A stretch of 64,000 nt of DNA, taken from Paragordius varius. Lineage: Eukaryota > Animalia > Nematomorpha. The translations under genes and the position numbers were made by a program. The notes below the pieces were generated by a model, which searched no databases, was not told where the DNA came from, and saw only the letters and a program-made list of their open reading frames with translations. Where the stretch lies: positions 1,550,001 to 1,614,000 of the forward strand of contig OZ176051.1 of NCBI GenBank assembly GCA_964247055.1. The letters are read 5' to 3'. Each line of letters begins with the position of its first letter. The first letter of the stretch is position 1. Of the stretch, positions 1 through 64,000 are shown one piece after another.

Positions 1-612
1 AAATCTTATTTAAAAAATAAATCATTAAGAAATCGAAAAAAACTTAAAAGTTTTACAGCTTTCAAGCTACCGCCCAATGCTAATATAACAACATCGAATG
101 CAAATATTAATTGCCAAGTACCGATATCATTTTCCCTTTCAAAAATACCTTTGATCGAATTAACTAAAGCGAGTGTTGATAATTCCTCTTCCATATTGAA
201 CACAAAAGTAAAAGAATCACCATTATTAAACACACTTTCTCATAATTCTCCAACAACTTTAACGGCAGATATGGGGGATTATTCGCAAAAAACTTCCCTG
301 GTTGATTCTCAGAATGAAATATTTTTGGGAATTACAGATTCAATAATTTCCCTTTCCAGTTTACAGCAAGCACAGACCCAAGAAGCTATTAAAGAAGAGA
401 CAGAATTAGTTTCATCAACTGTTATTACTTCTGCCAAAACGAGCCTTGTCTCAACGTTTCCCCATCCCTCCTCAAAAATTAAGGTCGAGTCCGAAACTCT
501 GTCTTCGCCCCCAGAGAAGCGACAAGGCGTCCTTGCAGCTCGTAAAAAGTTTGAAAGAGCTCTTGCAGGTCTAACCTCTGGCAAAAGTGCTGGAAATGAA
601 ATTACATCATAA
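1..612 (+). CDS. 3' end of a Ser/Thr-rich protein of unknown function (5' part outside the window)
   Basis: Frame 1 is open from base 1 (KSYLKNKSLRNRKK...) through the listed ORF 151-612 to TAA at 610-612. GC content is higher than in the flank after 612. No recognisable domain. Confidence 0.65.
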   Translation, partial: KSYLKNKSLRNRKKLKSFTAFKLPPNANITTSNANINCQVPISFSLSKIPLIELTKASVDNSSSILNTKVKESPLLNTLSHNSPTTLTADMGDYSQKTSLVDSQNEIFLGITDSIISLSSLQQAQTQEAIKEETELVSSTVITSAKTSLVSTFPHPSSKIKVESETLSSPPEKRQGVLAARKKFERALAGLTSGKSAGNEITS

Positions 613-1534
613 TTTTGCGAGTATACAAATGTCCACTTTTCAAAAATCCCGGTTTTTATAACTTTGTATTAATGTCATGCCCATCTAGCTTATGCACAAT
701 AAACCAGGGCTGGCTTTGACACACATGTGATATTTATATTTTTTTGTTATAAGTTATTATTAAATTATTTAGACCTTTTACAATGGATTGAAATTAAATT
801 CATATGCATTAATTCATATTATTTTCTATTTATTGCCAATGCATTTAATTTAATTAAATTTAAATTATATATTTGATTGAACTTTGTATATTGTTTTATA
901 ATTTGCAAGACGGATCCATAATTTTATAACCACAGAAAAGTTATAACTTTCGAAAATCTATATGAAAATAATTTATAATTTAAAAGGAAAACATATTAAT
1001 GGTAAATTTATTGTCAATAACTAATTAGTCACCTGTGGCACATATCAACGCCACAGCTTTTTAGTATGGAGTGCTCCTGTATAGATTTTAGTCAACAACA
1101 AATGTATATGCTATCTGGCAATTAATAAAAATCTAGCAATGTAAAGTTACTCACAGTTGTAATATATCATGATATAAAAACATTCATTATTGGTGATTAT
1201 TAATACAAAGCGAAAAATAACCTTCAAGCCAATAATATTTTTCTTTGTTGTATATGCTATCTGGCAACATTTAATGAACAACTAGCAAAGTATATTATCT
1301 ATACTGTATATTATAATGAAAAAATTGGATTTTCATGTTGCTTTTGGTTCTTCTGACGAGTCATTTAAGATAGTTCGAAAGTCCCATTTTTGCATCTCTT
1401 AAATATAGGATATATTAAAATAAACAAAAAAGTTTTATTTTTATCATATGCTCCATTAACCCATTAAAATTAAATTTTTTTTAAAAAGCATAGGCAAAAT
1501 TTTAATTAAGCTTATTTTATGGTATACTAACGTA

Positions 1535-2915
1535 AAAGGAAGTCCTTCGGACATCATGAAAAAGGGATCAACAAAAGTGTGCATATATGTAGAATTTCGA
1601 AACATTAATTAATAGTTGTTTTCAAAACGGTGCATTAGTACTTATATATTGTTTACTGGTGTGAAGGCCCCATTGAACCGAAATACCCGCTATACTATAA
1701 TTTTTACCTTTTTATAGGTATTTTTTAAAGCCTTTATTTAAATCGTATGGCTTCCTAAGTTTTTTGAAAATTTCCAAAACCCGCCATTTTTGTATGGCCT
1801 CTCAATCTTAAACCGGTAGACCCCTGCCCATAGACCTATATGGAAAAAGCGCTGAGTTAAATTCTTTGCCTTTTTACGGGTTACATTTCAAGCCCTTATT
1901 TAACTCATATGGCCTGGTTTTCTAGAATTTTCTCCAAAGCATCTGTATCGATATGGTGGCCCAGTTGTAGACGGGTAGCCCCCTACCCAGAAGTCAATAT
2001 AAAAAAGATGTCCGATAAAATTTTTTGCATTTATAAGGGAATACATGGATACATCATTGATTCCATATGTTCTTAATAATTTTGGAAGAATGCCTTCAAA
2101 ACTAAATAATAGTTCAATCGTAGGGCGTAAAGGGCCTAATTAACGGCAAAAACTGCTGACTTAATTTTTTGCCGTTTTTCGAGTAATATTACAGGCTCTT
2201 ATCAAACTTATATGGCCTGATAAGTTTCCTCAAAATTAACTCCTAAACAACGCAATTCTAATATGGTGGCGCATTTTTCAGGGCATGTAGGGCTAATCGG
2301 CTAATTTTAAAAAACCTCACCACTTAAATTTTTGCCTTGTTAAGGGTTATAATTTAAGAAGCTATTGAACTCATATGGTTTGATAGCGCTTCTGAAATTC
2401 AGCCTTAAAGGCACGCTATTTGATATGACGGGGCAGTTTTTAGCAGGCATCTTCTTACCCAACCCAATATAAAAGAAACACACGACTAAAATGTTTGCCT
2501 TTTAAAAGAGAATACGTGGAATCATTGAATCGGTCTCATACCTTGGGAAAAAAATAGTTTGTTGACGTTTTTTTTGAAAATTATGGCATTTTACGGAGGG
2601 AGCGGGTAAAAAGAGGGCCTAAATTAAAAAAGCGAGCCGACTATGATCGGCGAAATCGAAAATATGTAAAAATTAATCATATCGAATGGTCCAATACTTT
2701 TTTCTGAAAATTGTCTGAAAGACAATATTTTGTGGGTGTTTTCAAAAAAACCTTTTTTACATGGGGTGGGCCTGAACTGGGAGTCTAATTTAAAAATGGG
2801 CGAAGCTATTGTCGGGGCATTCATTAATGATTATATTTTTACGACATTATTTGGTTCTACCGGTTTTCCGGAAACAAATCACAAAGCCAGCATTTTCCAT
2901 TTTTATAAATATATT
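1535..2915. repeat. Interspersed repeat family A, copy 1 (internally tandem ~1-1.6 kb non-autonomous element)
   Basis: Shares long blocks (e.g. tattgtttactggtgtgaaggccc, gaagctattgtcggggcattcattaatgatt) with 9420-11025, 34305-35414 and 48630-49797. It is in the opposite orientation to copies 2 and 3. Confidence 0.8.
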
Positions 2916-4007
2916 GATAAGTCTTGGTTATGGATTGCCTACAGCAGAAAAACGGGCCAAATATCTGAGTATAGCCATATCTTTTTTTAAAGGAAAATAT
3001 TTTTTTTATCCAACAGTTATTATGACTAGTCTGGAAATTTTGCACACTGTGTTGTCTGGTAAGCTGGCCATTTCGATTTATATATAAAAAATATTTAAAC
3101 AAAAAATCAGAAGCTGGCTGCATAAAATTAGTTTTCTCATTTATCATCCTTACAACGTGACACCCGAATTTTTTTGAATTATGAAAGCCGGTGAGTTCCT
3201 CTATCAACATCTTTTAAATAAATATAATCAAAAAGATAATACGAATGGCTTTATATCATTTATGGGCCGCGGATTTGGTGTTTTTTCGGTTAATTATGAA
3301 AATATTACTGTAAAACTTGATTACTTAGTCAAAAAATAATAAAAAAATATCGTTTGCACACTTGATTTAAAAAGATTTTCTACCAAATTTTGAAAACCTT
3401 TTTACTTTATACGTTTTTCGATGTGTAAATGTAATTAATTAATTTTTATGCCTGTTTATCAGCCCAAAATGTAAAGAACGGTATAAATGTATCGAAAATA
3501 TAAAAAATCCATCCACTTTTAAATTCTGTCTCAATTACATTATGCCAAAAAGTGGTGTTAAAATTTAATTAAATCTTATTTGTAAATGAAAATAACAATA
3601 TGCAGATATTTCTTTTATTATCAAATTAAAATAATCGCAAACGGTTATTATTATCGACTAAATGCTTAAAAACCAAAATTTTGTTAAAATAAGATTAGGT
3701 TAATGTTGAGTAAAAGTTTTATTGAGCGCCTTATTTATAAATATCCCACCGATTAATTTCGATAACTTTAAAGTTAAAAAATCAGGTATGTTGCTTACAT
3801 AAGGAAAAATGCATTAAAATATTCCTACTAAACAGAATAATTATAACCGTTTACAAAACTTTAGAAAATGCGATAATAAAGAGTTTTAAGCCTTAAGATC
3901 GAATAAAAAAAGTAAATAATAAGTATTAAATTAAAAGAATAATAAAAATAAAAGGGAATTCGCAAGAAAATTTATTGAAAAAGTTTATGAATGCAATATA
4001 ATTTATT

Positions 4008-6899
<2,892 letters not shown>

Positions 6900-6952
6900 A
6901 TCAAAATTACCGTGGTTTAATGAATGTATGGTACTAACAATGATCGAATAAT

Positions 6953-7288
6953 ATGGATTCCTCCCTGGATAAAAAAGTTGTGGATGCCAAAAAATTCTCT
7001 GAGAAACCAGATAACACAATCCCAAAAACACAACAAGTCATAATTGATCAAACAAAAAAGGATATTTTTTTGATGGAAGATATTAAACAGCAGCTTTTTG
7101 ATATACAATCCAAACAAGACTCAAATATTAAAATTCCAGACGGGACTTTTAATAAACCACCTCCAACCAAATGTAGCATGCAAAATATAGATATTCCTTT
7201 AAATACTAATGAAATTAGTGCATATTTTAATGATTTATTGTATATTCCTAAAAAAATGTCACAAATGGCCGAGTTAATGTATACATAA
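6953..7288 (+). CDS. OSER1: OSER1-like (oxidative stress-responsive serine-rich protein 1 family), compact 111 aa, single exon
   Basis: The C-terminus CSMQ...EISAYFNDLLYIPKKMSQMAELMYT* matches the OSER1 family tail as I recall it (YLYIPKKMSHMAEMMYT*). The gene is head-to-head with PSMD14. Confidence 0.75.
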   Translation: MDSSLDKKVVDAKKFSEKPDNTIPKTQQVIIDQTKKDIFLMEDIKQQLFDIQSKQDSNIKIPDGTFNKPPPTKCSMQNIDIPLNTNEISAYFNDLLYIPKKMSQMAELMYT

Positions 7289-7411
7289 TAAACTCATAAA
7301 TACAATAAATAAATATTATATATCTTGTGATGAGGAACTAATATCTGCTAGTATCGCTAATTCATGTATTGTACTGCTATATAAAGAATTAGATGAATCT
7401 GTTTTGATAAT

Positions 7412-8066
7412 TTAGTTTAAATTTTCAAGAGATCGGGTTGATTTAAGTGATGACGAGTAAATTTGTTTGGTGCATTTTTTGACTTTATTAATATTTTTTA
7501 TAGATGAAAGTGAACCGGATATCTTATCTTCATTTTTAAATTGATTATTGGCATCCTGTTTTTTATCCATCAAGTGATTTTCTTTTAACCATTTTGTAAT
7601 AAAATGCTTTTTGTTGCATATAAAATTGTCGCTATCATTACGTTGTTCTAATAACGTTGGTGTGTTTATAGAAGTTGTTTCGGATTCTATTAAAAACTTT
7701 ATTAAGAAATTTTGCAGTTTTTTTTCTTGTAGATCCTGTAAACCTATAATTAATATTTTATTTACTTAAATATGGAGATATATGACATATAGGCCGAGAC
7801 TTTGGCAGGGAATTTTGCGGGGGATTTAATAAAATACTGCTTATTTCATTTTTTGACACAAAACTTTTTGTGCTGTTAAGGCATGGTGGTCTTTTTATTT
7901 TTTGTCGAAAATTAACCTCTGCTTTTAGTTCTTCTAACCGTTCATAAACCTCAGAACAATCTAAATTTATATATTTGTTACCTAACATAGGTTGAGATAT
8001 TTTTTCTGTTTGGTTTAATATTTCGCAAATATTTTTCGAACTATTTTTTTTCATTTTATTTATCAT
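7412..8066 (-). CDS. Unknown protein, at least 2 exons (7766-8066, 7412-7743); 3' end ambiguous (may extend to 7316)
   Basis: ORF 7758-8066 joins a second open frame (LQDLQEKKLQNFLIKFLIES...) through a 22-nt GT-AG intron at 7744-7765 with matching phase. No recognised domain. Confidence 0.6.
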
Positions 8067-8101
8067 GTGTAAAATCTTGAAAAGTTAGTCCTAAACGAAC
8101 C

Positions 8102-8754
8102 ATGCCTGAAAACGTTTTAGCGGGTCGGATTCAACAATCAGAAAATATTTTGCAGATCATGTTGGAATACTACCAATCATTGGGCATAGATTTGTTATCC
8201 TTACTACAAAATTTGGAATTGACTGCTTTCAAAAATATACTTGATTCGGTGCTTTTAAAATGGGATATTATAACTTTACAATATGGTACGAAGCATCCAG
8301 ACGCCAACCTTTCCAAAGTGCAAATCAAGGAACAATGGTACCATGTTTTTAATATTTAGGTGTCATCTTAAATTTCAATTTATAGATTTTTTGTATGAAA
8401 AATTGGGGCTCCTTAATCCATCAACCTCATCACTGTTCAATAATATCAATAATAATAATATATTATCTTCAACAAAAAACCCAATTAATACTCCTACAGT
8501 CACTCCGCTAAAACCAGGTTTTTAAATTATTTTATCAAAATTATTTAAAATTTAGTACATTTTTGTTAATATACTATTTATACGCACAACATTTAGTTAC
8601 TCCTAAATCTGTTACAAAAAATTCCGTGGTAACATCGCACATTCAAAAAGTTATTAATTCCGTCGTAAAAAGCGCCAAATCTATTGGAAAGAACCAATCG
8701 AAATCGAAAAGTAATTATATATTTAATAAATCAACTTTTTTAAAACTTTTATAA
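8102..8754 (+). CDS. Unknown protein, 3 exons, helical N-terminal half and basic low-complexity tail
   Basis: ORF 8102-8359 joins the frame of ORF 8283-8525 through a 22-nt intron at 8338-8359 (QW|CHLKFQF). A second intron of about 80 nt from ~8518 joins the frame of ORF 8563-8754 (P|VTPKSV), with consistent phases. Confidence 0.6.
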
Positions 8755-9419
8755 GAATGCTATATTTTTTAGTGTGCAATTCTTAAATTTTTGTTTTTAA
8801 AAAATGAATGTTTTTATTTTGTATATGTCATTTTTTGCATTTACTTTACAGTGAAATAAAAAAGTTTTGTAAGCAGGGCTAGTTTTTTTAAATTTTGCTT
8901 TATTATTGTTTCTGTACAAAAGTGAACAGTATTCTCATAAAAAACATGGATTGTTTTGTTTTCGGTTCTACATTTTAAATAAATCTGATGATGTAATCAT
9001 AATGTGATGGATTGGCATTTAAGTTGGCTTATTTTTTAAAATATTTAAATATTATTTAAAATGATTAAGATTTTTAACCATTCTTAACAACTCACTAGAT
9101 TCGGTTGGTTTTTAAATTATACTCATTAGTTTGCTACACAATTTAATGTCTTTTAATTTTTTTTCTTTTAAACATATTTTTATATTGAAGATTAAACACC
9201 TACAGTTTTTGAGTTAAATATCAGTTTGGCAAGGAATTAACACATAAAATATTATTTTACGCAGTTAAACTATTTCAATTTCATTCATCCAAGTTAATTT
9301 AATGAATATAAAATTTTTCATTTTTTAGTCAAATTTACTTTAAATCTTTCAAATTCACTCCAAATCTTTTCAAATGTATCTTATATAAATAAATAATTTA
9401 GCTTTTATCCCGTTATCTA

Positions 9420-11025
9420 TATATTTATAAAAATGAAATAGATAGTGGCTTTATGCTGTTTCCGAAAAACCGGTAGACCCATTCAAATCCAAATGCCAAA
9501 AAATATAATCATTAATGAATCCCCCGACAATAGTTTCTTTTTTAAATTAGGCCCCCAGTTCGAACCCATTCCGTGTAAAAAACGGTTTTTTTGAAAACAT
9601 AGACAAAATTTTTCGGAAAATGTGTTGGACCATTCGATTCAAATATGATTTTTTTTACTTTTTTTGATTGTGCCGATAGTCGGTTTGCATGTAAAATTTA
9701 ATAAGAATTCCAGGTATTACCTGTTTAAAGGCAAAAACTTTAGTCGTGCGTTTCTTTTATATTGGCTGCTGGGTAAGGAGATACCCGATAAAAACTGATC
9801 CGTCATATCGAAATAGCGTGCCTTTGGGGCTAAATCGCAGAAAACCTATTAGGCCATATGAGTTCAATAGGGGCTTAAAATATTACCCGTAACAAGGCAA
9901 AAATTTAGATCGTGCGGATTTTTAAAATTAGCCGTTAATTAGGCCCTACGCCCTGAAAAATACGCCACCATAGAATGATTTATTAATTTTGAGGCAATTT
10001 TTCCAAAAACTATAACTTATGGATTCAATGATGATTCTAGTATTCCCCTAAGGCAAAATTTTTTATCGAACGTGTTTTATATATTGGCCTCTGGGTACGG
10101 GGCTAGCCGCGTAAAACTGCGTCACCATTACAGCTTGCCTTTTAAGCCCAATTTTAGAAAACATATGAGACTATGTAAATTCAAAAAGGGCCTAAAATGT
10201 TTATTACCCATTAAAAAACAAATATTTTAGTATAGGGTGAATTCGCCGCGATATAACAATTTTTTGGTTTTGAAGCAATATTTCCAAGAAATTATAGGTA
10301 CATATGAATTCCATGATAATTCCATATATTCCCCATATAAAGAAGCCTGACGTTTTTTTATGCCTGCCTCTGGGTAAGAAGCTAGCCGCCAAAAAACGTG
10401 TCACTATATAGAAATTGCGTTGTTTTGAAACTAATTTAAAACTTATGCCATATGAGCTCATTTAGAGTTCGAAATATGACCAGTAGCTAGTTAAAAATAA
10501 AGATCAGCCGTTTTTTATTAGGCGTTAATTTGGGGCCTTTATGCCCTAAAAATACACCATACATATCGTTTATTTATTGTTCAGGTATTTTTCCGAATTA
10601 TCCATAGACGATGGTATCAAAAATGATTCTAAATATTTTCCCTAAGGCAAAAAATTTAACTTAGCGCTTTTTTCATATAGGCCTATGGGTAGAGGTCTAC
10701 CGGTTTAAAACTGAGCGCCATACAAAAATGGCGTGGCTATAGAGCTAATTTTTAAAAAACTTACGAAGCCATACGAGTTCAATAAAGGCTTTTATTACCT
10801 TTTCCGTTAGCATCGATTCGGGGCCTTCACACCAGTAAACAATATATTAGGATGAATGCACAGTTTTGAAATTTCAATGAAGCACCGTTTTGAAAATCTT
10901 ATGAGACCATAGCTCTTAAATAAGTTTCGAAGTAATCCACATATATGGATCATTTTATTGATCCCTTTTTTCAAATAGCGCCCCACCACCCCCCTCGGGC
11001 TACGTAGCAGCACTAGATTTACGCT
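9420..11025. repeat. Repeat family A, copy 2
   Basis: Begins tatatttataaaaatg and ends cgggctacgtagcagcactagatttacgct. Diverged ~300-bp subunits are marked by (c/a)tgggta at ~9769, 10091, 10371 and 10686. Confidence 0.8.
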
Positions 11026-11192
11026 ACTAATTTATATAAAATAATTAAGATTAAATAAAAAAGGCCAAAAACGTTTTACAGATAAAATAAGCTAAACATT
11101 TTAGGAAGTTTAAAAATTGGTATTAAATCGAATTTTATTTTCACAATTTTAACTAATTAGAATTGAGCGTTCAACCATGTTCAGAGATTGAA

Positions 11193-14100
11193 ATGGAGTT
11201 GATAAAATTTTTCCTGGATCTTTTCTCGGATATTCTTTCGAAAAATCGTCACGTGGAATGCATTAGATGGGAAAAGCTGATGGATTGGGCCAAACTCACC
11301 AAAAAAATGAATCTATTGTGCAATCTCGATTACCAAAGCCATAAGTATAGATCCATGTAAGACATCAATTTTAATTTCGATTTAGGATTTATGATGGTTA
11401 ACCACTGACATATAATATTAAATTTAATTTTAAAAGTAAATTTAATTTTAAAATGCTTTACATTATATTTTGCGATATAGATTTTTTGGAATATGTAATT
11501 TATGATGATAGACGCTAATTCTGCATATATAAACAATTACCTTAATTTTTTATTTAAAGCCGTATAACTAAAAGTCTTTTTAACTATGTCGGTTTTTTAA
11601 TATATACCTAATCTTCATTCAAATTTATACATTTTCTAATCTTTTTATCTAAATCAATTTGAAATATTTTTATTATATAAAAGATTCAAAAATATTGTGT
11701 CCAAATGTTTACCAAATACAAAATCCTGCAGTTTTATTGAATCTCTCTTACGGATTAAGGAATATGCCGACAAAAATCTTTTTGTTTTGGAATGTAATAG
11801 TCAACCAAAACCTGCTGAGAAGCCTTCACGGTAAAAGAAATTTTTTTACCGAATATTTTAACATAAAATACGAAATTTAACATTATTTTTTTTTGTTTAG
11901 TGCAAAGAAAACAACCGGTAAATCACCCTCCGCTAAAAATAATGGTAAAATAGCCACCCCTACTGTAAATTTTAATACTTCCCAATCACCTATACGGGCA
12001 AATGAACCCAATTCGATGGATGCAATAATAAATACTAAACTTAAACTTGATGTTCCCAATGTCACTTCTGATATACTAATGCTAAATTATGATGGCAATA
12101 CCTCTCCTCAAAGAACTGAATTGGATTCTTCATTCAATCTACCTGCCCCTGTTATAGATTATATGGCCGATTTGAAGATGCGTTTGAAAGATGCCATTTG
12201 TAATACGCAAAGTTATAAACCACCCAATCAAAATCAAAAGGCTCCGATTGTTTCAAAAACCCAAAGTAAAATAGCCCAGCCTGATCCATCACCATCATCA
12301 GATGACAGTACTACTTCGAGTTCAAGTTCCAATGATACTGATGTAACGATCGTAGCTGTAAAAACTCTGGCAGACATTAAAAATAGTATAAAAACGATTG
12401 AAATTCCTGATTCTCCTGCTCGCGCTTGTGATAAAAATACTAATAGTATGGAAAAAAATTGCAATCAAATAATCTCAAACGCAATCGATGAAACTATACC
12501 ATCATCTTTATCTTCTGAAAATAAAATGGTTGAACCAACTGGACCATCAGTATCTGAGACGGACAAGAAAATCAAAAAGAAAAAAAGTAAGAAGGAAAAC
12601 AGTGTTATTGGAAAGGTCGAACTTCCAAATGTTGCTGTCAAAAAGATAAAAGAACCTAAGATTACCGTAACATCCAAAGTCGAAGGCGAAATTAGCTCAA
12701 AAACAGGCGAGAATGTTAGTGCTAACCCTGGAGGGAAAAATGATGCGAATAATATTGATAATCAAAATATTATTCCTTTACAAAATAAAAATACACCTCC
12801 TGGAAAAAGCGTTCAAAAGAAAGCACGCAAACAAAAGTCCAATATGCGCAACTCCGAAATTGATAGGCAAAATGATATTACGCTACAATTGATTTTTGAG
12901 CTTGAAAAGCAAATAAACTCCACGTCGACACCAAAAAAACAGTCAAAGTCAAAAAAATCAAATGATAGTTTACCTTCAGCCAGTAAAGTACGTGAGGAAC
13001 CTAAACACGACGAGCGCGAAAACATAAAGAAAGTTAAAAATGAGAGCATTGCAACGAAACCTTGTAAATGGATTAAATTAGAGGATGAAATAATAATCAA
13101 TTCCATCGTGATACCTCCTCATCAAATTATAACCAAGTCGACTCCAACCAAAAAGAGCAGCTCACCCCTCAATAAAAACTCTGCAAAAGAGGTTTGTCAA
13201 TCACTCCCTACACAAACATTAAAGGCCCAGGAGCTAACAATTAAACAATGTACGAAAGTGGCCACACCACAGAAACCAAAAGTAAAGCATGGTGGCGCTA
13301 GCATACGAAAATCAACTAAGAAGCTTAAGAATTTACACCTCAAGAAGCAAAATAAGGAAAAACGTAAGGCGAAAAAGAATGATCAGCTTGTTAAGAAATT
13401 GGAAGCTATTGTCAATTCCTCCGCCTTTGATAAGTTAACGCAGGGTGGTTGGGGTGAATTAGATCCCAACGCTCCGACAACCTCTGGATGGAATCCCGAT
13501 CCATGTACGCAAGTTGAATCTGTCACTGAGAAACCATCCCATTTTTCACATGGAACAAATTTTAGTAGCCTCCCGCCCGAATACACAGGTTTTAATTGTA
13601 ATAAACTTAGTAGTGCCATTGACATTGCTCCTAAAATTGTTGCAACAACTAATTTGAAATTGGATAATAACAATAAAATTCAAAATGATGTTACGAATGA
13701 TGTGTTTGACAAAACTGTATCCTGCGCTAGTAATGGGTGGGGTGATTTATCGCGCAATGCTAATATATCATTTTCTAATCCTTGGGCCCCTAAAAACAAA
13801 GGTGCTTCTTTATTACCTACACCGAAAAATTTTGACAATATTGTTAAAACTAGTGAGATTGAATTAACCAAAAACATTGATTCGAAGAAAAACAAGAAAG
13901 ACAATAATGCTGTAATAACTGAGTCTGAGAATATCATATCCTCTTCTCGATCTGAAAAACCACAAGATGGTTGGGGAGAATTATCTAATAATGTTAATTT
14001 ATCATTTTCAAATCCATGGACTACTAAAAGCAAAGGTGCTCTATTACCTACTCCTACTATGCCGCTCATACCTCCAAAAAATAACCTTACACCTCAATTT

Positions 14101-15561
14101 ACAAAAACCCGTGCAATTAAAGAGCCAAATTTTAGCAATGATATAAAAATTAGTGATATTGGCATAACACACAAAGATATAATTAATTCTAACAACAAGA
14201 AAACGGATGTTGTAAATGCATCTGAAAATATAATTTGGAGTTCTCAATCAAATAATCCGCAAAATGGTGGTTGGGGTGATTTGTCCCATAATGTTAATCT
14301 ATCATTTTCGAATCCCTGGGCTTCCAAAAACAAAGGTGCCCTTTTACCTACTTCTACTGTGTCGCTCATACCTCCAAAAAATAACGTCGATTCAGAACCT
14401 CAACCTTTCCACTGTACTCTTAATAAAGAATCGAACTATATTAATAAGAATAACATCTCATCCAAGAGCCATATAGGATGGGGTGAATTGTGCTCAATCC
14501 CAAACACCCTTTCAAATTATCCCAACCCTTGGGCCCCACCCAATAAAAATGGTGATCAGGATGTGTTCAATACTGATGTTGTTCAAACTACAAAATATAA
14601 TATTCCTACTGCCTCAAATGATGACGACAATATTTGGAAAATCTCAAAATTTGAACCACTAATTGAAAACAAGAAATGCGCAAGTATTAGATCCGATTCT
14701 CCTCGGGCGTCGAAAAAGGGAAAAAAGAAAAAGACATCGACATCTTCAGGCCGCCCACCAGTTGTTAAACACTTTAGTGAATCGTCTTTACTGCCTTCAT
14801 ACGCAGGTGTTAAGCGCAAACATCAATCATCTCCTCCTTCTAAGAAAACAACACCGACCAGAAATAGCGGGAGAAAAGTCCGTCCAGAACGTGTTAAGTC
14901 GAAAGCTCCTGTAGGCTTTAGTGAATCCTCATCGCTCCCTTCTTACTCCGGTGTCCAACGTAAATATCAATCTTCTCCCAAAAAAACACCGACCAGAAAT
15001 AGTACAAGAGCTAAGACAGATCTTAACAAGTCTAAAGCTGCCCCTGCCGGATTTAGTGAATCCAGTTTGCTGCCTTCGTACGCAGGTGTTAAGCGCAAAC
15101 ATCATTCTTCGCCCAAAAAAACATCAACCAAAAATAGCACGAGAGCTCACCCAGATTCCCTGAAGTCTAAAGTTTCTGCTGGCTTTAGTGAATCCACTGT
15201 TGACCGCAAACAATTATCGCAGCCCATAAAAAACTTGGCACCGAGGGAAAATATGAAACCAGCGCAATCATTATTTGCTTTGACCAATTCTCAACTCTAT
15301 TATTATTATCAACAACCCGGCCTGTACGATCGAACATCTGAATTTTATGGTCAACAACAAAACATTTATAAATATCAAGCGCCATCACTTTTTCACAATA
15401 GAGAAATGTCATTTTATCAAAACGGTGTAGGGAATGAGAATAGAGCTCCGAATTATTTTTATAATTCCAATGTTCGCACCTTGTATATGAATCCATCACA
15501 ATATACTATTAACAATATGCATCATTATTACAATGGCATGTTTCATAACCAATATTATTGA
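11193..15561 (+). CDS. Large, mostly disordered Lys/Ser/Pro/Asn-rich protein with GWG/NPW repeats, basic SP/TP repeats and a Tyr/Asn/Gln-rich tail
   Basis: The 1222-codon ORF 11893-15561 is preceded by an acceptor (ttag at ~11897-11900). An upstream exon at ~11683-11829 (FKNIVSKCLP...KPSR) and a candidate first exon at ~11193-11355 join it with compatible phases. The exact 5' structure is uncertain. Confidence 0.8.
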
Positions 15562-15820
15562 AATTATTCTTTTTAATCATTCATACCATTTTATATATTT
15601 TGAATTTAGTTTATATACAATTTTTCATTCCTAACACTATAAACTCAATCATTTTAAAAAATATATCATTTTATCTTTTTTTGTATCCCTTATATTATTG
15701 TAATTACTCTCCCATATTTTCAAATTTAAAGCATAGCATGATAGCATGTAATAAATTTATTTGCATTTTTCATACAAGCTACTTGTACTAACATTGATTG
15801 CATTGCATTTATATGAATAT

Positions 15821-18800
15821 TCAAACTGGATCACCGTTTTGAGCCTGCATACGAACGTAATTGAAATTTGGATTTTGAAATGTCATTGATTTTGGGTGAG
15901 TTGTTAGCCCGTTTGTTCTGAAAAGGGTGGTAAACCTTCCGCTTCGCTTATAAAGTAAGTAAATTATGTAACCGAATATGGCAATGCAAAGCATTATCCC
16001 AAGCACTGATTTAAATTTACTAACCCGAATTATTTTTTGGGCCATGTGCTCGGTCACGTTCCCATAAATTTTTTGAATGATGGAATGGTTCGATATAGCA
16101 GCGTTGGGCGAAATGACATTCGTCACAAGATTGGGATTTAGGGTTGTGGTTAATAAAACGTTATTTTTATTTGTGTCGTTTTTGCAAAAGTCTTCATGTA
16201 ATACATTGAAGAGAGTTTTACCTTTTGCATTTGGCGGTTCAGCACAAGAGGCACTTTCCAAATCTGATCGTTGGAGATCCTTGTCATTTTTACTCAATTC
16301 CTCCAGTTGATTGTTGAGAAGTGATAGAAAGATTTTTAATCCACAATTGCAATTCCATGGATTATCTAATAAAATTATTAAAAAATAATTAGTTTTAGAC
16401 AATTTGTTTTTGCTAAACTATTGCTCGAAAAAATTAAGGTATCTTTTCGAGCTAGCCACATTGTAAGTTAATTGAAACAAACATAGATAAATTAGGTTGA
16501 AAATTAATTTTTCAAGACAGGGATATCGCGCCTTGTAACGATACAACGATATTTATCGCGCGATGTGGCACAATAAAAATTGATATTATTTATATTCAGA
16601 TATGCAAATATTTAAAACTATGAGGACAAATTCGTGCACCAACCTACTACTTTTAATTTAAAACCGTAAATTGATTATTCAAGATTAAAAAATTTTTTAA
16701 GTTATTATTTAACCGTTCTACACCTCGCGAAAATCTACGTGTTACATAACTGGTACCCTATATCTTCTGTAGAAATTCGCAATATATATATAAATATGAT
16801 ATGATGATTTGGGAATTCAAAAAAAACTTGGTTCGACTTCAAAACATATCTGAATTTAGTACTTTTGAGGGATCAATATTTTTGAAAAAAGTAATTATTA
16901 TTGGTTGCAAATATGATGATACTCTTTTAATCATGACAACTGTGGAGATAAGGATCAGAATGATCTAAATCACGGATGTCCATTCGCTACCCGCTAGATA
17001 TTTCAAATGTAAAATTGTTTTCTTTAACAAATTTTTTGATTAAGTTTGCTAAATTTGGCAATCAACTAGCAATTAGTAGTTTTTAAGTTAAATGTTTTAA
17101 TAAAATATATGTTAATTCTCATATATTTGCCAATGTGACACGTCGGCACTTTCGATTCAAAAATGCTACCCGCGAAGCCGTTTTGTTGAACACCCCTGAT
17201 CTAAATAGTCTGAAAATTAATTATTGGAAAAATATATAATCATATTATCACAATTCAATCTAAATAATTTCCAATTATCACACCTATTTTCACATATGAC
17301 TAAATTCTTAAATTTGGTAAATCTTTTACAATAGTTTTGAAACCGATTTACCTTCAAACGAAAAACCCTAAAACGTTTTATAAATTTAGTTCTTAAATTT
17401 GAACGGCTTGGCGCATTACTTTTTATATGGTAAAACATTAAATAATCCTAATTTCTCCAACAGAGGCGTAGCTAGGGGGAGGAAAGGGGGGCTGATGCGC
17501 CGGGCGTCATAGTTGAAAGGGGGCGGATTTAGCAATTTTTGATTTTATTCCAAAAAATAGGTATTTTATTGTTTTAAATAATTGTTATGTTAGATTAGTT
17601 GTTAAATTAGTTCGGATTTGATTAGCCACCAATGTAAAAAGTAATAAAAGTATTAATCGTAAAACTTGAAAGATATTTATTCGTTTTTTATACTCTTTAT
17701 ATAATAATTTTAAGTGAACATAATTTGCATGATATCAAATAAAACAAATAAAATTTCGAGTAACTAATGGATATGTTATTTACATAATACAAAAATATAA
17801 AAATAGACAATCCAAATCTCAATAGAAACTATATCATACATACCAAATATATATTTAAAATTTGCATATGTAACAATAATACATAAAAAATTCACCAATT
17901 TATGAGTTGTCAACGGTTTGAATTAAATAATATTTTAAAAATGCAAGGAATACATGGAGGGGAGGGGGCTCCAGAAATGCAAGCTACGCCTTTACTCTCC
18001 AAATGTTTTTTGATAAACAATAGTCATATGTTTTACGTTAATTACTTATTTTATGTATGGAAATACTAAAAACAAAATTCTAGCGAACACACCAAAATAA
18101 ATGGTTTTATCATAGGATAGAAAAAAGGTCCTATTTAGAGTGAGTCTGAGCGAAAAAAATGGATATTTTAATAACCAAACAAAATGGTAAATGACGGATT
18201 GAATAATGTTTGTGTTAACAATTGTTAAATCCGTGAAATAATTATATTAACAAAAATTTAATTGAAAATCAACTGGAATATGAAAATATGTGAGTACCCC
18301 AAGTCAAATAGTTGTGTAGTACTGATGAGTCACAAGCAGGAAACTAGTCTGATTACTATTGACGAAGGATGTCGCATATATTTATTTTCAATTAAAAAAT
18401 TATATTTTCAGTTTAATTTTCACATTTTTTAGTTAAATCATCTATAGCATTATTTCAATGATTTAACATTTGTTAATAATAAAATTCTGTATATCAAAAA
18501 ACCAAAAAATTTATTTTGGCGAATGTGTTGGAGAATAAATATTCAATCTGTTAATATTATATAATTTTTTGGAAAAATATTGATCAATTGATAATTTTTT
18601 TAAAATAAAATTACAAAATAAACTTTAAAAAATGATTTCTATATAAATTTGTCCCTGCCAAATCTATTCATATAATTTTATAGCTATTAAAAAAGGTTTC
18701 AATCGAAAGGTGCCTAAATATCTTAAGACAATTATATCCGATATACCATTTACACTTCAAGAGTGTCCTTGAACAATTCAAGTTGGTCCTTGAACAATTC

Positions 18801-21273
18801 AAGTTGGTCCTTGAACAATTCAAGTTGGTCCTTGAACAGTTCAAGTTGGTCCTTGAACAATTCAAGTTGGTCCTTGAACAGTTCAAGTTGGTCCTTTAAC
18901 TTTTTTGCTTTGTTTTTAACTTTTATCAATCAAATCGAAAGTAATTCGTCTATTTTATTGTTTTTAACCTATTTTCTATTATTTAACATAAATTTTAAAT
19001 CGATAACAACTTTTAATCTTTGAAAAACCGTATATCTTTATTAATTTCTTAAAATAAATTTGGATATTTATGAGATTTTAACATGAAATGAAAAATTATA
19101 TAAGTTTTCTGGGTGATCAATTAAAATTTTTCATTAAAAACATTTAAAAGTCAATAATTTTGTTCAATTAAAAAAAAATAGTTTTAAACAAAAAAAATGG
19201 TTTTTCAATAAAAAAATTTATTTTTAAATGAATAAATATATAATAAATATAGAAAATTAGGTTAATAAATAATTAAATAAAAAAATAAATGCAAAAATTA
19301 TGGTTAAATCAAAATTTATAAATTTTAAGGACCAACTTGAACTGTTCAAGGACCAACTTGACTTGTTCAAGGACCAACTTGAATTGTTCAAGGACCAACT
19401 TGAATTGTTCAAGGACCAACTTGAATTGTTCAAGGACCAACTTGAATTGTTCAAGGACCAACTTGAATTGTTCAAGGACACTCTTGAAGTGTAAATGGTA
19501 TATAATAAATTAAAATCATGATACAAAAAACAGACCTAGCCCATCAGTTGTTATATAATACAATTTTTTATATATTTTTCACAAATTAAGGTTTATTTCA
19601 TCATGTCATACGTTTAGGATAAAGCAGAAACAAAAAAAATATTAAAAAAAACCTGATAATCCAATAAATTTAATGGCATCGTTTATGTCAACCATTAGAT
19701 CGTGAACTATGAGTATATCCATTTCTTGGAGAAGATTATGTCGCAAATCTAAATGAGTCAATTTTGAAAATTTGGTTAGGAGGTATTTGGGTATCTGTTT
19801 GAGTTTATTGTGAGAAATGTCGAGTGTAACAAGCGAATTCTGTAAGGGCTCAATAACCACTGTGTCAAGTTCTACTATATCATTGTATGCCAGGGAAAGA
19901 TGTTTTAACTTTGTATTGTTAACAAATGAAAGTTTTGAAAAGACAATGTCATTATGAGATAAATCTAAAGCGGTTAAATTCCTGAGACTGTTAGTAAATG
20001 TAGTTGGCATCATTTGTAAATGGTTGTGGCTTAACGTTATATTCGTGAGTGAATTGGCAAAAGAAAAATTCCCAACATCTTCAATGTATTGAATCTCATT
20101 GTGAGACAAATCAAGCGTAATTAATTTATTTAAGTTGGCAAACATATTGCTCTTAATAGCAATTAAATGATTACTTTTCCAAACCATAGTTTCTATATTT
20201 GGAAACTTGGCAAATGCTCCGGCAGGAATTTCATCTAAAGAAACATCCTCTAAATTTATATATTTTAATGATTTAGTTATAGGTATATCATCTTTTTCTT
20301 GCACATCTACGTATGTTATGTTCGTAATGTAAGAACCACGAAAATCAAGTTTTCGAATAGCGGGCAATGCTTTTGAAACTGATAGGGCCGTCATATTTAA
20401 TGTACCGATTTCTAGCGCCAGATACAGATCATCAAGCGATTTAAAATGTGCGATCGCATTCCAAGGTATACCTTGAAACCTTTTTCCCGCCAAATATAGT
20501 TCTGTGATATTTTGGTTTAACCCTTCAAATGAGCCATCATACAAGTTTGTTAGGGCATTCGATCGAAACGAAAGATATTTTAACCGGGGTGCTTTGAGAT
20601 TTTTGAAGATACCCTGAGAAATGTATACGATAGAAGCAATTTCCAGGTTGAGAGAAACTAAATTAGGTAATTCGCCTTCCAATGCCTCCATAATATGGTA
20701 AAACAGATTTTCATTCTTTTTGTTCCGCATACGTTCAACAATGGTAAGCACCTCAAGTGAATCGTACAGCGGTGTAAATGCGAATTGCGACAAATTCGAA
20801 AGATGATTGTCCAGCATTATCAAATGTTTTAGATAGGGTGACCATGGTTCGAAATCGCTCTTCCCCGCCCCCGATTTAGTTAGTTCGGTCCCGAAATCAC
20901 TGAAAACATTGTGCTCCAGCAAAAGCGTAAGACTTAAATTAGAGGCAGAGAAGCCATATTTCTTAACAAATTGGATAAAGGGTTCTAGTACAGCTGAGCT
21001 TTGTAGCAAACTAGAATTAGTATGCACGCAATAAAGGATAAGGAGATTGGTAGTTTGATTTAAATTATTCGCAGTTGATTCGAGTTCTGAATAACGTTGA
21101 GGGGGAAAACGAGTTACAATGTATGGAATATTTGAAGGTTCACTGATGCATTGACAAACGGGAGGCTTTCCGGCAAATTTTGGACAATCTTTTAACAATT
21201 TATATGCGGTGACTGTCGTCAATATCCAAAATTTCAACAAAATAAAGTTAAACATTTTACATTTTATATACAT
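15821..21273 (-). CDS. Type I membrane leucine-rich-repeat protein (signal peptide, LRRs, LRRCT, TM, short tail, no TIR), 2 exons, ~721 aa
   Basis: Exon 19653-21273 has a hydrophobic N-terminus and many LxxLxLxxN repeats. It splices in phase 1 to exon 15821-16365, giving IKFIGLS|DNPWNCNC...CAEPPNAKGKTL...C (LRRCT), then a TM helix (VLGIMLCIAIFGYIIYLLY) followed by KRSGR. Confidence 0.88.
17461..17994. mobile_element. hAT-type MITE with 8-bp TSD
   Basis: TIRs cagaggcgtagct / agctacgccttta. Flanks ttctccaa (17453-17460) and ctctccaa (17995-18002) match at 7/8 positions. Confidence 0.75.
18150..18400 (+). ncRNA. Decayed minimal type I hammerhead ribozyme within a dispersed repeat (possible Penelope-like element pLTR remnant), copy 1
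   Basis: CTGATGA at 18322-18328 and GAAAC-TA-GTC at 18340-18349. Stems I and II are partly broken. Flanks are homologous to 47620-48075. Confidence 0.5.
18744..19500. mobile_element. Foldback-type MITE with TA TSD and 21-bp tandem arrays inside both TIRs
   Basis: TA|TACCATTTACACTTCAAGAGTGTCC ... GGACACTCTTGAAGTGTAAATGGTA|TA. The left arm has 6 and the right arm 7 copies of ttgaacaattcaagttggtcc. Confidence 0.88.
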
Positions 21274-22413
21274 ATATATCTATGTGAATGGTTAATATCG
21301 ACAATTGAATAAGGATCGGTCGTACATTAGGAGACTAGAATGGTGGAAATCTGTGTTTCATAAAGGTAATATATATAATTAAAAATAAAATTTTGATAAA
21401 AATGATATGATTTCTACATGAATTATATATATATAAAATAGATAACCCTGTTTCGCATACACTTGTTTTTTTGTTTGCACACGTATAGTATATATGTTTA
21501 ATGATTTGTATATTTATTTGTTCTATTTTTTAGCGTAGATCACAACGCAAAAAATATTTATTTATCAAAATCAATATTACTTTTTAGGAAAGGAGGGAAG
21601 GGGGGTTAAAGAAAGCGGCATCGCGCAAATAAATAAACCCAATTTCACACAAAAAATATAAATAATAAAAACATTATCATACAATTTAATATATATTGCA
21701 TAATAAATTACAAAGTAATTTTAATTGCACATGTAGGTTTATTAATAGTTATCCATAATGCTATTAGTTAAATTTATAAAATTGCTTAATATAAATGGAC
21801 AAAGGATTGCTTTCATCAACGCTTATTTACTGCTATGATTAGAATTTGAGTCCTCGAAATGAGTTAAAGTTTTTCGAAAAACGTGGGCTATTACATAGTT
21901 TATAATGATTTTTTTTAGTTTTTAGGAATGCGCCGAATGTGAATAAGCCCTTTTTTGAACTAGCCCTTAAGTTTAGCCACATCGTCCAGAAAAGTAGAGT
22001 TTGGATAAATTATTAGCTTTGAATCAATTTTCTGGAAAACGGGGAGACGTATCATTTGATAAATGGATTGTCTTAATAAACGCGAGGGTGTCATAACCAT
22101 TTTGAAATGTCCGCTCAGTTTAGCCTACCCCCTGTATGATTGTAGGTGTTTTGAAAAATATGTGAAGTGATTTTCCAAAAAAAATATGGGCTCCTTCGAG
22201 TTCAAAAATGGAAATTTTTAATATATAATATGTGGTAGGGCCATTGTTTAAATAATTCTTTAGTTCATTTCCATCCCATAAAAATTTTTTTTGAAAAAAA
22301 ATTGAATTAAAATGGTTTTCGGAAACGCAAAGACACACTTAAATACAAAAGAAATTTTTCATTATTGAGTTTTATTTTTTATTCTCAGATATCTATCCAC
22401 CCCCTGGGAATAT

Positions 22414-22800
22414 TTAACTTTCTTTTTTGTCGCCAGATTTGGAAATCATTTTTGCGTCCAAGAGCCAAACTTGATTGTTTATATAAATTTTGTTAACAAA
22501 CACATTTTTTACATCCGTGAGCTTGCACGTGAAATCAAGTTGGAATGACTGGTTACTTATATATTGGTTACAGTTTCGGATGAATGTATTCACGACAAAA
22601 ATAATGCGATATTGATCAGTAGTATTTCTCAATTATATTATACCAGACGACAAATTTTAACGTTTCTTAGATATCAGAAAACGTAAAAAAACCGAATAGC
22701 CGAAAAATTTCTTGTCTAATGTTATATATTCATGTTAAAATCTTGGCCATTTTTCTAGACCCGATGACATCTACGATATAAAATAAATTTAATTTGCACC
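22414..22800 (-). pseudogene. Possible highly decayed LTR-retrotransposon integrase fragment
   Basis: Weak, collinear resemblance: SSGLEKWPR (compare SNGxxERxNR), IIFVVNT...SFQLDF (compare xFAYNT...PFxLxFG) and NQVWLL (compare GDxVWL). Stops interrupt it, and the alignment is by eye only. Confidence 0.25.
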
Positions 22801-23869
22801 CTTTTGTGTTTTGCAATAATTCTTTATATAAGCTTTAATTTCATTTGTGGTTTAAAATTCACGATTTGACACATTTAATACTTTATAATATAGTTTTAGC
22901 AAAAAAAATGTTGATGGGATAGTTAACCAATAGTAAAATAAAATTTCACCACCAAAATCTATCTGACGATTTATAAAAATATATGTATTTACTAAATTTT
23001 GGAACGTTTATAATTAGGGGAAAATATTAACCAGTTTAAATACATATAATAAATATTTCTATTCAAATACTTTGGCATCAATATTTTCCTATGGATCATT
23101 ATTTGTTCAATTTCCTCATACATCGATTTGTCAAGTTTTAAAATTGATGAATGAAAAGATATTTTCATTATTCTATCGTAAAAACGAAAATTAAAATAAT
23201 TAAAAAATCAGGATATTATTGTAACTTTCTAATTTCAAATAGCACACTTTTTGAGATTAGCCAAAAATAGCTATGTCAAATTTATACAAATTTATAATAA
23301 TTTTGCATCATATATAATTCAGAAAATTTAGTTAATATTTTTAGACATCATTTCAGAGTTATCTATCTTTTGTAATGCAAAAAGCATCAATAACGCAATA
23401 ATCCATGCTAAATTTTGTTTTTGTTAAAAATCTGAATATCATTTTAAAAAGTTTTTGCAAGGGATTTATACCATAGCTCCTCAAATTTTATGTATTAAAT
23501 ACTTGGCCTAAAATCTGAATTTTTGTCTTGAATTCGCATGCGAAGAAATATTATATTAAAATAAATGCTTATGCATTTAGCTCACAAATTCAGCAATTTT
23601 TTTAGTTAATTATCAAAATATTGCCATAATTTTTTTCTAGAATTCAGAATCTCTTCAACAAGATTTCACACATTAAGTCACCCTGAAAGGCTTAAAAAAA
23701 TATCGTTAATTTTATAATTTTGTACAGTGTTATGAAACTTTTCTTTCTAAACATGAAAAAAACTATAATAGCTCTTTACTTTGTTAGATTCATTAGTCTA
23801 TATTATTTATTGAAAAACTTTATTGCATAAATATTTAAAAAATTAACGTATATATGTAAATATTTTTCA

Positions 23870-25291
23870 TTATTTAATCTGTTCAAGCACAAATTTTCGC
23901 ATCTCATTATTTTGAAAAAGGGCGCGCAATAAATGTCGAATTCTTTCCACACCACAATGTTTCAGGCACACATTTTTCCAGTCCGAAGGATCGTTTTTTG
24001 TCCAAATGAGTGCAATTTCTTTCATAGAAGCTTCCAATATAAACAGGCCTCCGAGAAAAGAAAGTTGAGTCGAATCAAATTGCTTGAGATGTTTAACTAT
24101 CATGTGTTCCAAGGGGTACTAAAAGAGTATCAACATATATAGCATTTAACACATAAATTGCTTACAAATAATTATATTGTAAAAATAATTGGTGCACTGC
24201 ATAAATAATTTTTTGAGACAGATAACATGCAGTTATAACCATTAAAAATTGAAAATTGATTAAATTTTCATGTTAATCATGGCTTAAAAATCATAATATC
24301 GCAAAAAAATTTTGAGATGAATTTATCACAAGAAAAACGGAATGATAAGAATATTATGGATTAAATTATTTTGAATCGTGTTTATATCGTTAAAAAATAT
24401 TAATTTTGACTTTTTTTATGGGTATACAGACAATTTAATTGTATCAAAATTAACATTGCTTTTGGTAACTAAAATTAGATAAAAATTAAAGGAGTTTTTG
24501 CATATATAAACATACACACGTTCAACATAAAAAGCATATCATCGAATTGATATGAAAATCAAAATTAATAATTTTTACATTTTCTAAATCGACAGATTCA
24601 TCCTGCCCCGCACTTTCAATGTACTTTCTCAACAAAATTTGGACAACTCCGAAATCTTTTAAATCAATCGCCAATCTTTCAGAACACTGAACACTAAAGT
24701 CCTCAATGCTTATTAGTTTTTCCATTATTTGAGACAATACGTAATCAGTAAGGAGTGTCCAACTATGTTCGATAATAGGATTGGCTAAGTATTGATGCAT
24801 TAACTAAAATGATTGTAAAATTATACAGAAAAAACATAGAAACATAAGCAAATATTTTTATTAAAAGACACCCATACATTTTTAAACCTGGATTATTTTA
24901 TATGACTCATTGGTTTTTTACATTGCAAAGTATGAAATAGAGATGCACATTGGTAACAAAATCAAATGTATTGTACAATAGTAATTTAAAAACTTATATG
25001 GTAAAAATTAAGGTTAAACATGTATGGTTGTTTATTTAAAGAACATTTGTCTTTATATTTTTACGTTTTGCCTTAATTTTTACAGTAATTTAGTTTTTTA
25101 TAATCAATGTTAATATAAAACAAACTTTATCGTAATTAATTAAATGTAGGACAGCTTTTTTCAGGGGTTTGTTGAGATGAGCGTTTTCTTGCAAAGGTTG
25201 TTCGGAAACCTCGCTTTCATAAAGTAAATCTTTGATATATTCTAATAAAATGAATAATAAATTTATTGTGGAACTACATTAAATACTATAC

Positions 25292-25331
<40 letters not shown>

Positions 25332-27655
25332 AGTATATATTACATTTGATTTATCGATATTTTTTATTAACAATTAAGATTAAAAAATACATTAATATGC
25401 GGAAATCATTTGAATCGTCCAAAATTAGAACAACAAATTTTTTATGGTATAAAATCCTAAATTTATAATAAAAATTTAGATCAAATAAGATAAACCAAAT
25501 TATAAATATATTTTAAGGCGACCAAATACAAATTGAAATTTAATAAAATTACGTCCTAAGTAATAGGATTACCATTTATAAATTCACAAAGAATGTCTTT
25601 TTGCACATGAGCCAATTCGCGTTCAAAAAAATGCTCAGATCCAAAATCTAGGATAGTAAATGTTTCCGAACATATCCAAACATAATTATTTTTGAGAGCC
25701 AAATCGAAACTTTCTTCAGTTTTATTGACTTCATCGGTGTTTAAAGAAGTAAGAAGAAACGTTTTGGCAAAAGTCAATAAAATGTTTTGTATAACGTGCA
25801 AATGATGTACCAAGAAAAGACAATCGTTAAAGAATATCACTACATGAAAAATTGGAGTTATTTGAATTACAATTAAAAATAAATATAAGAGTTATATTTG
25901 GTGTTTGTAAAAAATTATTTTTAAAAAAGGTCCTCGATAAAAAATATCTGAACTACCTTATATATAAATTCCAAACCTTAAATATCTATATATATATATA
26001 TAATTTGATAGGAGTCTGCATCTAAAATTTAATATAAATCTATATTGACGTTTCCAAACTATTATCTAGTATTTCGAATATTTCAACCGCAATTATTAGA
26101 TTTCGACTTTTTTTCCTGCTGTTAACTGTTGCCCAAAGATATTAAAACTATTTTAAATAACTTTTTTTATATAAAACTGTTTATTACACCATTACAACAT
26201 AAGTCATCTCTTTTAGGTTTTGGAAAGCCGTAAAGCAAATTATTACAAATTAAAAATATTATTAATATATATTTTCACGTAATATCTATATATATATTAT
26301 TGGATATAGGTCTAGCTAGCATTATTTTTTTTAAATTTATGGTTAAAAACACTAAAAAAACAGAAATTAAAATAGGAACATGATCCAAGTTTTAACATAT
26401 ATTACAGGAATAATAAAAAAGAAATATTTACTAGGTAAAACTGGTAATGTTAAATTCTCATATTTTGGTGGTGCGAAAATACGAAAAAGTTCTACGCTAA
26501 TTTTTAACCCATGCAAAGTGGCAGAAATATATTGCAAAAGTTGAATAATTTGTAATGATATATTGGTCTTGACATTGCAAACTGTATTGAGCGTTTGAAT
26601 TAAATTTGTGAAGACAATGTACAATAGTTTCTCTAAAGCCACACTAGGTGTAAAATTTTATTATGGATGTATGTTAGTAAAATTGTTTTCTTATTGCTTT
26701 TAATGATTTATAATTTGCATTTTAATCACAAATTAAACCGTATAAATTGATTTTGGTTAGGAAGATGGTGTCATACTTTTTAAAAAAAATTATGCTATAC
26801 CATTTACAATTTATATTCACCCTTAAAAAATTCAAAATTATCCTAAAAATAACTTATGTGTTTTCGGGCTATTATAACTCATCATTATGTTATTTCTGTA
26901 TGGCTGAATTCATTTTTTCGGTATTATTTTAAATTTGAATAAAATTTCATTTTTTTAAAAAAAATTTAAAATATAGGTAATTTTAATCCTAATAAACACA
27001 AATTTGTTTTAGGGGTCGAGGTTTGAATTGTTAAAGGTATATAAACTAATTATAATTATATCTAATATAAAATAAATTATAATTAATCAAACTTTTAAAA
27101 GTAAAAATAATTAAAATAAAAACGTCCGAATAAAAAAATTATATAATATTGGATCATACCTAATTTGATATTCCGAATCATGGATTTGATCAATGTAAAA
27201 ATATTTTCCCCAATCAATATCTTTTATACCATTGTCTTCCATTGTACATTCTTTTGCTTTGGTTAATTTTATTGAATCATTGAGAAAACATGCAGATTTT
27301 GCAATTCGTTCTAAATCTAAAAAATAAAAGTCATTTAAAATTCAAACAATTCGAAAAAAATCAAATAATAACCTACCTTGTTTAGCTTTAGCAGAAGATA
27401 CTGTTTTTAAATAAGATCCACGCAAATTTATACACTCTTTAATAATTTTTCTACTGTTTCCAGCTATTTTTGCCATGTGTAAATTTATAAATTTTGTAAA
27501 AAAATCTTTTCGTATTTGATCCAGAGATATGGCGTCAAAATTAAAATTAAAGTATTTTATAGCAGAAGATTGAATTCGGGTGCAATAATCTTGCAAGGCT
27601 TTTACAAACACTTGATATTCCTAAATAAGCAAACTTGATAATTTTATTTAAATGA

Positions 27656-27696
<41 letters not shown>

Positions 27697-29470
27697 AAGT
27701 GTAAAACCTCATAATTTGTAGGAATGTTGGGTTCAAATACTTCATTTATTGCAGCAGTGTGCAAATCACAAAATATTTTTTTAATTTGTGCTTGAAGAGT
27801 ACCAAAACATTCATATTTCATGGGTGTTGTTGATGGATCCGTTAAAGTTATTGATTTTAAATCCTCAACATTGAAATTTGAAAGATGGTGCTTTTTCGAA
27901 AGATTGCTAAGGTAAATTAAATCTGAGGAAGTTAATTCAATACAGGATTGTAAATCTTGGGGTTGAATAAGACATACTTTGGATAAAAATGAAAATATTT
28001 CTTCCGTATTTTGACAGAATTTTTGCATTCTTTGAGCGAAAGAAATGGAGTGTTTGTCATTCACAACCTCCTTTAGTTCTATTATTGCGGTTCCATCATC
28101 TAAATATAAAGAAATATACAAGTTATAAAATTCCAAAATAAATAATTCAACTATATTAACCATAATATTTGATATCGAAATTGTTTCTTAACTTTAATAT
28201 ATTCTGCCTAAGTCATATATAATTGGCAGAAGTTTAATAATCGATTGAAAAATTTTAAACATTACGCATAATAAATAATTCGTTCGCGTAAATCTAAGAT
28301 GTGTATTTTTAAAAAAATATTTTACAAAACCTTTACCTAACTAGTTATAAAATCCGCAATTTATATTTATTTTCGGAATGTAGGTTTGTCATCAGTCAAC
28401 TTAACCATAGGTCAAAACTCGATAATTACATTTCGTAACTTATTGTTTAAAAATATATGAATTAAACTATAATGAAAATATTAATTTAAGAAAAAATAAT
28501 AATTTGCATAAAGATTCCAATTTACACTTATAAAAATATATTTGTCAAAATTGATATTGAATTATGTAAATTTCATAGATATAAAATTTTGTTTAAAATG
28601 CTCAAGTTAGGAAATTAAAATTAATATACCTTTATTAGACATAGATTGATGTATATCTATATGTACGGAAGAATTTATGTTTTTGTAACACTCAATCACG
28701 GGCTTGATAAAAAAATGCTTGATTTTGTCAAATAAAATTTCGTTAAGGTTTGTTAACATCTCTTCATCATTCCATATATGAGAAATATACTTTCCCAATA
28801 ACCCAAATATCGATTCGGAAAAATTTAGTATTTTTAATTGAGTCGAAATAGTTTTATCTAAATTAAAATATGGATTACCACACGATATATTATTGGTTAA
28901 GCAATTATTCAAATTAACAAATAAATCATCTAATAGCTCATGCGTTAAACTAATGTTTTCGCCTTCTATTTTTAATTGTTGGGCTAACACAGCAATATAT
29001 TTGACTCTTAAAACAATATCCTTTAATGATATAGAATCAGTCTGCTCGACCATAATTTTTATTAAATCTAATATATCATATTGAGTAAGCAATTTTTCTT
29101 TTTCGGATATTGCCGCTAATAAAATCGTTTTTGCCTTCTCCAAACTTGATATTCTCGCATTTATGCCCTCAATTCCTTTAATTTTCTATATTATAATCAA
29201 AAAAATTTACATCTTTAACAAACTTTTGATATTTTTTTTGTTCTTCTTCATGATATCTATAGTTTTGAACATTATGCCATAAAATTTTTGCAATATCTAA
29301 TGCGTCACTAATATCGGTATCCGAAAATTTACAAATGCTTTCATACTGATTGCACAGGGTCATAACATGAAACGTGAACAGTGTGTCAAAATCTTCGCAT
29401 CTGTTTTTTAACACTTTACCTTTTTTGTCCTAGACATTTTGGGGAACTTACCCAAAGCTCAGTTCTATAC
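23870..29470 (-). CDS. ZW10: Centromere/kinetochore protein ZW10 homolog, multi-exon; start codon not resolved
   Basis: The last exon LEASMKEIALIW...RHLLRALFQNNEMRKFVLEQIK* matches the ZW10 C-terminus as I recall it (LQASLQEIGDRW...[20 protein letters not shown]). The previous exon has IMEKLISIEDFSVQCSERL (compare ITALEDISTEDGDRL). Same-strand exon ORFs lie at 24522-24800, 25556-25840, 26367-26642, 27342-27611, 27648-28163, 28607-29143 and 29178-29414, with micro-introns at 29186-29210 and 29430-29451. Confidence 0.78.
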
Positions 29471-29827
29471 CTTAATTAATAATTAATTATTGTTTCCATG
29501 TATTAGATAAAAAAGCTTAATTTTTTACAATTTTGTGACTTCTAGAATCTAAAGCAACACCAAAGCCCGATTAAAATGAACAGCTGATATAAAATCAAAA
29601 TATATCAAGTTTTTGATGGTTAAATTTAACCTAAAAGCTTTTTAAAGTTAATTATTTATATTTTCTATACATAATATACACCAACTGTGCCATTGGCGAT
29701 TTAAAAAAATTATATAAAAAATGGGGCAAAATAGTTTGAGATGAGGATTTTAATACAATTTTACAAATTTGAAAAAAAATATTAAAATACGCTTAGTCAG
29801 CTAAAGCATATTTTAAATTCAGATTAA

Positions 29828-30451
29828 CATTTGGATACAGTACATGCATTTCAGTCCTTCGATTCAAATTGGGGTCGTTAGATACCCCAAACTTATATAT
29901 TAAAATGGTAAAAGTGTACACTTATATAACATTAAACCGAAATATAAAAAATTTCAGTCAAAAAAATCTCATATTACTTAATTATAGGTAAAATCCAAGG
30001 TAAAAATTAAACTAACATGACATGTGTGCAGATGCTAAATGTAAAATAAATGAAAAAATGAGCACTTTTCTGTTTATATTTATGTTAAATGTGATTTTAA
30101 AAAAAAAATAAAATTAATTTTATTCTTAGAATCAAATAAACGCGATATTTTGCAAAAATTTGTAAAATAATTATGGCGTCGAAGTAGTAGTATCCAGAAA
30201 AGGGTGTGACAGGCTTACTCCTTACCGCCACTCTCCGCACCCGACGACCCTTACCGCCTTCCCTACGCTTTTACGCGCCTCAGGGCAGAGGGACGTTAAA
30301 ATCATTTTTAACTAAATTTTCTTTAGCTATTGCGGTTTTTTAGATATTTTTTATTAGGATCGAAGCATTAATTCAAATTGGGCCTTTCCATTCAGTATTT
30401 TTTAAAATTTAAACCAAATATAGTCTGGGGTGTCTAAAAGGTCATGGAGTG
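29828..30451. mobile_element. TTAA-flanked (piggyBac-type) MITE family B, copy with a GC-rich insert
   Basis: TTAA|catttggatac ... ggagtg|TTAA. The internal blocks ttcgattcaaattggggt, tgacatgtgtgca and atggcgtcgaagtagt are shared with the other copies. Confidence 0.7.
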
Positions 30452-31792
30452 TTAAATATTTTTGTAAATAAAAAATTCATTGTAGTGAAGTATTAATAAA
30501 TTCGCAAACCTCATAGAAAGCATTTTGAATATGACTCTATCGGTAAGGATATTTTAATTTAAAATTGCTATGGTAAAAACTACCTTAAATGGTATAAACT
30601 CTTCGAGTCAAATTGAAGTATCTAAATCACAAACTATATTTAAGTTAAAATTTTTGAAAAACTTCTTAAAGAACGGTCCCAATGTAAATTGATGCTCCTA
30701 TTCTAATAAAAATTATATTAAGCAGTGGCGAAACTACGGGGAGCTAGCGGGAGCAGTGCGGAAGTAATCAATGCAAAACAGGTGCCCTTTTTTTATTATT
30801 TATATTAAATTTGGGAACCCTTTCTATTTTGCGGAGGGGCCCAAAATTTATTATCTTTTTTTATTTACTGATATGTAATAAGTAATTATTGCCGATTGTA
30901 AGAATATTGGCAAAAATAAAGAGAAGATTAAAAAAGAAAAAGCGAAAAATGCATTTTTTGCATTATCTCAACAATCGGTTTTATTATAAGTTGATAATTA
31001 ATAAACACATTTAAATTCTCTCCAGTTAAAACCTTAAAAAAGTGAAAAAGAAAATATAAATAATTTAGAGATAGTTGACACTATAAATTAAGTCAAGCTT
31101 ATAAATTTTCAAATCCTAAATTATTCTGTTATTCAAAATTATAGTATTATAGTTTTAAGAGAAACAAAATTTTGACAGATGTAATTTTATCTGCTTTATA
31201 ATTATTACCAATAAAATATTTGCAATAATCCATATAGCGTAAAAATATATTTAGTTTTTTAATGTATTGTGAAAGACAATTTACATATTTTAATTTTTAT
31301 AAGGAATTGGGTTCATGTAAATTTTAGTATTGAGTTAAAAGAGAAAAAGCAAAAAATGCATTTTTTTTCACCATTAAATTTTAGCCATAATGTTATTGTT
31401 TGTTCTTTTATTAATTCCGGGCAGTTTTAATAGTAAACAAAAAAAGGAGGGAAAAAAATATTCATTATAACAATATTCTCTAACAAGTAATCTCAATTTA
31501 TGATTATACAATATGCAATTTAATAGTGGCCCACACACATTAATGTTGGCCAATTCATATTACAGCAAAGCATGTGAAATAACAATAATATAAAATATGT
31601 TTTTCAATGCATACATCGTAAATGAATGAATTTTTTTTGAATAATTGTTATTTCACATACTTTAATGTACAATGAATTGGCCGACAGTTAACTGGTATAC
31701 ATTAATGTGCTTTATTTTTCTAATGTTTATGCATGTTATTTTCAAATTTATTTTTATAAAACATATTTTCGATAAACTACCACACACTAAAA

Positions 31793-32316
31793 CAGGGGTC
31801 GGCAATTTTTTTCAGCGGGCCATTCTCAAAATTAAATCTTGGCGGTCGGCATATTTTTCCATTAAATTAGTACAGTTATACATATTTATCAGTCCTTCGA
31901 ACCGGAACCTGGTTCCTGTTTACTGAACCGATTCCTCTTCTATTTTTAAATTAGATCACGGTTCTAGTTTTACTTTGGGGCTGGTTCGAGGCCCCGTTAT
32001 TGTAATTTTAAAAGGCATATTACCATAAAAATATTTTAAATTTTGACAAGACAGCTGTCAAAATTTATCCGAATTTCGAAAATATAACTTTTATTAGTTT
32101 ATATTTATGAATTTTTCCCCCTGTTATTTTTAGGTAGGCCCGTATTCCGCGAATATGTTCACAATGTGTTTATATGAAATTGAGTCTTCATATCAAAATA
32201 GGTTTACAATTATGCCCATGTTAGTGACATTACGTCATGGTTTATATTTAATCATTTTAAAAATATTATGATCACTACCTTGGAGGCCGCACAAAAGGAA
32301 AGGTTGCCGACCTCTG
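31793..32316. mobile_element. hAT-type MITE
   Basis: TIRs caggggtcggcaa / ttgccgacctctg. Flanks cactaaaa and aacttaaa match at 6/8 positions. Confidence 0.65.
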
Positions 32317-32420
32317 AACTTAAAAATTTTGGAGATTCGCATCATGTTGTCATAATAATCGCATAGGTGTAAAATAATTTATTACACAATATAAAATTCT
32401 AAATGATTTTTATTTCTTAG

Positions 32421-32955
32421 TGCCAAACTGCGGAGCGCAAAAACGAAAAAGAGCGAAGGAAAACGCAATAAGCGTTTTAAAAATTAAAAAAATGACAGAT
32501 TTTTCAAAACCCATATCCACAAATGTGTACTTTGATGCTAGCTCACGCGAGAAACAAAAAACAGTTGAGATCAGGTTTGACTTCTATTGAACCTAGCTCT
32601 CATTCTAGCTCTACCTCAAATGAGAAAACGGTAGAGATTAGCAACAAAAGTGTAAATGATTTGGATAGTTCGAGTCATACTAATGTGAAACGTAGTTTAT
32701 GCCGTTTGATGAGTTATTAATTATTAAGTACCGAACGGTTTAAGCCAGTTCTGATGAAGTTATAACATCATTATTGCTTTGACACTACCAGTTACCGTTG
32801 CTACAGCGGAACGCTACTTCTTAAAGTTAAAAATAATTAAAAATTATATTAGAATCACGATGGCTGAATAAAGGTTAAGCAATTTAACGTTACTAACAAT
32901 GGAAGCGGGGATGGCGGATCAAATGGATAAAAAAAGGATGATTAGAAAATTTGTT
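32421..32955 (+). pseudogene. Internally deleted hAT transposase remnant (ZMYM1-like)
   Basis: The N-terminal motif GAQKRKRAKE...KMTDF is followed by the hATC dimerisation motif IALTLPVTVATAERYFLKLKIIKNYIRITMAE*RLSNLTLLTME at 32773-32900, which has an in-frame stop. The catalytic core is missing. Confidence 0.8.
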
Positions 32956-34304
32956 ATATAATGTATTAAGCCGAATTAAAAAATATGCTTTCTCTAGCAT
33001 TATAGGCGCATAGATAAATTTTTTTAAAAAATGTAAATTTGTAAATTAATCCACATTTTTAACATTTTTGCCGCCATTTTTTCTACAAATATATAAGTCG
33101 CTTCTCCAACAGGCAAATAAATGTATATTATGGTTAGAAAATGTTTAATTAACTTTGAGAAGCTTTCAGGCTGCATTTTACCAGAAAAATTTTTATATAT
33201 AACAACAGATGTTCGTTTCCATCGTGTTTTGGAGCTGTCCTTTTAAACTCTAGAAGTCCAAAAATGTAAAAATATAAGATTTTTTATCTAAAACATTGGT
33301 ATGTTTGATAATTAAATTTTAAATAAAAATAACTTTTAAAACTGTGGTATATTTACATTGAGCTCTGGGATATGAAACTACCCCAAAAAGTAAATTAAAA
33401 AAAGTAAAAAGGTTGAATTGACAATAATTAACAGTGCGAAAGAGCAATGTTCTGACCGAAAATATGCAACATATCTTTTAAGTTTATTTTAAAAAACATA
33501 TTTTAATATAATTTTATAAAATTTATTAATCATAAATTTTTTTTGATTTACTTTTACTAACACTTGCAAATAAAATAATTATTTGATAAGCATCAATATA
33601 AGAGGAGTGTTCAACTTGTGGTCCGCAGCCATTAGGCGGCATTTGCCAAATTTGTTTGCGTCCCAAAAATTAACAATAAAATATAAAAGTTCTATTAAAA
33701 AAGAAAATATTGAGCATCCGTACTCTTATTTTTGGATCATTTCTACCAAAAAATTCCAAGAACGGGTTTACAACCCTTTTAAAACAACAACCAGGGTTTT
33801 GAATGATGAAAATTATATTTTTTTATTATTATAGATATACTATATTGATGATTATTTTTACATTTTTCGAACCTGAAATATATATTTGAAAATAATAGGA
33901 ACTATTTTAGTGTTATGTAAATATCTTGTAGCATTTTAAAAGGAGTTTGAGAAAATGGAACATGCTTTTGAAAACCATTGAAATCAGAACCGAAATTATT
34001 TTGTCCAAACCCGTTTTTGTAAAATATTTACAAACGGATTCAGAGTCAAAAAAGGTTACCCAAAACCTAAAAATATGCTTTTCATAAAAAAATTTAAATT
34101 AATTATCAATAAGATATAGATTCGAAAGTTCCACACCAAATTGCGCTAATTGAAATATTAAAATTTTTTTACTAATAATAGCAATTTAAGTTATAACCGT
34201 GTAATTTATAAAAATATTGAGAGTAAAAATAATTAAATTAACAGTCTAGTACTTGAACCCAAATAGCCTAAATTTTTTGGCTTAGAATACATATAATCTT
34301 AGTT

Positions 34305-35414
34305 ATAAAAATGGAAAATTCTGGTTGTGATCTGGCACAGGAAAACCGGTAGACCCATTTCCAAGCTTCGAAAAAATATAATCATTAATGAATGCCCCGA
34401 CAATAGCTTCGCCCTTTTTTTGAAATAGGCCCCCAGTTCGGGCCCAACCCGTAGAGAAACGGGTTTTTTTTGAAAATAGAAGTCCACAAAAATCGTGTCT
34501 TTACAATTTTCTGAAGAACGTGTTGGACCATTCGATTTCAAATATGATTTTTGTTTATTTATTTTTGATCACGCTGAAGAAAAGTCGATTCACTTTTTTG
34601 ATTTAGGCCCTCTTTTTACCCGCTACCCCCGTAAAATGCAATTTTTTCAAAAAACAAAGTCCACAGAAATAATTTTTAAAATCTATTTTTCGCCCTAGGT
34701 ATGAGACCGTAAAAATTAAATATGGATTCCACGTATTCCCTGTTAAAAGGCAAAAATTATAGTTAGGCGTTTCTTTGATAATAGCTGCTGGGTAAGGAGC
34801 TACCAGCTAAAAACTGATTCCACATGTAACTTTGTGATCCGTTTCCGGGAAACCGGTGAACCCAATCAAATCCAAATATCGAAAAAATATAATCATTAAT
34901 GACCGACAATAGCTTCGCCTTTTTTTGGAATTAGGTCCCCAGTTCGGGCCTACCCACGTGTGAAAAATGGGTTGAGTCAATTTTTTGAAGAACGTGTTGG
35001 ACCATTCGATTTCAAATATGATTTTTGTTTACTTATTTTTGATCTCGCTGAACATAGTGGACTCACTTTTTTGATTTAGGCCCTCTTTTTACCTGCTCCC
35101 CCCGTAAAATGCCATTTTTTTCAAAAAACAAAGTCCACAAAAATAATTTTTTAAATCTATTTTTCGCCCTAGGTATGAGACCGTAAAAATTCAATATGGT
35201 TCCACGTATTCCCTGTTAAAAGGCAAAAATTTTAGTCTGGCGTTTCTTTGATGATAGCTGCTGGGTAAGGGGCTACCAGCTAAAAACTGATTCCACATAC
35301 AACTTTGTGATCTGGTACCGGAAAACCAGTTGACCCATTCAAATCCAAACTTCGATACCCCCCCAGAAGTCCGAAAGACTTCCTCGGGCTGCGTAGCAGC
35401 ACGAGATTTACGCT
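34305..35414. repeat. Repeat family A, copy 3, with ~470-510-bp tandem units
   Basis: Unit starts (gatc...aaacc) at ~34330, ~34837 and ~35309. It has the same terminus as copy 2 (cgggctgcgtagcagcacgagatttacgct). Confidence 0.85.
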
Positions 35415-35452
35415 TTATAATATTTTTAATTTTCGTAGTAGATCAATATGTA

Positions 35453-35973
35453 TACCATTTGCGCTTTAAGAATGTCCTAACACTTCAAATTTGAACACTT
35501 CAAGTTGGTCCTTCCATTCAAGTTGATCTTAAATTTCTAAAGTTTGTAACCATGATATTTTTTTTATTTTTTAACTTAATTTTCTTAAAAAATTTTTTAT
35601 TAAAAAACCACTTTTTTTGTTTCAATTTTTCAAATTTAACAAAATTATTAACTTAAAAATGTTTTTAATGAAAATTAAGAACCCAGAAAACTTATATTTT
35701 TATAATTACGTGTTAAAATCCTATTAAAATGTATATATTTTTAAGGACTTAATAAAGATATACGGTTTCTTAATGATTAAAAATGATATTGATTTAAAGT
35801 TAATGTAAAAATAAAAAATAGGTTAAAAATGATAAAATTGATGAATGGATATACGATTTGATTGGTAAAAGATAAAACAAAAAAAAGTCAAAGGACCAAC
35901 TTGTTTAAGACTAACTTGTTTAAGGACTAACTTGAAGTGAAGTGTTAAGGACACTCTTAAAGTGCAAATGGTA
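35453..35973. mobile_element. Older copy of the same foldback MITE family, opposite orientation
   Basis: Ends are ta|taccatttgcgc and gtgcaaatggta, with degenerate caagttggtcc/ggaccaacttg units. The internal aacccagaaaacttata is the reverse complement of tataagttttctgggt at ~19098. Confidence 0.75.
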
Positions 35974-36250
35974 GTAATCGAAAGCCATTCATTAAACATT
36001 GAAATTTTAAAACAAATATAATAACCCACAACAAGAATATATTCTTTTTTATTTTTCAAATTTTAGGCTCACTATCTCTTTAAAACTCTTTGCAGCCCCA
36101 GTTACAATATTCCTCAAGGGTAAGAATTATTTATATCATGTGTTTTTACTAAAAAAAAATTTTGGCTTTATTTATTTATATTAAACATTCTCAGAACTCT
36201 ATATATTTAAAATATTATGTTCAAAAGTCTTTTTTTCATTGTAAGAGCCA

Positions 36251-37078
36251 TTAACAAAACAACTTTTTTAGGTTTGTTTTCACTCTTATCATTTCGTCTT
36301 GATGCTTAAATATATATTTTTAATACAGTTTTAGTTAAAATTTTGTCATGTATTTTCTCCATTTCAGTCCTCATTTCATTTAATAAATTATTTTTCTGTA
36401 CACTTTGATCCGATTCCAATGATTTATATTCCTAATATTTTAATTTATATGACTTTAATGAATATATGACTAGCATCACGCAATGATTTTAAGTTTTTTA
36501 TCTGCATATTTTTTTGCTGATGTATATATTGAAGTTGTTGCAACAATAATTTCTAGATAAATATAAACCTTACCTCTGTTTTATCTATTTGATCTTTCAT
36601 TAGACAATTCTCTTTCTCCCAAGATTGACATAAACCATTAATTTTTTCATGGAAGCTTTGTAAAATTTTATCCCTATCATTGAAATTAGGATACCTTTCG
36701 ACCGAGTTATTTTTCCAAATTTCGGTAGATTTTTGTTCAAAGTCATTAAATAAATTTTGAGTCCAATTTTCTACTTTTTTCTGTTTATTATTAATTTGTT
36801 TCGATAAATTTTCTAAAGGTTAAGTAATGTTTAACCTTTAAAAATATCCAGTACCTCGGTTAAGCTATTTCTATTAAGATATAAGTAAATATCATACCTA
36901 TCGTCATCATCTGCTCTATCATTGGTAACTTTTTTTCTTTTAATCTTTTGTTTTTCTCCTAAAAATAATGGTCCATTTAACTTGGTGGAGATTCATCAAA
37001 ACTAATTTCCAAATCCTCTAAATCATCTTTAAATTCAGTCAGTTTCATTATTTTTGATTTTCTTTTATCTGTTGACAT
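36251..37078 (-). CDS. SYCP3: Synaptonemal complex protein 3-like (Cor1/XLR/SYCP3 family), 8 exons, 222 aa; absent from the ORF track
   Basis: Exons 36982-37078, 36898-36958, 36836-36870, 36695-36812, 36574-36673, 36454-36552, 36327-36431 and 36251-36304 total 669 nt in frame. The translation includes ...EVLDIFKENLSKQINNKQKKVENWTQN...STEIWKNNSVERDKILQSFHEKINGLCQSWEKE...LLLQQLQYIHQQKNMQIKNLKSL...EMRTEMEKIHDKILTKTHQDEMIRVKTNLKKLFC*. Its Trp spacing and C-terminus are collinear with SYCP3 as I recall it (HVWKTQQDQRQKL...FQQWDLD...[34 protein letters not shown]). Confidence 0.82.
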
Positions 37079-37299
37079 TAATTTATTGGACAAATAAAAC
37101 CAAACGATTAGCGCGTAACAAAAACACAAATAAAATAATCAGACGATTAGATTGCATTAAACAGGTTTAATGTTTATGATTTGATCAAGTCCAAAAAAAT
37201 TACAATAAAAAATACATTTCAAGGTGATTGATAAAATATTGACCAGGCTTTATAAACGTCCCGTCCTCCTACACAATATTTTAATATTTCATAAAAATA

Positions 37300-40200
37300 A
37301 TGGTTATAAGATATTATTTGATTTGTATTTTAATAAATCCGGCCACTACTGAGTATCTAAAAGATCCTTATGGAAATTTTAAACACGATCCAAGTATGCT
37401 TAAATAATACGCTTTTCCAACAAATTTTAATTTTAAAATTTTTCAAGTTCAACATTTTTTCCTACAAAACAATATTTTTTAAATGAAAAACAACATTTAC
37501 CAACATCTACAATTTTTTTAGTATAAGAGAAATCGAAAGTCTATTAATAGAATAACATGCCCATATTTTAATTATCTTAAGAGACTAATAATATAAGTAG
37601 TAAATTTTTAATTTTTTGCTAATAAACGGTATCTAGCATTCAATTTAATTTGCTAATTATATTCATTTTTTCATGGGCTATCATAGTCAAAACGTCTTTA
37701 ATTACTCTTTGTGTTCTCCAACCTTCATAAAAATAGATGTGATAAAAATAATTTTTACAGTTTCTATCAAGCAATATTCCGGGAAATGTCTTGAGTAACC
37801 CATATCAATTTAAATACTATTATCTATAAATTATTTTTGTATTCGCCGAATATGGTCGAACAATATTCAAGCCCTATTTTTTGGAAAAAAATATCCATTT
37901 AAAATGTCATTTTGAGAGGGTATAAACGGTGCATTTTATTACTCTATACTTAATATTAATATAAATGTGCATAGTGTCTTTGAAGCCAAGCTAAAATTCA
38001 ATTTTGATCATTTTTATATTAATAATACACAGGCAAAAAATGTGATAGTTTTTTAGTTTTTTTGTATTAAGCCTCCTTTTGTAACAATGGTATTAATTTC
38101 AAAAGCTACGAGTTTTATGAAAATCGCTACTTGCCCGAAAACCATGATCATAAGTCGAGCTAAAAATCCATGAACTTTTATAATAGCATGATTCTGAAAG
38201 AGATGCAATTTATCGAATCTTGCTTATTGTCTAAATCAGGGGTGTCCAACATGCGGCCCTCCGAGCTCCGAGACTTTATATGCGGCCCGCAAAAAATTTT
38301 TTAATTTTTTATTTTTCAAAAATACGCTAATAAAATCTAGGCAAAATTAATATTTATTAAACAATTTTTTCTAAATAAATCAATCCGATTGGCAAAAATA
38401 GGAAAAAAATTGTTTTATTGCGTTGGTATTATGCAGTCTAATGTTTAAAATCTAATAAATTTAATGCCGATAAATAATTATGTGGGCCCACGAAACCATT
38501 TGTGTTGGACACCCTTGGTGTAAATGCACACTGTCAAAATCTACACAACATATCTTCAATTAATAACCACTAATATTAATTTATGTGTGAGCATCTCTCA
38601 CCATAATATGATTAGTAGAATTAAATTAAATATTAAGCCAATTTTGATGTTAATATCGTCCACTTAAGCACAGCGACAGGTAATAGGTTAGATCCTCTAG
38701 CTAAAATTATGGGAAGTATTTTGAATTGACAGAAAGTTATATTTTATGTTTTTAAAATATTTGTTTATGTCTAGGGTGTGATTGTGACACCCTTCGATCC
38801 ACAAACAAATGCGATCCTAATGGGCAATGCGAATGTCTTTCTGGCTTTTATGGACATAACTGCACTCATGGTTTGTTAATGCTTTTTTAATATTTATTAA
38901 ACTTTTCTTACGCCTTTAATATTCTATGATAATTATACGTTTAGATTGTGCGTGCTTGAATCCAAACACTAAAATATGTGATCCTTATGACGGAAATTGC
39001 TATTGCACCTATCTCTTTACCAATCCTCTCTGCGCACACCGTAAAATTTAACCATTTTTACTAAATGCACTATATTAGAAAAAAATGCTAAACACTAATT
39101 AAATTATTATCTTATGTTAGGATGCGATTGCGTGGCCGAAAACACTGAATCGTGTTTTATGAAAAAATGCAATTGTAAAGCCGCAAATTTTGGTCCCAGA
39201 TGCGAAAATAGTATTTTAATATCATTTAATCATTTAAACTAAACTGCTCATCTAGTTTGTATTTTACCATTCTTGTTTCTAATTTGCCTCGCCAGCAAAT
39301 TGGCCTATCGTATGTCAATCTAATAAAATCAAAAAATGGCTTTTTAATCATCGGCTAAACCTTGTTATGCTGCCGTAAATTGTAAAAAAATATTTAAAAA
39401 GATTCCGTTTGCTCGCCTATAAAATGATAATTTATTAAACGGGCTGAAAAAAATGTATTCGTTTTTCCATATTTTGTTTTATAAACTAAAAATGTGCTTT
39501 AAAATTACATAGCCTATACACATCATACTTTGGAAGCAATTTTTTGGGCATTTATTGCCATTATAAAGGACTAACTTAGAAAGGTCTCCCAGGTTGCTCA
39601 AAATAGTTGAATTCTCTATAGCCATTAATAAATTCAGATGCACACATACATTCTTTAGTCTATTTAAAAGCGCGTTCGCTTTTCGTCCATTTCCAACACT
39701 AAATATGGCATAAACTAAAAATTGCACATTTTTAAATTTAACGGCCCAATTGAGTCAAATATATACTTTTTTATTTTGTTATCAGTTCATTACCTTTTGG
39801 GGTAGTTTTATATTCCAAAATTTGAAATTTTAATATCTTAAAAAGTATTTAAATTACGAATTTAAAAATATGCTTTCTTTAGTCTTTTAGGCGCATTATA
39901 CAATTTTTTTTAAAAAATGTAAAATTGTAAAATAATCCTCATCTCAAACTTTTTTGGCCGCCATTTTTTACGATAAATTTATTAAATCGCTTCTTCAACA
40001 GGCAAATAAATATATACTATATTATGGTTAAAAAATGAAAATAATTAACTTTAAGAAGCTTAATGCTACATTTTACCTACAAAAACCTGATTTATTTTGA
40101 TTTATATCAGTTGTTCGTTCGAATCGTTTTTTGGAGCTGTGTCAATTTCAAACTCTAAAAGTCACAAAACTGTAAAATATATAAGATTTTTTATCTAATT

Positions 40201-43200
40201 GAGAACGATGTTTGATAATGTAATATTAACTAAAATAATTTTCAAAACTTTGTTATATATGCAAAATTGAGCTCTGAGATATAAAACTAGCCCAAAAGAA
40301 AAACTGTGACAAAAAAGTGAAAGGGTAATGAAGTGTTAATTTTTCGTTACTTTTATTTTAACTTATATGTTTAGAATGCGACTGTAATGCGACAAATTCC
40401 CGCAGTATCTTATGCAGTGAAATTGGGCTTTGTGATTGTAGACTAGGATACTATGGCAGAAAATGTAATCTAGGTATATCTCTATTTATATGAAAAGTAT
40501 TTTAAAACTTAAGAAGCTATAAAAAATTTGGGATGTTTTCGCCTTATTTATAAAATAATACATTTAAAAAATACTTTTGGATGCCATATATGGACCTTAA
40601 TCTGATTTACAGCATATAAGCATATTTTTTGCCCTAAAATGCGATGTAATAGATGTGAAAAAAACAGAGAGTCTAGGATAGCGCTGTCTAACACAAATGG
40701 CCTCGCAGGACCATTTTTACATAAAAAATCCGACGGGCCTCATTCGCAAAATATATGGTCATTTATAGATATCTCATTTAATTTCAATCATAAGACTCCC
40801 AAACCACTGTTTATTTTAACAGTTGTTATGTATTGCCGAAATTCGGAAAGACTTATCCAGAATATATGTTTAACTCTTGCATACAACACATTCATTTCAA
40901 TCCTTCGATTTCAATTGTGGTCGTACCCCAAGCTTAGTTAAATTAAATTCAAAAAATATAGAACATGGCAAAAGTTTGCACTTATATAAACCGAATTATA
41001 AAAAAAATCATTAAAATTGATATTTTAAGGTAAAACTCAAAGGTAGGGATTTAATCAACATGACATGTATGCATTAGCTATATTTAAAAATAATGCAAAA
41101 TAAACCACTTTTTCTGTTTCTCTCAATGTTAGATGTGATTTAAATAAAAAATTAGCTTTAGTTTTAGCTTTTAAATTAAATAAACAGGATATTTTGTAAA
41201 AATGTTGTTAAATAAAAATGGTGTTGAAGTAGTTTAATATGTTTTTTTTTCAAAAGTATATTTTATTTATATATCGGCTTAATATATTTTTTAGGATAGA
41301 AGCATAAGCTAAATTGGGACCGTTTTTAGTAGTTTTAACATCAATTTAAATATTGTCTCGGGTATTAAGATACCTCAATAAATATTTTGCAAGGCTTCGT
41401 GTTGAACACCTCTGGTCTAGGTTCGGGCGTAGGTAAAATTTTCTGACCTTTTGTTTCCTTATCATTTTCCTATTCACAACAAAATATGAAATTCTTGAGT
41501 CGGGAAAAGATACGAATATAATATAACACAGGAGTACAATATTAAAAAGTAAGAATTTTTAAAATTAAAGTATTTTACCTTTAGCATATTAAAATATTAA
41601 AATTATAGAAGGTTAAAGTTTAAACGAAAAAGTTTTCAAAGTAAATTATAATTTTTTCATCCGCTATACTGTATATACCCCTAAAAATACTGCTATATAT
41701 AATTTTATACTAATAAAAAGTTAAATGGTCTTAAGATTAAATTTTTCAAATTTGCTAGAATGTGAATGTGGAGAAACTGCCATATCACCTTTGTGTGATG
41801 CGTCTGGGGACTGTCACTGCAAAGACATGTTGTATGGAAAAACATGCGATAAAGGTATTGATAAAAAAATTTAGTTCATGATAAATATTAGCAAATATTA
41901 TAAAAACAGAGCAACTTTATTATTATTTAACCATATTTATTTAAGTTTACGAGATAAATATGAGAAATGAAAATGTCTAAGGTACACAGCGGGGTACAGC
42001 AATTAAAACTTAATAGTATATCTGCCAACATCATAAATTAACCTGAAATAAATAATGATTTTAACGTCCATATTATATAATGATATTTATATTATAATTA
42101 CATAATTAATATCGGAATATCCCTCATCATACATACATATATATAAATGCTAAGACAAAGCAATGTAACCTGACCAGTTTCAAAAAAAAGACCATCATCC
42201 TATAAACCTATTTAACCAGCAATGCTTTTTATGTTATAAAAGGTTATAACCAAATACCCCTTCAGCCCAAAACAAAAAAACATATAAAAAAAATTAGCGG
42301 TAAATTTCCTTTATAAAATTGGCTTAACTTTCTATATTATACCAAAACGAAAGGTCTTAACACTGAACTTTAAATTTTTTCCTGCTAAATTCTAGTGTGT
42401 TTGTGCAACGAAACTGGTTCACAACACAATACGTGTGGGCAAAATGATGGATATTGTTTTTGCCGAGACGGGTTTACTGGTGTCCACTGTGAGAAAAGTA
42501 AATTTGCTGACATTTTTTAAATTTATGTAATAATAACTATTTTAATTGTAAATTTCAAAAATTACTAGCTTGCAATTGCTCCCAGACAGGATCCTTACAT
42601 TCTTCTTGCGATCAATATGGTTTCTGCAGTTGTTTACCAAACTATTATGGACAATTCTGTCACAAAAGTACCCTTTGATCAAACGAATGAGAATTTTTAA
42701 CTTGTTTTTCCTTAAAGCGTATCTTGTTCTAAACCTATAATTTATGATATCTTTATTTCTATAAGAGTCTAAAGTGATTTGCCATAAGGCTACTTTTATC
42801 AATATATGGGTTAAAATTTACAGTATATATATATCTGATAATATAACTATTTCATTCATTCAAAAAGAATGCCAATGCCAACACAGTATAAATGACGACA
42901 TCTATTGCAACAATGAAGGACAATGTAAATGTAAAAAGACTCATTGGGGCCGTGATTGTGAGAAACGTATATAATAATAATAATATTACCCTATATTGGG
43001 AACATATAGGAACATTAAGAAATCTATTTATAAAAATCAATGGCGAAACTAAGAGTAATTTTCTCTGCCACAAATAAATAATTTGTAATACAACTTTAAC
43101 GTTTGTATATAGCAAGAGACCTTATCAAAAAACGAAGTAAGAGAAACTACCAAATCTAATTTGTTGTTACCCGCTGTTTATTAGTGGATTGTGATTATTT

Positions 43201-45061
43201 ATCATTATTCAAATAAAAATGGCTAAAATGGCTGCACACGAGCGATAATACACTTTTTTAAATACGCGAGTTCGAAATTTTCAAAACATATCGCATTCAC
43301 TGATATATTTAATTTTAAATAGATACACAGTATAAAATTATGCAGACAAAACGTAAAAACTATAGGACAATTATTTAATAAAACAGACAACCATGCTTTT
43401 TAAAGCTTGAATTTACAATTTAAAATATATAACTGAGTATGTACCATTATATTTTGCAACCCAAAACGATGAGTTATATTTTAAATAATAAAGTTGCAAA
43501 TAAATATGGCAGTCTTTTAAATATCTTTCGATTGTTACCTTTTATCTATTTCATTTCTTGTTGTACTCAGGCTGTAGATGTAATGTGACACAATCGTTGA
43601 CTGAATTTTGTGACTACAGAGGACACTGCCAATGTATCGCTGGTTACCATGGAAACAAATGTCAAAGAAGTGAGAATAATAAGGGCTGTTAAATAATTTT
43701 AATAATATAATTTTTGTGTCAGGATGTAAGTATTGTGAGTCCAAACTCAGCGAATGTGATAATAATGGATATTGCAAATGCCCCAAAGGATTTTACGGCC
43801 GTAAATGTAAACAAGGTAATTATATAAATCTATATTTTTATGAAAATGTAAATTGTTGATTTTAAAAGCAATTATCCTAAAAGAATGTACGCCCATTCAA
43901 ATACTATGAAATATAATTTAAAAATGCGACGAGTGTGGCGGACCCTTTAAATTTACTTATTGTTTCCTCCTCTAGTGTGAAAAGGGTTTCCATTTAACAT
44001 AGTACTTATTGTTCATAAAATAAAATCATAAATTCAAAGTTTTTTTAACTATTTACTTAGTTTTTTAAATTCTGAAAATTTTCTGAACTCAAATAACAAA
44101 TTCATTTGACCAAATTTATACATACATAGCGTCATAAATATCGGGTTAACATTTGTACGTTTAGGGACACTCAATTTTTTAGAAGTGTACAATGAGTTTT
44201 TCGCAATTCAAAAATGTTTGGGGGTCAAAAAATATATACGCCGTGCTTTTTTTAATTCACCATAAAGTATGGGAAAAGGTTAAGCAGTTTCTAAAAATAA
44301 GAATGATATTTAGCAAAACACAATTATATACATTAGTTTTAGCATTATTACTTATACTTATTTTAAAGATTCTTTGATAATGATAACAGGCTATAGATTT
44401 AAAGGGTTTAGGAAGCGCCAGATTCTTACACAGTGTGTACCAGACTTTTAGATTTTCCATCATTGTTGTCAACACTTGGCGCGCGAGTGTCAAAGTTTAA
44501 ATAGGTCTTGGTACAATTTTAGCTCAAAAAAAGAGACTCTACAGTGTATATAACATCCTTAAATATTAGTAAAGCCCCAATGCTTTTTGTAAAATATATT
44601 AATACTCCACGTCCTAAATGGTTATAGCCAATATACTCATAATCAGTTGTTTCACATTTGATTTTAGGCATTTATTTCTATCATATGGTGTTCAACCCCG
44701 AAATTTTTTTTGGAATCTGAAAGCCCACATTCTCTATTTAAAAAATGAGGCTACCAAAACATACCGATTTCAAATTATACTCTGTGATATATTCTAGAAA
44801 GGTATGTATGCGGTAAAATATACACGAATGAGTGGTATTCGCATAAATCAGCCAGAATTGTAAATGGTATTACTCCCAACAATCCAATACCATGGTATAC
44901 TTTTGTTACTTCATATATCTTGATACATTTTAATCAGTAAAAATGATATATTATTGATGATTTGGAAATTTTAAAAATGCAAATTAAAATGATATAATTT
45001 TGATGATTCGGAAATTTTAAAAATGCAACATGCTTTTTCTGCGATAATTTGGTTTAAATTT

Positions 45062-45107
<46 letters not shown>

Positions 45108-48100
45108 GATAATTATTTTTGGATTTAATTATAAGAGAAAAAATTGGTAGTTTTTTATTAAATATAGTTAGATTGCATTTACAATAAAGAAAATAGTATT
45201 GACTAATAAAATTAAAAAACGAACAAAAAATCCTACCCTTTGCTGCATATGCCATGTGGCAGTATTTAATGAAAAACTAGCAATGTATACTTATTCATAC
45301 TGGATATTCCTTTCCTGTTACTAGGTTAGTGCGAATATTCATAAACAGTACATGGGTATGCAATGGTGTTATTGTTCACGATTTCTATGTGTTAACTTTG
45401 GGAGATTGCTTTGAGAAAACAGAAATAGACTCTGCCATTACATTAATTTTAGGAGATTACTCGCACGATTTATTGGATTTAAGTGAAAGAACCTACACTG
45501 TGAAAAGTATTAAATTTAGCCCAAGTAATATACCAAATAAAGTCTTATGTGTTTAAACCTTGGCAAAATTTTAGACATTTTAAAAATTTAGATAGGATTA
45601 TTATATTGAAAAAATGACAATACAAGCATCATCAACAATATAATAAAATAACTCAAATAGATTATATCTTGTGACCAATAAAAAAAATTATTTTACATTT
45701 CCCTAGCAGTTATTAGTAATTTCTTAAAATAAAAACGTTTCATATTTTGTGAAAATTATATTTTTTCAAATTTATGCCCAAAAAAGTTGATCTAAATAAT
45801 GTGTCGGTATTATCTTTGAGTCGAAACCCCAACCCTCAAGATCCGAAAATATTTCCCAGTCAATACCAAATCAACTAAAATTTAATTCTTTAAAGAAAAA
45901 ATTATTGCGCCCCCCCCTCACCCCTCTTCCCAAAGAAACAATAAAAATGCAAAATTTATTATAAGCATGTGTGGATTTAGCCTTTTGACGCTATTTAATT
46001 TTTTTATGTTATAATATTTGATAAGAATCAGTTGATAAATAATTAGGACAATATATGTGAATGTATTACAATAACAATGATAACTTCCCAGTACGTTAAC
46101 TCGATGATTGATTATTTTAAATTAAATTATATTAGATAAAAAAACATTCAAATAATAATAAACATTATGTTTAATAATAAATGATCGTTTTTACAAATTC
46201 CCCCTCCCCCATCCCCCTAGATTTTTCTAGGCCACCTATCTGATCGAAAGCTTGCTCAAAAATTCATATTTTGCAAATTCGATACTTCATAACTAAAATA
46301 AGGCGCTTTCAAATATAGATATATTAAATTGATATACAGTATGAGTGACCAAACATATATTATTTATTATATATTGCCAGATAATATAAAAAACAAGAGA
46401 ATTATCATTAAATGAGAAAAAGGGTAACATTAAATTTAAGCCTTTAATATTTTTCCTTGCTATATATGCTATCTGGTAATTAATGAAAAACAGCAATATA
46501 TATTAAAGTGAAATGTGTTAAAAACGATTTTTAATTTAAATTATGCTTATTTTTTTAAAACAGAGATCAATGATAACATAATGCGCCTGGCCATTTTAAA
46601 GTTGAGAAAAACAATTTTGTTCAATTCATTTCTGCAACCCGTGTGCCTGGGAACACCTGAAACATCTGCTTTCTCAAGCAATCGCTTTTTCGCTGATTGG
46701 GGTTACAGAAGTATGTGGCAATTATATTTAAAGCATAAGTAAAATAAATTCTACGCAAATGTATGATATATAGTGCATTTAGTATTATTTAAAATAAAAT
46801 AGAATCACATTTGTTTAATGTCGGGCGACGTGCAAAAATGCCAAGATTGTGTGATAAAAATTTTAATTGATAAATTTTTACATCAAAAAGTTTTTTCAGA
46901 AAAACTTTTAAATCCAAATTTTGTTGAAGCGTACTTCCTACTATTTTGAGGCATGATGATAACGGTATAAAAACCTTATATGATATTATAAAAGCATATT
47001 TTTTAAATGATTCGATGATGCTAAAAATTTATATCTCTCAGAATTTTAATTTTTGTATTTGGGTGATTGTTTGTAAAAAAAATTATAAAATTGGATGACG
47101 AAGGAATAATTTAATCAGAATTCTGAGGTGATATAGATATTCAGCATCATCGGAATATACAGAAGCGAAAAATTTTGGACTTTCGGAGCCTACATCTAAA
47201 AATCAAAATTTGTTAAAAAAATTGTTTGGCTTTTATATCTTTATGATATATTTTAGTGATATTTTTGGAATGAAGCCTTTAGCTTTCAACAAATAAAATT
47301 TATTTTAAAAAATGTGATCAAATTGCCATTTTCATCTGATATGAACCACTAACCACAAAATACATACGAACTTTCTTATAGCTTTCGCAGCGGACAAAAC
47401 CAAAAGCACCATAATAATTCAGATCATTTCCCTAAGAGAATATGTATTTTTTATAGCCCCATATTTTGAATGCATTGTTATAAGTTGAGGTTATTATGAC
47501 TGCAGCTACACATCTGTCTTTACAATATCTGTTTATTTTTTAAAACATTTTGCAGTTTATCTTTTTTCAAGTAACTACTTCTTTTATTTAAACATGTTAC
47601 GCAGTGTTTGGATTTAGTGGGCAAAAATTTTGGGAGAATGTCTAAATCTAATTATAATTTAAATTGTAATGGTAAATGACGATTGATTAAGTTTTGTAAT
47701 AACAGTTGTAAAATCCGTAATATAATGATAATCGAAAATTAAATAGAAAATTATAGAAACAAAAAAAAGAGTGCTTCTTAGTTATTAAATTGATTTCTAT
47801 GAAATCCCCAAGTAGCTATACTCTAAATCGAGGGTAACCTAGTGTTAATTTTCAGTTTATTCAAATTTTCAGTTTAATTTTCATAAATGTCAATTAAATT
47901 TAATTTAAATTCGTATAACCGACTACATCTATACCAAAATTGCAAAGTTGGATATTTATACGGAATCGATATCCCCAAGTCAAATAGTTGTGTCGTACGG
48001 ATGAAGGCTAACAAGCACAAAACTAGTCTACGATTACTATTGACGAAGCTTTCACATATCGTTTATAATTTCTGTTAATAATTATCTTTCTATTAATTTT

Positions 48101-51100
48101 CTATTTAATTTTAGACATTATATTACGGATTTTACAATTGTTATTATAATTTAGTTTTGGGTAGGAACTGCAATCGGATGATTATATTTTTTAAAGCTCC
48201 TTTCTTTTTAAAAAGAATGAATAAAATACAATAAGTTTCAGTTTCAATTTTAATTAATACTAACAAAATTGGTATAAAAACTTTTTCAATCATGGCTGTA
48301 ATAACTAAAATCTGCAAAAATATTTTATCACAATAAAAAATTTACTTAAAGTCATATATAATAATTATATATTTAATTATTTACATTTATATGTTACTAA
48401 TTTAAGACATGTACGCGCAATCCTCAACAGTGAAAACAGGTATATTCCAATCCATAGACACTGTTGAATGCCAAAAATATCTAGAATTCGGGGTAGAACT
48501 TCCCCCATTTTGGATGTGTGCCATTCCTCATACAAACGAATTCTCTTGCCTTGGTAAACTTGGTACGCCTCTCACGTATGTGGAAGAAAGTAAATCTAAA
48601 TCATTAAACTATTTTATTAAAACACTAGCAATGTGCTGGGGGGGTTATTTGAAAAAAGGGACAGTAAAATGATCCACATATGTGGATTATTTCGAAAAAT
48701 TATTTAATAGCTATGATCTCATAGGAATTATAATACGGTGCATTCATACATTGATTGTTTACTTGAGGGAAAAATAGATTTAAAAAAATATTTATACGTA
48801 TGATAGAAACTCCTTACTCAGCAGCTATCATTAAAGAAACGCTTGACTAAAATTTTTGCCTTTTAACAGGCAATACGAAAAAACCTTCTCAAATTTTTTG
48901 AGTCTCATACCTTGGGCAAAAAAATACAATCAAAAAATTATTTTTGTGGACTTTGTTTTTTTTTGAAAAAAATGGCATTTTACAGGGGTAGCGGGTAAAA
49001 AGAGGGCCTAAATCATTAAAGTGAGTAGACTATGTTCAGCGTGATCAAAAATAAGTAAACAAAAATCATATTTGAAATTGAATGGTCCAACACGTTCTCC
49101 AAAAAATTGACTTAACCCATTTTTCACACGGGGTGGGCCCGAACTGGGGACCTAATTCCAAAAAAGGGCGAAGCTATTGTCGGGGCATTCATCAATGATT
49201 ATATTTTTTCGTTGTTTGGATTTGAATGGGTCTACAGGTTTTCCGGAAACAGATCACAAAGTTACATGAGAAATCAGTTTTTCGCGGGTAGCTCCTTACC
49301 CAGCAACTATCATCAAAAAAACTCTTGGCGAAAATGTTTGCCTTTTAACAGAAAATACGTGGAATCCATATTGAATCTTTACGGCCTCATACCTTGGTCG
49401 AAAAATAGACTTAAAAAAATATTTTTGTGGACTTTGTTTTTTGAAAAAGGTGGCATTTTACGGGGGGAGCGGGTAAAAAGAGGGCCTAAATCAAAAAAGT
49501 GACTCCATTATGTTTGGCGCAATCGAAAATAACTAAATAAAAATCATATTTGAAACTGAATGAACCAACACGTTCTCCGGAAAATTGTCTCAAAGACACG
49601 ATTTTTGTGGTTTTCAAAAAAAACCCGTTTTTCACACGGGGTGGGCCCGAACTGGGGGCCTATTTGAAAAAAAGGGCGAAGCTATTGTCGGGGCATTCAT
49701 TAATGATTATATTTTTTCGATGTTTGGATTTGAATGGGTCTACCGTTTTTCCTGTACCAGATAACAAAGCCAGCATTTTCCATTTTTATAAATATATATT
49801 CAAATTTACATAGAGTGAAGACTATTTCACATTGATTAAATATAGGTTCAAACTCCACATAAGAGTAATAAATGCCAAAAACCGCCAAACAGTTGATTAT
49901 AAAATGTTTAACTTATTAAATATCGCAAAAACTACGGTTGAACTTATAATTTTATATATGCTAAAATTGTTCACAACACTGGACAACAAATATTTCTCCA
50001 ACTCGAGTTGATGGCTTTTTCTGATAATTATTTTCATTTTGACAGTAAATCTGAAAATAAAATAATTCTACCTATACAATTTGTTTCTTATGGTTATGCG
50101 CCCTCTTAAAATCTTACAAGAATATTTTTTCATTGAAAATTTATAACAAATGCCCATTTGTAATATATTACTCAGATCTGTAATGAAAATTCCATAAAAT
50201 GCATAATAATGTTTTACATCGTTAGATAATATTGGAGATAGAAAGCTACAAAATTTGAAAGTTAGAGCGCTTTTCTCAATTAATATATTTTTAAAACTAA
50301 TTGATTCATAATAGATCAAACTTTGTGTAGATGGCGATGAATGTTAAAAAAAATAACACAAGAAAGTTTTTGTAATTAAACCACTTATTTATTGCTTTTG
50401 TCATTCAAAACCTCCATTTTATTTTTCGTTTTTTAAAAAATTACCATTTCATCAATATTAATTTATTTCTTTAGGAAGTTTATAATTGTAAAACTTCAAC
50501 GACTAGAAATAAAATTTATGGTTTTTTTTAATTTTTTATATCACCATTTACAAATGATTTTTGTTTAAATAACAAACTAAAAGTTTATTGAGAATTTTTT
50601 TTAAATTTTATAAATATAACACTAATTATTAAATTAAAATAAATTCTATGATTTTAAATTAGTTGGTCTTTAGAAAATATTGACTTATTTATGTGTTGAA
50701 TATTTTGACCTTATAAATCTAAATAACTTTACATCATTGATTTATATGACTAACTAAAATAAAATATATGTAAATCTATATATATAAACTATATCCATTT
50801 TGTGTATTAAACAAGTATGCAGGGACTAAATTTGATACTAGCTTAACATATTTTGGTTTTTTGCATTCTCTTATAAGTTTTTTTTTCAGATTCTCATCAT
50901 AACCCTCAAAACGGGCCAGAGGACCCCAAAATTTCATACATTATTTATATTTTTAATAAGTCCATTTTAAAATTATAGATACGCATTATTTAATGGGACT
51001 ATTTGTTGAGGGAACACAAGATTGCTTGAGGCCAAAACCTTCATTCTTTCTTAACGTCTCAAACTTTAATCATTGGATTCAATTAGAAATTCGTTCATAT

Positions 51101-51181
51101 GATACTGAAGAGGAAACTTACAATTATACCGGAATGCATGGTCCCATCATAGAACCGCAAGGGGATCTCATATTTAATTAA
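37300..51181 (+). CDS. Secreted protein: signal peptide + nine 6-Cys EGF/laminin-EGF-like modules + non-catalytic trypsin-like domain, 16 exons, ~611 aa
   Basis: Exons: 37300-37393 (MVIRYYLICILINPATT...), 38638-38679, EGF exons 38775-38870, 38945-39040, 39121-39210, 40375-40473, 41759-41854, 42396-42497, 42868-42966, 43571-43669, 43723-43815, and protease exons 44798-44894, 45325-45524, 46564-46710, 48407-48589, 50979-51181. They total 1836 nt in frame with GT-AG junctions. Trypsin landmarks: CG...R|IVNG...PWLVRI...CNG...VLTLGDC, LAILKL...QPVCL...WG, C...MCA...SCLGKLGTPL, LMGL...C...NVSNFNHWI. The first two exons are less certain. Confidence 0.82.
38237..38517. mobile_element. hAT (Buster/Charlie-like) MITE with 8-bp TSD; related copies at ~57809-58083 and ~58887-59128, isolated ends at ~17185-17198 and ~41400-41414
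   Basis: TIRs caggggtgtccaac / gttggacacccttg. Flanks gtctaaat and gtgtaaat match at 7/8 positions and have a central TA. Confidence 0.8.
39790..40305. mobile_element. MITE family C (related pieces at ~32975-33400, ~29640-29810, ~56030-56260)
   Basis: Imperfect TIRs ttttggggtagttttatat / atataaaactagcccaaaa. The internal block cgcttcttcaacaggcaaataaat is shared with ~33098. Confidence 0.6.
40874..41385. mobile_element. TTAA MITE family B copy (right end disrupted)
   Basis: ttaa|ctcttgcatacaacacattc, with the same internal blocks as 29828-30451 and 52363-52875. Confidence 0.65.
47620..48075 (+). ncRNA. Decayed hammerhead-containing repeat, copy 2
   Basis: gtcgta-CGGATGA-aggc-taacaa-gcac-AAAAC-TA-GTC-tacgat at 47992-48034. 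Stem I is intact (TCGTA/TACGA) but the core has two substitutions. Confidence 0.45.
48630..49797. repeat. Repeat family A, copy 4, inverted, inside an intron of the EGF/protease-homolog gene
   Basis: Reverse complement of copy 3 blocks. gggtgggcccgaactggg occurs twice about 500 bp apart (~49132, ~49640). Confidence 0.85.
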
Positions 51182-52362
51182 TAATATTTATTTCTACAAA
51201 AAAATAAATTTAATCAATAATATACAGTAATAAAATATATATACTTGGGCATTTAAATATTCCGGTTCTATTTTCAAATTCTTAGACCAGCCGATTCCAC
51301 CTCCAAAATAAGTGATTTCCATATGTTTTTATTTATAAAAATTGATAAAAAGTTTTGTGATTTCCCATTAAAATGTAATGAGGATAATTTTAAAATTTTT
51401 TGGTATTATTTTTAAAAAATTCATCATATGATAACAATTTTTTCTCGTATCCGTTTAAATTTGAGAAGTAGTCTAACGAGCGAATCGCTTGCTGAAATCA
51501 TGTTTTAAAGGTAAATAAATATTTCCTTTATAAATGCGATGGTTATTATAAAAGACACTTGTTACATATACCGTGTTACTTATATATTTGGCCATTTAAT
51601 TTTTCTCAAATTCGTAATTTACTTATATATAAGCAAATATAGGCCATCTAAATAATGGTAATTGTATTCACTAATGACCAATAAAAAAAATTTTATACAA
51701 ATAATTATACTGAAAACAAACAAAGAAATAAACAAATTATAATAGTTTTCAAAAACGCCAATTAGCCAAGATTTTAGTTAATTGATAGATTTACAAATGT
51801 TGGATATTGGTTTAAGAAAAAGTTGCATAAAAATCATTTAATGGGTCAGGAACCAAAATGAAACAGGCTCAAAATGAGCGATTCCGGAACCGTTAAATTT
51901 ATAAAGAACCAACTCGGTTTCGGTTCCACTTCTTTCCACCCGGTGATTTTTTGGGACAATTTAGAAGGGGGATTTGAAATATAGTCAAATTATATATATT
52001 TGTTTTAGAAAAAAAAGCGGCTCGAGAAGCCATTGACACCCTTTAAACAGTTTAAAATCACCTTTTTATTTTTTAATATATATATATATATATATATCTT
52101 TTAAAAATTGTTTACACCGAACAAATAATCCAAATTTTAAAAAAAATAAAAAAGCTCTAACAATATACAATCTCTGGCCCAGAGGCCTACGAATCATTAA
52201 ATAAAAATTTTATAATTCAAATGTAAAATCATAAACAATTAAATCGATAAAAGTTGGTGTTAAATATAATTTTCTAAAAGTTTCAAAAATAATCAGGTGT
52301 TTTCAATCGCATACCATATTTTTGACTTTAAACATGCAAAAATATAGAGAATAGTTTTTCAA

Positions 52363-52875
52363 CACTTGAATACAACACATTCAATGCTGTGTTCCGATTC
52401 AAATTGGGGTTTTTGGGGATCCCATGTCGGTTTAAAATCAAATATTTCCAAAAATATGGAAACAAAACAAAACCATTGCAAAATTTGCATTAATATAACA
52501 ATGATGCACCGAAATAAAGATTCATTTAAAAAACTCGAGATTAGTTATTCTATGTATGTATGTGCATTAGCTAAATATAAAAATAAAGCTAATAACCATT
52601 TTTCTGTTTATGTCAATGTTTGTTAAAGTTAAACATTAGCTTTAATTTTAGTGTTCAGAACTAAAGAAACATGATATTTTGCAAAAATGATGTGATATTA
52701 GAAAGGCGTTGAAGTAGTATGATATGGAACTTTTTTCAAAATTAAATTTAGATATTTTAGCTTATTATAATTTTTATTAGGATAAGGCTGAAATCGTGTC
52801 TTTCAGTAGTTTGTTAAAGAATATCAACACAAATATAGTCTGGGGTCACTAGATAACCCATATTGAATTGAAGTG
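52363..52875. mobile_element. TTAA MITE family B copy
   Basis: cacttgaatacaacacattc ... gaagtg|TTAA, with shared internal blocks. Confidence 0.7.
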
Positions 52876-54837
52876 TTAATAATTGTAATTAAACATAAAT
52901 AAAAACTCTAAGTTTAATCCTAATATTTTAATTATATCCTTGAACTCGATGGATAAAGATTAATCCAAATGGTACTATTACATGATTTATCTGTAAAAAA
53001 CTGTAAAGACACAAATGATATTTTAATAAGATTCAATACCATAATGGATCAAATAAAATTGATAATACAACCTTCTATCAAGATGTTTTTTTTAAAAAGA
53101 GACCCAAAAGCACAGTCTAGTTTTTGAAAATGACTTAGAAGCAGCCCGACTTTCCAACCGGCTATACTTTAATATAATCCAATAAAAAGCAAATATTATT
53201 GAAAAATATATATAAAATACGCTCTAAATGCAAATTATAAATTCATCGTATATTAAACTTGTAAAATTTAATGTTTTTATACAACAATGAGCGAACTTAT
53301 ATTTAACTGTTGGCTGTATAGTTTCAATCTTATTACATAACATATCTAGATAAGTGCAAAAGGCGTTTTTTTCGCATATTAGGTCAAACAAAATTGAATC
53401 AATTTGATTAAAACTTGTCAACTATATTTGTTTTATACACCTAAGGATAATTCTAAACGCATAATAAAATTTTACATTTTTGTCCTAGAAAGATTTATTG
53501 CAAAAAAATTAGCTAAAAATCGGACTATGTCGAATTTGAATCATACGAACTTATTAATGCGGTAAAAGATTTTAACTTTTATTAACGCAATTTTATATTA
53601 ATTCAATATATAAAAATTACCCATTATATCGCCCTCAACAAAATTTAAGACTTGTTAAAAACAATATCGATAAACCAAAGCGGAAGGTCGCATAATTTTT
53701 ACAAAACATATATATATATATATATATATATTAAATACTTTTTCCTTACAATTCGATGGAGAAAAAAAGATATATCATCCAGATTTTTGATTTGGAAATT
53801 TTTTACCCGAAAATCTTTACCATTTTAACTTTTAAGCTTTTGGGCATAAAAATTCCCCAATTAAAAAACAGAGTCGATAGATAGATCTTTTTTTGTATCG
53901 AAATATATGTAAATATTTATAATATATGTATTGAATGCTTTGTAAATATTCTAAGCAGCTTCCGCTTTGGTGCAAATTATTGAAAATTTTTTTTTATATA
54001 AGGCTTAAATTATTTTGAAGGGAATACCTTGGGTAAATCTATAAGTATATATGATTGTTTTAATAATAATTTAAATTCATTACCGCATATCATTTGTTAT
54101 CATTCAAATTTGACGCCTTGGTGCGATTTTTTAACTTATATTCTTAAAAATCTTTTTGGGACCCTCCGAAAAGGTGTAAAATCTTTGATGATAATATTTT
54201 GCGTTTTTTATCCTTATGCTATATTAACACGTATAAAATTTTGTTGACACGTTTTCATCTATTCTATTCAATTTTATTTGACCTAATATGCGATAATAAG
54301 GATTTTTCTGATTTCAGCTTATAGCAGAAAAAATTTAAACTATTTTTAGTATCCGCATATATCATTTCGATTTTCATTATCCCGAAGCTTTTAGCTATCA
54401 ATGATATGTGATTCCTTAACATTTACCTTTTTTCTGCGCACTATGCAATTGGACTTTTTTACAAATATAAAATTAATAAATTTATAAAAATTATTTTATA
54501 TAATTTTTGAGATAGTTTGGTTCTCTTATTATGTAATATTTTTTAACAAAAAATAATATTATGGTTGAAAATAATTTAGCGTCGAATTAGTGTTTACTTG
54601 AAGTAACAATTAACACTTTATTGCTTTCACTTTTTTGTCTTAGTTTACATTTTGGGGTAGTATATTCTAGAACTCAATTTTGTGAAGACAATTTAGAAAT
54701 TTTTAATTAAAATTTAATTATCAAACATTGTTTTCATATATTAGATATAAAAGCTTATAATTTTTACAGTTTTATGATTTTTATAAGCTAAAATTGGGAA
54801 TGCTTCAGAAAGAGATGGAAACGAACAGATGATATTA

Positions 54838-55892
54838 AACTTAGATAACACATTCATTACAGTCCTTCGATTAATTGTGGTAGTTGGATACGCCAGGCCT
54901 ATTGAAATCAAAATATTTTCTAAAATATGGAAGGAATCGACCCTTGGCAAAATTTTGCACTTATATATTGATAAACCAGAATATATAAAAAAATTCCATT
55001 AAAAAACACTTGATATTAATTATTTTAAGGTGACCCCTAAAGGTAAAAATTTAGTCAACCTGACATGTGTGCATTGGCCAATTGAAAAATAATTCAAAAT
55101 AAACCATTTTTCTATTTCTATCAATGTTAGATGTGATTTAAATAAAAAATTAGTTTCAATTTTACCATTAAATTTAAATGAACCTGATATTTTAAAAAAA
55201 TTTGTAAAAAAATGGCGTCGAAGTAGTTTGACATGGAATTTTTTTTCAAATCGAAATTTTATTTTAATAATTTAGCTTATTTATATAATTTATTTTAGGA
55301 TAGAAATAAATTTAACACTTCGATTCAAATTGGGGTATCTAAATACCCCAGGCTATATTTAAATTAAAATTTTTAAAAAACTACTGAAGGAAACGGTCCC
55401 AATTTAAATTTATGCTTCTATCCTTATAAATATTATATAAATATGCCAAAATATCTTGATAAAATTTTGTTATGAAAAAAAAGTTCCATCTCAAACTACT
55501 TCGACGCCATTTTTATTTTACAATTTGCAAAATATCGTCTTCATTCAATTTTAAGGGTAAAACTAAAGCTTATTTTTTATATAAATTACATCTAACATTG
55601 ATAGAAATAGAAAAAGCGGTTTATTTTGTTTTAATTTTTATTTTTACAATTTGACACATGTCACGTTGACTAAATTTTTACCTTTCAGTTTTAGCTCAAA
55701 ATAAGTATATCAAGTATTTTTGAATAAAATTTTTTATATATTTCGGTTAATTAATGTTACATAAGTGCAAAATTTTGCCATGGTTTCGATTGCTTCCATA
55801 CTTTGTAAAGTATTTGATTTTAAACATGCCTGGGGTATCCAACTACCCCAATTTGAATCGAAGGACTGAAATGAGTGTGTTGTATCCAAGTG
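54838..55892. mobile_element. Two adjacent, oppositely oriented family B copies (~54838-55310 truncated; 55316-55892 complete with TTAA on both sides)
   Basis: TTAA at 55312-55315 and 55893-55896, with ends cacttcgattc / gtatccaagtg. The blocks atggcgtcgaagtagttt (~55213) and aaactacttcgacgccat (~55493) are reverse complements. Confidence 0.78.
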
Positions 55893-56380
55893 TTAAATTG
55901 ATACCGTTTCATTATATTTTTAAAATATTAACTTAAATTTAGTCGGGGGTATTTAGATACCCCAATTTGAATCAAAGTGTTAGAATCAATAAATATTAAT
56001 TAGCTGATAGGTAAAGCTTTTTAAAGTTTTTTACATTTTTTAACCATAATATACATTTATCTGTTGCATTAGCGAAAAATTTATAAAATGGTGGCAAAAA
56101 AGTTTGAGATGAGAATATTCCACAATTTACATTATAAAATTATATTATGCCCCTAAAAGGCTAAAGAAAGCATATTTAAATCGACATACTTTAAATACTT
56201 TTCATAATCAAATATCAAATCGCTCTGGTATATAAAACTACCTCGAAAGGTAGTGGTAAAGGCTTGCTTTTTGTTATTCTTTTACAAAGTATTAAAAAAT
56301 ATTGGCATGGTTCAAAGCGCAAGAAAATACAGTTTGGATTTATCAAATGTAAGAACAATGGCTCTTATTGATTTATTTAA

Positions 56381-56654
56381 CACTTGATTTAAATTGGGGT
56401 TTCTAAATATAGATTATATTTAAATTGATAATTTATTAAACAAACTATAATGCACACCGTGGACTAAATTTTTTCCTTGAGGTTTATCCCCAAATAACTA
56501 ATCTCTAGTTTTTCAAATGAATCTTTATCTATATTTCGGTGCATCAATCAACTCCTTCCATATTTTTTAGAGTATTTAATTTTAAACAGGCTTGGGGTAG
56601 CCAACTATCCTAATTTGAATCGAAGGAATGAAATGATTGTGTTGTATCCAAGTG
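56381..56654. mobile_element. Internally deleted family B copy just upstream of ST13
   Basis: TTAA|cacttgatttaaattggggt ... gtatccaagtg|TTAA. Confidence 0.72.
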
Positions 56655-56759
56655 TTAATACGAAATTTTGCTGGTAAATGTAATTGCATACCTCATTATT
56701 TATATTTTTCAACCATAATATACAGTGTTTGCATACAATACTATTGTTTGCTCACATAA

Positions 56760-56836
56760 ATTCAAAAAAAATATAGACATATAAAAAAAATATAGACATT
56801 TTAAAAAAATATAGACATTTTTTTTAAAAAATATAG
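56760..56836. repeat. Short tandem repeat aaaaaaatatagacat (3 copies plus a partial) just upstream of the ST13 start
   Basis: aatatagacat recurs at about 19-21-bp spacing, ending about 35 bp before the ATG at 56870. Confidence 0.7.
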
Positions 56837-56869
56837 GGATGATCGCATATTTGTCATCTGTTGTTAGTC

Positions 56870-59800
56870 ATGCTGCCATCATCTCAAGTCGAGCAACTTC
56901 GGATTTTTATTGATTGCCTGAAAAAGAATCCTGAATTACTTCATGAACCTAGTTTAGATTTTTTTAGAAATTGGCTGGCAAGGTTATATAAATTAACTAT
57001 ATTTTAGTTTAGGTGCAAAGATACCGGAAGTCAGTAAAGATCATAAAGTACACTTGTTTCTAATATTAGCCATCATTTAACGATAATCATTCGTTTGCCC
57101 ATTCAGATGGAGAATCCGAAATGGAATCAGATTTAGGTTTTATATTTTATTTTTATGTTTGGTATTTTGAATTTTAAATTAGCGGACGTCTGCTCAAAAA
57201 ATAAAGTGCTAGGGTTACCATTTTTGAATTTAGCCCGGAATGGGTTATATATTATAACCAATATTAATTTATTTTGATTTTATTTCAATAAACACGATTA
57301 ATTTTGGGGTAGTAACTCAGAGCTGAGACTTGTAAATAAACTAATTTTTAAAGTTGATCAAAATTGATGTCAAATATTTTTTTCCGTTATGAAAAAGGAC
57401 TATTTTTTACATTCCTATCTCCAGTGTTCGAAATGTGGATACCCTCAAAACCCGTTGAAATAAAAAGATGGTTTTTCAATCATATTAAAATCGCTGCTAA
57501 ATGAATTAAAAGTTAGTTAAATCAATTATCAACTATCATATACATTTAGTTGTCTGTTGTATTATCGTTTAAAAACTGCAAAGAAAAAAATACGAGGATT
57601 TTATTATACCTAAAAAAATAATCATGCCTTTAAAAAGCTAAAAATTGCTTATTTTTAAATTTGGTCCAATATCTTGAATTCTTTTTAACTATATTCGATA
57701 TAAAATCTTGGGGTGTGTGAAACTATCCCAAAAAATGATAATACAGCCAGATTTATACAACTGTAATTTTATTTTTTTTATTTTTTTAGTGTAAATAAAT
57801 ATCAAAACCTGGGATGTTTCATACAAATCGCTTGGCGGGCCGCATTTTCGAATCGAAAAATTCGACGGGCTGCATAGGCAAAATATATGCGTATTAACTA
57901 ATATTACTTTAGATTTTAAACATAGATTGTAAAACTACTATTTTTTTATAATTTTTTTTAGTTCATTGCTGAAATTCGGAAAGGTTTTTTTAGAATATTT
58001 GTTTTAGATCATTAATTTTACCTAGTTTGCGTAAAATTTCTTGCGGGCTGTAAAAATATTTTGGAGGGTGTTGGTTACCCCTGAATTAGTTGTTTAAACT
58101 TCTAACTTATTTTTTAAGGGTATATTTTTATTCAAATCTCAACATTTTTCCATATATAATATGTATAATCAAATATATGTTAATACTATAGATTCTTTGA
58201 TAAATTTATACCTATGAATCGGTCACAAATCAAACAAAATCTGCTTATGATTATGAAATCATAAAAATATTTATTAAACTCGTTTTATTGTTACGGTTCA
58301 TTCTCTTATTATTATTACTATTAATACGCTCTATAAATTTTTGACTCTTCGAGTTAGTAAATAGTGGTCATCTATTATAATATGCGCCTATGGCATTTAA
58401 ATAGCAAATCCAATTTTTTGTAACTTAATTTTATGTTTTTTGTTTTTTTTCTAAAATGATAGTTTTTATTTTATTTGAAGATACCATCCTAGTAACGAAA
58501 ATTCTGGGTGTAGTATTGTTTTAAGTAAACTTAGCAGAATTTATTATTGCGTAATAAAATTGGATTTCGTTGTTTTTATCAAAAATTGAAAAAATTTTTT
58601 TGATTACTTACAGATTTGGATACGGAGTTAATAAAGGAAGCTAACAAAGACGATTTAGCCAATCAAGAAATGGGCGATTCGAGTCTCGAAGTTTCTGAAG
58701 AGATGGAATCTCAAGCTTCTGAAAAACGTAATCTGGCCATCGAAGCCCTGGGTCAAGGTTCTTTTTTTTGTCATTGGTTAATTAACTTGAAATTGCATAA
58801 TATTTTTTTTAAATAACGTTTTGGATGTCTCTATTTTCGGCGAAAAAAATAATTTTTTCGAAATATTTTTTACTTTTCGTTAAATCCAGGGACGTCCAAC
58901 ACAAATGGATTCGCTGGCCGCATGCGCTAAATATATGGGCATTAACAAATTAGATTTTAAATATAAGACTATAAACTACTAGTTATTTTAACAATTTGCT
59001 ATTTCATTGCCGAAATTTGCGTAAATAGTTTAAGAAAATTAATTTTACTTAGATTTCATAAAATTTTGTCTTTGATTTCTTGCGGGCGGAAGAAATATAC
59101 CGGGGGCTTACATGAATTTAAGACCCATAGTTCAGTTTAGTAGCAGAGTTTTGATTATTAGTAATACCTAGATCCATATTTAATGCAATTTTCATTTAGG
59201 GAATATTGATAAAAGTGTCAAACTATTCACTGAAGCCATTCAAAAGAACCCCACATCAGCTGTTTTGTTTGCCAAACGTGCTCAGTAATTAATATTTTAT
59301 AAAATGTGTTTTGTTGTAATTAATTACAAAAATATGTGATAAAATAATCCAAAAAAATTATTTTTTAAATTCCAAAAATGATACAAGAATTTGAAAAATT
59401 ATAAGAAATAGTTGGAATATATTGCAAAAGAGTTTAATAAAGTTTGAATTATGGGGGGATGCAAAAAACTGATTAAATTAGAAAATAAGTTGGCAAAACA
59501 CTTTTGATATGACAATTTTTTAAAAATAAAATATAATTAAAAACATTTTATTAAAAACTTAAAGATTTAGAACCGGATCGTTTTGATTTTTGGTTTCATA
59601 TCTATTTTGCTTGTATTAATTTGCTCCCCTTTTTATTACAGCTAATAAGTTGTGCTTTATATTATTAATTTTGATTATATTCATTTTTTAGAGCTTTCAT
59701 GAAAAAAGATTTTTTCAAATCGGCCATAAAGGATTGTGATGAAGCTTTAAGATTGAATCCTGATTCTTCCTTAGCTCTTCGCATCCGGGGAAAATGCAAC

Positions 59801-60095
59801 AGGTTTTTAATTATTTTTTTTATTCTTAACTTCGATAAACATTATCTATTTTTTTTCGTTTTACAGTTAAATTAAAAATTATAAAGACAAAAAAAATCAA
59901 AAACAAATTTTTTTAAATAAAGACATTTAATTTTTCCTCCATTGTCAAATATATTAGTAAGTGTTACCAATTTAGGGTTCTATCCTCCTTGCGTTAAACA
60001 AAAACGATATGTTTGTTATATATGGAAAAATCAAGGTTTAAAATAAATGAATTTCCTTGTAAAATAAAATAAGCCTTTAAGATTTTTCGTTTTGT

Positions 60096-60133
<38 letters not shown>

Positions 60134-61207
60134 TTATATAGCATGTTAGGCAATTGGGTCGCAGCCAAAAAAGATTTAGCTCAATCGCTTACTATCGATT
60201 TTGATCCCGACATCAATGATTTGCTCAAGAAAGTATCCCCCAATGTATGATAAATATATATAACTTGTGTTTCTTTATTTTATACTATAACTAAGCTCTC
60301 TCACGCATTGCTGTTAGTTAATTAGTGATAAAATATTTTGCAAAATTATTGAGAATCAAAAACTAGGGGCAAATGGAAAAATTATAAGTATTAACTCGAT
60401 TAAAAAGTTCCTTTGCCATTTCTTTAAATGATTTTTTTTACTTAATATCAAAACACATAAACAAAAATTTATAGAAAACTCATTACTCTCGCACATGAAA
60501 TGGGCTTAAAAAAGTAGTTCAACTACGCTCGGCGTGTTTATAATATGAATATTTAATATCGTTTTCCCAAAAATCGCTTAAAAGCCAACGATTTACATTC
60601 CCATAAATGATATTTTTATCCAAACAAAATAAAGGCAGACAAAATTGTGGAACATGAGCGCAAAAAACAACGAAAAAAGGAAGAAAGAGAAGAAAATGCT
60701 CGCCGAGAACGAGTCAAAGCTGCACAAGAGGCTCATGAGAAGGCTGCGAACGCCTCGGGTCCCAAAGTTGAATTTTACTATTCTAGCTTTAAAATTTTAT
60801 GACTTGATTTTTTGCATGAAAAGACTGTTTTTTTTTCGTACGTATTAGACCGCGTCTCAAATGCCATTTGGGGCGGCTGAAGAGGGGGGTATGCCAGGTG
60901 GTATTGGCAATATCTTTCAAACGCTCATGTCAGATCCCGAATTGATGGAAGCTTTTAAGGTTATATTAAATTACTCTCTGTCATATAATTGCTGCGAATT
61001 TTACATGAAAAAGCACAATTATATATCATGTGTATATGTATGTATATAAAATAGGATCCAGAAGTGTCTGCAGCATTCCAAGATATTAGCACTAATCCGG
61101 CCAACATCCTTAAATATCAAAGTAATCCCAAAGTGTCGGCCCTTTTAACCAAATTGATGGGTAAAATGGGGGCAGGAGGAGGTATGGGTGGCTTCCCAAA
61201 CATGTAA
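56870..61207 (+). CDS. ST13: Hsc70-interacting protein Hip (dimerisation domain, TPR, charged region, STI1/DP domain), 10 exons
   Basis: Exon 1 reads [38 protein letters not shown]|LGAKIP. TPR exons lie at ~58614-58757, ~59200-59284, ~59692-59801 ([15 protein letters not shown]) and ~60142-60244. A charged exon ([14 protein letters not shown]) starts at ~60635. The last exon at ~61055-61207 reads [27 protein letters not shown]. Introns at 56983-57007 (25 nt) and 57048-57069 (22 nt). Confidence 0.92.
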
Positions 61208-61463
61208 CCTTTTCTGGAGGCGATATATCTTGTACATATATATATGTGTTTTAATTTTTTTCTTTTCATTCCATGTCACAAGTCATATTATTTTGTTTTC
61301 ATTTACCCTAATTTGCGCAATAGTTTTTTTAGTTATTTTATTTTCCATACAATTAGTGCAAAATATTTCTTTGTAATCTTTCATCTTTTTGTAATATACA
61401 TGATTTTGTGTTTTTAGATTAACAATATGTTTTATAAATTAACGATTTATGCATACATTGTTG

Positions 61464-62464
61464 TCATATAGAATCATATAAAATTTGATCTTTTGCTATT
61501 AAGTCTAGTAATAAATCTGGAGTATTTTGTTTGTTTTCTGATGTTTCCTTTGATACATCTTGGTCCCAGGATTTAATGTCTTTTAAACCAGAGAGTACGC
61601 GAGTTACCTTTAAATAAAAATAATTCATTATATAAAAATAAATTTTAATCATTTGCTGCTATAATATAATTAGGCAAAAATATTTTCATTTTCACTATTT
61701 TATAAATCGACATTTTAAGCACCTGCTAAATCTATTTAAAACAATGAGTTTTTATCAATAATTCCAATTATTTGGTACTTTTTAATGGATGGAGATCCGA
61801 TTAATCTTTTTAAAAAACAATGTACTTTTTAGCTAGTTTAATCTAAAGCTAAACTATTAAATATTTGGCGGCAAAATGTTTGAAATTAGGACGCATATTT
61901 TAAATATAAACTTTGTTTACATTTTTCAAATATTTTATAATATATAACGAGAGTAAAGTAAGTACGAATGTAATTTACATCATTGGTGGATTGCTTTAAA
62001 TCAGTGGCTATTCGTTTTCTTTCGTTAAGCTGTTTTTGCAAAAGACTAATAAGATGATGTTTGGCTTGTATTGGACGGAATTCATTAACAAGATGACTGA
62101 AATTAATAAAAAGTAAATTCAGATCTTCTAACTTTTCAAGTCTGGATGTTGAGTCAGGATTTTGGATTAAAATATCAATTAAATCAAAATAACACATTAT
62201 AATCGATTTTAATATTTTTTCTAATTCTTGTTTTGGATTATGTTTGGACGGATATAAACGACGAATATTTAATTCTTCAAGAGTGGTCAAACACGTCTGT
62301 TTTGAATCATAATTAATTCCAAAGTTAATATAATTATCTGATGATATAGGTGGTGGCTTAAGGCTAAAGGGTAATTCGCTCTGATTTTGTAAATTAATTT
62401 CAGTATAACGATTAATATAAAGAAGAGGGGGCTTGGGAAAACTTGATATAATATTTGAATCCAT
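61464..62464 (-). CDS. MED7: Mediator complex subunit 7, 2 exons (61979-62464, 61464-61607), ~209 aa
   Basis: MDSNIISSFPKPPLLYINRYT...LYPSKHNPKQELEKILKSIIMCYFDLIDILIQNP...EKLEDLNLLFINFSHLVNEFRPIQAK matches MED7. A phase-0 splice (STND|VTRVL) adds a tail DLIAKDQILYDSI, similar to the MED7 C-terminal DQIIEKDAAL motif as I recall it. Confidence 0.9.
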
Positions 62465-62527
62465 TAAAGTCCGAAAATCACAATTTATTTCGAAAAGGTG
62501 TGATTCACTGTTATCAGTTAGGTTCAC

Positions 62528-63825
62528 ATGTCACGGTTGATTATAAAAAATTTACCAGAGCATTTCTCCAATCAACCTGAAAAACTAAAAGAATATTTCG
62601 TCAAATATGGTTTGATTACAGATATCCAGTTAAAATATACACCAAATGGAAAATTCCGAAAGTTTGCTTTTATCGGTTTCTCCACAGACGAACAAGCTCA
62701 AAATGCGATAAAAAATTTAAACCGAACATTTATAAATTGCTCAAAAATTTTGGTTGAACCTGCATTAGATTTAGGTACAATTGAAAAACCTCGAGCCTGG
62801 AGTAAATATTCTAAGGAAAGTTCCGCATCTACTATTTCTAAAAAGGTAAAATTCTATATTAATAAATATAATATAGAAACCCGAAGCTGATACTTTGAAC
62901 GAAAAGCCAAGGAAAAAGACTTCTAAAACTAAATACTTTATTAAGATATCCAATTTACCAGATAAAATAACTGAAACAAAGATTAAAAACTTTTTGGGAT
63001 CGGAAATATTTAATGATATATCTGACATTCGTTTGATTAAAATATTTAAACGAGGTGAAGGCATTAAAAGTTCTACTGCCCATATTGCTTATATATATTT
63101 CTTTCAAGAAGAAACTGTTTCCCGTGCTATGAAATTGAATAAATCTCTTTTGAAAAACCGTTTTATTGAAATTGAACCAAATATTAAAAATGATAAAATC
63201 AACTTAGATAAAAATATATGCCCTCAAAATGATTTAAAATTTGAACCAGCAGATGAAACTGAGATAGATAAAATGTCCCAACTTATGGACACTGGACGAA
63301 TTTTTATTCGTAACCTTCCATACCTTTGCACAGAAAATGATATTGAGGAGTTGTTTTCCAAGTAACATTTGTTTAATAATATATCTATGATATTCTGCTT
63401 TTACAATTTTTTCATTCCAAATGCAAAACATATTTGAAAGCTCCGAATTGTTTCTTTTATAAAAAATATTTTTCACGATCGAAAAAATACTTTTGAAAAG
63501 TTTTTGGTAGCCCTTTAGGTGAAAAATGTTGTCTTTGAATGAAAAAAAGTTATACTAAGTATATCGAGAAATCCAAATTAAAAAAATGTTTGTTATCCCA
63601 TTTACTCCGGTCATAGGTTTGGAAAACTAACTGAAGTCAATCTCCCTCGAGATAAGAGCGATAATAGGATTAAAGGTTTTGGTTTTGTGACTTTCATGTT
63701 TCCAGAACATGCTCAGCTTGCTTTTTCTCAGTTGGATGGAACGAATTTTAAAGGGAGATTGTTACATTTACTGCCTGGGCAGGAAAACAAATCTTTAGAT
63801 ATGGACGCTAACGAGAATACTCAAG
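62528..63825 (+). CDS. RBM19: RNA-binding protein 19 / Mrd1 (multi-RRM ribosome biogenesis factor), 5' part; continues beyond the window
   Basis: MSRLIIKNLP...ITDIQLKYTPNGKFRKFAFIGF is the Mrd1/RBM19 RRM1. Exons are 62528-62845, 62877-63361 (TGRIFIRNLPYLCTENDIEELF) and 63617-63825 (KGFGFVTFMFPEHA...FKGRLLHLLP). A 31-nt intron lies at 62846-62876. Confidence 0.88.
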
Positions 63826-64000
63826 GTATGAGGTCTAATTAAAAATTTATTATGATACAGTAAAACTTATTTTTAAAGACGCAAAAACGCAGCACTAATG
63901 TAATCTATAAGATTAAAAGCTAATCAAATTAGCATTTTAGACGCCCGTGCATCTGATTTTTAAATTTTTCCAATAATGGATTGAAGGTAAAAATATTTAA

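Follow-up and report, generated by a model that had tools for sequence, protein, structure and literature searches.

An EGF-stalk gene of the horsehair worm Paragordius varius with a trypsin-fold domain that has lost its catalytic triad

Results

Structure of the gene

The window analysed here is a 64,000-nucleotide stretch of the Paragordius varius genome (assembly GCA_964247055.1, contig OZ176051.1, positions 1,550,001 to 1,614,000 of the forward strand), and all coordinates are counted from its first letter. On the + strand, positions 37300 to 51181 hold a gene of 16 exons with GT-AG introns, consistent splice phases and 619 open codons (Table 1). An earlier note on this DNA had described a frame intact over 16 exons, and our model bears this out; the protein length of about 611 amino acids given there becomes 619. 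Exons and introns differ in GC content (38% vs 26%), and an AATAAA motif lies at 51203, downstream of the stop codon. The introns are rich in dispersed repeats.

The first exon is putative. In the interval that separates the upstream gene from the first EGF exon, it is the top-scoring combination of an ATG, a hydrophobic stretch and a phase-1 donor, and its assignment as a short putative signal peptide is plausible, not proven.

Table 1. Exons of the EGF-trypsin gene, with positions in the window
Exon	Positions	Strand	Features
Exon 1	37300..37393	+	Putative; ATG, short signal-peptide-like start (MVIR + YYLICILI + NPA), phase-1 donor gtatgc
EGF module 1	38775..38870	+	Phase 1-1; splice sites; Pfam EGF_laminin 21.6 bits, profile positions 1-32 of 49
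EGF module 2	38945..39040	+	Phase 1-1; degenerate; six Cys in register; no Pfam match
EGF module 3	39121..39210	+	Phase 1-1; degenerate, short loop; six Cys in register; no EGF Pfam match
EGF module 4	40375..40473	+	Phase 1-1; Pfam EGF_laminin 25.5 bits
EGF module 5	41759..41854	+	Phase 1-1; Pfam EGF_laminin 20.7 bits, marginally below the cut-off of 21
EGF module 6	42396..42497	+	Phase 1-1; Pfam EGF_laminin 29.4 bits
EGF module 7	42569..42667	+	Phase 1-1; Pfam EGF_laminin 27.9 bits
EGF module 8	42868..42966	+	Phase 1-1; Pfam EGF_laminin 19.3 bits
EGF module 9	43571..43669	+	Phase 1-1; Pfam EGF_laminin 24.4 bits
EGF module 10	43723..43815	+	Phase 1-1; first loop C-x2-C, not C-x-C; EGF_laminin 17 bits, EGF_2 16.8 bits
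Protease exon P1	44798..44894	+	Linker with tethering Cys (VCGK), KSAR-IVNG, to Pro-Trp; Trp codon split TG-G; acceptor ctag, phase 1
Protease exon P2	45325..45524	+	Cys42, TLGDC (His57 to Asp), Cys58; Pfam Trypsin 23.2 bits; local profile positions 11-78
Protease exon P3	46564..46710	+	M-R-LAILKL (Asp102 to Arg), PVCL (Cys122), ADWG; local profile positions 90-131
Protease exon P4	48440..48589	+	Cys168, Cys182, Cys191, G-K-L-G-T-P (Asp194 to Lys, Ser195 to Leu), residue 189 Phe; local profile positions 150-191
Protease exon P5	50979..51181	+	GLFVEG-TQDC (Cys220), NVSNFNHWI, 30-residue acidic tail, stop codon; matches local profile C-terminus

A stalk of ten EGF-type modules

Ten EGF-type exons, each of phase 1-1, follow the first exon. 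The earlier count was nine, and module 10 may be the one that was omitted. Five of the ten pass the Pfam EGF_laminin cut-off of 21 bits. Across the modules, cysteine is kept at 59 of 60 positions, and the remaining columns are 18.5% identical between modules; this retention of cysteines while the other columns diverged indicates a long-standing structural constraint. N-x-S/T sequons are also conserved.

Compared with solved structures, a profile built from all ten modules matched the SCARF1 ectodomain best (8hna, E 4e-18, over four to six tandem repeats), with laminin beta-2 LE domains ranked second. The stalk modules carry the six-cysteine tandem pattern of the SREC/MEGF type (C-x-C ... G-x-C-x-C ... 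G-x2-C). A full laminin-type EGF domain (LE, PF00053) has eight cysteines and a fourth disulfide loop; here the matches end at position 33 of the 49-position profile, with six cysteines per module. Judged by cysteine pattern, the modules are of the six-Cys SREC/MEGF, or truncated laminin-EGF, type.

A trypsin-like domain assigned exon by exon

The last five exons (P1 to P5) encode the C-terminal domain, and residues were placed by aligning each exon singly. Exon P2 by itself matches the Pfam Trypsin family (PF00089) at 23.2 bits, above the cut-off of 20.6, and aligns to residues 25-75 of heparin-binding protein and factor D in the PDB, with Asp in the His57 column. P3 aligns to thrombin residues 99-128 (DIALMKL...PVCL; E 0.001), with Arg in the Asp102 column, and P5 to the C-terminus of a snake-venom serine protease (residues 199-232; E 0.037). 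Against solved serine proteases, the residue ranges of these three exons are as expected and collinear. P1 and P4, each searched alone, had no match in Pfam or the PDB, and P4 is placed by the local trypsin profile only, in which the CqGdsGgP column reads CLGKLGTP. The + strand from 43816 to 51400, some 7.6 kb, contains 242 stop-free segments; when these were scored with the trypsin profile, only the four protease-exon segments reached E<0.1, and in the expected order. Pro198 and Gly216 are exactly the canonical distance apart. On these alignments, the C-terminal domain is a homologue of the chymotrypsin/trypsin-fold S1A family (PF00089).

The P1/P2 and P3/P4 junctions have one alternative each. 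For P1/P2, the donor at 44936 with the acceptor at 45349 was dropped, since with 44894/45325 the Pro-Trp motif is recovered and the spacing between Ile16 and Cys42 comes out near-canonical; for P3/P4, the alternative is a P4 acceptor at 48431. A search for an additional exon between P3 and P4 found none.

Lost catalysis and a scaffold that is kept

All three catalytic substitutions described in the earlier note recur in our translation: His57 is replaced by Asp (45404-45406, in TLGDC), Asp102 by Arg (46584-46586, in M-R-LAILKL) and Ser195 by Leu (48559-48561, in GKLGTP). The aligned triad columns read Asp, Arg and Leu and, as the whole triad is replaced, the domain is a homologue of the S1A family and not an enzyme. 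The cysteines listed in that note are likewise all present: the linker cysteine (VCGK), the PVCL cysteine and the pairs 42-58, 168-182 and 191-220. Eight of eight cysteines thus stand at the aligned positions for these three presumed pairs and for the presumed bond from Cys122 to the linker. The pair 136-201 is absent. The exon-wise alignments support the claim of a multi-EGF protein that ends in a trypsin-fold domain, with the triad gone and the structural disulfide cysteines kept.

The activation site had also been described as kept. The motif R-IVNG is indeed encoded at 44854-44868, but its partner residue Asp194 is replaced by Lys. In the zymogen switch, the new N-terminus at Ile16 pairs with Asp194; in addition to this substitution, about 12-15 residues are missing from the autolysis loop, which lies between GWG and Cys168. 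With both changes, the classical Ile16-Asp194 switch cannot operate, even after cleavage at R-IVNG. One could nonetheless picture the protein as a cleavage-activated ligand like HGF/MSP or the arthropod clip-domain SPHs, in which a cut at R-IVNG yields the binding-competent form; R-IVNG, the tethering linker cysteine and Cys122 are all kept. HGF, haptoglobin and clip SPHs, however, keep Asp194, whereas the Lys found here precludes the salt bridge that drives the switch, and the shortened autolysis loop is itself part of the activation domain. We regard this reading as unlikely, and the description "cleavage-activated" does not hold as it was put: the motif and the tethering disulfide are there, but the substituted Asp194 and the short loop speak against activation. 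Cleavage at R-IVNG could still give a two-chain protein.

A probable single gene with an open frame

Exon P1 begins in phase 1, contains no Met and is preceded by a stop three codons upstream of its acceptor, so that an upstream exon is required. The phase-1 donor of EGF module 10, 982 nt away, fits this acceptor, as would be predicted from exon shuffling into a modular protease. An upstream exon could also come from elsewhere if the locus held two adjacent genes: one for an EGF array that stops after module 10, the other for a secreted trypsin-fold pseudoprotease that starts from a first exon of its own. Indeed, a hydrophobic stretch of 23 residues runs from an ATG at 44618 to a phase-1 GT at 44687; this donor lies 110 nt upstream of the P1 acceptor and could be spliced to it. 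Read-through past the module 10 donor meets a stop after 13 codons, which would allow an EGF-only product. No transcript links the two halves, the largest RNA-labelled run being blank on 42800-48700. Yet the alternative first exon (44618-44687) is weak, as is its donor gtgttc, and chance hydrophobic ORFs are common in DNA of 27% GC. Taken with the phase fit between module 10 and P1, this makes two genes a rather improbable arrangement.

The RNA-labelled runs filed under the same species label share almost none of the window's words, and the largest has no match on 42800-48700. In three runs labelled as other organisms (X3, X6 and X7), the single-copy pieces are identical to the window and the remainder is high-copy intronic repeat. 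The identity of the single-copy pieces indicates the same species at low coverage, and the runs carry no comparative signal.

Some of the same features could be presented by a pseudogene, a silent or decaying copy of an EGF-protease gene with a frame open by chance: the domain has lost its triad, Asp194 and a portion of the autolysis loop, modules 2 and 3 of the EGF stalk are degenerate, the introns are packed with dispersed repeats, and the RNA-labelled run yielded no RNA on 42800-48700. Intron sequence at the locus, however, meets a stop about every 13 codons, at which rate the chance of 619 open codons is P ~1e-21. GT-AG is kept in all 15 introns, the structural cysteines are kept both in ten diverged modules and in the protease domain, and the Pro198-Gly216 interval remains canonical. 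A lost triad in a retained scaffold marks a pseudoenzyme rather than a decaying gene, and we consider a pseudogene very unlikely. The splice phases, conserved cysteines and open frame together lead us to infer a single gene under purifying selection.

Search for relatives

The longest protease exon, P2, was used as a query against 1.84 billion representative proteins and returned 18 matches at E<=1e-3, all generic trypsins, 17 of which were checked. Polyserases, whose scores add over many trypsin domains, make up 11 of these 17. Three uncharacterised trypsin-like proteins are from butterflies and moths (P0006, P0011 and P0012), and P0018 has no Pfam family. We rejected P0001, P0003 and P0016 as repeat or composition artefacts and P0004 as an RTX-repeat protein. 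None of the 14 matches scanned with Pfam has an EGF domain, and no orthologue was found among the P2 matches. A word search with the same exon gave no candidate, its length filter shutting out full-length relatives.

The absence of a close relative in the P2-exon search agrees with the earlier note, in which the domain combination was not recognised from a named family. A search of the literature for the EGF-stalk, dead-trypsin architecture or for horsehair-worm proteases returned nothing relevant, and we know of no named family with multiple EGF modules and a dead trypsin domain.

Discussion

Proposed protein and role

We propose, with a probability of about 0.7, that the locus is one 16-exon gene for a protein of about 619 residues that is probably secreted and acts as a non-catalytic extracellular binding or adhesion protein. 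The exons, domains, substituted residues and cysteines are shown by the analysis; the single transcript, secretion, a binding role and any cleavage are deduced from them. In the predicted layout, a short signal-like start would lead into the ten-EGF stalk, then a 20-residue linker with the tethering cysteine and finally the C-terminal chymotrypsin-fold domain. The EGF array would form a rod, perhaps with ligand-binding capacity of its own, and the globular recognition head would be the dead protease domain. If R-IVNG is cut, the expected product is a disulfide-linked two-chain protein and not an activated one. Passage through the secretory pathway would fit the conserved N-x-S/T sequons and the Cys-rich modules.

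The best reading of the sequence is that the protein belongs to a lineage-specific family. Such a family might be an expanded horsehair-worm set of secreted EGF-stalk pseudoproteases acting as decoys in the haemocoel of the insect host, where they would jam melanisation and encapsulation. The analogy is with Vn50, a dead-protease venom protein of a parasitoid wasp that jams host melanisation. Such decoys could target clip proteases, SPH cofactors or prophenoloxidase of the host, with a further, scavenger-like binding surface contributed by the SREC-type EGF array. We offer this as a long shot. If the gene does belong to a multi-gene family of this parasitic worm, it becomes a candidate for a role at the parasite-host interface or in matrix biology specific to the lineage. 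To our knowledge, there are almost no functional molecular data from this phylum.

Comparison with known systems

Dead trypsin-fold domains are a recurrent route by which animals have made extracellular ligands, cofactors and adhesion proteins, and our results support the likeness to S1 domains used for binding that the earlier note had drawn. One such protein is heparin-binding protein (azurocidin/CAP37), a dead S1A domain used for binding and the best solved match of P2. It is a single-domain granule protein with only two triad residues replaced, and it has no EGF stalk.

The stalk itself resembles the arrays of SCARF1/SREC-I and MEGF10/Draper/CED-1, which have the same tandem six-cysteine pattern (C-x-C ... 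C ... G-x-C-x-C-x2-G-x2-G-x2-C) and bind many ligands. As membrane receptors, those proteins possess a transmembrane helix and a cytoplasmic tail, and they lack a protease domain. In the present gene model, which ends in the protease domain with the stop codon at 51181, we found no transmembrane-like coding exon, and the model does not have the layout of a type I membrane receptor (transmembrane helix, cytoplasmic tail, EMI or other head domains).

HGF/MSP and apolipoprotein(a) likewise join repeated Cys-rich modules to a dead protease domain, although their repeats are kringles where those here are EGF modules. Cleavage at the zymogen site turns HGF/MSP into two chains held by a disulfide. 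HGF depends on this cleavage switch and has retained Asp194, which in our protein is Lys. In vertebrate protein Z (Gla-EGF-EGF-dead protease), EGF modules also precede an inactive trypsin-fold domain that is used as a cofactor. It has a Gla domain and two classical EGF modules, in contrast to the ten six-Cys SREC-type modules and the lack of a Gla match here, and the P2-exon protein search detected no specific sequence relationship between the two.

The arthropod SPHs (clip-domain SPHs/CLIPA and masquerade) and Vn50 are, like this protein, invertebrate combinations of Cys-rich N-terminal modules with a non-catalytic S1A domain, and secretion is probable here too. Both share a zymogen-type Arg-Ile junction as well as an interchain disulfide, the latter predicted here from the positions of the cysteines. 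Known SPHs mediate adhesion, act as opsonins or regulate the melanisation cascade. They usually have only Ser195 changed (to Gly) and keep Asp194; here the full triad and Asp194 are replaced. Clip-domain SPHs carry at least one clip domain ahead of the protease-like domain; Pfam finds none in any exon of this gene, where the EGF array stands instead. Invertebrates very commonly have non-catalytic S1A homologues, with 125 of 269 in Tenebrio (PMC11172050).

Taken alone, the gene is well supported as an annotation with unusual architecture. We found no named family that unites its ten-module SREC/MEGF-type stalk, the loss of the full triad and the loss of Asp194 with Arg-Ile kept. It represents an unusual take on a common theme, the dead protease that serves as a binding protein, and not a new system or mechanism.

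The predicted head and its catalytic residues

The gene at 37300-51181 would encode a stalk of EGF modules and a C-terminal head of the trypsin (S1A) fold, the latter carried by five exons (P1-P5; see the table). Three-frame translation of 36000-52000, and of the stretches that the earlier note had cited, bears out its reading that all three residues of the catalytic triad are lost, and confirms the Arg-Ile-Val-Asn-Gly motif, the linker cysteine (VCGK), the PVCL cysteine and six intradomain cysteines. The chymotrypsin numbering of these residues rests on alignments made exon by exon. In P2, Asp occupies the His57 column of an alignment with residues 25-75 of complement factor D and heparin-binding protein; this exon alone scores 23.2 bits in Pfam Trypsin, above the threshold of 20.6. 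P3 aligns with thrombin ([22 protein letters not shown]; E 0.001), with Arg in the Asp102 column, and P5 matches the C-terminal end of a serine protease from snake venom (E 0.037). Taken singly, P1 and P4 had no match in Pfam or PDB.

We also scored the exons one by one with a small trypsin profile, made from six canonical domains found in the P2-exon protein search. P2 corresponds to profile positions 25-77, P3 to 91-130, P4 to 150-191, where CqGdsGgP becomes CLGKLGTP, and P5 to 210-228. Among 242 stop-free plus-strand segments from 43816-51400, E was better than 0.1 only in the four containing P2-P5, which match in collinear order. Judged by sequence, the predicted trypsin fold and the three substitutions are sound, because the exon alignments are joined by profile matches that are both collinear and exclusive.

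Features of the gene and its surroundings in the window
Feature	Position	Strand	Remark
ATG exon	37300-37393	+
P1	44798-44894	+
P2	45325-45524	+
P3	46564-46710	+
P4	48440-48589	+
P5	50979-51181	+
Activation-site motif	44854-44868	+	Arg-Ile-Val-Asn-Gly
His57 position	45404-45406	+	Asp (TLGDC)
Asp102 position	46584-46586	+	Arg (M-R-LAILKL)
Ser195 position	48559-48561	+	Leu (GKLGTP)
Stalk sequons	40377-40385, 42398-42406, 42571-42579, 43573-43581	+	N-x-S/T
Possible alternative first exon	44618-44687	+	ATG to GT
~480 bp repeat	48810-49800		two tandem units, P4-P5 intron
~480 bp repeat	34300-35350		inverted
~480 bp repeat	2434-2914, 9418-9674
High-depth intronic repeats	46740-48118, 48513-48700
TA-rich simple repeat	45055-45113		P1-P2 intron
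JAMM/MPN ORF	5254-5523	-	exon-like
Long ORF	11881-15558	+	1226 aa
Long ORF	19645-21279	-	545 aa
Tandem repeat	18727-19535		NNSSWSL-type heptads

Activation site, pocket and fold

In S1A proteases Asp194 takes the new amino group of Ile16 once the zymogen is cut, and the autolysis loop belongs to the segment that becomes ordered upon this cleavage. Here position 194 is Lys (C-L-G-K-L-G-T-P), and only about 4-7 residues separate ADWGYR from the strand before Cys168, against about 19 profile positions; a missed exon was sought in the P3-P4 intron and not found. The activation site described earlier is thus kept as a motif, together with its tethering disulfide, but the classical switch is unavailable. 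Cleavage at Arg-Ile may nevertheless yield a two-chain, disulfide-linked protein. Residue 189 is Phe, so that a trypsin-like S1 pocket would be missing. The exactly canonical Pro198-Gly216 spacing argues for a protease domain that has kept its fold.

Gene model

The model joins the ATG exon, ten EGF-type exons (each flanked by AG and GT, all phase 1-1) and the five protease exons into 1860 nt, and the reading frame is open, as claimed, across all 16 exons (619 codons and a stop). Stops occur about once per 13 codons in the introns, and the chance of a random frame staying open this long is P ~1e-21. GC content is 26% in introns and 38% in exons; the window as a whole is AT-rich (25-36% across 2-kb bins). 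The P1/P2 junction at 44894/45325 is preferred for its better pyrimidine tract; it creates a Trp codon split as TG-G, which restores the canonical Pro-Trp, and places 25 residues between Ile16 and Cys42 (canonical, 27). An earlier version of 1878 nt was rejected, the P2 profile alignment beginning upstream of its P2 acceptor. The gene is genuine, intact and unusual.

Intron lengths run from 53 nt to 2.4 kb, and the introns contain dispersed repeats, high-copy in reads, none of which touches an exon. The ~480 bp repeat, present as two tandem units in the P4-P5 intron, contains ORFs of 90-128 aa and has at least three further copies in the window (70-87% identity). At two intronic stretches the summed contig depth in three DNA runs is very high and variants are numerous, which places these stretches in a high-copy repeat family; the opposite orientation in which many contigs join them suggests inverted-repeat elements. 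The minus strand of the TA-rich repeat reads YIYIYIYI. Elsewhere in the window, two long ORFs are uninterrupted, in a genome whose genes mostly contain introns; the plus-strand ORF overlaps a stretch noted earlier for Trp-rich repeats. The heptad repeat is open on both strands. The exon-like ORF with a JAMM/MPN metalloprotease motif ([14 protein letters not shown]) is probably part of a gene for a deubiquitinase of the proteasome lid or signalosome.

P1, which starts in phase 1, contains no Met, and a stop precedes its acceptor by three codons; a preceding exon is therefore required, and EGF module 10, 982 nt before P1, ends in phase 1. A separate protease-only product could instead draw on its own first exon, since an ATG opens a hydrophobic 23-residue stretch ending at a phase-1 GT 110 nt before P1. 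However, that donor is poor and such hydrophobic ORFs are common in AT-rich DNA, so that the stretch could be chance, which leaves this a weak alternative to a single gene for stalk and head. RNA-labelled runs of the species contain about none of the searched words, and the one compared with 42800-48700 matched nothing there.

Runs labelled with three other organisms yielded short, low-depth contigs identical to single-copy parts of 42800-48400. Therefore, samples catalogued under other names also contain this species; co-sequencing of a parasite and its hosts, or mislabelling of runs, would fit these contigs without being proved by them.

The EGF stalk

The exon model contains ten EGF modules, one more than the nine counted previously. 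Pfam does not recognise modules 2 and 3, which are too degenerate, and module 10 has a C-x2-C first loop. All ten share six cysteines (59/60 in register) and two glycines, outside which identity between modules is only 18.5%; they are old duplicates constrained to a single disulfide scaffold. Pfam labels them EGF_laminin, but coverage runs only from profile position 1 to 33 of 49, and thus they lack the fourth loop found in true laminin LE modules. A ten-module profile has its best solved match in the SCARF1/SREC-I ectodomain (8hna, E 4e-18, several tandem repeats aligned), followed by laminin beta-2. This ranking and the missing loop place the stalk in the SREC/MEGF/Draper type, receptors in which the EGF array itself binds ligands. 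In four of the ten modules an N-x-S/T sequon directly follows C-x-C at a shared position, possibly a conserved N-glycosylation site.

Relatives and comparison with known dead proteases

A word search with P2 found no match, and an exhaustive search of 1.84 billion representative proteins with this exon returned 18 at E<=1e-3. Eleven of the 17 checked are polyserases, whose scores sum over many domains, and five are repeat, RTX-repeat or no-family proteins; Pfam scans of 14 of them showed no EGF module. Also among those checked, three uncharacterised butterfly or moth proteins (P0006, P0011, P0012) have an N-terminal trypsin-like domain without His57 (TSAAC) and share the strand WVCxGVIVHxxYxLT with the gene (46-48% identity across 25-40 residues), a likeness that probably reflects convergence or general S1A similarity. 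Because the library includes annotated animal proteomes, the lack of a close match suggests that the protease domain is strongly diverged and lineage-restricted; the P2-exon search says nothing on the EGF-then-trypsin architecture elsewhere.

As predicted, the protein is an SREC-type stalk of ten EGF modules joined to a trypsin-fold pseudoenzyme without triad or Asp194. A role as a parasite decoy of a host protease cascade seems improbable. By analogy the protein is probably a binding protein, comparable to the dead-protease binders among arthropod SPHs, protein Z, HGF and heparin-binding protein. It differs from the first three in lacking their defining clip, Gla and kringle domains, respectively, and its stalk and head set it apart from the single-domain build of heparin-binding protein.
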